A stretch of 64,000 nucleotides of DNA, taken from the NCBI RefSeq assembly GCF_902459465.1, contig NC_047064.1:18104001-18168000 (forward strand), written 5' to 3'. The notes below the pieces were generated by a model. The model did no database searches, was not told where the DNA came from, and saw only the letters and a program-made list of their open reading frames with translations. Position 1 is the stretch's first letter. Every line of letters begins with the position of its first letter. The position numbers and the translations under genes are program-made. The DNA is from Asterias rubens. Taxonomy: Eukaryota. This document shows, piece by piece, positions 1 through 64,000 of the stretch.

Positions 1-1
1 A

Positions 2-15362
<15,361 letters not shown>

Positions 15363-16244
15363 GCTTGACGCTCACAATTCTGGAAAAGAAATAAATCATG
15401 AATTAAGTGAAACATTCAACCTTCAAATTTTATTTATTTGCCATGATGATGAACTCCCAACTCTGTTTACCATGTTGAATACATGTTTGGGGGGGGGGGG
15501 GGGGGAGAATACCCCATTCCCACCCAGTTCCCATGGACCTTAACACCAGACTGCTTCCTTAACACATTACATTTGTATTTCTTCATCTTGTACAGAAGTA
15601 CCCCACCCCTGCCCCACCCCCTAAAATTCTCTAAAGAATTCCCAGTAGTGGGTTCATCTTCTTTGATAATGAATACTCCAGTGTAGTGTCATTTAGCTTT
15701 GATAGCTTACTTGTAATAGGGTTGGTAGTCAAAGTTTCTTGCAACATTTCCTGAAGTGTCCACTTTGATTACAGAAGTCAATAAAAACACTTGACAATCT
15801 GAGAAACTATTCAATGAAATGAATCATTTTTCAGGTGTCCGTGAGTGTCGGTGACCATGAATGCCCTGTTCAGAGATGTGGTTGGTACCTGCTGTCACCT
15901 CGCTGAACTTGGATGGATTGACTTCACATATATGAAAAAATTAAAATAAAAAAAATTGTTGTTTTTTAGCCATTTTCTCAGCAATTACAGAAGACACGGT
16001 GTCAGCTAAAACATTCACGTTAACGTTTATTACGTTGGTAACTCTGCAGGATACTTACGTACGTGTAAGTAAGGACTTTATTGCTTATATTAAGCAGAAG
16101 ATTTCCATTGTAAAATTGTAGCTCTTTTTTCTTTCTTTTTATCTTAAAAAATCACACAAAAATAAAAACAATAATTGAATCTACCTTCCTTCAGCACCTT
16201 TGTATACAATAATAATACTGCAATGCGATTAACAAATAAAGATG

Positions 16245-16550
16245 GGATAAATTTCCGTATGGCGCCACCACCTTTTGACACATTTTTACAAAAAGGGATA
16301 TCTCATTTAGGTTTTAATTAGATACTATATTATTTCATATCGAATGAAAAAGTGGTGGCGCCATACGGATGTTCTACACGTTCTACTACATGTAGTTAGA
16401 ATAGTAGTATACTAGGAAAAGTTTCCGTATGGCGCCACCACTTTTTCATTCGATATGAAATAATATACTAGTATCTAATTTACCTCAATGAGATATCCTT
16501 TTTTGTAAAAATTAGTGAAAAAGTGGTGGCGCCATACGGAAAGTTATCCG
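16245..16550. mobile_element. Two ~120-bp MITE copies (TIR TTTCCGTATGGCGCCACCAC) in opposite orientation
   Basis: 16252-16369 matches the reverse complement of 16422-16543. Confidence 0.8.
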
Positions 16551-18289
16551 TATACTAGGCCTACATACTACTACTATACTAGGATAAACCAACTCGGTTT
16601 TCCAACTCACACAACTCGACATGCTCGATGTGATCCTCCTTACTTACCAATACCAGCCAGTCCCTCACTCACATCCCAAACAATTATATAAATTCTTGAT
16701 GTTGATTTACATTTACAAACACCACCTGCTGCCTACACAAAATAACAGCAGGCGCAGACTGTAGAATCACCACGGCATAAAAAAATAAAGTGTAACATCT
16801 CGAATTGAACAATCTTTCGGACACTTGTCACAAATCCCAACACCCATTCACTCACTGTCTGTGTGTGTGGGGAAGCGTAACTACATTGTAACATTAACTA
16901 AAAAAGGTCGATAAATATTGATTTCTCACACGGTTTGCAGCATACACTAATCGTGTTCTGTTCAGCTTTCAGTGGGGCATTGTTGGGTATCGAACAAGTA
17001 CATCATCTCTTTCTTCTTTCGTGTCCTGACGTAAAACTCATGACAGAACAGAACTCTTCGTCGTTTCTTTTACGGATTGTTTTCGTGATGAAAATCACTC
17101 ATGCATAAAAATAACGAGTGTGTGTCGCCAGCGCAACACTGATGATAGGACTGACCCAAAATTACAGATTGGTGGCGCTATACACAAAACTTGAAAGAGA
17201 AAAAATAATTACGCGCCAGCCAGCACAGAGGACGCAGAGAGCAGCCGATTCACGAAAGTGTGCAACTTGCGCCATGTCGTAAAGTATGTTGTGCGCAGCT
17301 GTGCCATTTCCATCGTATTCAATTAAACTCGCGCCCAAGTAAAAGTGTACTCGAGTCAGTTTGTACCATTGATCTCCATTATACTGACTGGATAGGACAT
17401 TGCGCTACAGTAGTAAACGGGTAAATTAATGTGCACTTGGTCGGGTTTGAGTCTGTCAGTTGAAGTTGTAAATTGAGAATAGAAATGAGGGGAAAACATG
17501 ACGATCGATAGTTTGATAAGTATACAAAACATTCTGATTGAAATGCAAATAACTATTTAGCCACTGTACCGCCCAGCCGCATATAGCGATACACTGTATG
17601 CGGTACGAGGAAACCTCGCCAGCTTGTGTTTGTAGAAAAAAGGAACATCAAAAGAAAACTTGATAGTCATTAGTAGGTCCTACGCATTTGTTAATATATC
17701 TAGTTGTTATAGATCGTTATTAATTCTCCCTTCACAGTTGACTTGTCGAAGCTAATGATGATGAAATAATTTAGCTCTTACGAAAAATAAAACGCTCATA
17801 AACAGGAAACTGTTCATCATTTATGATGATATTGTCGAAAATTACTTTCCCCCCCCCCCCCCTTGCATTTAATCAGTATGAGCATTGAGCCAGACAAAAG
17901 CCTTGAAAAGCTATTGTGTTCATTTTATCCGTGCACAAAAATATTCGCCATAAAAATTACCGCAGCCGTTTAACGAGAGACATTTATTGTTCCCATGAGA
18001 ACTTGTACTTTTAATCAAATATTACCGAAAGGGTAAACAATTGTGCATACACATTATAAGCCATGGCTATCTTTTAAAATTTGAGCTACGATTCCAGTAA
18101 TTTACTGCAAGAATCTTGAGAAGTTGGATTTCAGCAAACTCGGGCGGTGCAGGGACTAAAGGGATAAATCAAACTTATAATACTTTACATTTTTTTGTGT
18201 ATCAAAAGCCCTATTCATAAATTATGATAATGACAATAATATTAGAGAAACTGTATTGTACGGAGCTCCAGGAGTGCCATCCCACATAT

Positions 18290-18720
18290 TGAGATACCGA
18301 CATAATTATCTCATAAAGATGACTTATATCGTGGTATAAGTTAACTTACCGACATATTATTATTTATCTAGCTAAGTCGACTTGTTCAAAACAATCAGTC
18401 GACTAAGCAACATATGTTTATCTCACCAAGTCGACTTAGATAAAACAAAAAGTCGACTTGCTGACATAATTTGTCTTGCCAAGTCGACTTACTTAGAGTA
18501 CTAAGTCGACTTACTGACATAATTTATCTCGCCAAGTCGACTAAGATTAAACAATAAGTCGACTTACTGAGAGAAATAAGTCGACTTACTGACATAATTT
18601 ATACCTCGCCAAGTCGACTTAGATAAAACAATAAGTCAACTTGCTGACATAACTTATTTCGCCAAGTTGACTTACTGAGAGTATTAAGTCGACTTTCCGA
18701 CAAAATTTATCTCTTCCGAC
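18290..18720. repeat. Degenerate minisatellite of ~20-25-bp AAGTCGACTTA-containing units
   Basis: More than ten (A)AGTCGACT(T/A) cores interspersed with GACATAATTTATCTC. Confidence 0.85.
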
Positions 18721-21150
18721 AGGTCAACTCGTGCCACAGTCAACTCGTACCGGCTATTCAATGTACGTTGTAGTGCAAATCTAGGGATGATGTTTGAAGC
18801 AAGACATTTTCCGTTTTGGGGAGGTGGCCTCCCAAAAACCCTCGTTTGAACAGCACCGGTTGATAAAAAAACCTACTCGATTATTTGTTTTTACCGTTAA
18901 TGGATTTCCTCTAATTTCAAAATTTATCTCTTCAAGTCGACTTAGATAAAATAAATAGTCGACTTTATCAACCGGTGCTGTTCAAACGAGGATTTAAGAA
19001 GGCCCCCCTTCCCAAAACGGGAAATGTCGTGCCACAAATATCTCCCCTAGATTTGAACTACAACGTACGTTGAATAGCTGGTACGAGTTGACTGTGGCAC
19101 GAGTTGACCTGTTGGAAGAATCAAATCATATGGTAGTCAAGTCAACTCGGACCCTGTACAATCGGTACCCAAGTCAACTCGTCCCCAAATGAACTCGTCC
19201 CTGAGTCAACACGTACCCAGGTGAAATCGTGTTCAACTGAACTCGTACTCAAGTAAAAGTGTACTCAAGTCAGTGTGTACCCAGTAAACTCGTAACTAGG
19301 TGAAGTCAGCAGTGTTACAAATGAGTGAAATAAAGGAAATTAGTTTTATTTATTTCTTTAGGAAATTCCACACTGAAATCTTTTACGGGATGTTTTCATC
19401 ACAGAAATCCTTTCAGAAAACTATTATGAATCTGTTTGTTATGCGATCGTTGGATTTTTCTTTCTCGGAGGCCTCCCCACCCCTATTTGAGTTGATTGAT
19501 TTATTAAATTTGTTTTATTAATAAAATGTTTTAAAACTAGAGGAAATCCATTAACGGTAAAAACGAACAGTCGAGTAAATTATTTATCAACCGGTGCTGT
19601 TCAAAAGAGGATTTTAGAAGGCCCCCTTCCCAAAACGGGAACTGTCGTGCCACAAACCATCTCCTCTAGATCTGCACTACAACGTACGTTGAATAGCCGG
19701 TACGAGTTGACTGTGGCACGAGTTGACCTGTTGGAAGAATTCGGATCATAAGGTAGTCAAGTCAACTCGGACCCTGTACAATTGGTACCCAAGTAAAATC
19801 GTCCCAAAGTGAACTCGTCACCGAGTCAACATGTACCCAGGTGAAATCGTGTTCAACTGAACTCGTACTCAAGTAAAAGTGTACTCAAGTCAGTGTGTAC
19901 CCAGTGAACTCGTAACTAGGTGAAGTCAGCAGTGTTAAAAATAAGTGAAATAAGGGAAATTCGTTTGATTTGTTTCTTTTAGGAAATTTGACAGTGAAAT
20001 CTTTGACGGGATGTTTTTTTCACAGAAATTCTTTCAGAAAATTGTTATGAATCTGTTTGTTATGCAATCGTTGGATTTTTATTCGCGGAGGCATCAACCC
20101 CTTTCGAGTTGATTAATTTATTTAAAAAAAATTATTTATTAAAATAATGTTTTAAAATTAGGGGAAATCCATTAACGGTAAAAACGAATAATCGAGTCAG
20201 TTATTTATCAACCGGTGCTGTTCAAACGAGGATTTTAGAAGGCCCCCTTCCCAAAACGGGAACTGTCGTGCCACTAACATCTCTTCTGGATCTTCACTAC
20301 AACGTACGTTGAATAGCCGGTACGAGTTGACTGTGGTACGAGTTGACCTGTTGGAAAAATTCAGATCATTTGGTAGTCAAGTCAACTCGGACCCTATACA
20401 ATTGGTACCCAAGTCAACTCTTCCCCAAGTAAACTCGTCTCCGAGTCAACACGTTCCCATGTGAAATCGTATTCATCTGGACTCGTACCCAAGTAAAAGT
20501 GCTCTTAAGTCAGTTTAGGAACTCGTTACTAGATGAAGTCGGCAGTATTAAAAATAAGTGAAATAAGGGTATATAGTTTTAACTAGATGAAGTCGGCAGT
20601 ATTATAAATAAGTGAAATAAGGGTAATTAGTTTTATTTTTTTTATTTTATGAAACTTCACATTGACATCGTTAACGGGATGTTTTCATCACAGAAATTCT
20701 TAGAGAAAATTAATATGCAATTGTTTGATGTTTGATTTTTTTCGGAGGCTTCAACCCCTTTTGAGTTGATTAATTTATTAAATTTGTTTTATTTATTAAA
20801 TGTTTTGAAATTAGAGGAAATCCATTTACGGTAAATAACCAATAATCGAGTCAGTTTTTTATCATCCGGTGCTGTTCAAACGAGGGTTTTGTTAGGCCAC
20901 CTTCCCAAAAGGGGAAATATCTTGCCACAAACATCTCCTCTAGATCTGCACTACAACGTTCGTTGAATAGCCGGTACGAGTTGACTGTGGCACAAGTTGA
21001 CCCGTTAGAAGAATTTGGATCATATGGAAGTCAAGTCACCTCGGACCCTTTACAAGCGGCACCCAAGTCGACTCTTCCCCAAGTGAACTCTTCCCCGATA
21101 CAACACGTACCAAGGTGAAATCGTATTCAAGTGAACTCGTACCCAAGGGA
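18716..21150. repeat. ~620-bp satellite-like tandem repeat (3.5 copies) preceded by an inverted partial copy
   Basis: CA(A/T)CCGGTGCTGTTCAAA at 18969, 19588, 20209, 20863; reverse-complement segment at 18716-18927. Confidence 0.92.
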
Positions 21151-21373
21151 GGTCAAAAGGGAGGATCTGATCCTGATCCTGATCGCGTTCACACTAGCCG
21201 GAAATCTCTCTTTGACCGTAAATGGAGTTCCTCTCATTTCAAAAAATTAAAAAACACGGGTCATACTAAAAAAAAATTCTGGTCTTTGACAATTACCAAA
21301 GGTGTCTAGTGTCTTTAAAATAAATTATCCTTGGTTCTTTGCAACACTTATTTGCACACCGTTTCCTTGCAAA

Positions 21374-22219
21374 CTACAGTTTGATATCCGATGTTCCCTG
21401 ACCGTTCGAATAACCGTTTGATCCACGCTTATTGGCGCAGCATTCACAAAATATCTTCCTTGCCGAGAACTTCTTCAAATCGAAACTGAAGAAACCGTAG
21501 ACAATCGGGTTGATGGTGGCACTGACAGAGCTGATGGCCAAAAGAAACATCTCGAAAGGTGTCCGATCCAGCCTCCCCTCGGCGAAGTAGTGCACGATGA
21601 TCTGTACGGCATGGGTTGAATCAAAGATTGAGACAATCAGGGTGGTGATGGCCAACTTGATGACAACTCGACGCTGTAAGGTAGGTGATACCAACGGGCG
21701 TTTGCACAGTCTCCAGATAGTACAACCATACAGGATGATGTCTACAACGAGGAACAATGCACTGAGCACGAGAACTATGATCATCAAAGTGTACGGGCTG
21801 TCGAAGAACACCAAGACGCAAAGCTTGATCAGCCCACCACAGGCCAGTGCTACCAGCCAGCAGCCAGCGCAAACTGCTGCCAAGCGTCCATTGGAGTCTT
21901 GGCAAATGGACGAGAACTGTGTAAAAGTTGCGAGGAGGCGTTCAGAGGCAACGAGAATCACAAAAAGACCGGACGCTACGTAGCAGATGGCGAACAGGAA
22001 ACAGAAAACGCGTTTGAGGGGCTCATCTCTGGCACCGAAATGCGTGTAAAACACTGCGAGAATTAAGAACAAGACTCCGGCTACCGACAGGTTGCAAAGA
22101 ATGATGTTGAAGGGTGTTCGCATGGACTTGATGCGAACAACGAAAAAGACGAAAAGGGCGTTGGTGAGAAGGCCAAGTGGGCTCACCGCAAACACGAAAA
22201 TCTCTGCTGCGAGAAACAT
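21374..22219 (-). CDS. Intronless rhodopsin-like (class A) GPCR, orphan or putative chemoreceptor, 281 aa from the first ATG
   Basis: Seven hydrophobic segments; GLLTNA (TM1), TPFNIILCNLSVA (TM2), SERLLA (E/DRY position), TM4 Trp, INPIVYGFF (NPxxY). The frame is open upstream to 22258 but the first ATG is at 22219. Confidence 0.92.
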   Translation of the reverse strand: MFLAAEIFVFAVSPLGLLTNALFVFFVVRIKSMRTPFNIILCNLSVAGVLFLILAVFYTHFGARDEPLKRVFCFLFAICYVASGLFVILVASERLLATFTQFSSICQDSNGRLAAVCAGCWLVALACGGLIKLCVLVFFDSPYTLMIIVLVLSALFLVVDIILYGCTIWRLCKRPLVSPTLQRRVVIKLAITTLIVSIFDSTHAVQIIVHYFAEGRLDRTPFEMFLLAISSVSATINPIVYGFFSFDLKKFSARKIFCECCANKRGSNGYSNGQGTSDIKL

Positions 22220-22329
22220 ATTGTAAATGTAAATTTTAAAATTATTGCGGTTGCACACGCACTGTATCTGTGAATGTGATCAGTGTTGAGCAATATTACA
22301 ATTATTACATTGATGTCAGACCGCACCAT

Positions 22330-23765
22330 GGATTCTCACCCAATTTAATGTTGCAGTAAACTTCCAGATGGGTCTGTTAACATAATCAGTGTCTGGCAGT
22401 TGACCACTATATCGTCGAAGCCACAGTAGACCACACTAGGGAATCTAATCCAAATGTTACAGTAAATGTTCACATAGTATTTTCATAAGCAATATTGAAC
22501 TCCATCAAAACTTAAAGGGACGAGTTTTGTTTCCACAACAGTCTGCGTATAACATCGTCGAACAAAAGTGACTTGCATTTATAAGGCGCGATGAAACAAA
22601 AAGCGACATTACATAGATAGTCAAGCTCTTAATTAACGAGCTTAATTAACGAGCTTAAGCCGCCCCTGCTCGCGGTTGGGAGTTTGTTTGTAGAGTCAAG
22701 ACCAATGCAGTAACCCAGTTGCACTAGTGGGTCTGTATATGGTGACAAAATCATCATCGACTTCTGCTCAAATTACACGGTACTATCGCATTTAGTATAA
22801 CAAACGACTGACTGAGTTTCATCCCACACTGTTCTGCATATTACCGTCGCACAAAAGTGACCTGCTCTCGATCGTAGGGCGCCGGCGATGAAACAAAAAG
22901 CTACATCACGTTTTCAAGCTTTTAATTCATGAGATCCAGCCGCCCATGTGACACTTATTGTTGATTATGCGTGGCGCGGTTGGGATGTTCATCGCTTCAT
23001 CACTTATTCAAGCTTTTTATTAGTTGACGAGCTCACAAGCTGCTCCTATGACATTAATTGTTGATCCCCTGGGCGGTCGTGTTTGCAGAGGCAAGAATAA
23101 TGTTATAGCCCCTAATTGCTCCTCAACACGCAATGTGGTTGGGTCTATCATGGAGGAAGACTATTTTCTTCCTCCATGGGTCTATAAACGTATATCATCG
23201 TCGACTGTTGAACAAGTGTTGTTACCGTACACACTACATCATGGACTCTCAAACCAAATGTTGCAGTCAATATTCACAGTCTTCTTCCACACAAACAAAT
23301 TGAAGGCTCGAGCCACTACATGAGCATGATTCCCACACTGTTTCTGCATATCATCGTCGAACAAAAGTGACGTGTTCACAAAGGGTGCGATGCCACAAAA
23401 AGCTACATCACTTAATTATCCAAGCTTTTAATTTTCGAGATCAAGCCGCCCATGTGACACTTATCATTGTTGATCATGCGTGGTGCGGTTGTGGTGTTTT
23501 AGCAAAGGCAAAAATAATGTTGTTAACCCTAATTGCACTTCAACTTGCAATGTGATTGGGACTGCAAATGTATATCATCGTCGACTGAGCAAGTGCTGCT
23601 ACCGTACTGTCGCCACACTCCACCACGGACTCTTAAACCAAAATGTAACATTCAATTATAGTCTTCTTCCACACAGAAGTATAATTATATGAGACAAACA
23701 AATGAAAGCTCGAGCCAGACTGAGCTGTATCCCACACTGTTCTACATATCACCGCCAAACGAAAT
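22330..23765. repeat. Diverged tandem duplication (3-4 copies, 290-510-bp spacing) upstream of the GPCR
   Basis: CC(C)ACA(CTG)...AACAAAAGTGAC...AAAAAGC(T/G)ACAT...CAAGCT anchors at about 22533, 22823, 23332, 23731. Confidence 0.8.
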
Positions 23766-23984
23766 GAGCAAGTTGAAACACAAATTGCTACGAGATCATA
23801 GCACATGATTTGGATGATTTTTCACTGATTTTGATCCCATTTGACAACGTTTTGATCACAACTCTATGTAGCCTTTACAAAACTACTTCTATTAAGCTCC
23901 ACATTACGCATGCTTAATCGCACATGAATAGCGCCTTTATATTAAGAACCTCCAAGCAATTGCTGGGCTAGCTTGAGAAAAAGC

Positions 23985-24131
23985 AATAGGAGACTTTCCA
24001 ACGCTAGGTGGCAGCAGACATACCGGGTAAATATCCATTGTTTACGTAGTTCTGACATGCGCATAATTCTGAGAACAATAGATTTACCCGGTAAGTCTGC
24101 TGCCCTCTATCGTCCCAGAAAGTCTCCCATT
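23985..24131. mobile_element. MITE, TIR GAGACTTTC...GGCAGCAGAC(A/T)TACCGGGTAAAT
   Basis: ~45-bp imperfect inverted termini. Confidence 0.75.
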
Positions 24132-24666
24132 AGTCAATGCAAAAGGTTGTGTATATACATTTTTAATCAATTGCTTTTGCTTCAGCTTCTGTTGATGAAC
24201 TTTTGCTTTCGCTCGGTGCCTGTACTTATAAACAATTGCTAGTTTTTATGAGTTCGGCCAAATGAATGCTAACGACGAGCTCATCATAACCGCTCATGTG
24301 ACGTTGTTTGATGGTGAGTCACGGTTGGGCGGTTGTTTCAGATGCAAGAACACTCATGTGCAATCATAACGGCATGTGTTTATGGTTTACATGATGCCCA
24401 TCGCATAAAGTTTTTAATAAGTTTTTCCTGTCAGTCAGACGACTGAAGAGGCAAATGGTGTGTTAAATTGTGTTTTTAATCATAATTTAATGAGCAAGCT
24501 GACAAACACTACCACTTCAGAAATAAGCACCTATTTGCGTGCAGGGGAAAGTACCACAGCGCTGTACACACAAAATAAACAAAGAGCAAAGAATAAATAA
24601 AAGCAAGCGAATCATTTGAACAAGTGGGTTTTGAGAGAATTCTTGAAGGCTGCTAGTGAGCTGCTA

Positions 24667-25040
24667 GTGTACAAATACATTTATACAGGTTAAAACAATC
24701 GAGACGAAAGGTATACAAGATGAATTAAATTTCATGGGACAGATTATAATTATATTATTACTTTTTGACTGACATAATGCTTAGCAATTACTTTCTCAAG
24801 GAAAACGACATAGCAGTGTACTGTAAGCATTTAATGTCATACGGTTAGCTACAAATCACAATAGTGTTGCTCTCAGCGAAAGTTAAATGTTATTATAGTG
24901 TACAAATACATTTATATACGGGTTAAAACAATCGAGACCAAAGGTGAATTTAATTTCATGTGACAGATTATTATTATATTACATTTTGACTGGCATAATG
25001 TTTAGCAATTACTTTCTCAAGGAAATTGGCATAGCAGTGG
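24667..25040. repeat. ~230-bp direct duplication
   Basis: GTGTACAAATACATTTATA...AACAATCGAGAC...AGCAATTACTTTCTCAAGGAAA at 24667 and 24898. Confidence 0.85.
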
Positions 25041-27244
25041 GAAAGCTTTTAAAAAGAGATTAAAGTCAGATTTCTTTCTGAAGTTTTATAACCTACAGTC
25101 CCATGCATGTCGCAGAGAGTGGCGCAAATTTCCACGTAAAACATTCCGACTTTCCACGAGTCGCTAACTTTCTTTGACAACTCATTCTGAAGAAGATATT
25201 TATTTAGTGTTACATATCAAAGTGCAGTCTTACTCAAGGAAATTAAAGACTGGGTCCATTTTTAGCTCTGCCTACTGTATGCGAAAATCAGCTGTTGACG
25301 GCATAATAACAATTCTCACGTGCGGTTGCAAAAACCGTGCTCGGAAAATCTGCTCCCCGGACATTCTGTGTGTCCCCTACCCCATAGAATGTTAACACGG
25401 GCTGAAGGAGATTGAATCTACGAAGGCCCGTTAGTGCCAGCAAAAATTCAAATTCAAATCCGTTATAACGGATTTGCAATCCGTTATTAGGGATTAACAA
25501 TCCGTTATTACGGATTTGCAGAATCTCCCGCCAAACGGGCAAGTACAGACTTTATAGGAAATTTGAGACATTGAATTTTAGTGATAGCGATTACTCTATT
25601 TTGTGTAATTTATTCATTTTTTAACCCACCTATAGCAGCACAACACTGAATGATGTGGCGCACAAGAACTTGTAAGTGTCGTGACCGAGCGGTTAAAAGA
25701 GCACCGAATTCAAACTCTGGTGTTTCTGATCAACCGGAGTGTTGGTTCGCATTCCCCAGCCGCGACACTTGTGACGATAAGCAAGACACTTTGCTTCATC
25801 CTTCCGTTAATCCTATGTGTTGGGTAACGCATGTAAAATATGTACTCAGCGGTAGCGATAAGTCTCCTTAACTCCGAAAAAGTCTACCCCGTGTTACCAC
25901 TAAAGTGATTTGTCTAAACTGGAGAGTGTTTTTTTTGTAAACTGAAAGATAGCATCATATTTCCATGTTTTGTTGCACTTCATGTTATCTTTCAGTTTGG
26001 AAAGACAACAACCAACTTTCAAGTTGAACTATTTACTTATAAAGTTTGTAATGAATCTACACTTAAGTGCAAGAATCTACCCTCGTTAGTTACGAGGCAT
26101 GGAGGAAGGAAGAGAAGGGGCTCGAACGAAGGGACTTCAAAAGTCGAACCCGTGGTACCGCGGTCGTTTAACGACACCTCGTTGTCACCCACATACCTTA
26201 TACAGACAATGGGCGACCTGGCGTATGTGAGTTTGCGCGTGCGCACTTGGTTCTCCACTCAACTTTGGTGTCGTATGTCGTATGGATATAATACAGAAAC
26301 AAAAAAATTGTTTGAGACCTGATAAAAATTAGGTACACTTGAGCCCACCAAATCGAAACACACAATTGAATACCAACCACCCTCGTGTGCTAATACCCAC
26401 CGCTAGTGACCGGAAAGTCACAAAAAAATGTAACAAATATGCCATGATGTTTTCGTGACCACAAACAGTAAATGAAAATGTGTGTATTCACAATTCTTGT
26501 CTCAAAAGATTCAACATTACAAGCAGGCAAGAGCGCAGACTGGCGGTACCGCACGTTCTGTACAAAGAGATTTAACACCAAGTGTATTTTGAGTTGCTTG
26601 GTAGATTATGTCGGCCGTCCAGCTGGAGGTCTCCTATCTTTTTCCACTGGTCAGACAGGGGCATTGTCAGAGTATTCTTTTGTTACTCTGCGGTTTTGCG
26701 GGTCGTTCGAGCTCCTTCTCTTCCTTGCTCCATGGTTAAGGGTAGATTCGTAAAAACAATGTACACTTTCAACAATAGAGTGACGTCATAGAAATAGTTT
26801 AACATATGAAGAATATGGATTTTTATGAAGTTTTCAGAAGAACATAATCTACCAAAGCAACTAAAAGTGTTTACCGTAAACCAATTGAATTTAAACATCA
26901 CATACAATGCTTGAAATAACTCTGCATCCATGAGAGTTGATGACCCAAACTTCTGCTAAGGTCAAAATCAGTACATCGTCTACCATAATGCTAACACTGC
27001 CAGCAACTGTTTTATTAGCACACAAAAACACCACAATTCTATCATATTCAGCATCTAAAGAGTCTTGATAAAGGTAATTTTCCTGTCAAATTGGCAACAA
27101 CCGTTTTCAATAAAGTAAAGTCTTATCAGCAAAAGTCACTTGATTCTGAGTGTGTAAACCATCTGCAAAGTGATGAAAGACACTAGTCGTCTGGATTCCG
27201 GCTAAAGTTGAGAGAAACCCCAACTATACAGGCTTGTTGTTACC

Positions 27245-27398
27245 ATAGACCTTTTCGCAAATACCGGGGCGCGCGCGTAAAGCTAGGAATTAGGTGCATT
27301 GTGGTCTTGCTGGTATCCAAATTTGATCCATATATATCCCACAATGCACCTCATTCAACAGTCTGTGCTTGCGCATTGGTATTTGCGATAAGGTCTAT
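27245..27398. mobile_element. MITE, TIR ATAGACCTT(T/A)TCGCAAATACC
   Basis: Inverted termini. Confidence 0.75.
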
Positions 27399-30292
27399 AT
27401 GTACGGTACCATTGTTCTAGTCCTTAGCAACGGCAAGTTTCTCCACTACATGCACTAGATCAATTCAATGTGTACTCAAGCGCTTTACGAAAACTGGCTC
27501 TGTATACACCTGGCTAACGGGCAGCCAAGGGGGGCAATTTAAAAAACAAATAGATCCATCATAACAAGAGCCACGTACCAGGTTATTTTGTCAAAAAGAA
27601 TAACAAAAGGAGGGGGGAACATGGAGTACAAAATGATCTACAGAAAGAAAGAAAAAATAATAATACTAGTAATAGAACTACTAAGTAAAATCAAGCAAAT
27701 GACAAAATGACAAGGGATAACAAATAATAGGACACCATTATTCTTAAGTTTTCCTTTGTGGTATTTTGCTACAATGTACTGTGTATGCGACCGGCGTTAG
27801 TCCTTCGGCTGTCAGTTGATTTGTCTTGTTGTGAAATTGTTATTCGTTTGTCCTTTACTTTTTTTTCTTTCTTTTTTTATCCTAGTTTTCAAATTGTTAC
27901 TTGTCCTTTAGTTGAGTGTTTTGTCCATTGCTTTGGTATTTTCTGTGGTAAGAACGTTACGCAACACCACTACAATAGAAAGTGTAATGGTATAAGCAGT
28001 ATTGTTTGTTCATAGGGCGTCAACTAACACTGCTGCCCCAGACGGTTCTCACTGCGATGTCACAAGGTGGTCACGGGGTGGAACCGTTTGTTTCGGAAAG
28101 TTGGTAAAAGGTGGTGACGTAAAATCAATGACCAGTGGTCACTCTCGCTTTCAAGGAACTTGTGTCAGATGGAGTTTGGCGTGTGACACTGTCTTATAGT
28201 GGTCTTCAATGGCACTCACCATCAACAGTAGAGTATTGTGGTTTTTAATCATCTCTACATTTGGAAGTTTGATCAGTCAGTCTCCGGTACAAGGTATGTC
28301 AAAATTCAGCAGATTTATAAGAATAATTTAAACGTTACCTCGACAGTGTGGTTGTTCAAAAGGGACAATAAAATATTGCATAATCATTATCAGTGTATTC
28401 ATTTGGGTTGTTCCGTAAAACACCGATGTGTGTAAGCACTATATACTCAGTATACTTCTTCCCTGGTCATGTGAAAACAATTCACAGGGCATATAATCAT
28501 GATCGGTCCATTCAAACCAAAGACCCCTTGCAAATCTAGAGCAGACTTATCAACTAGAATACTGATATTAACCTGTGTTTATCAGTGTTGTTGACTCGAG
28601 TTGGTGACTTGGACTATGCTTGGACCATCTTGAACTCGAGTCGCCAATTTCACTGACTTGCGACTTTACTTTGTGGAAAAAATACTTGTCACTCGACATG
28701 ACTTCTGAACAAAAATTACTTGGTCATCATTTAATTGCTCTACACGTGAGAAGACGTAAGTATATACCGGTCTTGGGAGCAGCATCTGTTGTTAAGTGAG
28801 GTTCAGATGTATGGTTTCATATGGATTGTTTTCGCAACCGATTGGGTCCATCGATAACTGGTGATTATATAAGGCTTCACTTTTCTATACTACGCGAAAT
28901 TAAGGTTCAGAAAACGTTCCCTAAAGCATGGAGGAATATGCTAAAAGGGACAAGTTGCCTTGGATCGGGCGAGTCATTTTTTTTTTATACACCTAGATTT
29001 TATAAACAACTTAAAATGGCCAATACAACATTAATACAACTAACCGAAGACGAACCAAAAATGAATGCAGTTACCAAATCAAAATAAAACGGTTATGTCG
29101 GTCCGGGGCTGCAAGTATAGAATGAACCACTATTACCCACAGACGATGAAAAGCATACAAAACTACACAAAATACCACACTGTACGCAGAGCACATGACA
29201 AAAAAGGCAGAGAAGCACAAACTGTGAAAGGGGATTAACTACTTGAAAGGAAGGACACAGTTTGAGTTCACACAAAAAATGACTATAACGGGTTTGTAAC
29301 GGCCAAGTCCCGAATCACTGGAGAACAGGTATTCCAAAGGCGGGGAAAAGAGAGGTTGAGTAAAACAAAGCTTCGGTGCGAGCAGGCAGGTGACTAAATT
29401 TGAGGGATTCTGGATGACGGGGGTTGATAACAATATTTTCCATGATGGCTTCACTTGTCTGCCTTTTTTTACACAATCCATGTAAGCATTTGAATATGAA
29501 TTAACACAGCAAGAAAGCTCTACTTGATGAAAGTGACAACCAGTTAAGCTGGCCCAGCCTATCCTCGTAAAAGACATCTGACCGCGCCGTTGTTTTAGGG
29601 CGACGCGGCTAATGTTGAGTAAAAATTCGCCATATTTATACATTAGGAAGATGTTAGTATAAACGGCTGCTAATAAAGAACATACCTGGCTGCGAACAAA
29701 GTGGTACAATATTAAACATGGCTAAGTTATAACTTTGCAAGATTATTTTTTTAATTAATTGGTACTTATAATGTGTGCACTTGGTATAAAAAAGCCGCCA
29801 TTTCAGACTCAAGCAATAACAAAACACGTTTTAATCCACACAGTCTATTTGCTTTGCAGAGTGAAAGTTCACTCAGCAAAACATATTTTTATAAAAGGTA
29901 AATTAATCTTTAATGGCTGCATATTGCACAAAGCCATAGCACCAGTGAACCTTTTGTGCATCTGAGTGTATTTGATTCATTAGTGCGAGTTAATTTGTGA
30001 ATACCCATTCTTCGTTAAGTTTGTTAAAATTCGAGGTAACCCAATAACTCATGTTTTACGCGCCTTAACTCGAAAAGCAGACGCTGCAGCAAGTTAGATG
30101 ATGTTTATATAGCTTGAGTCTCCATTTTGATAAACATATGCGTTTGTGACACGAAGTATATAATTATAGCCACACCAGTGACTACAAAACTTAACGAATG
30201 CTAATGAAAGGCCTTCTATTGACATTGGGAAAGCAGATTATTATAATTCCTATTCTTTCGTTTTCCAATAAGCTCACCAATTACCCCAAACT

Positions 30293-30362
30293 ATGCGGGG
30301 TTTGCGACAGCTCTGTGTAACTCTCTCTCTTGCGATGTTGTTGGTTCTGATGAAAAGAACCG
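30293..30362 (+). CDS. Candidate signal-peptide exon of the giant sushi/SEA gene (MRGLRQLCVTLSLAMLLVLMKRT)
   Basis: ATG with A at -3, hydrophobic core, ends in phase 1 as the first sushi exon requires; donor G|GTGGTT is weak. Confidence 0.3.
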
Positions 30363-33300
30363 GTGGTTGACAACTCAACGTTCACATTTCGACCAGTAGG
30401 TGCTCTGATCGTCTTCACTCAGTATAATCGGAACGCGGAGTTGTCAACCACTAATCTTTTTCAGGAGCAAATCACCATACTCAAAAGAGACTTACACATG
30501 GTGCAACCGAAGAGTTCTCCTAATTATACTCCAACTATGCAAAGCTTCAAATCAATTTTTAATACCCAAATAACGACAGTACTTTCTTTAAATTCAGGTG
30601 TCATGCTTTAGTGTCAAGGAAAGAAAAATGGTTAATTGAAGGAAATTGTGTGGACATTCATGATGCGAATAATTTCAATTGCGTCATTCGACTTTGACAG
30701 GTAGCACCCTTTGACGGTCCTACTTCTTGCCGACGACTCGCTAACTTGCCGTCAACAGAACAAAATTTACAATAATTGGGGGCATGGGAGTGAAACTACA
30801 TATTTCTCATGGTTTTGTGTAAGATTTCATTTACAAAAACGACTGTGTGTTGATAAAAAAAAACTGTACCAACCATTGACATCTTGGGCCAAGACTGATC
30901 CATGTTAAAAAGCAAGATGGCGGCCGACGGTTTTGCTGCTTCGAGATGATGTTTTGACGAAAAAAAACTCAATTTTTATTCCGAAATGTAACCTAAAACT
31001 TACGCGAAGTCTCTTTTAGCTAATACCTTACAGTTCTATGCTTCCTTTGTGGATTTTAAATGTATATTGGAGGAGTTGACGGCGAGTGGACGGCACAAGT
31101 GAGTTGACGGCGAGTTGACGGCAGTAGAACCCCCCCCCCCCCCTTTGACCTTGAATTACTGGAGGATTTGCACTGGTAATTATTCTTTACATGGGTCTTT
31201 CAGATACGAACCCCTTTGCGAACTAACAAGGCTGGCCATTTTGTGGAGAGAAAAAAATTGACTCCACAATATAGTTCACCATGTATAAGGAAAACCGTGC
31301 AATATCGAGGCACATTTTATGTGGATCTTATATTCTACTGTGAAAACATACGCGTTTCTATTATTATGATCTTGTTCGATTATATAGGCCCTATACTTGG
31401 ACCCATACTTTATTTGTTTTATTTAACAAGAAATGGAAACACAAAATGAAGCCATGTCGGTATTTTTGTTTAGCATGATGGACACTGAAGGAAAGCACGT
31501 AGGATTTGGGTGTATAGGTCTACATGCAGTTATACATTTATTACTCAAACCAAATAGTGTTTTAGTGACGTGTCCACCATCTCAAAATGGCTCATACGAA
31601 CAGAGCAATCGGGCATCTTACATTATGCAAGGGAACCTTCCTGACGTTTGCGGCTATCTATGTCTCTTTTTGTTGACAAGGTTATACGCAAATGGAATGC
31701 AAATCCCCCTCCCTGGATATGACTTTCTATTCTTTTAAGAGTGTTTGTTAAGTTCATCCAGAGCAAAACGCGTGTCGCTAAAGTGCATGGAAAACGCCTT
31801 GCCCGTCCCCATTTCCTCATTCCACCATCAGTAGAAAATAGCTTATCCTTGGCAAAGGATGAACGCTTTTGGGGTCTTGTTTACCATGGGGATGAGGGTG
31901 GCCAGACGTCTTATTTGAAGTGTGTGCACAAAAGACAAGTGACTGACCAGGAAGGAGGTTTTTATTCACAGAACGGTGTTATACTGAGAGAGGCCTTAAA
32001 AACAAATATGCATGTATTGTAAGTGTATTGAGAATTGCAAAAGCTATGAAGTATGTACTCGCCATGCCCACATTTTAATCCTTAAGGCTCTATTGTGACC
32101 CCCGTGTGTATCAAAATAGCACACTGTTCCTCTGACGTAGGTGCATGCACCGTGTATGCACCGAGGAACACTTAAGCATCACAATAATTCTTTTAGCTGT
32201 ACCTCCAAGGTGTAACTCACCATCAAATCAATTTTTTGTAGAGAAAGCTTAAAAATGGGTTTCCTTATTTTAGTTGATTGCCTGCAGCTAGTTGCCTGTA
32301 AATTGATTCATGTTACGTAACTTAAAAAAGACCTGCTTGAACGAAAATGTCAAGTCGGGAACTTTGCTGAATTCCACTTAAAATGTTTTTTGATGAATAA
32401 GAAAAATCGAGTCTTATGATTATACATAGGTTTCAATTGTGTACAAAAACAATAATTTTGTATGCCCTTGTCTAGAGCTTTTCTGCGAATTTTGCGATAA
32501 GCCCCGTTACGTAATCACTCTCAAAACGTCATAAGTAGATAAAGCCGCTTTGTTGCAGCGTGGATGTATAACAAAGCAAACTCCCACAAATGACGTCAGC
32601 GGCATTGTCCTTTGACGCCCGCTCTCAACGGCAGAAGTGTTTTTAGTTTTTCAAAAAACCTGTAGGTAGGGGCCTGATTTTTTACTCGATAATTACGAAA
32701 AGTTCAGAAGTGTACACATATCAAAATTACATCAAAATGGTGAACAAGTGCATTATAAACAAGTAAAAATACCATTTCTGTTGAAAACATTCCGCTCAGG
32801 TAGCTGTTTAAGATCCCAAACTTTTTCTCAGCTTTAGCAACAAGTGGTTTTGAGAGCGGTGGGCGTTTACAGTAGAACTGTTTCACGTTGCATGCATTGT
32901 GTATGATATCCCTTGGGCCATTTGGATGACCACATGGTTTGTTCTTATATTATACAAAGCAGGGTTGGGGCGGGGGGGGGGAGGGGATGTTTTTTGTTTA
33001 TCGATATTGTCTTGTTTTCATGTTTTGTTACACTTATTGCCTTTTTTTAAACTTTGATTTGTGATGTTAAAATTGTTAACAGTTTATACTATATTTTGTA
33101 AACATTTATTATTTTTGTTTCGATTGGTTTGTCTGTCTGTTTATTGGTGTTTTTCTTTTTGATGTTGAGTTGTTTGTCTTAAGCTTCATGGTGGGCGTTA
33201 CAAAGAGTGACATAGTGTGAAACAGACAATGTGCGAAGGTGGGCAAACACTACACAAAGCTGACTCATCTAAAATACAATGTGGACCTATTTACAAAAGG

Positions 33301-33868
33301 TGCGACTGTTGAAGACGGATGATTTTTTAGGCCATTTGATGAGTGTTAGTGTCACCCTTCTCCCTCTTTTAGGCCCGTTTGTAAATGACAACGGGAACTT
33401 TTTGGCTCATGACATTCATAAACAAAATGTTTACCATAAATTTATAAAGGCCTAGACAATTAACAACAGAAACAATTTACCAGTCATTAGTTGATCTTTC
33501 CATCTATTTATACAGAAATAGCCTGTACGAGATTCATTATTTATTGGTCACGAACAAGGAACTAGTCCAATGAATCGTGCATATTGGCTTGCAATCAAAA
33601 TCAAGCCAACAACCACGAATGGATTTTGAGGTATGTGGGTATGGTAATTTTTAGTTAATGAAAGGAACAAAAACGGAAAAGAACCTGGCCGCAACCTATG
33701 CACTCATTTTACCCACAAAGTAACATGGCCGGGTATAATGACTGTAATTGAATAAAAGTAATACACTGTACAAGTTGTCACATTGTTATCGTATACTCAC
33801 ATGGATTTGTCCTGCATTTGAGCATTTTCCTTTGGTATTAATCTTTTATCTTTATATCTCTCCCACAG

Positions 33869-34045
33869 CCCAGTCATGTAGCACGCCCGTCGCCACGCCC
33901 AATCTATCTCTTACACCCGACAGTGTATCGTACAATAATGGCGATACCGTCACTTTCAACTGTGCAGTGGACTTCAGTTTGATTGGGGCACCCAGTGCAA
34001 CATGTATTAACGGGGTCTGGAACTATCCCGTTCCAACGTGTGTCA
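33869..34045 (+). CDS. Sushi/CCP exon 1 (QSCSTPVATPN...CINGVWNYPVPTCV)
   Basis: 177 nt, phase 1-1, four Cys plus G-x-W and P-x-C. Confidence 0.93.
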
Positions 34046-37000
34046 GTAAGTATTCAGCAAAACCTTTTATCTGTCACTATTTGTAGAGAATTGAGTAAAA
34101 CGGTTGTTCTATTCAATCGAGCTGAACTAACATTCCTTTAGACACAATCAACGCAAGTGTACATTGTCAAAGACGTTGATAACATTATACAGGCACCCAG
34201 TGGTTTCTGATGTTTCTGTCTTTCACATTGTGGACTCCGGTTCGAATCCCAGACAGGATCGTCTTTTCATGTGAATTCTGTTGTTCGGTCCCTGTATGGC
34301 TGTATAGGGTTTTTCCCCACGTCTTTTAAAACTAAAACTTCTTCAGAGTCTATAAAAAAGGTTGGTGTGATGTTTCCGTTAGGATGCTTTGCCGACTATT
34401 TATAGCAGATCAGGTCTTGGTGACAATGAATCGGAGTTTGTGCTGAACTTATTCGCCATATTATAAAAGAACTCTGGCACAAACAATCTTGTCTCTTTTT
34501 ATCTTGAGTAGCTTCTTCTTTATTCATCCTTCACCCTTTGGAGTTTCTATATATGATCCGCCTTCTTTTTTCCGTCCTAACTCGTTATTTTTGGTCCTGT
34601 TGCGTCCATGTCTATACAGTTCAGAAGTAATTTCTGTGTGCAAGACTTTGTCATTTAAAATATGCCTCCACATTTGCATTAAAAAAGCATTGTGTCTCCT
34701 GTAATAATTATCATAGTAGTTAATCTGTTATGGTCCAATATACATTTTTTTTTTTTTTTTTTACCTGTACATTTTTGCAACATGGACAAAAATGCCGAGT
34801 TGAAAATGGAATTGAAATAATGTATACAGGGGTATCTGTTTATATTATTGGTTTCATACTGGAACGAGATCGGAACCGCAATCTATTTTTCATGTAGGCC
34901 TAGACCTCCTATAGGTTATCTATAACAGTGCGCATTTATAATGCCCTCTTTAACAACATACAAAGCCATCGCGCGGCTACAGTAATCGATTTATTGACGT
35001 TCTTTATTGACGCGATAAAGCAGTAATAATGTCTGTTCAACAGACATTAAAGACGGTCAGCTTGAAGGAGATGCTTAACCGACTTTCTGATACAAAATAC
35101 CATTTACAATCTCACACTTGTCAGTCTACTGACGATGACTAGAGCAAGCTAATTGAAACGTTGATACCAGTTAGAGGGTCTATGTAACTTTTGTAGGACA
35201 AAAAACACAATGTCCACAGATTTACACTAAACTTACACTGTTTGAAGATAATGATAGTAGAAAGCTTCCCTGAAAATACTACGTGCTAAAGTGCTGTAGT
35301 TTTTAGGAAATGAGTAAAGCAATGTCATGAAAACAATTTTCGTCGCATGAGACTAAAATTATTTTAATCATTTACAAACGTATTTTCATGACATTGTTTT
35401 ACTCATTTCTCAAAAAACTACAGCACCTCAGTAAGTAAGATTTGAAGGGAAGCTTTACACTATCATTATCTTCAAACCCTGTAAGTTTAATGTAAATCTA
35501 TGGACTTTTTGAAAAAGTACCCAAATTCTTTAAGAAGTTCACTCACTCCGCGGCAGTAATTTGAAAACGAGAAGACTCCTCGATCCACTTTAAACGAAAG
35601 TAGTAGTCCCAACAGATTTCCTACCCTCCGTCCAGGTAGCATGACAATTCTTTTTCAGAATTGAGAAGCCCAAATTCCGAAAATCTACTTACTGCGGTAT
35701 TAGAAAAGTTTCCCGAATTTAAAAAATCTATACTCCGCGAAATATAGAATATAACAAGACAAATTTCCCTTGAAGACGGTGTACACTATAGGTAATTGTC
35801 AAAGACCATTCTTCTCACTTGGTGTTTATCAATTTATACAGAACAAACCTGTGAAAATTTGAGCTCAATTGGTGGTCGAAGTTGCGAGATAATAATGAAA
35901 GAAAAAAACATCCTTGTCACACGAAATTGTGTGCTTTCAGATGCTTGATTTTGAGACCTCAATCTTAATCTGAGGTTTCAAAATCAAATTCGTAGAAAAT
36001 TACCTTTCTCGAAAACTATGTTACTTCAGAGGGAGCCATTTCTATCAAGAAATAGATATATTATGAGGTGTTACCGCAAACCAAAATAAACATTTATATA
36101 AATTATCTGTTACTGTTCGCCCTTACGAGGTTATAATAAATAAAATATAAATTCATAACAAGCCAGAAGACGTAGAACAGTTGCCGAGACACATTCTTGA
36201 TTATTTTATTGTTCAGTAACAATTCATCATTTACCAATTTCCATGAAATAATTAGTTTGTGCACTCACGCATGGGCCTTTTCAGATTGCTATGTTCATCA
36301 ATCACTAAATTGATTAGTGAGCGCGACCATCACTCATGCACGATAGAGGTTCATTTCTCATGCAATCTTTCCAAGGAACTGCTTCGAATAAGGCTAATGA
36401 AAAAAATAAGATATATGTCTACATTATCGTATACAGAGTTTGTGCTTAAAGGCACTGCCGTAGATTTTCACCAACCGTCTGGTCGAGCGGTTAAGAGTAC
36501 CGGATTCAAGCACTGGTGTTTGATCAGCAGGGTGTGGGTTCGGATCCCGGTCGTGACACTTGCTACATACAGTTGGGGAGGTAGTGCTTTCTGCTCTACC
36601 GGCCAGGCTTCGAGTTGATGATACCCAAGCCTACATTCGTATGGACTGTGAAAGGGGTAACCCTGTTTCAGCCCTATGAGTAGGTGGCAACGGCCTCTGG
36701 CAAAAATAATTGTAGGCCACACCTTGAAGTGGCATTCAGGCCTTGTGTGTCAGGCGACTTGCATAAAAAAACAAAAAAATTAGGACTAATCCTAGGACTT
36801 AGGGACGAGTCAAATTTCGTAACCATAGACGTTTAGGACGCATTGAACCCATAGTCGTAGGACGAGCTATACTCGTCCCAACTTGAGATAGGAATAATCC
36901 TAGCATTTCATGAAATTTGGTAACTACTCAAAATACATAATAACAGCATTAAAATTAATTGGTAAAGAGCAAATCAGAGCCGTCGAGTATAAAATGCTGT

Positions 37001-40000
37001 GAGAATTGGCTCCCTATGGCTTGAGGAACGTGGTTTTTGAGAAAGAGGTAGTTTCTCACTAAAATATTTGAATCGGAAAATGCTTTTAAGCCCCCTTTTC
37101 AGGCATCTGAAAGCACACACAATATTGTGCAACAATAAAAAAAAAAAACTCCTCCTTATCTTGCAACTCCGATGACCAATCGAGTAAAACATTTCACAGG
37201 TTAGTTATTTGATGCATATGTTGGGATACACCAAGTGAGAATACTGGTCTTTGGCAATTACCTAAGAATTATCCAGTGTCTTTAATAGGCGGTCTGGAGG
37301 CTAAGTAGTCTGGCTGCTAAACACGTAATTTTTTTCCGAGGCATGAAAAGGTAAAGCTTTAATATCAAACAAATTCCCTGTAGGGACACGTTGCCTTCAC
37401 ATCTCTCGACATTTTGCTCTTTAGAAATTGCTCCTTGTCCGTTTTATTTAGGAGTTGTTCACACAACCAAGCTTGTTTACGCCTCCGTGGACCGGTTTCC
37501 AACTGCGGCCCTTTCCCGAGCCGTTGACCCTACTTCCTCTTGTGTTATAGGTCCTTGGTTTGAATGTGTATACCTACTGACAAAAACACCTTCAGCGTTT
37601 TATAATTGGGGAGCAATGATTTAAAAAGAAACATAAACTTGACTTTTTAAAATACAACCAGCGGACGTATTATACGGTCAGCCATTTTTTTAGTAACAAA
37701 ATTGGTACATCAACATAAGCTGACCGTGTTCGATTAGTAAATTACACACAAACCACAGCATTTCAAGAGTTGTTTGTATGAATCATTATATTCAACTTCT
37801 TAAAGGCACTGGGGTCGATTTCGATTTAGGAGACATGCGCCTTTTGGCGATAGTTTTTTTTTTTTTTTTTTTTTTTTTACCCCATTGTTGTTTTACTTTG
37901 TTTTCTTAAATATATTTAATGTATGCACACGTGCTTGTAAATGTGATTGCCCGAATAAATATTACTTCAGCAAGAGACTAGTTCTAACGTGGGACTAGTC
38001 CTAGGAGATATCAAAAAATTAAGGCTAGTCCTAACTCGTCCTAACTCGAGATAACAGTGTAACTTTTATATATGCAAAAAATAAAAGATCTGAGAAAATG
38101 TGGACTCCTTTGGTCATCGAAGTTGCAAGAGAAATAATAAAACAACAACACCTGGTTGCACAAACTTGTGCGCTTTCAGATGCTTAAAGGCAGTGGACAC
38201 TATTGGTAATTACTCAAAATAATTGTTAGCATAAAACCTTTCTTGGTGATGAGTAATGGGGAGAGGTTGATAGTATAAAACATGGTGAGAAACAGCTCCC
38301 TCTGAAATGACATAGTTTTCGTGAAAGAAGTAGTTTTCCACGAATTTGATTTCGAGACCTCAGATTTAGAACTTGAGGTCTCGAAATCAACCATCTAAAC
38401 GCACACAACTTCGCGTGACAAGGGTGTTTTCTTCTTTCATTATTATCTCGCAACTTTGATGACCGATTGAGCTCAAATTTTCACTGGTTTGTTATTTTAT
38501 GCATATGTTGAGATACACCAACTGTGAAGGCTAGTCTTTGACAATTACCAATAGTGTCCACTGCCTTTAATAAAAGGCTTCTGGCCTGAAGTACCTTATC
38601 ATTTGAGTGAGAAACTACCTCTTTTTAAAAAATACATTTAATTCAGAGACAGATGTTTCTCACAAAAATGTGTTATACTACTCACAGCTCTACATTTCTC
38701 GATACCAAGTAGGTTGTTATGCTAACAAATATTTTAAGGAATTACCAATTGTGTCCAGTGCCTTTAACTAAATCTTGCCAACCATCAAAACAACGCTTTT
38801 TAATAGCCCCGAATCCGAAGGCAGTATGCCTTTTTAAGACGGGTATCTGTGTCCTGTCTAGCCTTTTCTATACACCCGTTTATTCTTGTAATAGAGTCTT
38901 CAAAACCAACTAACCACATCAAACCAATGGGAAGTGTGACATCAATCCACTTCAAATCACACCCGCGTAATAGTTTCCATCATTGTAGAAAAGACATGAC
39001 AATGCAATAAATGGATTGACACGCACAATAGGCCATGTAGACTTTTCTTTCGCGATGTCGCAGCCAGGCCCGTAACTATGGAGGTTGTTGGGGCAGAGAT
39101 TTCGGGTGCAATTTTTTTTTCTTCTTCAGGATACCATTTTCTTGAATCGATTAAGAAGAAAAACTAATTCCCATTGGGAAAGCAATACGACAGTGGCAAT
39201 ATGACGTTTATTCAATTCTCTTTTTTGAAAATAAACAACGTGAGAATATTATCAATACATCGAAATCAGCAAAATCAAAAGCGGTGCATTAGTGTACAAA
39301 AGAGCGAGAGCATGAGGTTGTTAGAGTAAGCCGAGGCTTGTAGAAAACAGCCTATACAAAGACAAACAGCAAATCATCACTAGACGAGGAAAACATACAA
39401 CATAAACAATGACTTACAAAATGCTGACGACAAAATACAACGAATTTAACTACTATAGGCAAAAAGGAAATAGAAAAGTAGAAGTGAATGATAGAAAAAA
39501 AATATTAATATAGATATGAAATTTATTTGTATACAGACGATTGTTCCGATCCGGGAGCTCCGACTGATGGGTCCCAGACAGGTACTCCGACTTTCAAAGC
39601 ATACACCACCGTCACTTTTCAGTGTGACTCCGGCTTTAGTTTGATTGGTGCTCCGGTCGTTACGTGCATAGACGGATCATGGTCCTTGCCCAATCCAACG
39701 TGTTCGGGTAAGCTTTTGTTTCTGGTCGGGTTTTTAGTGGACTGTTTTTGTTTTTATTTGTCTGATTATTTGTAGTGTTAATTTTTTTAGTTAATTCACT
39801 TGTACGCTCTTGCTCAGTGAGGGGTGTTTTTTAACAATTATAATCATGGCAAGATGTCTGGCTCGCGTGTAGGCCAACCATTATTTTTATACTTTTTTTT
39901 TGTTTTAATATATTTTATTTCATACAACTTCCAACAGCGCAAGCGCCCATTAAAGGGTAGATAAAAAGATGTATAACAATTTCAAAATTAAACACAAATA

Positions 40001-43000
40001 GATAAAATTAGATTAAATGAGTGAAGGGGTTGGATTGAAAAACTTGCCTTGATAACATATTCTTGAAGGGTTGCATATAATCGTGAATATGAAACAAGTG
40101 AGTTTGAATGAAACGAAAAAAACAAATCCTGACTATATTATTTCATGCCGATTTGACAAATTTTGTTATTAAACTTTTCGTTCTGTTTTACATGTTGAAT
40201 TTCACCTTTGAACAGCCGACTGCGGCGACCCTGGCACACCCGCCTCTGGTTCCCAGGTGGGCACCCCGTCCTATCTACTAGGCACCACGGTGGAATTTCA
40301 ATGTGAAAGTGGGTACGATCTTATTGGTGCCTCCGTCATCAGCTGTGAAGGGGGTTCGTGGAGCCGCGATGTGCCTACATGTCTAGGTTGGTATCTCTTC
40401 TTTTCTGTCATTTTTCCATTTTCTTCTTTCGATTTACGCGCCAACTTCGAATAAGTAGGGCACACCTGTTTTTAGGTAGAAATATTTCCACAGCATCTAG
40501 TAATAAAAACATCATTACAAAAAGTGGTTTAAACAAAGCCGTCACTTATGGATCTTGGGGGAAACGGGAAAGTGATGAAAAACAGATGCGAGTAAAACGA
40601 AGGCGTACGGAAATCTGTGTATAGGGCAGCCGTCGATTTCACCAAACTCGTCCTACTAAGGATGGGTTCAATGCGTCCTAAATTTGATACGGAACTGAAC
40701 TCGTCCTAAAGTCCTTAGATTAATCCCAAGTTAGGAAGAGTTTGGTGAAGTCGACGGCTGCCCTTGCCAAAGTCTGGATCAGTTTCAATTTCATTTCAAA
40801 CTGACACTCAATTTTTATTATTTTACTAAACAGCTAACTGCGTTGATCCTGGTACCCCTGGCAATGGTGCACAATCGGGCTCCTACGGCAATGGTGGTGT
40901 GGTAACATTTACGTGCAATGCAGATTTCACTCTGGTTGGTGCAAGTGCAATAACATGTTCGGATGGAAGTTGGAGTAATAGCATACCTACGTGTGAAGGT
41001 AAGACAACGAAATAAACATAATGTGGTTTCTTATTATTGCGCGCATATCCGTCAGTCACAGACGCTCATGGCGCTTTAAAGGCCTGTTTATAGTCGGTCG
41101 CGCGATGGTCGCGCGACGGAAGACTTGCGCGCAATCCTAAAGGCCGAGTTATAGTCGGTCGCGCGATGGTCGGGCGTCGGAAATCTGGACACGCGATCAT
41201 AAAAAGACACGGTTTTTAGGCCTCAGTCTTAGGATTGCGCGCAAGATTTCCGTCGCGCGACCATCGCGCGACCGACTATAAACCGGCCTTAAGACTGAGG
41301 CCTAAAAACCGTGTCTTTTTATGATCGCGCGTCAAGATTTCCGACGCCCGACAGTTTTCTCCGGCAAGGTATGTAGGCATACGTTTGAATTATGAAATCA
41401 CCCTTTTTTCATAGCATCATGTAATGGTTTGCTGCCAATCAAACCAGGAACACCGGGGCGAGCCCATTCTATTTTCGAAGTGCACTGGGTTCCTTACGTG
41501 TACAACACACGGGACCAACGGCCTAACGTCCCGTCATAATGACGAATCAATGATTAAGTGTCTTGCTTAAGGGCTCGAATCCCCACTCTATTGATAAAAA
41601 AAAATAAAAAAAAACAGAGTTGGGATTCGGTGCTCTTAACCGCTCGGCAACAACACCTCCATAAAGGAGATTTACAAATCAGAAATCGTATGCTCAAAAA
41701 AAGGGTGTTCAAACTAATTTTACATCTTTCCAACGGCTATTTAATTTAAGTACCGGGGCCTCGATATAACAGATGGTTGTGTGGATCTAAGAAAATTACC
41801 CAGGCCGGACGTAAGATTTTACCTCGGTCACAAACAAGGTGTAATTTTCGCCCAAAGTCCCTCTTTTCATACCAAGAGTCCAATAACAAACTGCTTTTAT
41901 AGACCATGTAAACTTTGTTTACAATAAATGTGACCTTGTACATTCTTTGAGTATTTTTGGCAGGCACAATACTGCACAGGTCATAATGGGAAAGTTTACA
42001 TTTTGTGTCATAATTTCTACATAAATCCAATAATTATGAAAGTAAAAGTTTGACAAGTTTTGAGATGTGCCCTCTTTCATCATGTCAAAAATTGATAAAT
42101 AAGAATTTGACAGTGCAATCTCCATAAAGTATAAGTTATTTATGTTTTATTCCTCTAGGCAATGTACAAATCGTGCCTGCAGGAAGTCCGGACTCTGTGG
42201 CTCCTTTGTAAACATGTGATGTCACATGTCATATCGTCTATTGCAATTGCACATTGACGTTTATTCCATACTCTTTTTGGACAAATAATTCAATATAAGA
42301 ATTTATCAGCGCATAGAAAAGCGTATCTAAGTATACAACATTAATTTATTGTTAAAAAGCAAATAATAAAAAAATAACTACGAATGAACTCTGTACAAGA
42401 GAGGAGCGAGAGCATGGGGCTGTTAGGGTAAACCGATGCTTATAGAATAATAATAATATATGTTTTCTCGGTCAATTTCGGAAAAGAGCAGCCAATTTAA
42501 CCACCAAGCTATTCTATTTCGCGCAAAATCGAATGCTACTTAAAAGGGTCATTCGATTTCGTTTTGGGATTAGTCAAATGTAATGTTGCGTCATTCGAAT
42601 TAACAAAATAATCATTCAATTTAACAATTCATCAAATCAGCATTCATATTCGCAGACGCTTCTTGAGGCGTGTGTGTCACAAAAAAGAATGACGCTACGC
42701 TAAATTGAACAGAGTGCTTAAGGAACTTGACTCGACCCTAAACGAAATTGAATGGCCGAATTCTGAATTTGAAACGCAGTAACAACTGGAAAAGCAAAAC
42801 AGCTGCCGAATTTGACCGAGAAAACCTATAATAATAGCTAGTTTTTATACAGCGCTTTTCACACCGAAGGGCGTCCCAAAGCGCTTCACAGTCTTTAGTA
42901 AGGCAAACAAACAAATAGCGAATAACGAAACAAAGACAAGACAAACATTGCAAAATGCTGACGACAAAATAAAAAAAAACTATGACCAGGCTAACTGAAT

Positions 43001-46000
43001 ACGACGAAGTTAAAATAGATAACAACAAATCAGTGTACAAAGAGAAAAGTTGACTCCAACAAAAGAACACCTGTTGACAAAACATTCTTTCAAGCTAACA
43101 TTTCGCTATCTCATCCCTCAGCGGACTGCGTCGATCCCGGTTCTGTGGTAAACGGCAGAAAGTTTGGTGGCTACACCAATGGCGACACCCTGTCGTTCCA
43201 ATGCGATACTGATTACTCTCTCGTGGGAGCTCAAAACATAACCTGCCGGAGTGGTGCGTTTGACGGTGTGCTGCCGGTATGTTACGGTAAGTAAAAACAA
43301 GGGTAGGAAGAAATCTACATAACAGTTCAGCTTTTGGACTAGAACAAACCCAAGAAAACAGATAGGTTGAACTTTTACAGTTACATACAAGGTTTGTGCT
43401 ACGGTGCTCTGCAGTTGTCCAAGAAAAATCTTTCCACCGGAGATTCTGTCCACCTTAAGGGAAATTAACGTGAGTTGGAGGAGGATTATTCAAAAGAGGG
43501 CGGTATCAGAAATCGTTTGTACCATGCAGTTCGCCGTTTGAGGTGACATAACCTCCTGCCACACCGTCGTAAGTAAAACAATGGTAGAAAGAAATAGTAA
43601 ATGAAAGAATCATCCACCCATTACAGCTTTTGGATTAAAACTAAGAAAAGCAGACAGACAACCAGTTTAGTAGATGGAAATTTGAGTAGACTCCCATAAA
43701 TGGCCTACCGTGTTTGTCGACGAGGTAAAAGGAAAACCACGCAGTTTCGAGTGATACTTGTGTGGATCATTACATTCTACTTTTACAAACGCTTTTCAAA
43801 GACCAACTCGACCGATCCAAAGCAACGTGTTCCTTTAACCACAAATAAACCCTTTGTTATAGATTCGAGATCTGCAAATCCCTTAGATAATTACGCCTCT
43901 ACAAGATTATCAGAGGGGCTTCGCTCATACCTAATGATTTGTCACATCAACGCTCCCTGACTTGTCTGTGAGTTAAAGCCTCATTAATATAATCTCCTCG
44001 GTGATGTGTCAAGGGGAATTAACTTGCCACAATAATAATTCGGCTTATAGCGTCTTTAAAATTTAGTTTGCAGTTTTGGTAATTACCCAAAATAATTGTT
44101 TGAAAATGGTTTAATGAACCCTTTTCGTGTATATTTTTTCCCCCAGCTGATTGTGTTGATCCTGGTACCCCAGAGTCTGGTAGCCAGTCTGGTACCTACG
44201 CCCATGCAGACATCGTCACGTTCTCATGCATTTCGGGTTTCGAGCTACTAGGTGCATCACAGATCACGTGTGATGCTGGCTCGTGGAGTAATGGTCTACC
44301 AACTTGTTTGGGTAAGACGGCCTGTATGGTTCGAGGCAATTTCTCCTTGGTCAAGTGCATCCTATGAAGAAGTTATAAGTTATAAATAGGGGCACCAAGG
44401 CAATGACCAGGGACCATGGAGGCAATCGCCTTCGTTGCCTTTATGCTAGGCTTATGGTAAGAAAGTGATTATAAATATAAAATAAAGTTAATGAAGTTTC
44501 CGGATCTAGATTTTTTGTATTTAATTTCAGTTCAAAATGTCATATCTTTCCATTTCGAAAAGTACACAACTTTGGAGGCATAAGTCTTAACAAGCCCAGG
44601 GTTGTAGTTAGTGGGGTGCCTTTAAAACAAGAAAAACAAAACATAAAAAATAAACCTAATTAATTTATGGACAAATTAAATTAGACCATTTTTTTTACAA
44701 AACAAAGATATACATGGGGACCATAATCTGACATGAAAGAAGTTGGGATAAAGTGAGGACTTAAAACTGCACTGGAGTAAGCAAGGGATAGTATCGTTTT
44801 TTAAATTGTTTATTAAATGAGACTTATAAAGAAGTGGAGATGGGCAGATCACCTACCAAGGAGGTATGACAACCATGACAACAGCTAGATGGGCATGCGA
44901 AACAACCAACTGAACGTCAACAAACCGAATAGGAAAAAGAGTAGGACAAAACAAGACAGGGAGATGAACTCAGTACATATATGGGGCATTGATTGGCAAT
45001 AGACAGCTCAGGATAGAGTGAAATGGAGAATTGCATTATACATCATGCAGTAGAGTAAATTAGGCTAACAAAAAGACAAAGGGTGTTTTTCCAAAGCTAC
45101 AATGCCCCACAAAAGATTGCTGAACAAAGTTCCAGTGTAGCCATAAACATTTAAAGCCAACACATTTCAATCTGATATTTTTCTTGCAGCCAATTGTACT
45201 GATCCAGGAACACCAGAGTTTGGCAGCCAGACAGGAAACTACGGAAACTCTGAAGTTCTCTTCTTCAACTGTTCAGATGGCTATACCCTGGTCGGTGCCG
45301 ACCAAATAACATGTGCCAACGGTGATTGGAGTAACAGTGTGCCAGTCTGCAAAGGTAATAACTAATATGAAACCCCCCTCTTAGTACTCAAGACATGACC
45401 CATCAATAAACTGTAAGGCCTGTATGCTTCGTTTTTGAAAGGGCTAGGGCACCAAGGCATTTTCTCCTCTAACCCTATTGCCAGTTTCTACTGGAGCATT
45501 TCAAGAGCACCAAGGCAATTACCATGAGGCAAGGAGGAAATCACCTTCCCAGGCCTGAATTAAATAACCTGTGAGGTATCTAGCATGGGTTATAGGGTCG
45601 AACCCACTCAAACCATTCCATCTAGCATGTTTCAGTTTTTTCCCGAAGACTTTTGGTTTTTCTCAATTTAAAAATTAGGAATTTTTTTTATTCAACCTTG
45701 GGAATGTAGATACTGCCTCTTACTCCATATCGAAATTCTAGGTATGCTAATTGGGTTTCCAAACCATAGTTGGCAAACAAGGGAATGGGGATCCTCCTCT
45801 TATAAGGGTCAACAAACACTGACCTCAAACTCTAAATACGTCCAGATCAGAATTGACCCGGACCCAGGCACTTTGACCCATTGTGGGGTCAATGTGACCC
45901 AGAATCAGAGTCAATATGGCCCAAAAAGGTCCAAAATGATGCAAAATCTAAGGTAGATTAAATTGTTTAAATCCGGCTCGGCCCAGAGTCCGGATCAACT

Positions 46001-49000
46001 GTGACCTTAGATTTTTTAGAGTGCAGTTTTAAAAGCGGTTTGAAATATTGCTACCAAAGGAGACTGCTTAGGAAAAAAGTCTGGTAATGTTATTTGCAAT
46101 TATTTAGAAATGTGTCAATGAGTGCTATAGAACATAGAGTACAGATCAATGTTTCTAAAAGTATTTTCTTATAGCTTTTCAAAGCATATTTACCTCTGTT
46201 AGAACATTTTAACCAAAGTTGGTTGTGATTGGGTTCACATTCAAATGTCTGTCTTTACAATCTTATTTATCCCAGCTAACTGCGTTGATCCTGGCACACC
46301 AGCGTTTGGAAGTCAAACAGGGACGTACAAACATTCTGATGTCCTCTTCTTCAACTGTACGGTAGGCTACGACCTGATTGGAGCTGATCAACTAACTTGT
46401 AACAATGGAGTATGGACCAACGACATACCAACCTGTCAATGTAAGAAGAATTCCTGCCAATTGAACATTTTTCCCCCATTTGTTATGAAAACAACCCGAA
46501 CAACGCGAAACAAATTCACAAACGAGGACCTATAGGTCTTTCTTGTCAAGCTTATTTCCTCAATACTATCATGGCGCACACCATGAACTCTTCTTTGTTG
46601 TCAGTTTGTAGGTTAAACAAACAATTTTCAGCAGACTATTTTGAAAGTGCTTTTTAAGATGACATAGTTATGTATGTAGCCACTATAAACATTTAAATTA
46701 ACACCTCTCTTGTTATCTTATCCACAGTCAATTAAGAGTACTGAAATAATTAATCCTGACAGTCCAATTACTTGGTATTTTCTCATGACTAGACGTGCAG
46801 CCGCCGCTTGAGCCAACAGTAGCCCCAACACCTGCCGTTAATGAGTTGACTACCATTGACAGTCTGACCACATCAGCAGTAGAGGTTGTTGCAACTACTA
46901 AAGAAGAGTCAACAACTAAAGAAGCTACCACAGCAGAGTCAACCACTATAGAAGCTGAAGATGAATCAACTACAGTGGTAGTACAAGATTCTACAACCCT
47001 TGAAACGGAAGTTGAAGTCACAACAGAAGCCCCAGAACAAGAGTCAACTACTCAAACAGAACTTGACACAACTACATCTGCAGAAGAAGAGTCAACAACC
47101 CTTGAAACTGAAGTTGAATCAACTACAGTGGTAGTAGAAGAGTCAACAACCCTTGAAACTGAAGTTGAAGCCTCAACAGAAACCCCAGAACAAGAATCAA
47201 CTACTCCTGAAACAGAAGCTGAATCAACTACAGTGGTAGTAGAAGAGTCAACTACCCTTGAAACTGAAGTTGAAGCCTCAACAGAAACCCCAGAGCAAGA
47301 ATCAACTACTATTGAAACAGAAGCTGAATCAACTACAGTGGTAGTAGAAGAGTCAACAACTCCGGAAGCAGAAGGTGAAGTAACTACAGCAATAGACCAG
47401 GAATCAACAACTGCTGAAGTAGAGGATGACTCAACTACCGACAGTGAGACAGAGAACTTCACAACTGAGAATCCATCAGACGAGATCACTACGGAAACTG
47501 ACTTCACCATTCTCCCCGAACAACCGTTTACAACAGATGTGGACACAACTGAAAGTCAAACTAACAGACCACCAAGACCACCGATGTTATTCTGCCCACC
47601 ACTATGGCTCCATGTGCATGGCATGTATCGGAAAAAATACAAACAAGGGGATAAGGTCAGCTTCTCCTGTAAACCTGGTTTTACAGTTGTGGGCCCCAAG
47701 TGGATTGTCTGTTATGATGGGGAGTGGAGTGGTCCAGTGCCTGAATGCATACGTGAGTACCATTTTCAGACTAGAGAGCTGTATTCCATTAGTTTGCCAA
47801 GCTGGAACTCTCCACTACATCTTAGATCTTGTCTTTGTGCCACAAAATTCAAATCTCCTCTCAAAACTTATCTTACATCACTGGCTTTCAAGGACTAGTT
47901 TTGATTTGTCTGTTCTTTTCTTTTCTTTTGGGTTTTACTGCACCTTGAACACCCCGCTGGGTGGATATGTTCACATTACAAGTCTTTTTTTATTTATTTT
48001 TTATTAAGCTGTGACAGCCCAAACTATTATAATAGCTAGAAATATTATCCGTAGTTCGTCATGACAGAACATTTCAAAACTTGTAATTTTGGCTTCTAGA
48101 AAAAAATAACTGCTTACCCTACTCACTTTAATTTTCAATTTAATCATGCGTACTCTGAATTCTATTTTACAGCCTCTTGTGAATATGTTCCCCCTGCTCC
48201 TGAACATGGCGAGAGTCAATTCATACCATCTGAACGTCATCCTTGGGACGGCTTCAATTGGGAGAACTTACCACACCATAATCCATTGGAAGAACTATTT
48301 CCAGACTTGGACCTTGCTTGGAGTCGAACCCTACTTCGCGTCTTTTTGAGCTTGCAAGATGGTCGACTCACATGGGTTGAGATATTCAAGCTGTTCTTAA
48401 ATGGAATTCATCTCCGGCATGAAAACTGGCCGTGGAGTGCCGAGACACCTCTAGATCTTCCCAACATTCCATGGGCAGAGTTGCACCGGTTGATGCCAAA
48501 TGGCATTCCACTCGGAGATGGTAGTTACTTCGGATGGACTGAAATGTTTCTACAATTCCCAGATGGGGTTCCCTTTGGAGGTGATCTCCCATGGATGATG
48601 CCTGGGAAAGGGAGTCAAGGTGGAATGTCTTGGGAATCCGAATACCTGAGCAGTGTTTTTCCTGGAGATGAAGACGATGACAGTGTTGGTACGATTCCTT
48701 CTGAGGAGCTTCCATGGGAAAGTATGCTTCAGATGTTCTTCCAGTGGCTTTCAACTGAGTTGGGTGATTCTAGTCTCCTTCCTGGTGGGGCAGGTGGTGG
48801 TGTGATACCTGGCGATGGTGATGGTTCAATTGATCCCACAACTGTTGGAATAGCAACGCTCCTCGAACTCCTAAATGGGCAAATTCCATCCATAGATTTC
48901 GGAACTATTCCATGGCAGCAACTGTTGAGCCTGTTTCCCGATGGACTCTCATTCGCGGACGGACAGATTTCATGGGACCTAATTCTCCAGGTGTTTAACT

Positions 49001-52000
49001 TTTTGGGTGGCTCTGGGAATGTGATGCCTTGGAGTGGTGAAATAAGCGATGGTTTCTTCAATACAGGAGGTTTCGTCGTGACATGGGAAGACCTGTATCA
49101 ATTAACTCCACAAGGTATTCCATTGGGAGACACTACAATTCCGTGGGAAGTCCTTTTCGCATTGTATCCAGATGGTCCTCCACCTCTAGACGACTGGTCA
49201 CAGTTCATACCAACTGGTGGATTCGTTTTGCCTGGTGGTGGGTCCGGCAGTAATGACGTAACTCCCTGGAGTGGTGTAGTACCTGTGGGCTACCTAGACT
49301 TTGGAGATGGCATCATTACATGGGAAAATGTGTACCTATACTTACCAGATGGAATTCCAGTCGGAGACAAAACTGTACCATGGGAAAAGGTATTCGAGGC
49401 GTTTCCAGATGGGCCGCCAGCAACTGAAACTTTATACAGCTTTTTAGCCACTGCTGTAGAAGATGACAGAGAAGAAATATCCCCCTGGAGTGGTGTAGTA
49501 CCTGTGGGCTACCTAGACTTTGGAGATGGCATCATTACATGGGAAAACGTGTACCTTTACTTACCAGATGGAATTCCAGTCGGAGACAAAACTGTACCAT
49601 GGGAAAAGGTATTCGAGGCGTTTCCAGATGGGCCTCCAGCAACTGAAACTTTATACAGCTTTTTAGCCACTGCTGTAGAAGATGACAGAGAAGAAATATC
49701 CCCCTGGAGTGGTGTAGTACCTGTGGGCTACCTGGACTTTGGAGATGGCATCATTACATGGGAAAACGTGTACCTATACTTACCGGATGGAATTCCTGTT
49801 GGAAACAAAACTGTACCATGGGAAAAGGTATTCGAGGCGTTTCCAGATGGGCCTCCAGCAACTGGAACTTTATACAGCTTTTTAGCCACTGCTATAGAAG
49901 ATGACAGAGTTGACATAACTCCTTGGAGCGGTGTAGTACCTGTGGGCTATCTAGACTTTGGAGATGGCATCATTACATGGGAAAACGTGTACCTTTACAT
50001 ACCAGATGGAATTCCTGTCGGAAACAAAACAGTACCATGGAAAAATGTATTTGAGGCGTTTCCAGATGGGCCTCCAGCAACTGAAACTTTATACAGCTTT
50101 TTAGCCATGGCGGCTCAAGGAGATAGTATGATTCCCGAAGATGACAGTGCAGCAGTAAGTCCCTGGAGTGGTGTCATACCTATAGGTTACCTGGACATTG
50201 GGGATGGTAGCTTAACGTGGGAAACGCTGTTCCAAGGTCTACCGAAAGGTTTTCCATTTAGAAATGGAACCATTCCATGGGGAAAAATATTTATAGCTTT
50301 TCCAAATGGTCCACCACCAGTTGAAGATTTGTTGATGTTTTTAAGGATGTTTCAAGCAGGGAATGATATGAATCTTGGAGATGACATCGATGATGTCCGA
50401 GGAGTTCCATGGAGTGGCGTCATACCTAGAGGTTACCTAGACATTGGGAATGGTAATGTTACATGGGAGGACCTTTACCAGCGAATACCAGAAGGCCTTT
50501 CATTTTTTAATTATACGGTCCCGTGGGAATCCTTGTTCAATACATTTCCAGTGGGCCCGCCACCGATTGAGGACTTGTTAAACTTTTTCAGGATGGCTCA
50601 AGCAGGCAGTGGTGAAGTCCCGGTAAGACCATGGCGTGGTGTTATACCAGTAGGTTACCTTGGTATTGGGGACGGTAATGTAACATGGGAGGACCTCTAC
50701 CAACGTAAACCAGATGGCCTTTCATATGGAAACTATACGGTCCCATGGAAAAGGATGTTTAAAACATTTCCAGATGGTCCACCATCAGTCGAAATTTTGC
50801 TGTTCTTCCTCAGAATGGTCCAAGAAGGAAGTGGTATGACTACTGAAGAAATTCCAGTAAGACCGTGGAGTGGTGTAATACCTGAAGGGTACTTGGATAT
50901 CGGGGACGGTACTCTAACATGGGAGAGCCTCTATCAGCGCATACCAGATGGCATTCCATTTTTAAATTATACAGTCCAATGGAGAACCTTGTTCAAAATA
51001 TTTCCAGATGGCCCGCCACCGATTGAAGACTTGTTGAACTTTCTCAGGATGGCTCAAGCAGGCAGCGGTGAAGTCCCAGTAAGACCTTGGCGTGGTGTTA
51101 TACCTGAAGGTTACTTGGATATCGGGAATGGTAATGTTACGTGGGAGGACCTCTACCAGCGGCTACCAAATGGCCTTCCATTTAGAAACTACACAATTTC
51201 ATGGAAAAGATTATTCACAACATTTCCAGATGGTCCTCCGACTGTTCAAGAGCTGGTCAGACTGGTTATGAGAAGAATGACTCCTGGCAGAGCAGAGGAC
51301 AGTGAAGAAATGCAGAGTTCATGGAGTGGTATAGTTCCACAGGGCTTGTTGAATTTAGGGGATGGCAGATTGACATGGGAAGAGCTTTATCAGGCAATGC
51401 CAGAGGGTCTTCAAATTGGGAACTATACCTTTCCATGGAAGTTGTTATTTATGATGTTTCCAAATGGACCGCCACCTCCTGAGGATTGGTTGGAGCTTGC
51501 ACAGGAGGTAAGCGTGGGTCATGTTGCCTCAATTGATGAGACTCTGGATCAACAGAATGGAGGAGAAACCACCAGTGCTATAGCTCCATGGACAGGCCTG
51601 ATCCCTCAGGGATTACTCAATATTGGAGATGGTAGTATAACATGGGAAGATCTTGCTCTACTGATGCCAGACGGTCTGCAATTTGGAAATAATAACGTTG
51701 CATGGGGAGTCCTGTTTATGATGTTTCCAAATGGTCCTCCACTTGATGCTGCTGATTGGTCAGGTTTTTCACCACTTAGTCAGGCTGGTAATAATAATCC
51801 TCTGCAAGAAGTGATAGGACATATTGAGTCGTTTCCATGGGCAGAACTTCTGGATGTAGTCGTACCTTGGTTGCCATTTGGAGATGCTTTAAACGTTGAA
51901 ACTCCAGGAGACCAAGGGGGTTCTGGAGTGGAAGCACCTTGGACAGGGGTTGTTCCACCAGAACTTTTTAATTTTGGAGATGAAACTTTGACTTGGGAAC

Positions 52001-55000
52001 AGCTAATGCAGATTATGCCAAATGGTATACCTTTTGCTGATGGAATCATTACATGGGAAGCTTTGGTTGAGCTCTTTCCATCTGGAATACCTTCTGAACT
52101 TCAAGAGTGGCCATGGGCATTCGAAATGGCTCCCCATGGTGGTTATGAATCGTCTAGCAGTCACAGCAGTGTATCTGGAAATCCAAATCAGTTAGCAGAG
52201 GTAATTCAACCGCTTCTTGACCACTTGTGGAGCGGCCAAATAGTGATTGATTTAATATCGCACTTTGGAGCAGGTGAAGTACCTTGGGAACCAATGGCCT
52301 TACTCTTCCCGAATGGCATTTCTTTTGGAGAGGGGGTACTGTCATGGGAAGTACTGAAAGAGATGTACGAAAGCAGTATTCAACCAGGAGAAGGTGGAAT
52401 GGTGCCCGGCAATGGAGGCGGAAGTGCAATGAGACCAGAAAATGGAGAGGAAAGTGGTATGAGGCCTGGCAGTGGAAATGGTAATGGAACAGGACCTGGG
52501 AACGGTATGATACCTGACAACGGGAATGGCATGATGCCAGATGGCGGAGGTGGCATGGGGCCTGGAGACAAAGATGAAAATGCACCGAACTTCTGCGTCA
52601 GGCTGCCTTTCGGTAAATTTTCACCATCACGACGCGGAGGAGGGGGTGGTTTGATGCCAGAAGATGGTAATGGCATGATGCCAGATGGTGGAATTGACAT
52701 GATGCCAGATGGTGGATTTGGCATGATGCCAGAAGATGGTAGTGACATGATGCCAGATGGTGGAATGGGCATGATGCCTGGTGGAACGGGCATGATGCCA
52801 GACGGTGGAACAGGCATGATGCCAGACAGTGGAACGGGCATGATGCCAGACGGTGGAACGGGCATGATGCCAGATGGAGGAACGGGCATGATGCCAGACG
52901 GTGGAATGGGCATGATGCCAGACGGTGGAATGGGCATGATGCCAGATGGAGAAATGGGCATGATGCCAGAAGATGGGATTGGCATGATGCCAGAAGATGG
53001 GATTAATGGAATCCACAATGCCTGGAGAAGAGCACCTGCGGAAGGCGATTCAGTGAAATACTCATGTTCACATGGCTTTGTGATGATCGGAACACCCTTG
53101 CTAACCTGCACATGTCAAGGAGTCTGGGATAATCTACCACCCAGGTGTAAAGGTATCTAAACTTTTTGACACTTATAATGTGTGCGAATTTAATTTCGGA
53201 AGAATAATATAATTAGTTATCCAGAAATTTAGCTTAAATCCATATGAAAATCTGGCATTTTTTGTTGACTTGTCTTGATCTTGTTTGGAGTGATAGCATT
53301 TTTATTTACTTTACCAAATGTAAATTTTGAGCGCAACTCTGCCACATTACCTACTAATGTAAACCAACTTAAATATGGTTGTTATTCCACGTAGGTGTGT
53401 TCACCACAACAACTACCCCAGGTTACACCCAGCCAATTGCAGAGCTGACAACAATAGATACACCACAAGGTAAGCTTCTAGTCATCCAGTGAATTTCAAT
53501 GTATGTATATTTTTATAAAACAGTCATACGCCTAAAATTGAATCCAAGACACCGAAAGCAATTGCCGTAGAGCCCTATGCTTTTTGATGTAGTGCCCTTT
53601 AGAGTTTCAGTACAAATTTACTTTTTCCTCAAAGAAGAAAAGCATTACATAGAGATAACTGGTGTGAGTTGCCAGAGGAAAAGGATATCACTATTCTGGC
53701 CTCTTTCTATAATGAAGGTCTCCCATAATGATGTAATGTATAATGTTATCTAATTGACCAAAATGAGAGAAAATATTTAGAGCATTTGTTCTGTCTGTCT
53801 TTTCAAATTTTGATAAGCGAGTGTCATTTATCATTTATATTTGCAGACCCATGCTCTTCAAACCCTTGTGCTGAGAGAGCAAACAGTCAATGCATTTCCG
53901 AAGGTGGAGCTTTCAAATGCCCCTGCCTACTATCTTTCTCCGAGTCCAATGGCCAGTGTACTGGTAAGAGAAGCTTTGCATTTTTTCCAAGTATCTTTCC
54001 TGAAGGGTTTTCAAGAGTAATTATTAGGCAATGGGTTGTTCCGTTAATTCCTGTACATGTTACACTGCTAAACGACTCAAATACTGGAGCATAGCCAGAG
54101 GCCAGTAATTTTCATGTCAGGCCACTAAACTTTTGACCAGATGCAAGTCAGATGGTCTTGCGTTTTTTAATAGAAGAATAACCCAACACCTCACTGACGG
54201 ATGATGCCCACGCCTACATTCGTGTGTACCGTATCCGTATGGACTTTAAAGGGGGTAACCCTGTTTCAGAACCAGAAGTATGTGGCAACGGCACAAAGTA
54301 GATTGTAGCCCACACCTTGAAGTGGCCTCTAGGCATTGTGTGTCTGGCGACTTGACTAAAAATAAACATTTTAAAGAATGGGTGTTTTCCATTTTGTCCA
54401 CAAATTGTTTTGCATTGACGGTGTATTGGGCTGCATTGGTAAGTTATGGACATTTAATCCATTGTGGTGTCTGCTTCACTCACATTTTATTCAATTGTAT
54501 ACACAACAAATCTGTAGCAATTGCTAATATAATTATTATGTTCCCATTCCAGAATCAAAAGCATTCAGTGGCAATCTCAGAGTGACTGGGTTAGGCGGTC
54601 AGGGAGTTGAGTTTAGTGAGGAACTGGCAGATCCGTCCACAGAGGCTTTCCAGATGCTTGCTCAGGGCATGGAATCCATAGTAAGATATTTTCAAAGGTT
54701 TGATCAAACCTTTATCTTATATTTTTATGTTAATATATTTCAAGGCAAAGTATATCTTTTGTTTTTGGAACTGTTTGTGTTTTATTTTAATAGCACTAGA
54801 CACTATTGGTAATTACCCCCAAAAACTTGTTTGCATAAAAATTTAATTCTTGGTAATGAGCAATGGAGAACTGTTGAAAGTATAAAACATAATGAGAAAC
54901 GGCTCCCTCTGAAGTTACCCTATTTTTGAAAAGAGGTAATTTCTCACTCAAATAAGAAACGACTTCAGGGCAAAAGCCTTTGACTATGCATCTGTGAAAG

Positions 55001-58000
55001 CTAACACACAAAGTTGTGCAACACACAAATTTGTGCAACAAGTGTTTTTTCTTTCATTATTCTCTTGCAACTTCGATGACCAATTGAGCCCAAATTTTCA
55101 CAGAATTTTTATCACTATACTAGCAAAGAACCCAATGGAGAGAAGACAGGGAAAGATGCTTCGATTTTAGATTTGGGAGGAAAAGCCCAGGGAAAATATT
55201 CCAGGGAAAACCCACCATAGGGTATGGACTGGAAACCCAATCCAAATAGTGCTCTCAGCGGGACTGAACAGAGCGAGGAAAATATACCACTATGGAAGCC
55301 AACCCTATTGCCCCTTTTACACTTTGGTTTAATAAAATAATATGTTTTTCTTTTTCAGATTGATGATATATACATGAACGGTAGCCTGTCAGACAATTAT
55401 CTTGGAAGTACAGTCACTGGTTTCTCAAATGGTTCGATTGTTGTTGACTACATTGCCAAATTCACAGAGGAGAATGGCACAATAACCAATTCAAGTGCTG
55501 TAGATTCAGCTTTCAAAGCAACTTACATGGAAAGTGTCGAAAGCGGAAGCCTTAATGTCACAGTAGATGTTGCAGCCAGTGGAGTAACAGGTATAACATC
55601 AGTTTTAAAGGCAAAGCATACCTTTGGTTTTTGGAGCCGTATAATTGTTTAAATCATATATAAATGTACACTTATCGGGAAAACTAACCTGTGAAGATTT
55701 CATTTCAACAGATGGTTGCTTTTTTGAGATATTGATGAAAATCGTGACTAGTTATGTCTCGAGGCAAGAAGAACAATCGGTAATTGGAATACACATTATG
55801 GATAAACAGTTCTCAGATTCAAATTTTGGGGCATAAAAACTTACACATTTTTACAAAACAACATTACACCTGTCTCTTTAGATCATGAGATGACTTGTAT
55901 ATATGACAATTGAGGTATGGTATATTATGTAAGATAAATAACAATGGTACACAGATTCAAGACTACTGAAAATAAATTGTTGCATGATGCATGATGCTAT
56001 AGTGCAAACCTCACCTCCAACTATGCAAAGTTTCATATCCTACATCCGTATGGACTGTAAAGGGGGTAACCCTGATCAGCCCCAGGAGTAGGTGGCAACA
56101 ATAGTTGATTTGTAGCCTACACCTTGAAGTGGCCTTTAAGCCTGGTGTGTCTAGTGTCTTACATAAAAAAACAATTGTTTGAATTGTACTCACGTTTTTT
56201 TTCATCTGTCTCTTAGATCTGGATGAGTGTCAATCAGCCAGCGACAATAATTGTGCTTCGGATGCAGAGTGTATCAACATAGATGGTTCATTCACTTGTA
56301 GGTGCAACTTTGGATTCGTCGATAACACCCCAGAATACCCAGGACGAGTCTGTGGTAAGATGACAGAACATTAAACTTTACCCGGGCTGATTCATTTTAT
56401 AATGTACAGGAAAGAAGCATCTGTTTCAGACAGGCGCTCCAGAGGCCCGCTGAACCAACTACTGAATTAAGTAAATTGAAAAGTGTGACGTCTGAAGCAG
56501 TTAGAAGTGACTGGACATGCTAGAAGTCAAAAGATCGACTGTTGCTTTTGTTCGGAGCGACTCAGGAGCGTCTTGGTTTCAGACGTTGATCTTGTCATGA
56601 GCCCAACCAATGTAAATGTTTAAGTTTGGGTAGACCTACATGTAGAGTCGCTCCTAATCTATTTGGTTCGGCGCGACTCTGGCGTGCCTGTCTGAAACCG
56701 GTTGAACATCTTACATATTGTCACGTAGAATGTCGTGGCCGAGTGGTCTAGTTCACCAGACGCAAGCTATGGTATTCTTGGCAGCAGTGTGGGTTTTAAT
56801 CCTGGCAATGACACTTGTGCAGTTGAGCAAAGCACTGACCATATTTGCTTCTTAAAAGGTTGGGCAGGTAGTGCATTCTGCACTACCAACCAGGCTCCTA
56901 GCGGATGATCATGATGATACCCAAGCCAACATTCCCACAGACTGTGAATGGGGGTTACCCTGTTTCAGGCCCTGGAGTATTAAGTGGCATTAGCCCCTGG
57001 GGAGCACTGCCCTGGTGGCAGTTAATTTGGGTCGATAGCCCAAATCAGTTAGGTGTAGTACTCATACCTTGAAGTGGGCCGTTCGGCCTTGTGATGTCAG
57101 GCAATCTCTCATACCTACCATTATGTTTTTAGCTGGTAGTATCTTGTACAGTCAGTTACAGGACGAATGACTTTTGACTGACACTCCCAAACAAACCTTA
57201 TTGACAAGTAAATGGAGATCTAGGATCTGAGGCATTGCATGGTGAGGTATCAATGTACATTTGGTTTGCGGTAACACCATGTGTGTATCTACTTGCCAGG
57301 TAGAGTTGTTCTTAGGGAACTGTCTTGCTTTATTCTACTGCCGCGGAGAAGATAAACGGAGGTTCGGGAGACTTCTCAGTTCTGAAAAGAACTGTCCTTC
57401 TTTTTAACTATTACCAGGGCGGATGGTATAGAAATTACTACTACTTTACTACTACTTTAGCTTACAGGATCGTAATTAACTGTACTGCCGCAGAGTCAGT
57501 TCAGAACTGGTCCCAATGTTATATGGAGATCGCCAAAGTTAGGGCTAGATAGCTCATCAGTTTGTAAGGCACCAGCATGTTAACCTGGAGATCGCAGGTT
57601 CAAATCGGGCTAATTAAATCCGGCTCTAGTAGATTTGTCTTTGTTCAAGCCAAAATGTTCAGTCAGTTTTCCTTGTTCAGTAGTTATGTTTATTAAACTT
57701 GTTATTTTTTTTCAATATTTAAACTGTGTTTACTTTTTCCTTCCAGAATTACTGGTAGTCGCCACAACAAGCCCCTCATACGTTGAGTTCACAACAGATG
57801 TTGAGTTCGTAACAGATGTTGAGTTCGTAACAGATGTTGAGTTCGTAACAGATGTTGAGTTCGTAACAGATGTTGAGTTCTCAACAGATGTTGATGACGA
57901 CAACTTCAAAATGACAACGATGACCAATGAACAAGAAATGACGGAGGCTTTTGAGGAAGCAACTATCATGAGCGAAATACTGTTCACAACACGAGATATT

Positions 58001-61000
58001 GTTGACGAGGCCACCGAAGGTGTAACTGAGAGTCCGGAAGAGGTAATATTATATTTATTGCCCAAACCGACTGACCGAACAGCCATGCAATTACAAGAAA
58101 AGGATAATACACAATATTCATATTGCCAATATACATGTAATATCTCTTGGGAATGCTCTCCCACTGAACTAGTAGACACTCTCTCCAGCTTCAAGACCAA
58201 CTTGAAAACTCATTTGTTCAGTCGTAGCTTAAAGTACCGTCATTAAGCAGAGTTCTTTTCTATGCGCCAGGAGTGTCTTCCTAACAGATATGGCGCACTA
58301 CAAATGTCCATTATTGTATTACGTACATAAAATTGAAGCAAACATTACAATTAATTAAATAAATTACAATTGGGAAAAAGAACAATAGCATTATAAATAT
58401 ATTTATAGGTAAGGACAACACAGGCCGAGCCCGAAGTAACAGAGGAACAGAAATCTCGGACAACACCTGTCGATGAGTCAGAATCGACAACACCAGAAGA
58501 GGAAGCCGGCGTCGAGCCAACTGAAGGAGTGAGTGAAGAGCCAGAGTTGGAAATGACGACAAAAAGGGAGCCTGAAGTAACACACGAATCTGAGTCTACG
58601 ACAAAACCTGCTGACGAGTCTGAATCGACAACATCAGCAGAGGTTGAACCCACAGAGCGTGTGACTGTTAAGCCAGAGGTGGAGAGTACAACTGAAGGCA
58701 GGTCTGAAGTGACGCTAACAAGAACGAGTAAACCTGAGGAAAATACCACCAAAGCAGTTTCAGTTGCACCCAAAAGCCCTGAAGTTACAGGACAGCCTAT
58801 TGGTAAATATCAATGCAACAATGTTTTCCTCTACATTGAATGCTAATTAAAAAAAAAAAAAAAAAACACTCGATCAACATTCAATTTATAAGGGGCCAGT
58901 CTAACAGTCTTTGCTCATAGCGCTGTACAATAGGCTTTTGAAAAAACGGTGAGAATTAAGCAAAGATTTAAAATTGGCTAATGGATTAGATGCCTGATGT
59001 TCTGAGGAAGATGATTCCACATCCTTGTTACTGCTGCAATAGAAAAGGCACGATCCCCCTCAACTGCACTTGGTTCTTTCAATGTGAAAGTTTAGGAACA
59101 GGAGGGCAGATTTCTTACAGGTTCTTTGATGGACAATATTTACCACTGCCAGGATTGCAGCAGACGCTGACTGCTGACCTTTTTTAAACCATTTGATCAT
59201 TTCAATGCTGTGTAAATATAGATACGTACAAACAAAAACGTATCTGACATTAATGTTTCTCAGATCAAAATTTCCAGGGGGATAAACATTTTGTTCTCAT
59301 AATCACATTATTTTAAAGTGAAATAGTTCTCAGATTATTTTATACTATCGAAAGCTGCAGCAGTTCTGTCTAAGTAATTCCATGTTTCAAGATTGATTAC
59401 CAAACGTATACATGTACAGACCCTCTTTACAAGACATTTATGACTACAAATGTATATCCTTTACTTTTCAGATCCGTGTTTCTCAGATCCGTGCGCTGGC
59501 AAAGCAAACAGTGAATGCATCTCCAAGGATGATGGGTCGTACACATGTTCCTGCATAGCTCTTTACTATGAATCAAACGGCCAGTGTGTAGGTAAGAATG
59601 AACACTGTCTGAGTAATTTAAAACCTCGACTTGAGTAAGTGGTGTTTGAAGCTTTGGATGGTGTGGAGAATAAGAGTAACTATAAATATAAAAATGAATA
59701 GTAGATTTGCGGGTACATCCATGTGTAAATCTCTTTTGAGGGAGATTGGTCGCGATGTTCGTAACAGTATACTATCCTCGTCTTCAGGAGAATGAGCATT
59801 TTATGCTATCAAAAATTTTGATGCTAATATTTGTTGAGTACTTATTACCAAACGTGTTCAGTGCTTCTAAGCTGGGCCCAATTTCATAGAGCTGCTTATA
59901 AGCACAAAATTCTTGCTTAGTAAAATCAGATTACCGGCCAAGACTCCACTCATTTGGTATGCTAAGTAAACAACAGCTAAATACCATTCACAAGCAATGT
60001 ACGATTGCATGAAATTTTTGCCAGTAACATGTGTAAAATAAGCGGCCTATTTTCGTGCTTAACGACACTGGACACTATTCATGCTATTGGTAATTCTCAT
60101 TTGGTGTATCTCAACATATGCATAAAATAACAAACCTGTGAAAATTTGAGCTTGATTGGCCGTCACAGTTGCGAGATATTAATGAAAGAAAAAAACACCC
60201 GTGCAACACGAAATTCTGTGTTTTTGGATGCTTGATTTCGAGACCTCAATTCTAAACTTGAGGTCTCGAAATCAAATTTGTGGAAAGTTACCTCTTTCTC
60301 GAAAACTACGTCACTTCAAAGGGAGCCGTTTCTCACAATTTTTAATACTATCAACCTCTCCCTATTACTCGTTACCAAGCAGGGTTTTATGCTGAATTTC
60401 TTTTTGGAGTAATTACCAATAGTGTCCACTGCCTTTAAGCAACATTTTTGCTTAAGCAGCTCTATGAAATGGCCCCAGCCCTTTGATTGGGCACAGGCTG
60501 CCAGTAATACTTACATGTGCATCATGATGTTTATTTCTGTGGTGTACATTTTAGCTTCCTCAACATTCAAGTGCCGTCTACGTGTCACTAGGATTCAGAC
60601 CTTGCAGGCAGAGTTCACTGCTGAGCTGGCAGACCCAACGTCTCAGGATTTTCAGTCAATGGCTGCCGACATGACATCTGTCGTAAGTAACAAGATATTT
60701 TAATTTTATAACGCTTTACACTGGCGAAAAATCTACAAATAGATAAATTAAGATACATCAGAAAAAAAAGATTAAATTACCAAGTCAGTGAGTGGCAAGG
60801 AAGAACAGGTGACCAGCACCTCTACAAAGCCGTCCTGCCACAAAAGAATGTCTCGTTAGACCAACCCTCAGTTTAAAAAAAACACCATCCCTCAGATAAA
60901 AAAAATAAAAATAAAAATAAAAGGGGAGGGGGGTCTTGAAGGCAGAACTGACAATTCTGAACAACAACAAGAGCAGCAACAATGTGACACCCAAGTGCAA

Positions 61001-63708
61001 ACATCATCCACTGAGAAGTCAGGTACAAATTTCTCCTATATACATATTATATTGAAGCAGAAGAGTCTTAAATAAAAATTATAGGTCAAATTCACTTTGT
61101 TGTAAAGCAAAGGTTTTTGAGCTAAGGGACACTTTTATGAAAACCGCTTGTGGCTGCTGTGGTCTCTAAACGGTTAAGAAAAACATAAACCAACCTAACT
61201 GTTGATTTGATATTCGTTAAAAAAAATTAAATTTTCCAGACATTGTAAAATTGTTAGTTATGTTGAGGCCTGAAAGACATGTCTGTCATTTCCTTTTTAG
61301 ATTGATAGTATATTCATGGGGAGCCGTATGTCAAACCAGTACCTTGGCTGCACCATTTTTGGATTTTCAAGCGGCTCAATCATCGTGGACTACATTGCTC
61401 ACATTGACGATGTCGAACCAACCAATTCCACTGTGGTGGAGTCTGCATTCACAGAGTCTTACATGCAAAGTGCAAACGACGGGAGGCTTAACGTCACTGC
61501 TGATGTTGCAGCTAGCGGAGTCACAGGTAATGAGGCCATGTGTAAAATTGATGGCTTTCAATGGCAATGCTGCAATTCCAGAGCAAAACAGCCTAAAGCC
61601 TTGTTCATAGTTCCTGTGATTGTGAGTCAATATGTTGACGTCACAAATTGACAACGAACAATTCGCAGCAGTTGAGTTGTGCTCAGTTCTCAACAACAGA
61701 GTTGTGACCTCAAGTTCACGTCAAATTCGCTTCGCATTCGCAGTTGCAGGATGTACATGTATGAACCGGGCTTAACTAAAAAATGTTGGTTTCCTAGTTG
61801 TTTTTTTTGGGGGGGGGGGTAAATTGAAGGCGTTTTTTCTATTTCAAAGTTTCAAAGGCAAACTATGTTTGGGTTTGAGTATAATATATCTTGGTCTCTT
61901 TATACACACTTTCATCCGTTTTATTAAAGGCAAAACAGCTTTATCTCTGTACTTTTCTCAAATTGTAACTTTTCAAGTTTTCTCAATTTGCCACACTCCA
62001 TCTCTAGATTTTGATGAGTGTCTATCCACCACGACCAATGATTGCTCGGTCAATGCCAGCTGCATCAACATTGAGGGAGCGTTCACTTGTGAATGCCACT
62101 CTGGACTTGTTGATTTGGCCCCGACAAAACCAGGACGATTCTGCGCAGGTAAGATTTTCTATATTTTGACTCTTTCAAGTAGAGAGATAATAAGTAGGAT
62201 TTGAAACTTTGCATGGCGGAAGTATAACTGAGGTGAATATACCTCTCTCCTTTATGAGCTATGTGGTTCTGAAAAGAACTGGTGGTTAAGGATCGGACCA
62301 TACTGATCAACACACAGGACCAACGGCTTAACGTCCCAAAGACGAAGCAACATTGGTGAAATGTCTTGCTTAAGAACTTGTGTCAAAAAACCCTTCTGTT
62401 AATGATAGTGTACCCAGTTTTTTTTTAAGGTGCATAATGTAGCACAACACACTGGACCTGCTAGAGTACAAAGCAAAAATGTTTCTAAAAGTATCTACTG
62501 CAGGACACCAGCGTCAAGACTGGGACTCAAACCCACATTCCGCTAACTGCGAGTGGAATCAACAGAGAACGACTCGAGTGTGTTTGACCACAACTTTTCA
62601 CTGTTAATAGAACTTAGTGGGTTTTTTTTCTTTGAAGTTCACACCAAGCAAGGCTAAAAGCCACTCTTGGTATGGGGCTACAAGAAGAACAATCAATGAA
62701 GCGTAAAAAAACTTGGGGGAGCTGAAGGTAATAAATTGATATTAGGTAGGAATTGATATTCCTCTTAAAACAATCTAGATTGTAGGATGGAGGGAAGCAT
62801 GCATCAGGCAGGGAGTTCCGATAAGATGTAGTACGTGGAATAAAGCTGTGTGAATGGCGGCTTGTACTACATCTCAGCAGATAAAGAGTGTATGGCTATG
62901 AGAAGAAGCAGAAAGTCTAGTTTTACGCTAACAAACTCTGATAGAACGAACTGTGTTTTATTCTTTGCTCCAGCTCCTCAACCTAAAGTGTGCGACAATC
63001 AAGCTGATATAGACTGCTCACCGTATGCTGCCTGTTACGACACTGACACACGCCCAGAGGGTTATAGCTGCCAGTGCCTCTCTGGCTTCCGTGATCAATC
63101 CCCAAGTATCAGCCTCATGCCGGGTAGAGTCTGTGAAGGTAAAATAGAGCTTGTTATAAAGAAGCATCTTTTTAGCTTTGATTTTGGCCATTGGCTTTCG
63201 CAAGGAAATCACATAGCTTTAATGATAATAGCAACAATAATATTAATAATAATGGACATTTGTAGTGCGCACTATCTGTCAGAAAGACATTCCAGGCGCT
63301 TAGAAATAAATTTTGCTAACGACGGTACTTAAAGCTTTGGCTGAACAAATGAGTTTTCAAGTTGGCTTGAAGCTGAAGAGAGTGCTACTAGTCTGAGGTT
63401 CAGTGGGAGAGCATGCCAAAGAGATGGTCCAGCATTTAATAAGGAACAGTCTCCCCAAGTGTCCTTAGATCGACGGGATATTAAGGAGCATAGTGTTTGT
63501 AGAGCGAAGCTGTCTGGTAGAAACACTTTGCTGCGTTGAATCCTGGATGTATCTTGGAGATGTACCATGTTTAGGAGTAGAACCATTTGGCTCAGAATTT
63601 TCATTCAACTGTCACTTTGTTTCTGTCTTTAGAAATTTGCCCTTCCAGTAACTGTTTCAACGGAGGTTCCTGTGTGAGTGTTTATGAGACTGGAGAAACA
63701 ATATGCAG
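33869..63708 (+). CDS. Giant mosaic extracellular, probably membrane-tethered, mucin-like protein: sushi x9, giant repeat exon with split sushi, EGF-SEA-cbEGF x2, further EGFs; 23 exons, 3'-incomplete
   Basis: All 23 exons have AG/GT boundaries and join in one frame (9520 nt); domain signatures read directly from translation. Confidence 0.88.
36477..36779 (+). mobile_element. tRNA-derived SINE, near full length (related copies at 25676-25860 and 56728-57105; 3' parts at 54205-54365, 56035-56172, and 1530-1700 on the minus strand)
   Basis: A-box TGGTCGAGCGG, B-box GGTTCGGATCC, shared 3' body GGGGTAACCCTG...CACCTTGAAGTGGC, A-rich tail. Confidence 0.85.
38188..38566. mobile_element. Kolobok-like MITE nested in an older related element (about 38050-38770)
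   Basis: Perfect TIRs; TTAA at 38184-87 and 38567-70. Confidence 0.88.
39537..39707 (+). CDS. Sushi/CCP exon 2 (DCSDPGAPTDG...CIDGSWSLPNPTCS)
   Basis: 171 nt, phase 1-1. Confidence 0.95.
40216..40386 (+). CDS. Sushi/CCP exon 3 (DCGDPGTPASG...CEGGSWSRDVPTCL)
   Basis: 171 nt, phase 1-1. Confidence 0.95.
40834..40998 (+). CDS. Sushi/CCP exon 4 (NCVDPGTPGNG...CSDGSWSNSIPTCE)
   Basis: 165 nt, phase 1-1; absent from the ORF track. Confidence 0.95.
41080..41352. mobile_element. 149-bp Harbinger-like MITE inserted in reverse orientation into a copy of itself
   Basis: Inner copy 41141-41289 has AGGCC...GGCCT termini and TAA duplicated at 41138-40 and 41290-92. Confidence 0.8.
41440..41655 (-). mobile_element. 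tRNA-derived SINE of a second family, degenerate (related piece near 62300-62600)
   Basis: Minus-strand head GTTGCCGAGCGGTTAAGAGCACCGAAT; body GGGACGTTAGGCCGTTGGTCCCGTG. Confidence 0.65.
43122..43286 (+). CDS. Sushi/CCP exon 5 (DCVDPGSVVNG...CRSGAFDGVLPVCY)
   Basis: 165 nt, phase 1-1; conserved Trp replaced by Phe. Confidence 0.92.
44147..44311 (+). CDS. Sushi/CCP exon 6 (DCVDPGTPESG...CDAGSWSNGLPTCL)
   Basis: 165 nt, phase 1-1. Confidence 0.95.
44760..45070 (+). mobile_element. Degenerate RTE-clade LINE 3' fragment
   Basis: Interrupted translation KKWRWADH...ARWACETT...DW*TAQDRVKWR resembles the RTE ORF C-terminus. Confidence 0.72.
45190..45354 (+). CDS. Sushi/CCP exon 7 (NCTDPGTPEFG...CANGDWSNSVPVCK)
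   Basis: 165 nt, phase 1-1. Confidence 0.95.
46276..46440 (+). CDS. Sushi/CCP exon 8 (NCVDPGTPAFG...CNNGVWTNDIPTCQ)
   Basis: 165 nt, phase 1-1. Confidence 0.95.
46793..47752 (+). CDS. Thr/Glu-rich mucin-like stalk (105-bp, 35-aa repeats) followed by sushi domain 9
   Basis: 960 nt, phase 1-1; ESTT-rich; ends FCPPLW...FSCKPGF...CYDGEWSGPVPECI. Confidence 0.92.
47101..47400 (+). repeat. Coding 105-bp tandem repeat (ESTTVVVEESTTLETEVEASTETPEQESTT...)
   Basis: GAATCAACTACAGTGGTAGTAGAAGAGTCA at 47116, 47221, 47326. Confidence 0.9.
48173..53152 (+). CDS. Giant 4,980-bp exon: sushi N-half, Trp/Pro/Gly repeat region, GMMPDG array, sushi C-half
   Basis: ttttacag acceptor at 48172, AAG|GTATCT donor at 53152, open frame of 1660 codons, phase 1-1; includes ORF 48286-53160. 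Confidence 0.9.
49027..52140 (+). repeat. Coding tandem repeat, 13 units of at least 219 bp (73 aa) beginning PW[S/R/T]G
   Basis: Unit starts at about 49027, 49264, 49483, 49702, 49921, 50161, 50407, 50629, 50863, 51085, 51319, 51586, 51937; units 2-5 are near-identical with exact 219-bp period. Confidence 0.93.
52651..53010 (+). repeat. Coding 24-bp minisatellite, ~15 x (G)MMPDGGx
   Basis: GGCATGATGCCAGA recurs at 24-bp spacing. Confidence 0.95.
53395..53469 (+). CDS. Short Thr-rich linker exon (VFTTTTTPGYTQPIAELTTIDTPQ)
   Basis: 75 nt, phase 1-1; ELTTID motif shared with the start of the 46793 stalk exon. Confidence 0.85.
53847..53963 (+). CDS. EGF-like exon (PCSSNPCAERANSQC...CPC...SNGQCT)
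   Basis: 117 nt, phase 1-1, six Cys. Confidence 0.93.
54553..54680 (+). CDS. SEA domain 1, N-terminal exon (SKAFSGNLRVT...FSEELADPSTEAFQMLAQGMESI)
   Basis: 128 nt, phases 1-0; F-x-x-E-L-x-D-P-x-S/T-x-x-F SEA motif. Confidence 0.92.
55359..55590 (+). CDS. SEA domain 1, C-terminal exon (GFSNGSIVVDY)
   Basis: 232 nt, phases 0-1; GSIVV autoproteolysis-type motif. Confidence 0.92.
56217..56354 (+). CDS. Calcium-binding EGF exon (DLDECQSASDNNC...CINIDGSFTCRC...PGRVC)
   Basis: 138 nt, phase 1-1; D-x-D-E-C and C-x-N-x-x-G-S-F-x-C. Confidence 0.94.
56421..56700. mobile_element. MITE, TIR GTTTCAGACAGGC
   Basis: Imperfect ~40-bp inverted termini. Confidence 0.7.
57747..58042 (+). CDS. Acidic Thr/Glu stalk exon with (TDVEFV)n repeats
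   Basis: 296 nt, phases 1-0; 18-bp tandem repeat. Confidence 0.85.
58409..58802 (+). CDS. Thr/Glu/Pro-rich stalk exon (VRTTQAEPEVTEE...EVTGQPI)
   Basis: 394 nt, phases 0-1; an in-frame alternative acceptor is possible at 58424. Confidence 0.82.
59472..59591 (+). CDS. EGF-like exon (PCFSDPCAGKANSEC...CSC...SNGQCV)
   Basis: 120 nt, phase 1-1; paralogue of the 53847 exon. Confidence 0.93.
60063..60434. mobile_element. Kolobok-like MITE nested in a CTGGGCCCAATTTCATAGAGCTGCT-type MITE (59872-60478)
   Basis: TTAA at 60059-62 and 60435-38; host TIRs CTGGG(C/G)C(C/A)ATTTCATAGAGCTGCTT on both sides. Confidence 0.82.
60555..60682 (+). CDS. SEA domain 2, N-terminal exon (SSTFKCRLRVT...FTAELADPTSQDF)
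   Basis: 128 nt, phases 1-0; paralogue of the 54553 exon. Confidence 0.92.
61301..61526 (+). CDS. SEA domain 2, C-terminal exon (GFSSGSIIVDY)
   Basis: 226 nt, phases 0-1; paralogue of the 55359 exon. Confidence 0.92.
62008..62148 (+). CDS. Calcium-binding EGF exon (DFDECLSTTTNDC...CINIEGAFTCEC...PGRFCA)
   Basis: 141 nt, phase 1-1. Confidence 0.94.
62765..62935 (-). mobile_element. Degenerate CR1/L2-type LINE 3' fragment
   Basis: Minus-strand remnant PRTTSYRNSLPDACFPPSYNLDCFK resembles the PRT..WNSLP...SYNL..FK terminus. Confidence 0.6.
62974..63138 (+). CDS. EGF-like exon (VCDNQADIDCSPYAAC...YSCQC...PGRVCE)
   Basis: 165 nt, phase 1-1, six Cys. Confidence 0.93.
63225..63590 (-). mobile_element. 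Degenerate L2-type LINE 3' end
   Basis: TWGDCSLLNAGPSLWHALPLNLR resembles GDRAF..AGP.LWN.LP..LR; followed by a GCGCACTACAAATGTCCATTATTATT tail. Confidence 0.72.
63633..63708 (+). CDS. First part of an EGF-like domain (ICPSSNCFNGGSCVSVYETGETIC)
   Basis: 76 nt, phases 1-2; C-x-N-G-G-x-C; remainder lies beyond the window. Confidence 0.85.
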
Positions 63709-64000
63709 GTTTGTCGGTCATTTTATTGTGAAGATTTAAAGTCAAGGGATAGAACAGTTGTGTTTTAAGAGTAAGATCATAGATTGGTTTTTGTCAAAGT
63801 ACACAATGTAGTGCTGATATGCAAAAATTATGGATACACTGTCTACTTGTTGAGAAAACATCAACAACTGTCAGATATTTTCAAATCCAAACGCGTTCTG
63901 AGGTCACAGCAGTGTTGTCACAGTAGCATTTAACACAAACGCAAACCAACCCTCAGAAATCTGAGAAACGATTCATGCATGAATTATTTCTCAGATTCAA

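What the first reader, a model, noticed from the sequence alone, without database searches (positions are those of the whole stretch)
48173..53152. Sushi domain apparently split by a ~1,600-residue insertion inside one 4,980-bp exon
Seen: the exon is phase 1-1 like every sushi exon in this gene. It opens with a sushi N-half (SCEYVPPAPEHG, Cys at 48178) and closes with a sushi C-half (GDSVKYSCSHGFVMIGTPLLTCTCQGVWDNLPPRCK, Cys2 at 53065). Cys1 to Cys2 is 1,629 residues versus about 25 in the sibling sushi exons. The exon has only six Cys: the four sushi ones, one at NFCVRL (52594) and an extra one in TCTCQG. Established: CCP modules pair C1-C3 and C2-C4. Inference A: a single sushi exon expanded internally, so a C1-C3 disulfide would clamp the whole repeat region as a giant loop, and the two spare Cys could pair to staple the Met-rich array. 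Inference B: NFC is the true C1 (157-residue gap) and the N-half is an orphan. Either way a domain interrupted on this scale is unusual.
Basis: partly seen in the sequence, partly recalled or inferred. Interest (0 to 1): 0.88.

Follow-up and report, generated by a model that had tools for sequence, protein, structure and literature searches.

The report
Sushi domain split by giant insertion
A sea-star cell-surface mucin-like gene has one ordinary-looking "sushi" (CCP) exon that has been blown up from about 165 to 4,980 bases, so the two halves of a 60-residue domain lie about 1,600 residues apart; this is real, transcribed and conserved in three sea stars, but whether the halves still fold together is unproven.

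Summary
Window 48173-53152 (+) is one uninterrupted 1,659-codon, phase 1-1 exon. Both splice junctions are seen in transcript contigs of six public runs, and no contig shows internal splicing.

Pfam recognises only the last 35 residues as Sushi (profile 22-56 of 56). The opening Cys segment cannot be recognised by profile. Its exon geometry, however, is that of six sibling one-CCP exons: the exon starts 5 nt before the C1 codon and ends 4 nt after the C4 codon.

The Acanthaster planci genomic exon (3,009 nt) has the same geometry and the same six Cys. The Patiria miniata protein keeps both halves.

The insert is about 14 full and 3 partial copies of an unassigned ~57-73-aa Trp/Pro/Gly repeat, then a conserved Cys block, then a GMMPDGG-type array. 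It evolves under purifying selection (pN/pS about 0.16).

Best reading: a single CCP exon expanded internally, at or just after the hypervariable-loop position, before these asteroids diverged. The six conserved Cys (C1, mid-Cys, C2, C3-x-C, C4) probably form three disulfides that clamp the insert as loops on the C-half.

Which Cys fills the C1 slot is unresolved; both AlphaFold2 runs were uninformative. This is a new variant of a known domain and is moderately interesting.

The scan had noted this stretch and gene before, on this same DNA.

The parts
48173..53152 (+). Whole expanded CCP exon: 4,980 nt, phase 1-1, 1,659 full codons from 48175.
   Evidence: Open frame. Splice sites. Junctions and contiguous transcript contigs in runs X1 and X3-X7. 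GC is 44-46% against 36-40% in the flanks.
48175..48231 (+). CCP N-half: S-C1-EYVPPAPEHGESQFIPS. C1 is at 48178, 3 residues after C4 of the preceding CCP.
   Evidence: Same 5-nt offset from the exon start as six sibling CCP exons. Conserved as TCDYIPPAPSNG / TCDYIPSAPNNG in Patiria and Acanthaster. Aligns column for column with the sibling N-halves. Not significant by profile scoring.
48232..52395 (+). Trp/Pro/Gly repeat region: 17 units found, about 14 of them full 57-aa cores (consensus PWSGxIPxGxLxxGDGxxTWExLYQxxPxGxPxGNxTVPWExLFxxFPxGPP). It includes a 219-nt unit repeated 3.9 times at 95% identity at 49264-50107.
   Evidence: Iterative HMM on the exon. Tandem Repeats Finder. Alignment A4. 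No Pfam, PDB or ESM Atlas relative. pN/pS about 0.16 against a close relative's transcripts.
52582..52629 (+). Conserved mid-Cys block APNF-C-VRLPFGKFSPS, with Cys at 52594. This is the rival candidate for C1.
   Evidence: C, R, P, F, G, F and P are invariant in the three species. It is the only Cys inside the insert in the window and in Acanthaster.
52652..53000 (+). Met-rich octapeptide array (GMMPDGGx, 24-nt period, 14.7 copies).
   Evidence: Tandem Repeats Finder. GMMPG-type motifs are conserved but shorter in Patiria and Acanthaster. One copy-number difference (33 nt) appears in the related species' contig.
53038..53152 (+). CCP C-half: EGDSVKYS-C2-SHGFVMIGTPLLT-C3-T-C-QGVW-DNLPPR-C4-K. 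C2 is at 53065, C3 at 53107, the extra Cys at 53113 and C4 at 53146.
   Evidence: Pfam Sushi hit at aa 1624-1658, profile 22-56 of 56, 24.5 bits. C-x-C is conserved in all three species and rare elsewhere: 3 of about 3,000 CCPs.
46789..47752 (+). Preceding exon region: Ser/Thr/Glu-rich mucin stretch plus the complete CCP9 (C1 at 47593, donor at 47752|47753). The 5' end of this exon was not mapped.
   Evidence: The transcript joint to 48173 is.
53395..63736 (+). Downstream exons of the same gene: mucin linker, then two EGF-SEA-EGF_CA modules and further EGF exons. The TM segment and tail are expected beyond the window, or were not mapped.
   Evidence: The next exon start was found from transcript loose ends. 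Pfam SEA and EGF_CA hits. Orthologue architecture.

Best explanation
The exon is a genuine, constitutively included coding exon of a very large asteroid type-I cell-surface glycoprotein. The architecture, read from the Patiria orthologue and from window exons, is: signal peptide, 8 CCPs, a mucin stretch, CCP9, this module, more mucin, EGF-SEA-EGF modules, a TM segment and a cytoplasmic tail.

The exon descends from an ordinary one-module CCP exon. About 1,000-1,600 codons were inserted and amplified inside it, between the conserved aromatic residue that ends the hypervariable-loop region and the 'EGD-x-V-x-Y-x-C2' strand. This happened before the window species, Patiria and Acanthaster diverged.

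The insert has three parts. The first is a novel Trp/Pro/Gly repeat array under purifying selection. The second is a short conserved Cys block. The third is a Gly/Met/Pro-rich array.

My proposal for how it works is inferred, not shown. The two CCP halves still pack into one CCP-like module, with C1-C3 and C2-C4 disulfides. The extra Cys at C3+2 bonds the mid Cys. The repeat array (about 1,470 residues) and the Met-rich array (about 155 residues) would then hang as two disulfide-closed side loops from a compact clasp in the stalk. They would be displayed laterally, and tension running along the stalk would bypass them.
For: Shown:
- The 1,659-codon frame is open and the splice sites are canonical.
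- Both junctions and contiguous coverage appear in six runs, and no contig shows an internal joint apart from one 33-nt repeat-copy difference.
- The 5-nt/4-nt exon geometry matches six sibling CCP exons. The Acanthaster genomic exon L002:9600-12608 has the same geometry.
- The window and Acanthaster each have exactly six Cys, and the same six are conserved in Patiria.
- The linker from the previous C4 to this C1 is 3 residues, within the 3-8 residues typical of CCP linkers (PMC2276370).
- N-half plus C-half align end to end with 16 sibling CCPs, with no missing or duplicated columns. In that alignment the extra Cys is an inserted column at C3+2.
- The C-half is a significant Pfam Sushi match.
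- C-x-C at the C3 position is rare in CCPs: 3 of about 3,000.
- The insert has pN/pS about 0.16.
- The hypervariable loop is the known length-variable, flexible site of CCPs (PMC2276370; the long ordered loop in helminth TGM, PMC11845725).

Inferred: the disulfide pattern, the packing of the two halves and the mechanical role.
Against: - Neither a profile of the sibling CCPs nor a general CCP profile scores the N-half above random Cys-primed windows from the same exon (z = 0.7-2.0).
- Pfam sees nothing in the N-half.
- AlphaFold2 gave pLDDT about 30 for both halves in the 1,132-residue Patiria construct. The canonical CCP9 control in the same run reached only 42-63, so the test is uninformative rather than negative.
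- The mid-Cys block is also strongly conserved and shares a [FY]-[IVS]-P-[SR] motif with the N-half, so it could occupy the C1 slot instead.
- Only three species (plus one metagenomic fragment) are available, and no uninterrupted ancestor was found.
- The Patiria exon structure was not checked at the DNA level.
Confidence: 0.55

Rival explanations
1. Reader's Inference B. The mid Cys (52594, block C-VRLPFGKFSPS) is the working C1. The real module would then be a CCP whose hypervariable loop carries only the Met/Gly-rich array: 157 residues from mid Cys to C2 in the window, 108 in Acanthaster and 62 in Patiria. The exon-initial N-half would be an evolutionary leftover, merely tethered to the extra Cys at C3+2.
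For: The mid-Cys block is the best conserved stretch of the last 200 residues. It has a C-x3-P-x-G-x-F pattern loosely like a short CCP start. In Acanthaster and Patiria it scores about as well as, or better than, the first N-half in the chimera test. A 60-160-residue loop is a much smaller departure from known CCPs.
Against: Exon geometry marks the first Cys, not the mid Cys, as the homologue of C1. In the alignment with siblings, the first N-half matches the conserved Pro, Pro, Gly and aromatic columns, while the mid block matches about one of them. AlphaFold2 on the mid-Cys-to-end segment did not fold the mid block onto the C-half (pLDDT 35-43), though that model is poor overall. An orphan N-half would not be expected to keep about 55% identity across these species.
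Confidence: 0.25
2. There is no reconstituted CCP at all. The two ends are vestiges of a disrupted module. The C-half is a small disulfide knot on its own, or is unfolded. The spare Cys make intermolecular disulfides (multimerisation, as in gel-forming mucins) or pair C1 with the mid Cys to close the repeat array.
For: No computational support for packing of the halves could be obtained. Half a CCP cannot be shown to fold. The gene sits in a mucin-like context, where intermolecular disulfides are common (established knowledge, not tested here).
Against: The C-half keeps every CCP hallmark (C2, C3, Trp, Pro-x-C4) at significant Pfam score in three species. The Cys count is even, and it is exactly six in two species. 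The about 1,470-residue repeat region has no other Cys in those two species, which suggests avoidance of disulfide scrambling around a defined pattern.
Confidence: 0.15
3. The long exon contains a facultative internal intron (an exitron). A minor isoform would splice the halves into a normal short CCP, so the split is an artefact of looking only at the long isoform.
For: Assembled contigs drop rare variants, so absence is not proof. The raw-read runs available (X8, X9) barely cover the exon.
Against: Contigs of six runs have no internal joint. Contigs of 1.1 kb and 2.7 kb lie gaplessly on the exon. The insert is under purifying selection and conserved in three species, so the long form is a functional product in any case. 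I saw no good donor/acceptor pair at the two half-boundaries by eye.
Confidence: 0.05

Closest known systems
CCP / Sushi / SCR modules (Pfam PF00084), e.g. complement factor H modules with variable hypervariable loops
   Same: Four homologous Cys positions, the invariant Trp, Pro-x-C4, one module per phase 1-1 exon, and a 3-residue linker to the previous module. The length change sits at or next to the known length-variable hypervariable-loop region (PMC2276370).
   Different: Known hypervariable loops differ by a few residues up to roughly ten. Here the interruption is about 1,600 residues, roughly 27 times the host domain. There are also two extra conserved Cys: the mid Cys and C3+2. Full-text searches for split or interrupted sushi domains returned nothing.
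Helminth TGM/HpARI atypical CCP domains with an expanded, ordered hypervariable loop
   Same: A CCP fold that tolerates, and makes functional use of, an enlarged hypervariable loop (PMC11845725; PMC5655542 was listed but not read).
   Different: Those loops are short ordered extensions within a module of about 80-90 residues, not a multi-repeat region with its own substructure.
Intradomain insertions in other small domains: the 6-Cys (s48/45) protein Pf41, and split PH domains (PLC-gamma, syntrophin)
   Same: A small fold is formed from two sequence-distant halves with a large segment looped out. Pf41 is an extracellular, disulfide-bonded example (PMC4587554; title seen, paper not read). The split PH domains are recalled from memory.
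   Different: Those inserts are roughly 100-400 residues and the assembled fold has been shown experimentally. Here the insert is 1,000-1,600 residues and assembly is unproven.
Transmembrane SEA-EGF receptors and mucins (nematode MUA-3/MUP-4; vertebrate MUC3/12/13/17 type)
   Same: Membrane-proximal EGF-SEA-EGF(-TM) modules with a G|S-I-V-V-type SEA motif and mucin-like Ser/Thr-rich stretches. MUA-3/MUP-4 proteins are the best non-asteroid hits to the C-terminal region.
   Different: The N-terminal CCP array, the split CCP and the Trp-repeat region have no counterpart there. Those hits are driven largely by EGF repeats, so this is an architectural resemblance and not shown orthology.

Membership tests
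CCP/Sushi module (PF00084) | Profile match above Pfam's gathering score | tested here: met
   24.5 bits against a cut-off of 20.7, but only profile positions 22-56 of 56 (aa 1624-1658). The orthologues score 29.1 and 37.7 bits.
CCP/Sushi module (PF00084) | Four framework Cys plus an invariant Trp between C3 and C4, within about 60 residues | tested here: not met
   C2, C3, Trp and C4 have canonical spacing. A C1 homologue is present but lies 1,629 residues before C2 instead of about 26. The residues are all there, but the contiguity requirement fails.
CCP/Sushi module (PF00084) | Recognisable N-terminal segment (C1-x-x-P...G...aromatic) | tested here: inconclusive
   It aligns column for column with the siblings, but does not beat random Cys-primed windows in profile scoring. 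Pfam also fails to cover the N-terminal 15 positions of the canonical CCP9, so this region carries little information.
CCP/Sushi module (PF00084) | One module per exon, phase 1-1, with boundaries just outside C1 and C4 | tested here: met
   5 nt before the C1 codon and 4 nt after the C4 codon, identical to six siblings and to the Acanthaster orthologous exon.
CCP/Sushi module (PF00084) | C1-C3 and C2-C4 disulfides and a compact beta-sandwich fold | not testable with these tools
   The AlphaFold2 models were too poor: mean pLDDT 43 and 36.6, with the control CCP9 at 42-63.
SEA-EGF transmembrane mucin / MUA-3-like receptor | SEA domain flanked by EGF domains close to a TM segment, plus mucin-like stretches | tested here: met
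   Two SEA domains, each split over two exons, sit next to EGF_CA exons in the window. Patiria and Acanthaster carry SEA, EGF and a TM-like hydrophobic stretch. The window's own TM exon was not located.

The most novel reading that the evidence does not exclude
A roughly 56-residue CCP fold is reconstituted from two halves separated by 1,000-1,600 residues. It is locked by three disulfides (C1-C3, C2-C4, mid-Cys to C3+2) into a 'double lasso' that displays a lineage-specific Trp-repeat array and a Gly/Met-rich array as closed side loops on a force-bearing SEA-type cell-surface tether. That would be the largest insertion relative to host-domain size that I know of in an extracellular disulfide-bonded module. 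At about 0.36 nm per residue it hides roughly 0.6 micrometre of contour length behind a single disulfide.
Probability: 0.4. Interest if true: 0.75.

Novelty: new variant of a known kind. Interest (0 to 1): 0.6.

Why it matters
CCP modules are textbook small, contiguous, one-exon domains. A conserved, expressed example whose halves lie about 1,600 residues apart would test how far domain insertion can go in a tiny disulfide-bonded fold. It would also give a natural scaffold for displaying very large loops. It introduces an unassigned Trp/Pro/Gly repeat family that, as far as these searches reach, is restricted to asteroids. For genome annotation, it shows that half-domain Pfam hits at the end of giant exons can be real: the NCBI Acanthaster model truncates exactly this exon.

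Tried and rejected
1. Chimera scoring. I joined each 12-20-residue window of the exon, with a forced Cys, to the C-half. I scored these against an HMM of 16 sibling CCPs and against a general HMM of 1,500 CCPs. The true N-half and the mid-Cys block fall inside the random distribution, so the motif gives no statistical support either way.

2. Pfam on the isolated N-terminal pieces and on the mid-Cys-to-end pieces. Only the C-half is hit.

3. AlphaFold2 on P0001:1700-1799 with 3 sequences gave mean pLDDT 43. AlphaFold2 on P0001:668-1799 with 6 rows gave mean pLDDT 36.6, and the control CCP9 was also poor. I ran no fold search on such models. The only recurring feature is a low-confidence helix / beta-hairpin / helix pattern in the Trp repeats (pLDDT 52-64).

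4. The exhaustive representative search with a profile that included the C-half was swamped by multi-sushi proteins. Only P0002, two fragments identical to the window (P0004, P0007) and one TARA metagenome fragment (P0105) were true repeat-region hits among the 150 listed. Weaker repeat relatives may be hidden below that list.

5. Word-indexed searches with the window exon, the Patiria repeat region and the Patiria C-terminal region found no orthologue outside Patiria and Acanthaster. No uninterrupted ancestor was found, and the length and word filters limit this search.

6. ESM Atlas, PDB sequences and Pfam for the Trp repeat gave nothing significant. An EF-hand-like reading of the GDGxxTWE loop was considered and dropped, because the calcium-ligand positions 1 and 3 are not conserved (read by eye).

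7. The raw RNA reads of the related species (X8, X9) barely cover the exon, so there is no read-level junction count.

8. The look-up of encoding contigs has no record for the Patiria protein, so its exon structure is unchecked.


Full report
**Observation**

Translating the window from 48175 gives 1,659 codons without a stop. The exon is bounded by ttttacag|CC at 48172/48173 and AAAG|gtatct at 53152/53153. The first Cys (aa 2) and the next framework Cys (aa 1631) are 1,629 residues apart. The sibling sushi modules of the same gene have 25-27 residues between C1 and C2. Pfam finds Sushi only at aa 1624-1658, matching profile positions 22-56 of 56 at 24.5 bits against a cut-off of 20.7.

**Transcription**

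Six public runs hold the exon as RNA-like contigs. X3-X7 are essentially identical to the window and X1 is about 96-98% identical.
- All six join the preceding exon to 48173. The true donor is 47752|47753 (ATAC|gtgagt), and the aligner's offset comes from a T>G difference at 47750.
- X4-X7 join 53152 to 53395 across a GT..AG intron. For X1 and X3 this junction is read from the contigs' loose ends, whose sequence matches the next exon.
- Depth is 0-4 in the upstream intron against hundreds to thousands in the exon.
- Contigs of about 1.1 kb (48173-49293) and about 2.7 kb (50078-52810) lie on the exon without gaps. Breaks occur only at the 219-nt and 24-nt tandem repeats, as expected of de Bruijn assembly.
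- The only internal joint is a 33-nt copy-number difference in the Met-rich array of the related species.

The exon is therefore included whole in the dominant transcripts. Assembled contigs cannot exclude rare isoforms.

**Exon geometry**

Six sibling exons each encode one CCP: 39537-39707, 40216-40386, 40834-40998, 44147-44311, 45190-45354 and 46276-46440. All are phase 1-1, start 5 nt before the C1 codon and end 4 nt after the C4 codon. The focal exon has exactly this geometry around Cys 48178 and Cys 53146. The first Cys follows C4 of the preceding module by three residues, inside the 3-8-residue range of CCP linkers (PMC2276370). This is the strongest argument that the first Cys is the homologue of C1 and that the extra sequence arose inside a one-module exon. 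By contrast, the preceding exon carries its mucin-like stretch in front of a complete CCP9.

**Orthologues**

The only full-length relatives found are Patiria miniata LOC119745597 (P0001, 2,598 aa) and Acanthaster planci LOC110974526 (P0002).
- In Patiria the segment 727-1799 begins TCDYIPPAPSNG... and ends ...SCTCDGVWDGLPPMCK.
- The Acanthaster protein model is N-truncated. The genomic locus L002 holds a single open exon, 9600-12608 (3,009 nt, phase 1-1). It has the same 5-nt/4-nt geometry, begins TCDYIPSAPNNG and has exactly six Cys.
- The conserved set is therefore C1, a mid Cys in the block P-x-x-C-[VL]-R-[FL]-P-F-G-[EK]-F-[IS]-P, C2, C3-x-C and C4.
- Patiria has two further Cys inside the insert.
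- C-x-C at the C3 position is rare: 3 of about 3,000 CCPs taken from 150 multi-sushi proteins, none with a partner inside the module.
- A TARA metagenome fragment (P0105, locus L001) carries related repeats.

**Where the interruption lies**

I joined the first 16 residues after C1 to the last 44 residues, in a local script only. The join aligns end to end with 16 sibling CCPs.
- Pro, Pro, Gly and the conserved aromatic residue of the N-half fall in the sibling columns.
- EGD-x-V-x-Y-x-C2 falls on the sibling (N/H)(G/A)D-x-V-x-F-x-C2.
- The second Cys of C-x-C is an extra column at C3+2.

Nothing of a CCP is missing or duplicated. The interruption sits right after the hypervariable-loop region, the part of CCPs known to vary in length and to be flexible (PMC2276370; a long ordered loop in helminth TGM, PMC11845725).

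**Limits of the sequence evidence**

Profile scoring does not single out the N-half. With a sibling HMM or a general CCP HMM, the real N-half and the mid-Cys block score within the spread of random Cys-primed windows of the same exon. Pfam does not detect either piece, and it also misses the first about 15 positions of the canonical CCP9. The motif itself is therefore weak evidence. Position, geometry and conservation carry the case.

**The insert**

- An iterative HMM finds 17 units between aa 49 and 1404, about 14 of them full 57-aa cores. The consensus is PWSGxIPxGxLxxGDGxxTWExLYQxxPxGxPxGNxTVPWExLFxxFPxGPP.
- Four nearly identical 219-nt copies at 49264-50107 show recent amplification.
- No Pfam, PDB-sequence or ESM Atlas relative was found. 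The best match, a motif in the CD73 C-terminal domain, has E = 0.43.
- The low-confidence AlphaFold2 model shows a recurring helix / beta-hairpin / helix pattern.
- The 40 differences listed against the related species' transcripts (of 85 reported) split 26 synonymous to 14 non-synonymous, giving pN/pS about 0.16. The insert is a constrained protein sequence.
- After the mid-Cys block comes a 24-nt array of 14.7 copies encoding GMMPDGGx. Patiria and Acanthaster have it in shorter GMMPG form.
- From memory, Gly/Met-rich sequence recalls the elastomer abductin and Cu(I)-binding Met motifs. I did not test either idea.

**Gene context**

Upstream lie CCP1-8 and the mucin+CCP9 exon. Downstream lie a mucin linker, two EGF-SEA-EGF_CA modules with G|S-I-[VI]-V-D-Y SEA motifs, and more EGF exons. 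The orthologues end in a TM segment and a conserved tail. The closest non-asteroid hits to that C-terminal part are nematode MUA-3/MUP-4-type receptors. This is an architectural resemblance driven largely by EGF repeats.

**Structure tests**

AlphaFold2 on the mid-Cys-to-end segment of Patiria (3-sequence alignment) gave mean pLDDT 43. On CCP9 plus the whole split module (1,132 residues, 6 rows) it gave 36.6. The two halves scored about 30 and the canonical control CCP9 only 42-63. Both runs are uninformative.

**Verdict**

Shown: a real, transcribed exon, conserved in three asteroids, in which the N- and C-terminal parts of one CCP are separated by 1,000-1,600 residues of constrained repeat sequence.

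Strongly inferred: it arose by internal expansion of a standard CCP exon.

Inferred only: the halves still assemble, with three disulfides closing the repeat array and the Met-rich array as loops.

The main rival is that the mid Cys is the working C1 and the first segment is only tethered. Under either reading the even, conserved six-Cys set argues that both ends of the repeat array are pinned to the C-half.

Noticed in passing
window 53744-56371 and 59444-62201: The window's gene has two EGF-SEA-EGF_CA modules, each SEA split over two exons, separated by mucin-like exons at 57.7-58.8 kb. The Patiria protein and the Acanthaster model have one SEA module. Both SEA domains keep a G|S-I-[VI]-V-D-Y autoproteolysis-type motif.
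   Followed up: partly
window 47750: All transcript contigs of the six runs read G where the assembly has T (Ile to Arg in the last full codon of the CCP9 exon). Patiria and Acanthaster also have Arg there. This is probably a polymorphism of the sequenced individual or an assembly error.
   Followed up: no
window 47819-47987 (intron): A short element in the intron is hit by many RNA reads and contigs whose flanks do not match the window. It is probably a dispersed repeat or transposon fragment.
   Followed up: no
L002 8588-12608 (Acanthaster planci DF978490.1): The NCBI model LOC110974526 starts at an internal Met of the giant exon. The genomic ORF extends upstream to the CCP N-half, and the mucin+CCP9 exon lies just upstream, so the public model is N-terminally truncated.
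   Followed up: yes
window 49264-50107: A 219-nt unit in 3.9 copies at 95% identity shows recent amplification of the Trp repeat. Short-read contigs break here, so the copy number in the assembly is not independently verified.
   Followed up: partly
window 48217-48231 and 52609-52629: Both the segment after the first Cys (QFIPSER) and the segment after the mid Cys (KFSPSRR; EFIPRFP in Patiria, EFIPRHP in Acanthaster) carry [FY]-[IVS]-P-[SR] in all three species. This may be chance, a partial duplication of the N-half, or two strands that pair. It is unexplained.
   Followed up: no
window 51963: One contig of run X6 leaves the exon at 51963 into unrelated sequence, while another contig of the same run spans that point. 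It is probably an assembly chimera.
   Followed up: no
L001 (TARA metagenome scaffold, 863 nt): An ocean metagenome contig encodes a 252-aa open frame with divergent copies of the same Trp repeat and the GVSELIGLVSG block. It presumably comes from another echinoderm, whose identity is unknown.
   Followed up: partly

Follow-up and report, generated by a model that had tools for sequence, protein, structure and literature searches.

A Trp-rich tandem repeat in a giant exon of sea stars, predicted to form a disulfide-free mini-domain

Within the 64,000-nt stretch of Asterias rubens DNA analyzed here (the window), an earlier note, made from the letters alone, pointed to a Trp/Pro/Gly-rich repeat that it could not place in any family. 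Does this repeat belong to a real gene, does it fold, and where did it come from? On balance, we think it probable that it lies in a coding exon of a SEA mucin-like mosaic gene and forms an array of folded Trp-rich mini-domains, acting as a spacer or multivalent surface.

A giant coding exon

The entire repeat region is contained in one giant phase 1-1 exon at 48173..53152 on the forward strand (4,980 nt, 1,660 codons), as are all exon features described below. The exon corrects the bounds of the sole long ORF in the repeat region (48286-53160, forward strand, 1,624 aa): it begins before the first start codon listed for the ORF and ends at 53152. Its acceptor reads ..TTTTACAG/CC at 48172/48173 and its donor AAAG/GTATCT at 53152/53153. 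The tblastn alignment of the Patiria orthologue begins at 48175. The GC fraction of 2-kb segments ranged from 0.36 to 0.46 across the window.

An RNA contig of 2,532 nt covered 50100-52609 without indels. A second was spliced 53152>53395 and 53467>53845 at GT..AG and ran on into the exon at 54553. The spliced contigs came from an independent 2014 library and from marine metatranscriptomes. Raw RNA reads were sparse, with 11 and 7 in the two libraries tested. Among the 40 transcript/genome differences listed, 25 were synonymous and 15 non-synonymous, and none was an indel. The median dN/dS among paralogous units was about 0.22, with dS near saturation; for units 2-5, dS was 0.09-0.30 and dN/dS 0-0.18. 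The earlier note had made its reading depend on the frame being translated, and the GT..AG-spliced RNA, the low dN/dS and the synonymous excess all indicate that it is.

We also considered that the frame might belong to a pseudogene or a non-coding satellite, or result from faulty assembly. The four-unit sub-array with a 219-nt period is 95% identical and could be mis-sized by assemblers, which leaves some room for this idea. Against it stand 1,660 open codons, spliced RNA, RefSeq orthologues in two sea stars and the synonymous excess. It is extremely improbable and effectively refuted; the one thing that an assembly error could still affect is the precise number of copies in the stretch of units 2-5. 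The giant exon codes for protein, is transcribed and spliced, evolves under purifying selection and is kept in three asteroid species.

The repeat unit and the search for relatives

The exon holds 13 full units of 73-117 residues and seven decayed half-units. The 13 clear units claimed in the earlier note were all located, starting at ORF residues 248, 327, 400, 473, 546, 626, 708, 782, 860, 934, 1012, 1101 and 1218 (starts spanning nt 49027 to 51937), and its consensus matches units 2 and 3 letter for letter; these two are identical at the protein level. The three flanking half-units that it quoted were found at ORF aa 61-79, 208-226 and 1332-1350. Its two motif copies of about 20 residues per unit appeared as gap-free 21-residue pairs, and its count of three Trp and no Cys per unit also held, with W2, W20 and W40 invariant and the array Cys-free.

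The half-motif, G-D/N-x-x-h-T/P-W-E-x-L-F/Y-x-x-h-P-D/N-G, is 20-21 residues long, and its HMM found 33 copies in the exon compared with 0-2 in 20 shuffles. Doubled, it makes up a 52-residue core, which is preceded by P-W-S/T-G-h-h-P. The spacing within the core is fixed and free of indels, whereas the linkers, mostly acidic, vary from 8 to 65 residues. Each unit scored 58-120 bits with the unit HMM. Ten positions were invariant in 20 indel-free units from the three species (W2, G4, T19, W20, P28, G30, W40, P48, G50 and P52). We propose an asteroid family whose core (W2, G4, T19-W20, P28-x-G30, W40 and F47-P48-x-G50-x-P52, without Cys) consists of positions invariant or nearly so in these units of A. 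rubens, Patiria and Acanthaster. On the earlier note's speculation that the DxGDG turns might bind Ca2+, loosely as FG-GAP loops do, the evidence came down on neither side. The Asx positions were D/N-interchangeable in the 20 units (D10 N6 G3 S1 at position 12; D15 N4 G1 at position 15). N-x-T sequons occur at unit positions 35 and 17.

Decayed copies surround the array. The N-terminal flank (48319..48996) contains five half-motifs among Gly/Pro/Asp-rich spacers, matched by the HMM at exon aa 62-74, 97-113, 121-134, 178-188 and 243-260. Another decayed motif lies in the 65-residue spacer after unit 12. The C-terminal degenerate unit (LWSGQIVIDLISHFGAGEVPWEPMALLFPNGISFGEGVLSWEVL; 52228..52371) was recognized by the half-motif HMM and in the unit tree. 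It is followed by a Gly/Met/Pro-rich low-complexity stretch (52372..53010), seen in the translation and by Tandem Repeats Finder, in which a 24-nt unit (GMMPDGGx) recurs about 14.7 times at 52652-53000.

That the family is unrecognized, as the earlier note held, was supported by the searches: neither Pfam nor an HMM search of 1.84 billion proteins gave a described family. No Pfam-A (2025 copy) family matched the repeat, either with the whole exon or with single units at E up to 10; in the whole exon only Sushi, at the C-terminal end, passed its gathering cut-off. The repeat region of the orthologues likewise had no Pfam family. The unit-HMM profile search returned 14 matches, of which the convincing ones were all from sea stars: Acanthaster planci, fragments of the A. 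rubens gene and one Tara Oceans fragment. In word-indexed searches covering 5.8e9 sequences, Patiria miniata and A. planci alone came up, and orthologues from these two species bear out the suggested echinoderm origin. Foldseek gave best E values of 4.7 or more against the PDB and 5.5 or more against AFDB clusters. So far, the repeat has been found only in sea stars and is without a described family or known fold.

The unit could instead be a known domain that has diverged strongly, whether EF-hand/dockerin-like, FG-GAP-like or derived from the 5'-nucleotidase C-terminal domain. EF-hand pairs and type I dockerins are duplicated loop-helix motifs of about 22 residues within about 70 residues. 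The unit resembles them in its length of about 60-70 residues and in its duplicated D/N-G-x-h-T/S-aromatic-E motif of about 20 residues followed by a short helix, and EF-hand proteins gave sub-threshold sequence and structure matches. However, an EF-hand has a 12-residue loop with oxygen or acidic ligands at positions 1, 3, 5 and 12 between entering and exiting helices. With G16 taken as loop position 6, positions 1 and 3 of the unit are hydrophobic (L and I/F/L), the invariant Glu misses the -Z ligand by one position, and AF2 of a single unit predicted no helix before the EF-hand-like loop. The EF-hand profiles PF00036 and PF13202 scored 13.4 bits (cut-off 25.4) and 10.1 bits (cut-off 25.9), in the second half of the profile only. 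No dockerin family of Pfam matched the exon or the units, and dockerins were missing from the fold searches.

The other candidates fared similarly. FG-GAP had no Pfam match in the exon or units, the prediction shows an alpha/beta unit that has three helices and is no four-stranded blade, and the fold searches returned no propeller. The 5'-nucleotidase C-terminal domain (PF02872) did not match the units in Pfam, and no 5'-nucleotidase was returned by the fold searches. Profile searches of the PDB gave CD73 entries only (E 0.035 with the unit and about 0.4 with the half-motif), and the half-motif profile found no member of the 5'-nucleotidase family other than CD73. Human CD73 (NDGTITWENLAAVLPFGG) shares a string of 14-20 residues, D-G-x-I-T-W-E-x-L-x-x-x-L-P-x-G, but carries it once, while the repeat units carry it doubled. 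The CD73 similarity is most plausibly local, due to chance or convergence. A phage match covered 15 columns only. With every candidate below curated or significance thresholds, a divergent member of any of these families seems unlikely.

The predicted fold

The earlier note had proposed a small folded, disulfide-free hairpin-helix module, and the AF2 prediction, along with purifying selection, points the same way. One unit was modeled with pLDDT 86.6 and pTM 0.67. In a three-unit model, with pTM 0.42, the secondary-structure elements were the same from unit to unit. The AF2 alignments were shallow (14 and 27 rows) and consisted mostly of paralogous repeats. By this prediction, a unit would fold on its own as an alpha/beta mini-domain without disulfides. 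In each half, a short strand would be followed by a helix of seven residues, which begins with the invariant Trp, and then by a P-D/N-G turn. A beta-hairpin would zip the halves together, and an N-glycan sequon is often found in its turn. In A. rubens an amphipathic helix would follow the core; most Patiria and Acanthaster units are without this third helix, so the conserved module may be the 52-residue core only.

A different reading is that the repeat is a disordered or elastomer-like Pro/Gly-rich spacer, of mucin or abductin-like type, and that the AF2 confidence is an artefact of the repeat alignment. The repeat region consists of 11.6% Gly and 11.0% Pro and sits between PTS stretches and the GMMPDGG low-complexity array, the alignments are rich in paralogues, and the pTM of three units is low. 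However, ten invariant positions, three of them Trp, in 20 units from three species, together with conserved hydrophobic positions, do not suit such a spacer. Neither do the dN/dS of 0.22 (at saturated dS) nor an indel-free core set among variable linkers. In the same AF2 model, pLDDT was 85-92 in the cores compared with <50 in the linkers, and low-complexity repeats usually behave otherwise. We regard the disordered spacer as rather unlikely.

It is also conceivable that the units are not independent folds and that they build some higher-order structure (a solenoid or fibre, say, or an oligomer formed with other chains), in which case the single-unit model would mislead. The periodicity of about 20 residues is regular through the whole 1,300-residue region. 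The PWSG-h-h-P segment that opens each unit mimics the P-D/N-G-h-P-h tail of the half-motif, and strands might be swapped between neighbours. Yet the three-unit model had no confident contacts between units, the linkers differ in length from 8 to 65 residues, and a single unit was modeled better alone. We give this arrangement little credence and prefer independent mini-domains. Strung on disordered linkers of 8-65 residues, they would form a semi-rigid, N-glycosylated, beads-on-a-string segment of the ectodomain.

Host gene and growth of the array

The orthologues, Patiria miniata LOC119745597 (XP_038078003/XP_038078002) and Acanthaster planci LOC110974526 (XP_022081937), are both annotated as 'uncharacterized protein', and neither record annotates the repeat as a domain. 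The Patiria protein runs from a signal peptide through eight Sushi domains, PTS, Sushi, the repeat array, Gly/Met/Pro repeats, a partial Sushi, PTS, EGF, SEA, EGF-Ca and EGF to a TM and tail. The two species share with A. rubens the mosaic order of Sushi array, PTS, Sushi, repeats, Gly/Met/Pro, partial Sushi, PTS, EGF, SEA, EGF and TM. Pfam detected Sushi (ten copies), SEA (47.8-50.3 bits), EGF and EGF_CA in the orthologues. In the A. rubens window, PTS repeats lie at 46935-47389, the EGF-SEA-EGF-Ca cassette was mapped twice by tblastn, and the SEA exons carry GSIVV and GSIIV.

The host is a type I, SEA-domain, mucin-like mosaic protein of the cell surface. As in SEA-type membrane mucins, SEA with a G↓SVVV-type motif, EGF, TM and PTS were all found, TM and tail being seen in Patiria. 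Among SEA-domain transmembrane mucins, those of the MUC1 and MUC3/12/13/17 type resemble the host in a membrane-proximal SEA with a G↓S-[VI]-[VI]-V self-cleavage-type motif, EGF, a single TM, a cytoplasmic tail and PTS-rich stretches in the ectodomain. Unlike theirs, the host ectodomain is mostly Sushi and Trp-rich repeat instead of long PTS arrays, and the A. rubens gene has two EGF-SEA-EGF cassettes. If the putative SEA motif G↓SIVV self-cleaved, the ectodomain would be sheddable. Inferred from the host architecture alone, the array may serve as a spacer or a multivalent binding surface in the epithelial glycocalyx.

The ends of the giant exon resemble those of a Sushi/CCP exon (S-C-EYVPPAPEHG ... 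PPR-C-K). It is phase 1-1, opens with C-x-x-V-P-x-A-P-x-x-G and closes with Pfam Sushi positions 22-56. The N-terminal piece (48175..48285; C-E-Y-V-P-P-A-P-E-H-G...) begins soon after the last Cys of the previous Sushi, the linker being short and of canonical length, with 4 residues in Patiria (...PECRRTCDYIPPAPSNG). The C-terminal two thirds of a Sushi lie at 53044..53148, where PF00084 matched at positions 22-56 of 56 (E 3.6e-05; 24.5 bits, cut-off 20.7). C1-like starts lie about 1,630 residues (the exon start) and about 157 residues upstream of this piece. The N-terminal piece was assigned as Sushi-like from its motif and the exon phase, since neither short C1-like piece alone received a Pfam score.

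The exon has six Cys, with none between exon residues 3 and 1473. A normal CCP module fits four Cys, paired C1-C3 and C2-C4, and a conserved Trp into about 60 residues, with roughly 25-30 residues between its first and second Cys; in the putative split module of this exon the distance is about 1,590. A lone Cys at 52594-52596 lies within C-V-R-L-P-F-G-K-F, which is kept as CVRFPFGEF in Patiria and CLRFPFGEF in Acanthaster. With this second C1-like motif and an extra Cys (TCTC) in the C-terminal piece, the disulfides can be mapped in more than one way. Given the Sushi-like start and end of the exon, the array probably arose by insertion into a CCP module, whose disulfides may close it into a loop.

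Differences among the units suggest how the array grew. Unit 1 (49027..49263) is divergent, with an end branch of 0.96 in the unit tree, where its placement is unsettled. Units 2-5 (49264..50160; starts at 49264, 49483, 49702 and 49921) look like a young sub-array, for which Tandem Repeats Finder gave a 219-nt period with 3.9 copies and 95% match, besides a 456-nt period, and their clade has support of 99/94. Units 6-10 (50161..51318; starts at 50161, 50407, 50629, 50863 and 51085), most of which carry the sequons at positions 35 and 17, join them in an A. rubens-only clade of units 2-10 (92/98). Units 11-13 (51319..52152; starts at 51319, 51586 and 51937) fall outside this clade, among or beside units of Patiria and Acanthaster, and so look older than the amplification. 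The C-terminal degenerate unit corresponds one-to-one in the three species (WdegC/PmdegC/ApdegC clade, 100/99). By this tree, amplification in the A. rubens lineage gave rise to nine of the 13 units, four of them very recently.

The array has a hierarchical build, with the 20-21-residue motif doubled into the 52-residue core and the core repeated as tandem units, and its length may be tuned by unequal crossing-over. A bolder reading, which we hold only tentatively, is that this is a new fold of recent, sea-star origin that arose from a 20-residue motif in a loop of a Sushi exon and passed through the 52-residue mini-domain to arrays of 4-13 units, maybe loop-closed. Such a module could be a new class with a glycan-binding, Ca2+-binding or mechanical role. 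If the predicted fold is real, it is an undescribed domain family without detectable sequence or structural relatives, and its stages of growth are legible in one exon, from decayed motifs and the doubled core to shared old units and a young four-copy sub-array. The locus would then be a tractable case for the origin of a folded domain by short-repeat amplification inside an existing domain exon, and for stable extracellular folding without disulfides. The repeat is confined to one animal class. Since orphan repeat domains are no rarity in the genomes of invertebrates, a specialist's surprise should be moderate.

The repeat regions of Patiria and Acanthaster are 39% identical to that of A. rubens and have the invariant W/G/P positions and degenerate flanking units in common with it, although most of their units have no C-terminal helix and their acidic linkers are short. 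Full units number 13 in A. rubens, six in Patiria and four in the partial Acanthaster model. In a lineage-specific echinoderm surface glycoprotein, this roughly threefold difference between species could matter for mucus, adhesion or host-microbe interfaces. The GMMPG repeats also differ, with 3-6 in Patiria and Acanthaster compared with about 15 in A. rubens.

The repeat array, its reading frame and its history

The repeat region lies within one giant exon (48173-53152, + strand). Between 46 and 55 kb of the window the sole long open frame was 48286-53160 (+), with 1,624 codons. The pattern [PSA]-W-[SRT]-G occurred 13 times in it, spaced 73-117 residues apart and each time followed by the Trp/Pro/Gly string described in the earlier note; units 2 and 3 are the literal sequence of the consensus given there. 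A MAFFT alignment of the 13 units had 12 invariant columns and a mean column identity of 51%, and Tandem Repeats Finder called two periods in the array, one of 219 nt (3.9 copies, 95% match) and one of 456 nt. Each unit comprised two 21-residue motif copies that can be aligned with each other without gaps. An HMM of this half-motif found 33 copies in the giant exon, 26 of them within the 13 units and the other 7, all decayed, in the flanks, against 0-2 in the shuffled exon protein (20 shuffles). The array of 13 units was thus confirmed, and so were the degenerate half-units claimed on both sides of it: the three quoted were all among the seven decayed copies. The exon had six Cys, with none between exon residues 3 and 1473.

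The frame extended upstream of the listed start of the open frame to an acceptor (TTTTACAG followed by CC, 48172/48173) and ended at a donor (AAAG followed by GTATCT, 53152/53153). The exon is 4,980 nt long, exactly 1,660 codons, and of phase 1-1. RNA contigs were available from a 2014 run of the same organism. A 2,532-nt piece spanned 50100-52609 free of indels, and a second piece ran from the exon end to 53395-53467 and on to 53845 via GT..AG, and then into an exon at 54553, where it reached the first EGF-SEA cassette. Marine metatranscriptome contigs also contained giant-exon sequence at ≥99% identity. Raw reads were sparse, 11 and 7 in two 2026 RNA runs. Among 40 listed differences between transcript and genome, 25 were synonymous and 15 non-synonymous. 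The median dN/dS between paralogous units was 0.22, at dS values close to 1 or higher, and the young units 2-5 had dS of 0.09-0.30 and dN/dS of 0-0.18. The synonymous excess and the low dN/dS among units indicate purifying selection on the frame. Together with the spliced RNA contigs, they support translation of the frame, on which the earlier reading depended; that the sequence is non-coding is hardly conceivable. At 50978, the transcript allele changed Gln898 to Pro, which regained the consensus T-V-P-W in unit 9 (T-V-Q-W in the genome copy).

In a maximum-likelihood tree of 26 units, window units 2-10 formed their own clade (92/98), with units 2-5 nested within it (99/94). The units of Patiria miniata (Pm) and Acanthaster planci (Ap) paired one-to-one (Pm2-Ap2 99/96, Pm6-Ap4 96/89), and the C-terminal degenerate unit had one orthologue per species (100/99). 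The counts of full units were 13 in the window, 6 in Patiria and 4 in the partial gene model of Acanthaster. This topology implies an ancestor with few units and decayed flanks, and the clade of units 2-10 implies a ninefold amplification of one unit in the window lineage. The four newest of these copies (units 2-5) are very recent.

Relatives by sequence and resemblances rejected

Pfam-A matched nothing on the repeat, whether the query was the whole exon or, at E up to 10, a single unit, in agreement with the earlier statement that no Pfam family was recognised. The 13-unit HMM, a check also proposed there, gave 14 matches at E up to 0.001 among 1.84 billion representative proteins. The convincing ones were confined to two fragments of the same gene, the Acanthaster orthologue and a partial protein of 252 aa on a Tara Oceans scaffold, which aligned with the flank N-terminal to the array. 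Word-indexed searching of 5.8 billion sequences, done twice, recovered Patiria and Acanthaster alone; the second search, with Patiria as the seed, added no species. No match in these searches was labelled by its source as sea urchin, sea cucumber, crinoid or brittle star. An ESM Atlas feature search with units 2-6 reached a best score of 0.69 and no related cluster, and literature searches on the gene and protein accessions and on the architecture found nothing relevant. The Tara Oceans protein (P0006, on the 863-nt scaffold L003) is orthologous to the N-terminal flank; it contains IPWNQIFEMMPNGIPLG three times, then LIGLVSGTIPDP and, further on, IPWPQLFDMFPTGIRFADGEIS. It came from plankton DNA and hints that the gene is present in further species.

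Several resemblances were rejected. Two phage-like proteins of 385 aa each, P0010 and P0015, matched the unit HMM at E 3e-5 and 1e-3. They are not taken as homologues, their likeness to the unit being limited to a 15-column string (VTWxDLYxxhPxG). Both have ~7-8 repeats of h-T-W/Y-x-D/E-h-h-x-x-h-P-x-G-h-x-h and no Pfam family, and this repeated motif is similar to the half-motif of the sea stars as well as to a motif of the 5'-nucleotidase C-domain. P0010 had no PDB relative; it is encoded at 1997-3154 of L001 (an ENA ERZ28436104 contig, phage-like), adjoining an M15 peptidase / PG-binding gene. Human CD73, a 5'-nucleotidase ("NDGTITWENLAAVLPFGG"), scored E 0.035 with the unit profile and ~0.4 with the half-motif profile. 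As the latter matched no 5'-nucleotidase other than CD73, we regard the CD73 match as a short motif, convergent or due to chance, and all three proteins as local or convergent resemblances. The eight weak matches left (P0005, P0007-P0009, P0011-P0014) were unrelated repeat proteins sharing just P-D/N-G or W-E-x-L strings.

Predicted structure of the unit

AlphaFold2 gave a mean pLDDT of 77.9 and a pTM of 0.42 for units 7-9 (14-row alignment), and 86.6 and 0.67 for one unit (27-row alignment, three species). In the single-unit model, where unit P1 is residue 4, the predicted elements were a beta-bridge at V8, a short turn at 13-15, a bridge at T22, a helix at 23-29 that starts with the invariant Trp, a P-D-G turn, a hairpin at 34-36/39-41, a helix at 43-49 that starts with the third Trp, a second P-D-G and a third helix at 57-70. 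From this order, the half-motif would be a strand, a 7-residue helix and a P-D/N-G turn. The N-terminal P-W-S-G-h-h-P would provide strand pairing with the first half, and P-D-G-h-P-h likewise with the second. The third helix was well conserved in window units 2-10, and Patiria and Acanthaster mostly have short acidic linkers in its place; therefore, the conserved module is taken as a 52-residue core.

The three-unit model repeated identical elements in every unit, with linkers below pLDDT 50. That the array as a whole, like these linkers, is a disordered low-complexity spacer seems unlikely beside the recurring elements and invariant columns. Similarly, we give little probability to units that assemble with each other; the unit is predicted to be an independent, disulfide-free alpha/beta mini-domain. 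The earlier proposal of a small folded hairpin-helix module without disulfides is supported by prediction for its fold and by the sequence for the lack of Cys, which is as far as computation goes.

Residues at the turns were interchangeable between D and N (position 15, D15 N4 G1; position 29, D8 N8 and four others; position 35, N13 D7; position 49, D10 N8 and two others). This fits Asx-Gly turn formers and is proof neither for nor against metal binding. An EF-hand scored below threshold and its ligand positions did not fit, and it is quite improbable that the unit is a very divergent member of a known Ca2+-binding or other family. An N-x-T sequon occupied the hairpin turn (position 35) in 8 of the 13 units, three of which also had one at position 17; this pattern agrees with a module that would be secreted and glycosylated.

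The earlier note had also suggested AlphaFold and Foldseek runs on 1-3 units, and these found no structural neighbour. Foldseek against the PDB returned E ≥4.7 for the unit and ≥1.8 for the trimer, AFDB clusters E ≥5.5 with TM ≤0.31, and the Atlas shape search a best TM of 0.44; neither these nor a wide VIA-align search with the models gave anything above noise. Because small size depresses scores, these results are weak positive evidence for a new fold. They are good evidence that no known domain explains the unit. The unit is new as a protein domain and can be assigned to no family or fold.

The host gene and the setting of the array

The closest homologue was Patiria LOC119745597 (2,598 aa, 39% identity across the repeat region) and the second orthologue Acanthaster LOC110974526, both annotated as uncharacterized. 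Pfam on these proteins and tblastn onto the window gave the order signal peptide, eight single-exon Sushi modules (33.8-46.4 kb), a Pro/Thr/Ser-rich (PTS) exon ending in Sushi (46795-47754), the giant exon, a small PTS exon, EGF, SEA, EGF-Ca, EGF, TM and a cytoplasmic tail. GSIVV and GSIIV occur in the SEA exons of the window; self-cleavage of mucin SEA domains takes place at motifs of this type. From this order and these motifs, the host is by its sequence a SEA-type membrane-tethered, mucin-like mosaic protein. The repeat is a coding, expressed, selected and asteroid-restricted part of its ectodomain, with a fixed core and variable linkers. Biologically, it is a module restricted to one lineage, set in a surface protein whose type is otherwise recognisable.

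The giant exon starts (48173-48285) with S-C-E-Y-V-P-P-A-P-E-H-G, a typical first-Cys segment of a Sushi/CCP module, which in Patiria lies four residues past the last Cys of the preceding Sushi. Its end (within 52594-53152) matched Pfam Sushi positions 22-56 (24.5 bits, cut-off 20.7), followed by C-K at the splice site. It thus resembles a Sushi exon whose first third is followed by an insertion of ~1,590 residues, placed between Cys 1 and Cys 2. Another C1-like motif, CVRLPFGKF, was conserved in all three species, and the C-terminal Sushi part had an extra Cys (TCTC). The two short Sushi-start candidates alone had no Pfam match. We infer a split Sushi that possibly closes the array into a loop; given the second motif and TCTC, more than one disulfide pairing is conceivable.

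As to function, the following steps are tentative, and jointly their chance falls somewhat short of even. The array would be a semi-rigid, glycosylated segment of beads on a string. Its role may be to lengthen or display the Sushi array at the N-terminus, or to provide a multivalent surface for binding in the coat of an epithelium. SEA cleavage, if it occurs, would release the array together with the alpha-subunit, and unequal crossing-over may tune the unit copy number.

Further repeats were observed in the gene. At 52652-53000, ~14.7 copies of a 24-nt unit encode the Gly/Met/Pro-rich GMMPDGGx, far more than in Patiria (~3) or Acanthaster (~6); the composition recalls Gly/Met-rich elastomers such as abductin. 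RNA contigs fragment at this array, with a 33-nt jump in one of them (52623>52657), suggesting that the copy number varies or that the assembly has collapsed. A Thr/Glu/Ser-rich PTS-type repeat (46935-47389; periods 51, 105 and 153 nt; ESTT.ETEVE units) sits in the exon ending with the ninth Sushi. The four-exon EGF / SEA / EGF-Ca cassette is tandemly doubled (53846-56353 and 59471-62144), compared with a single SEA match in the Patiria orthologue; the two SEA exons are ~70% identical in DNA and both keep GS[IV][IV]V. Between the cassettes, an open frame at 57635-58246 (+), without a Pfam match, contains six TDVEFV acidic repeats and then a Thr/Glu-rich stretch; the gene may have another PTS-like exon here. 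On the opposite strand, upstream of the mosaic gene, an intronless 294-aa open frame (21374-22258, -) matched the rhodopsin-family 7TM receptors (PF00001, E 7.5e-11, 42.4 bits).
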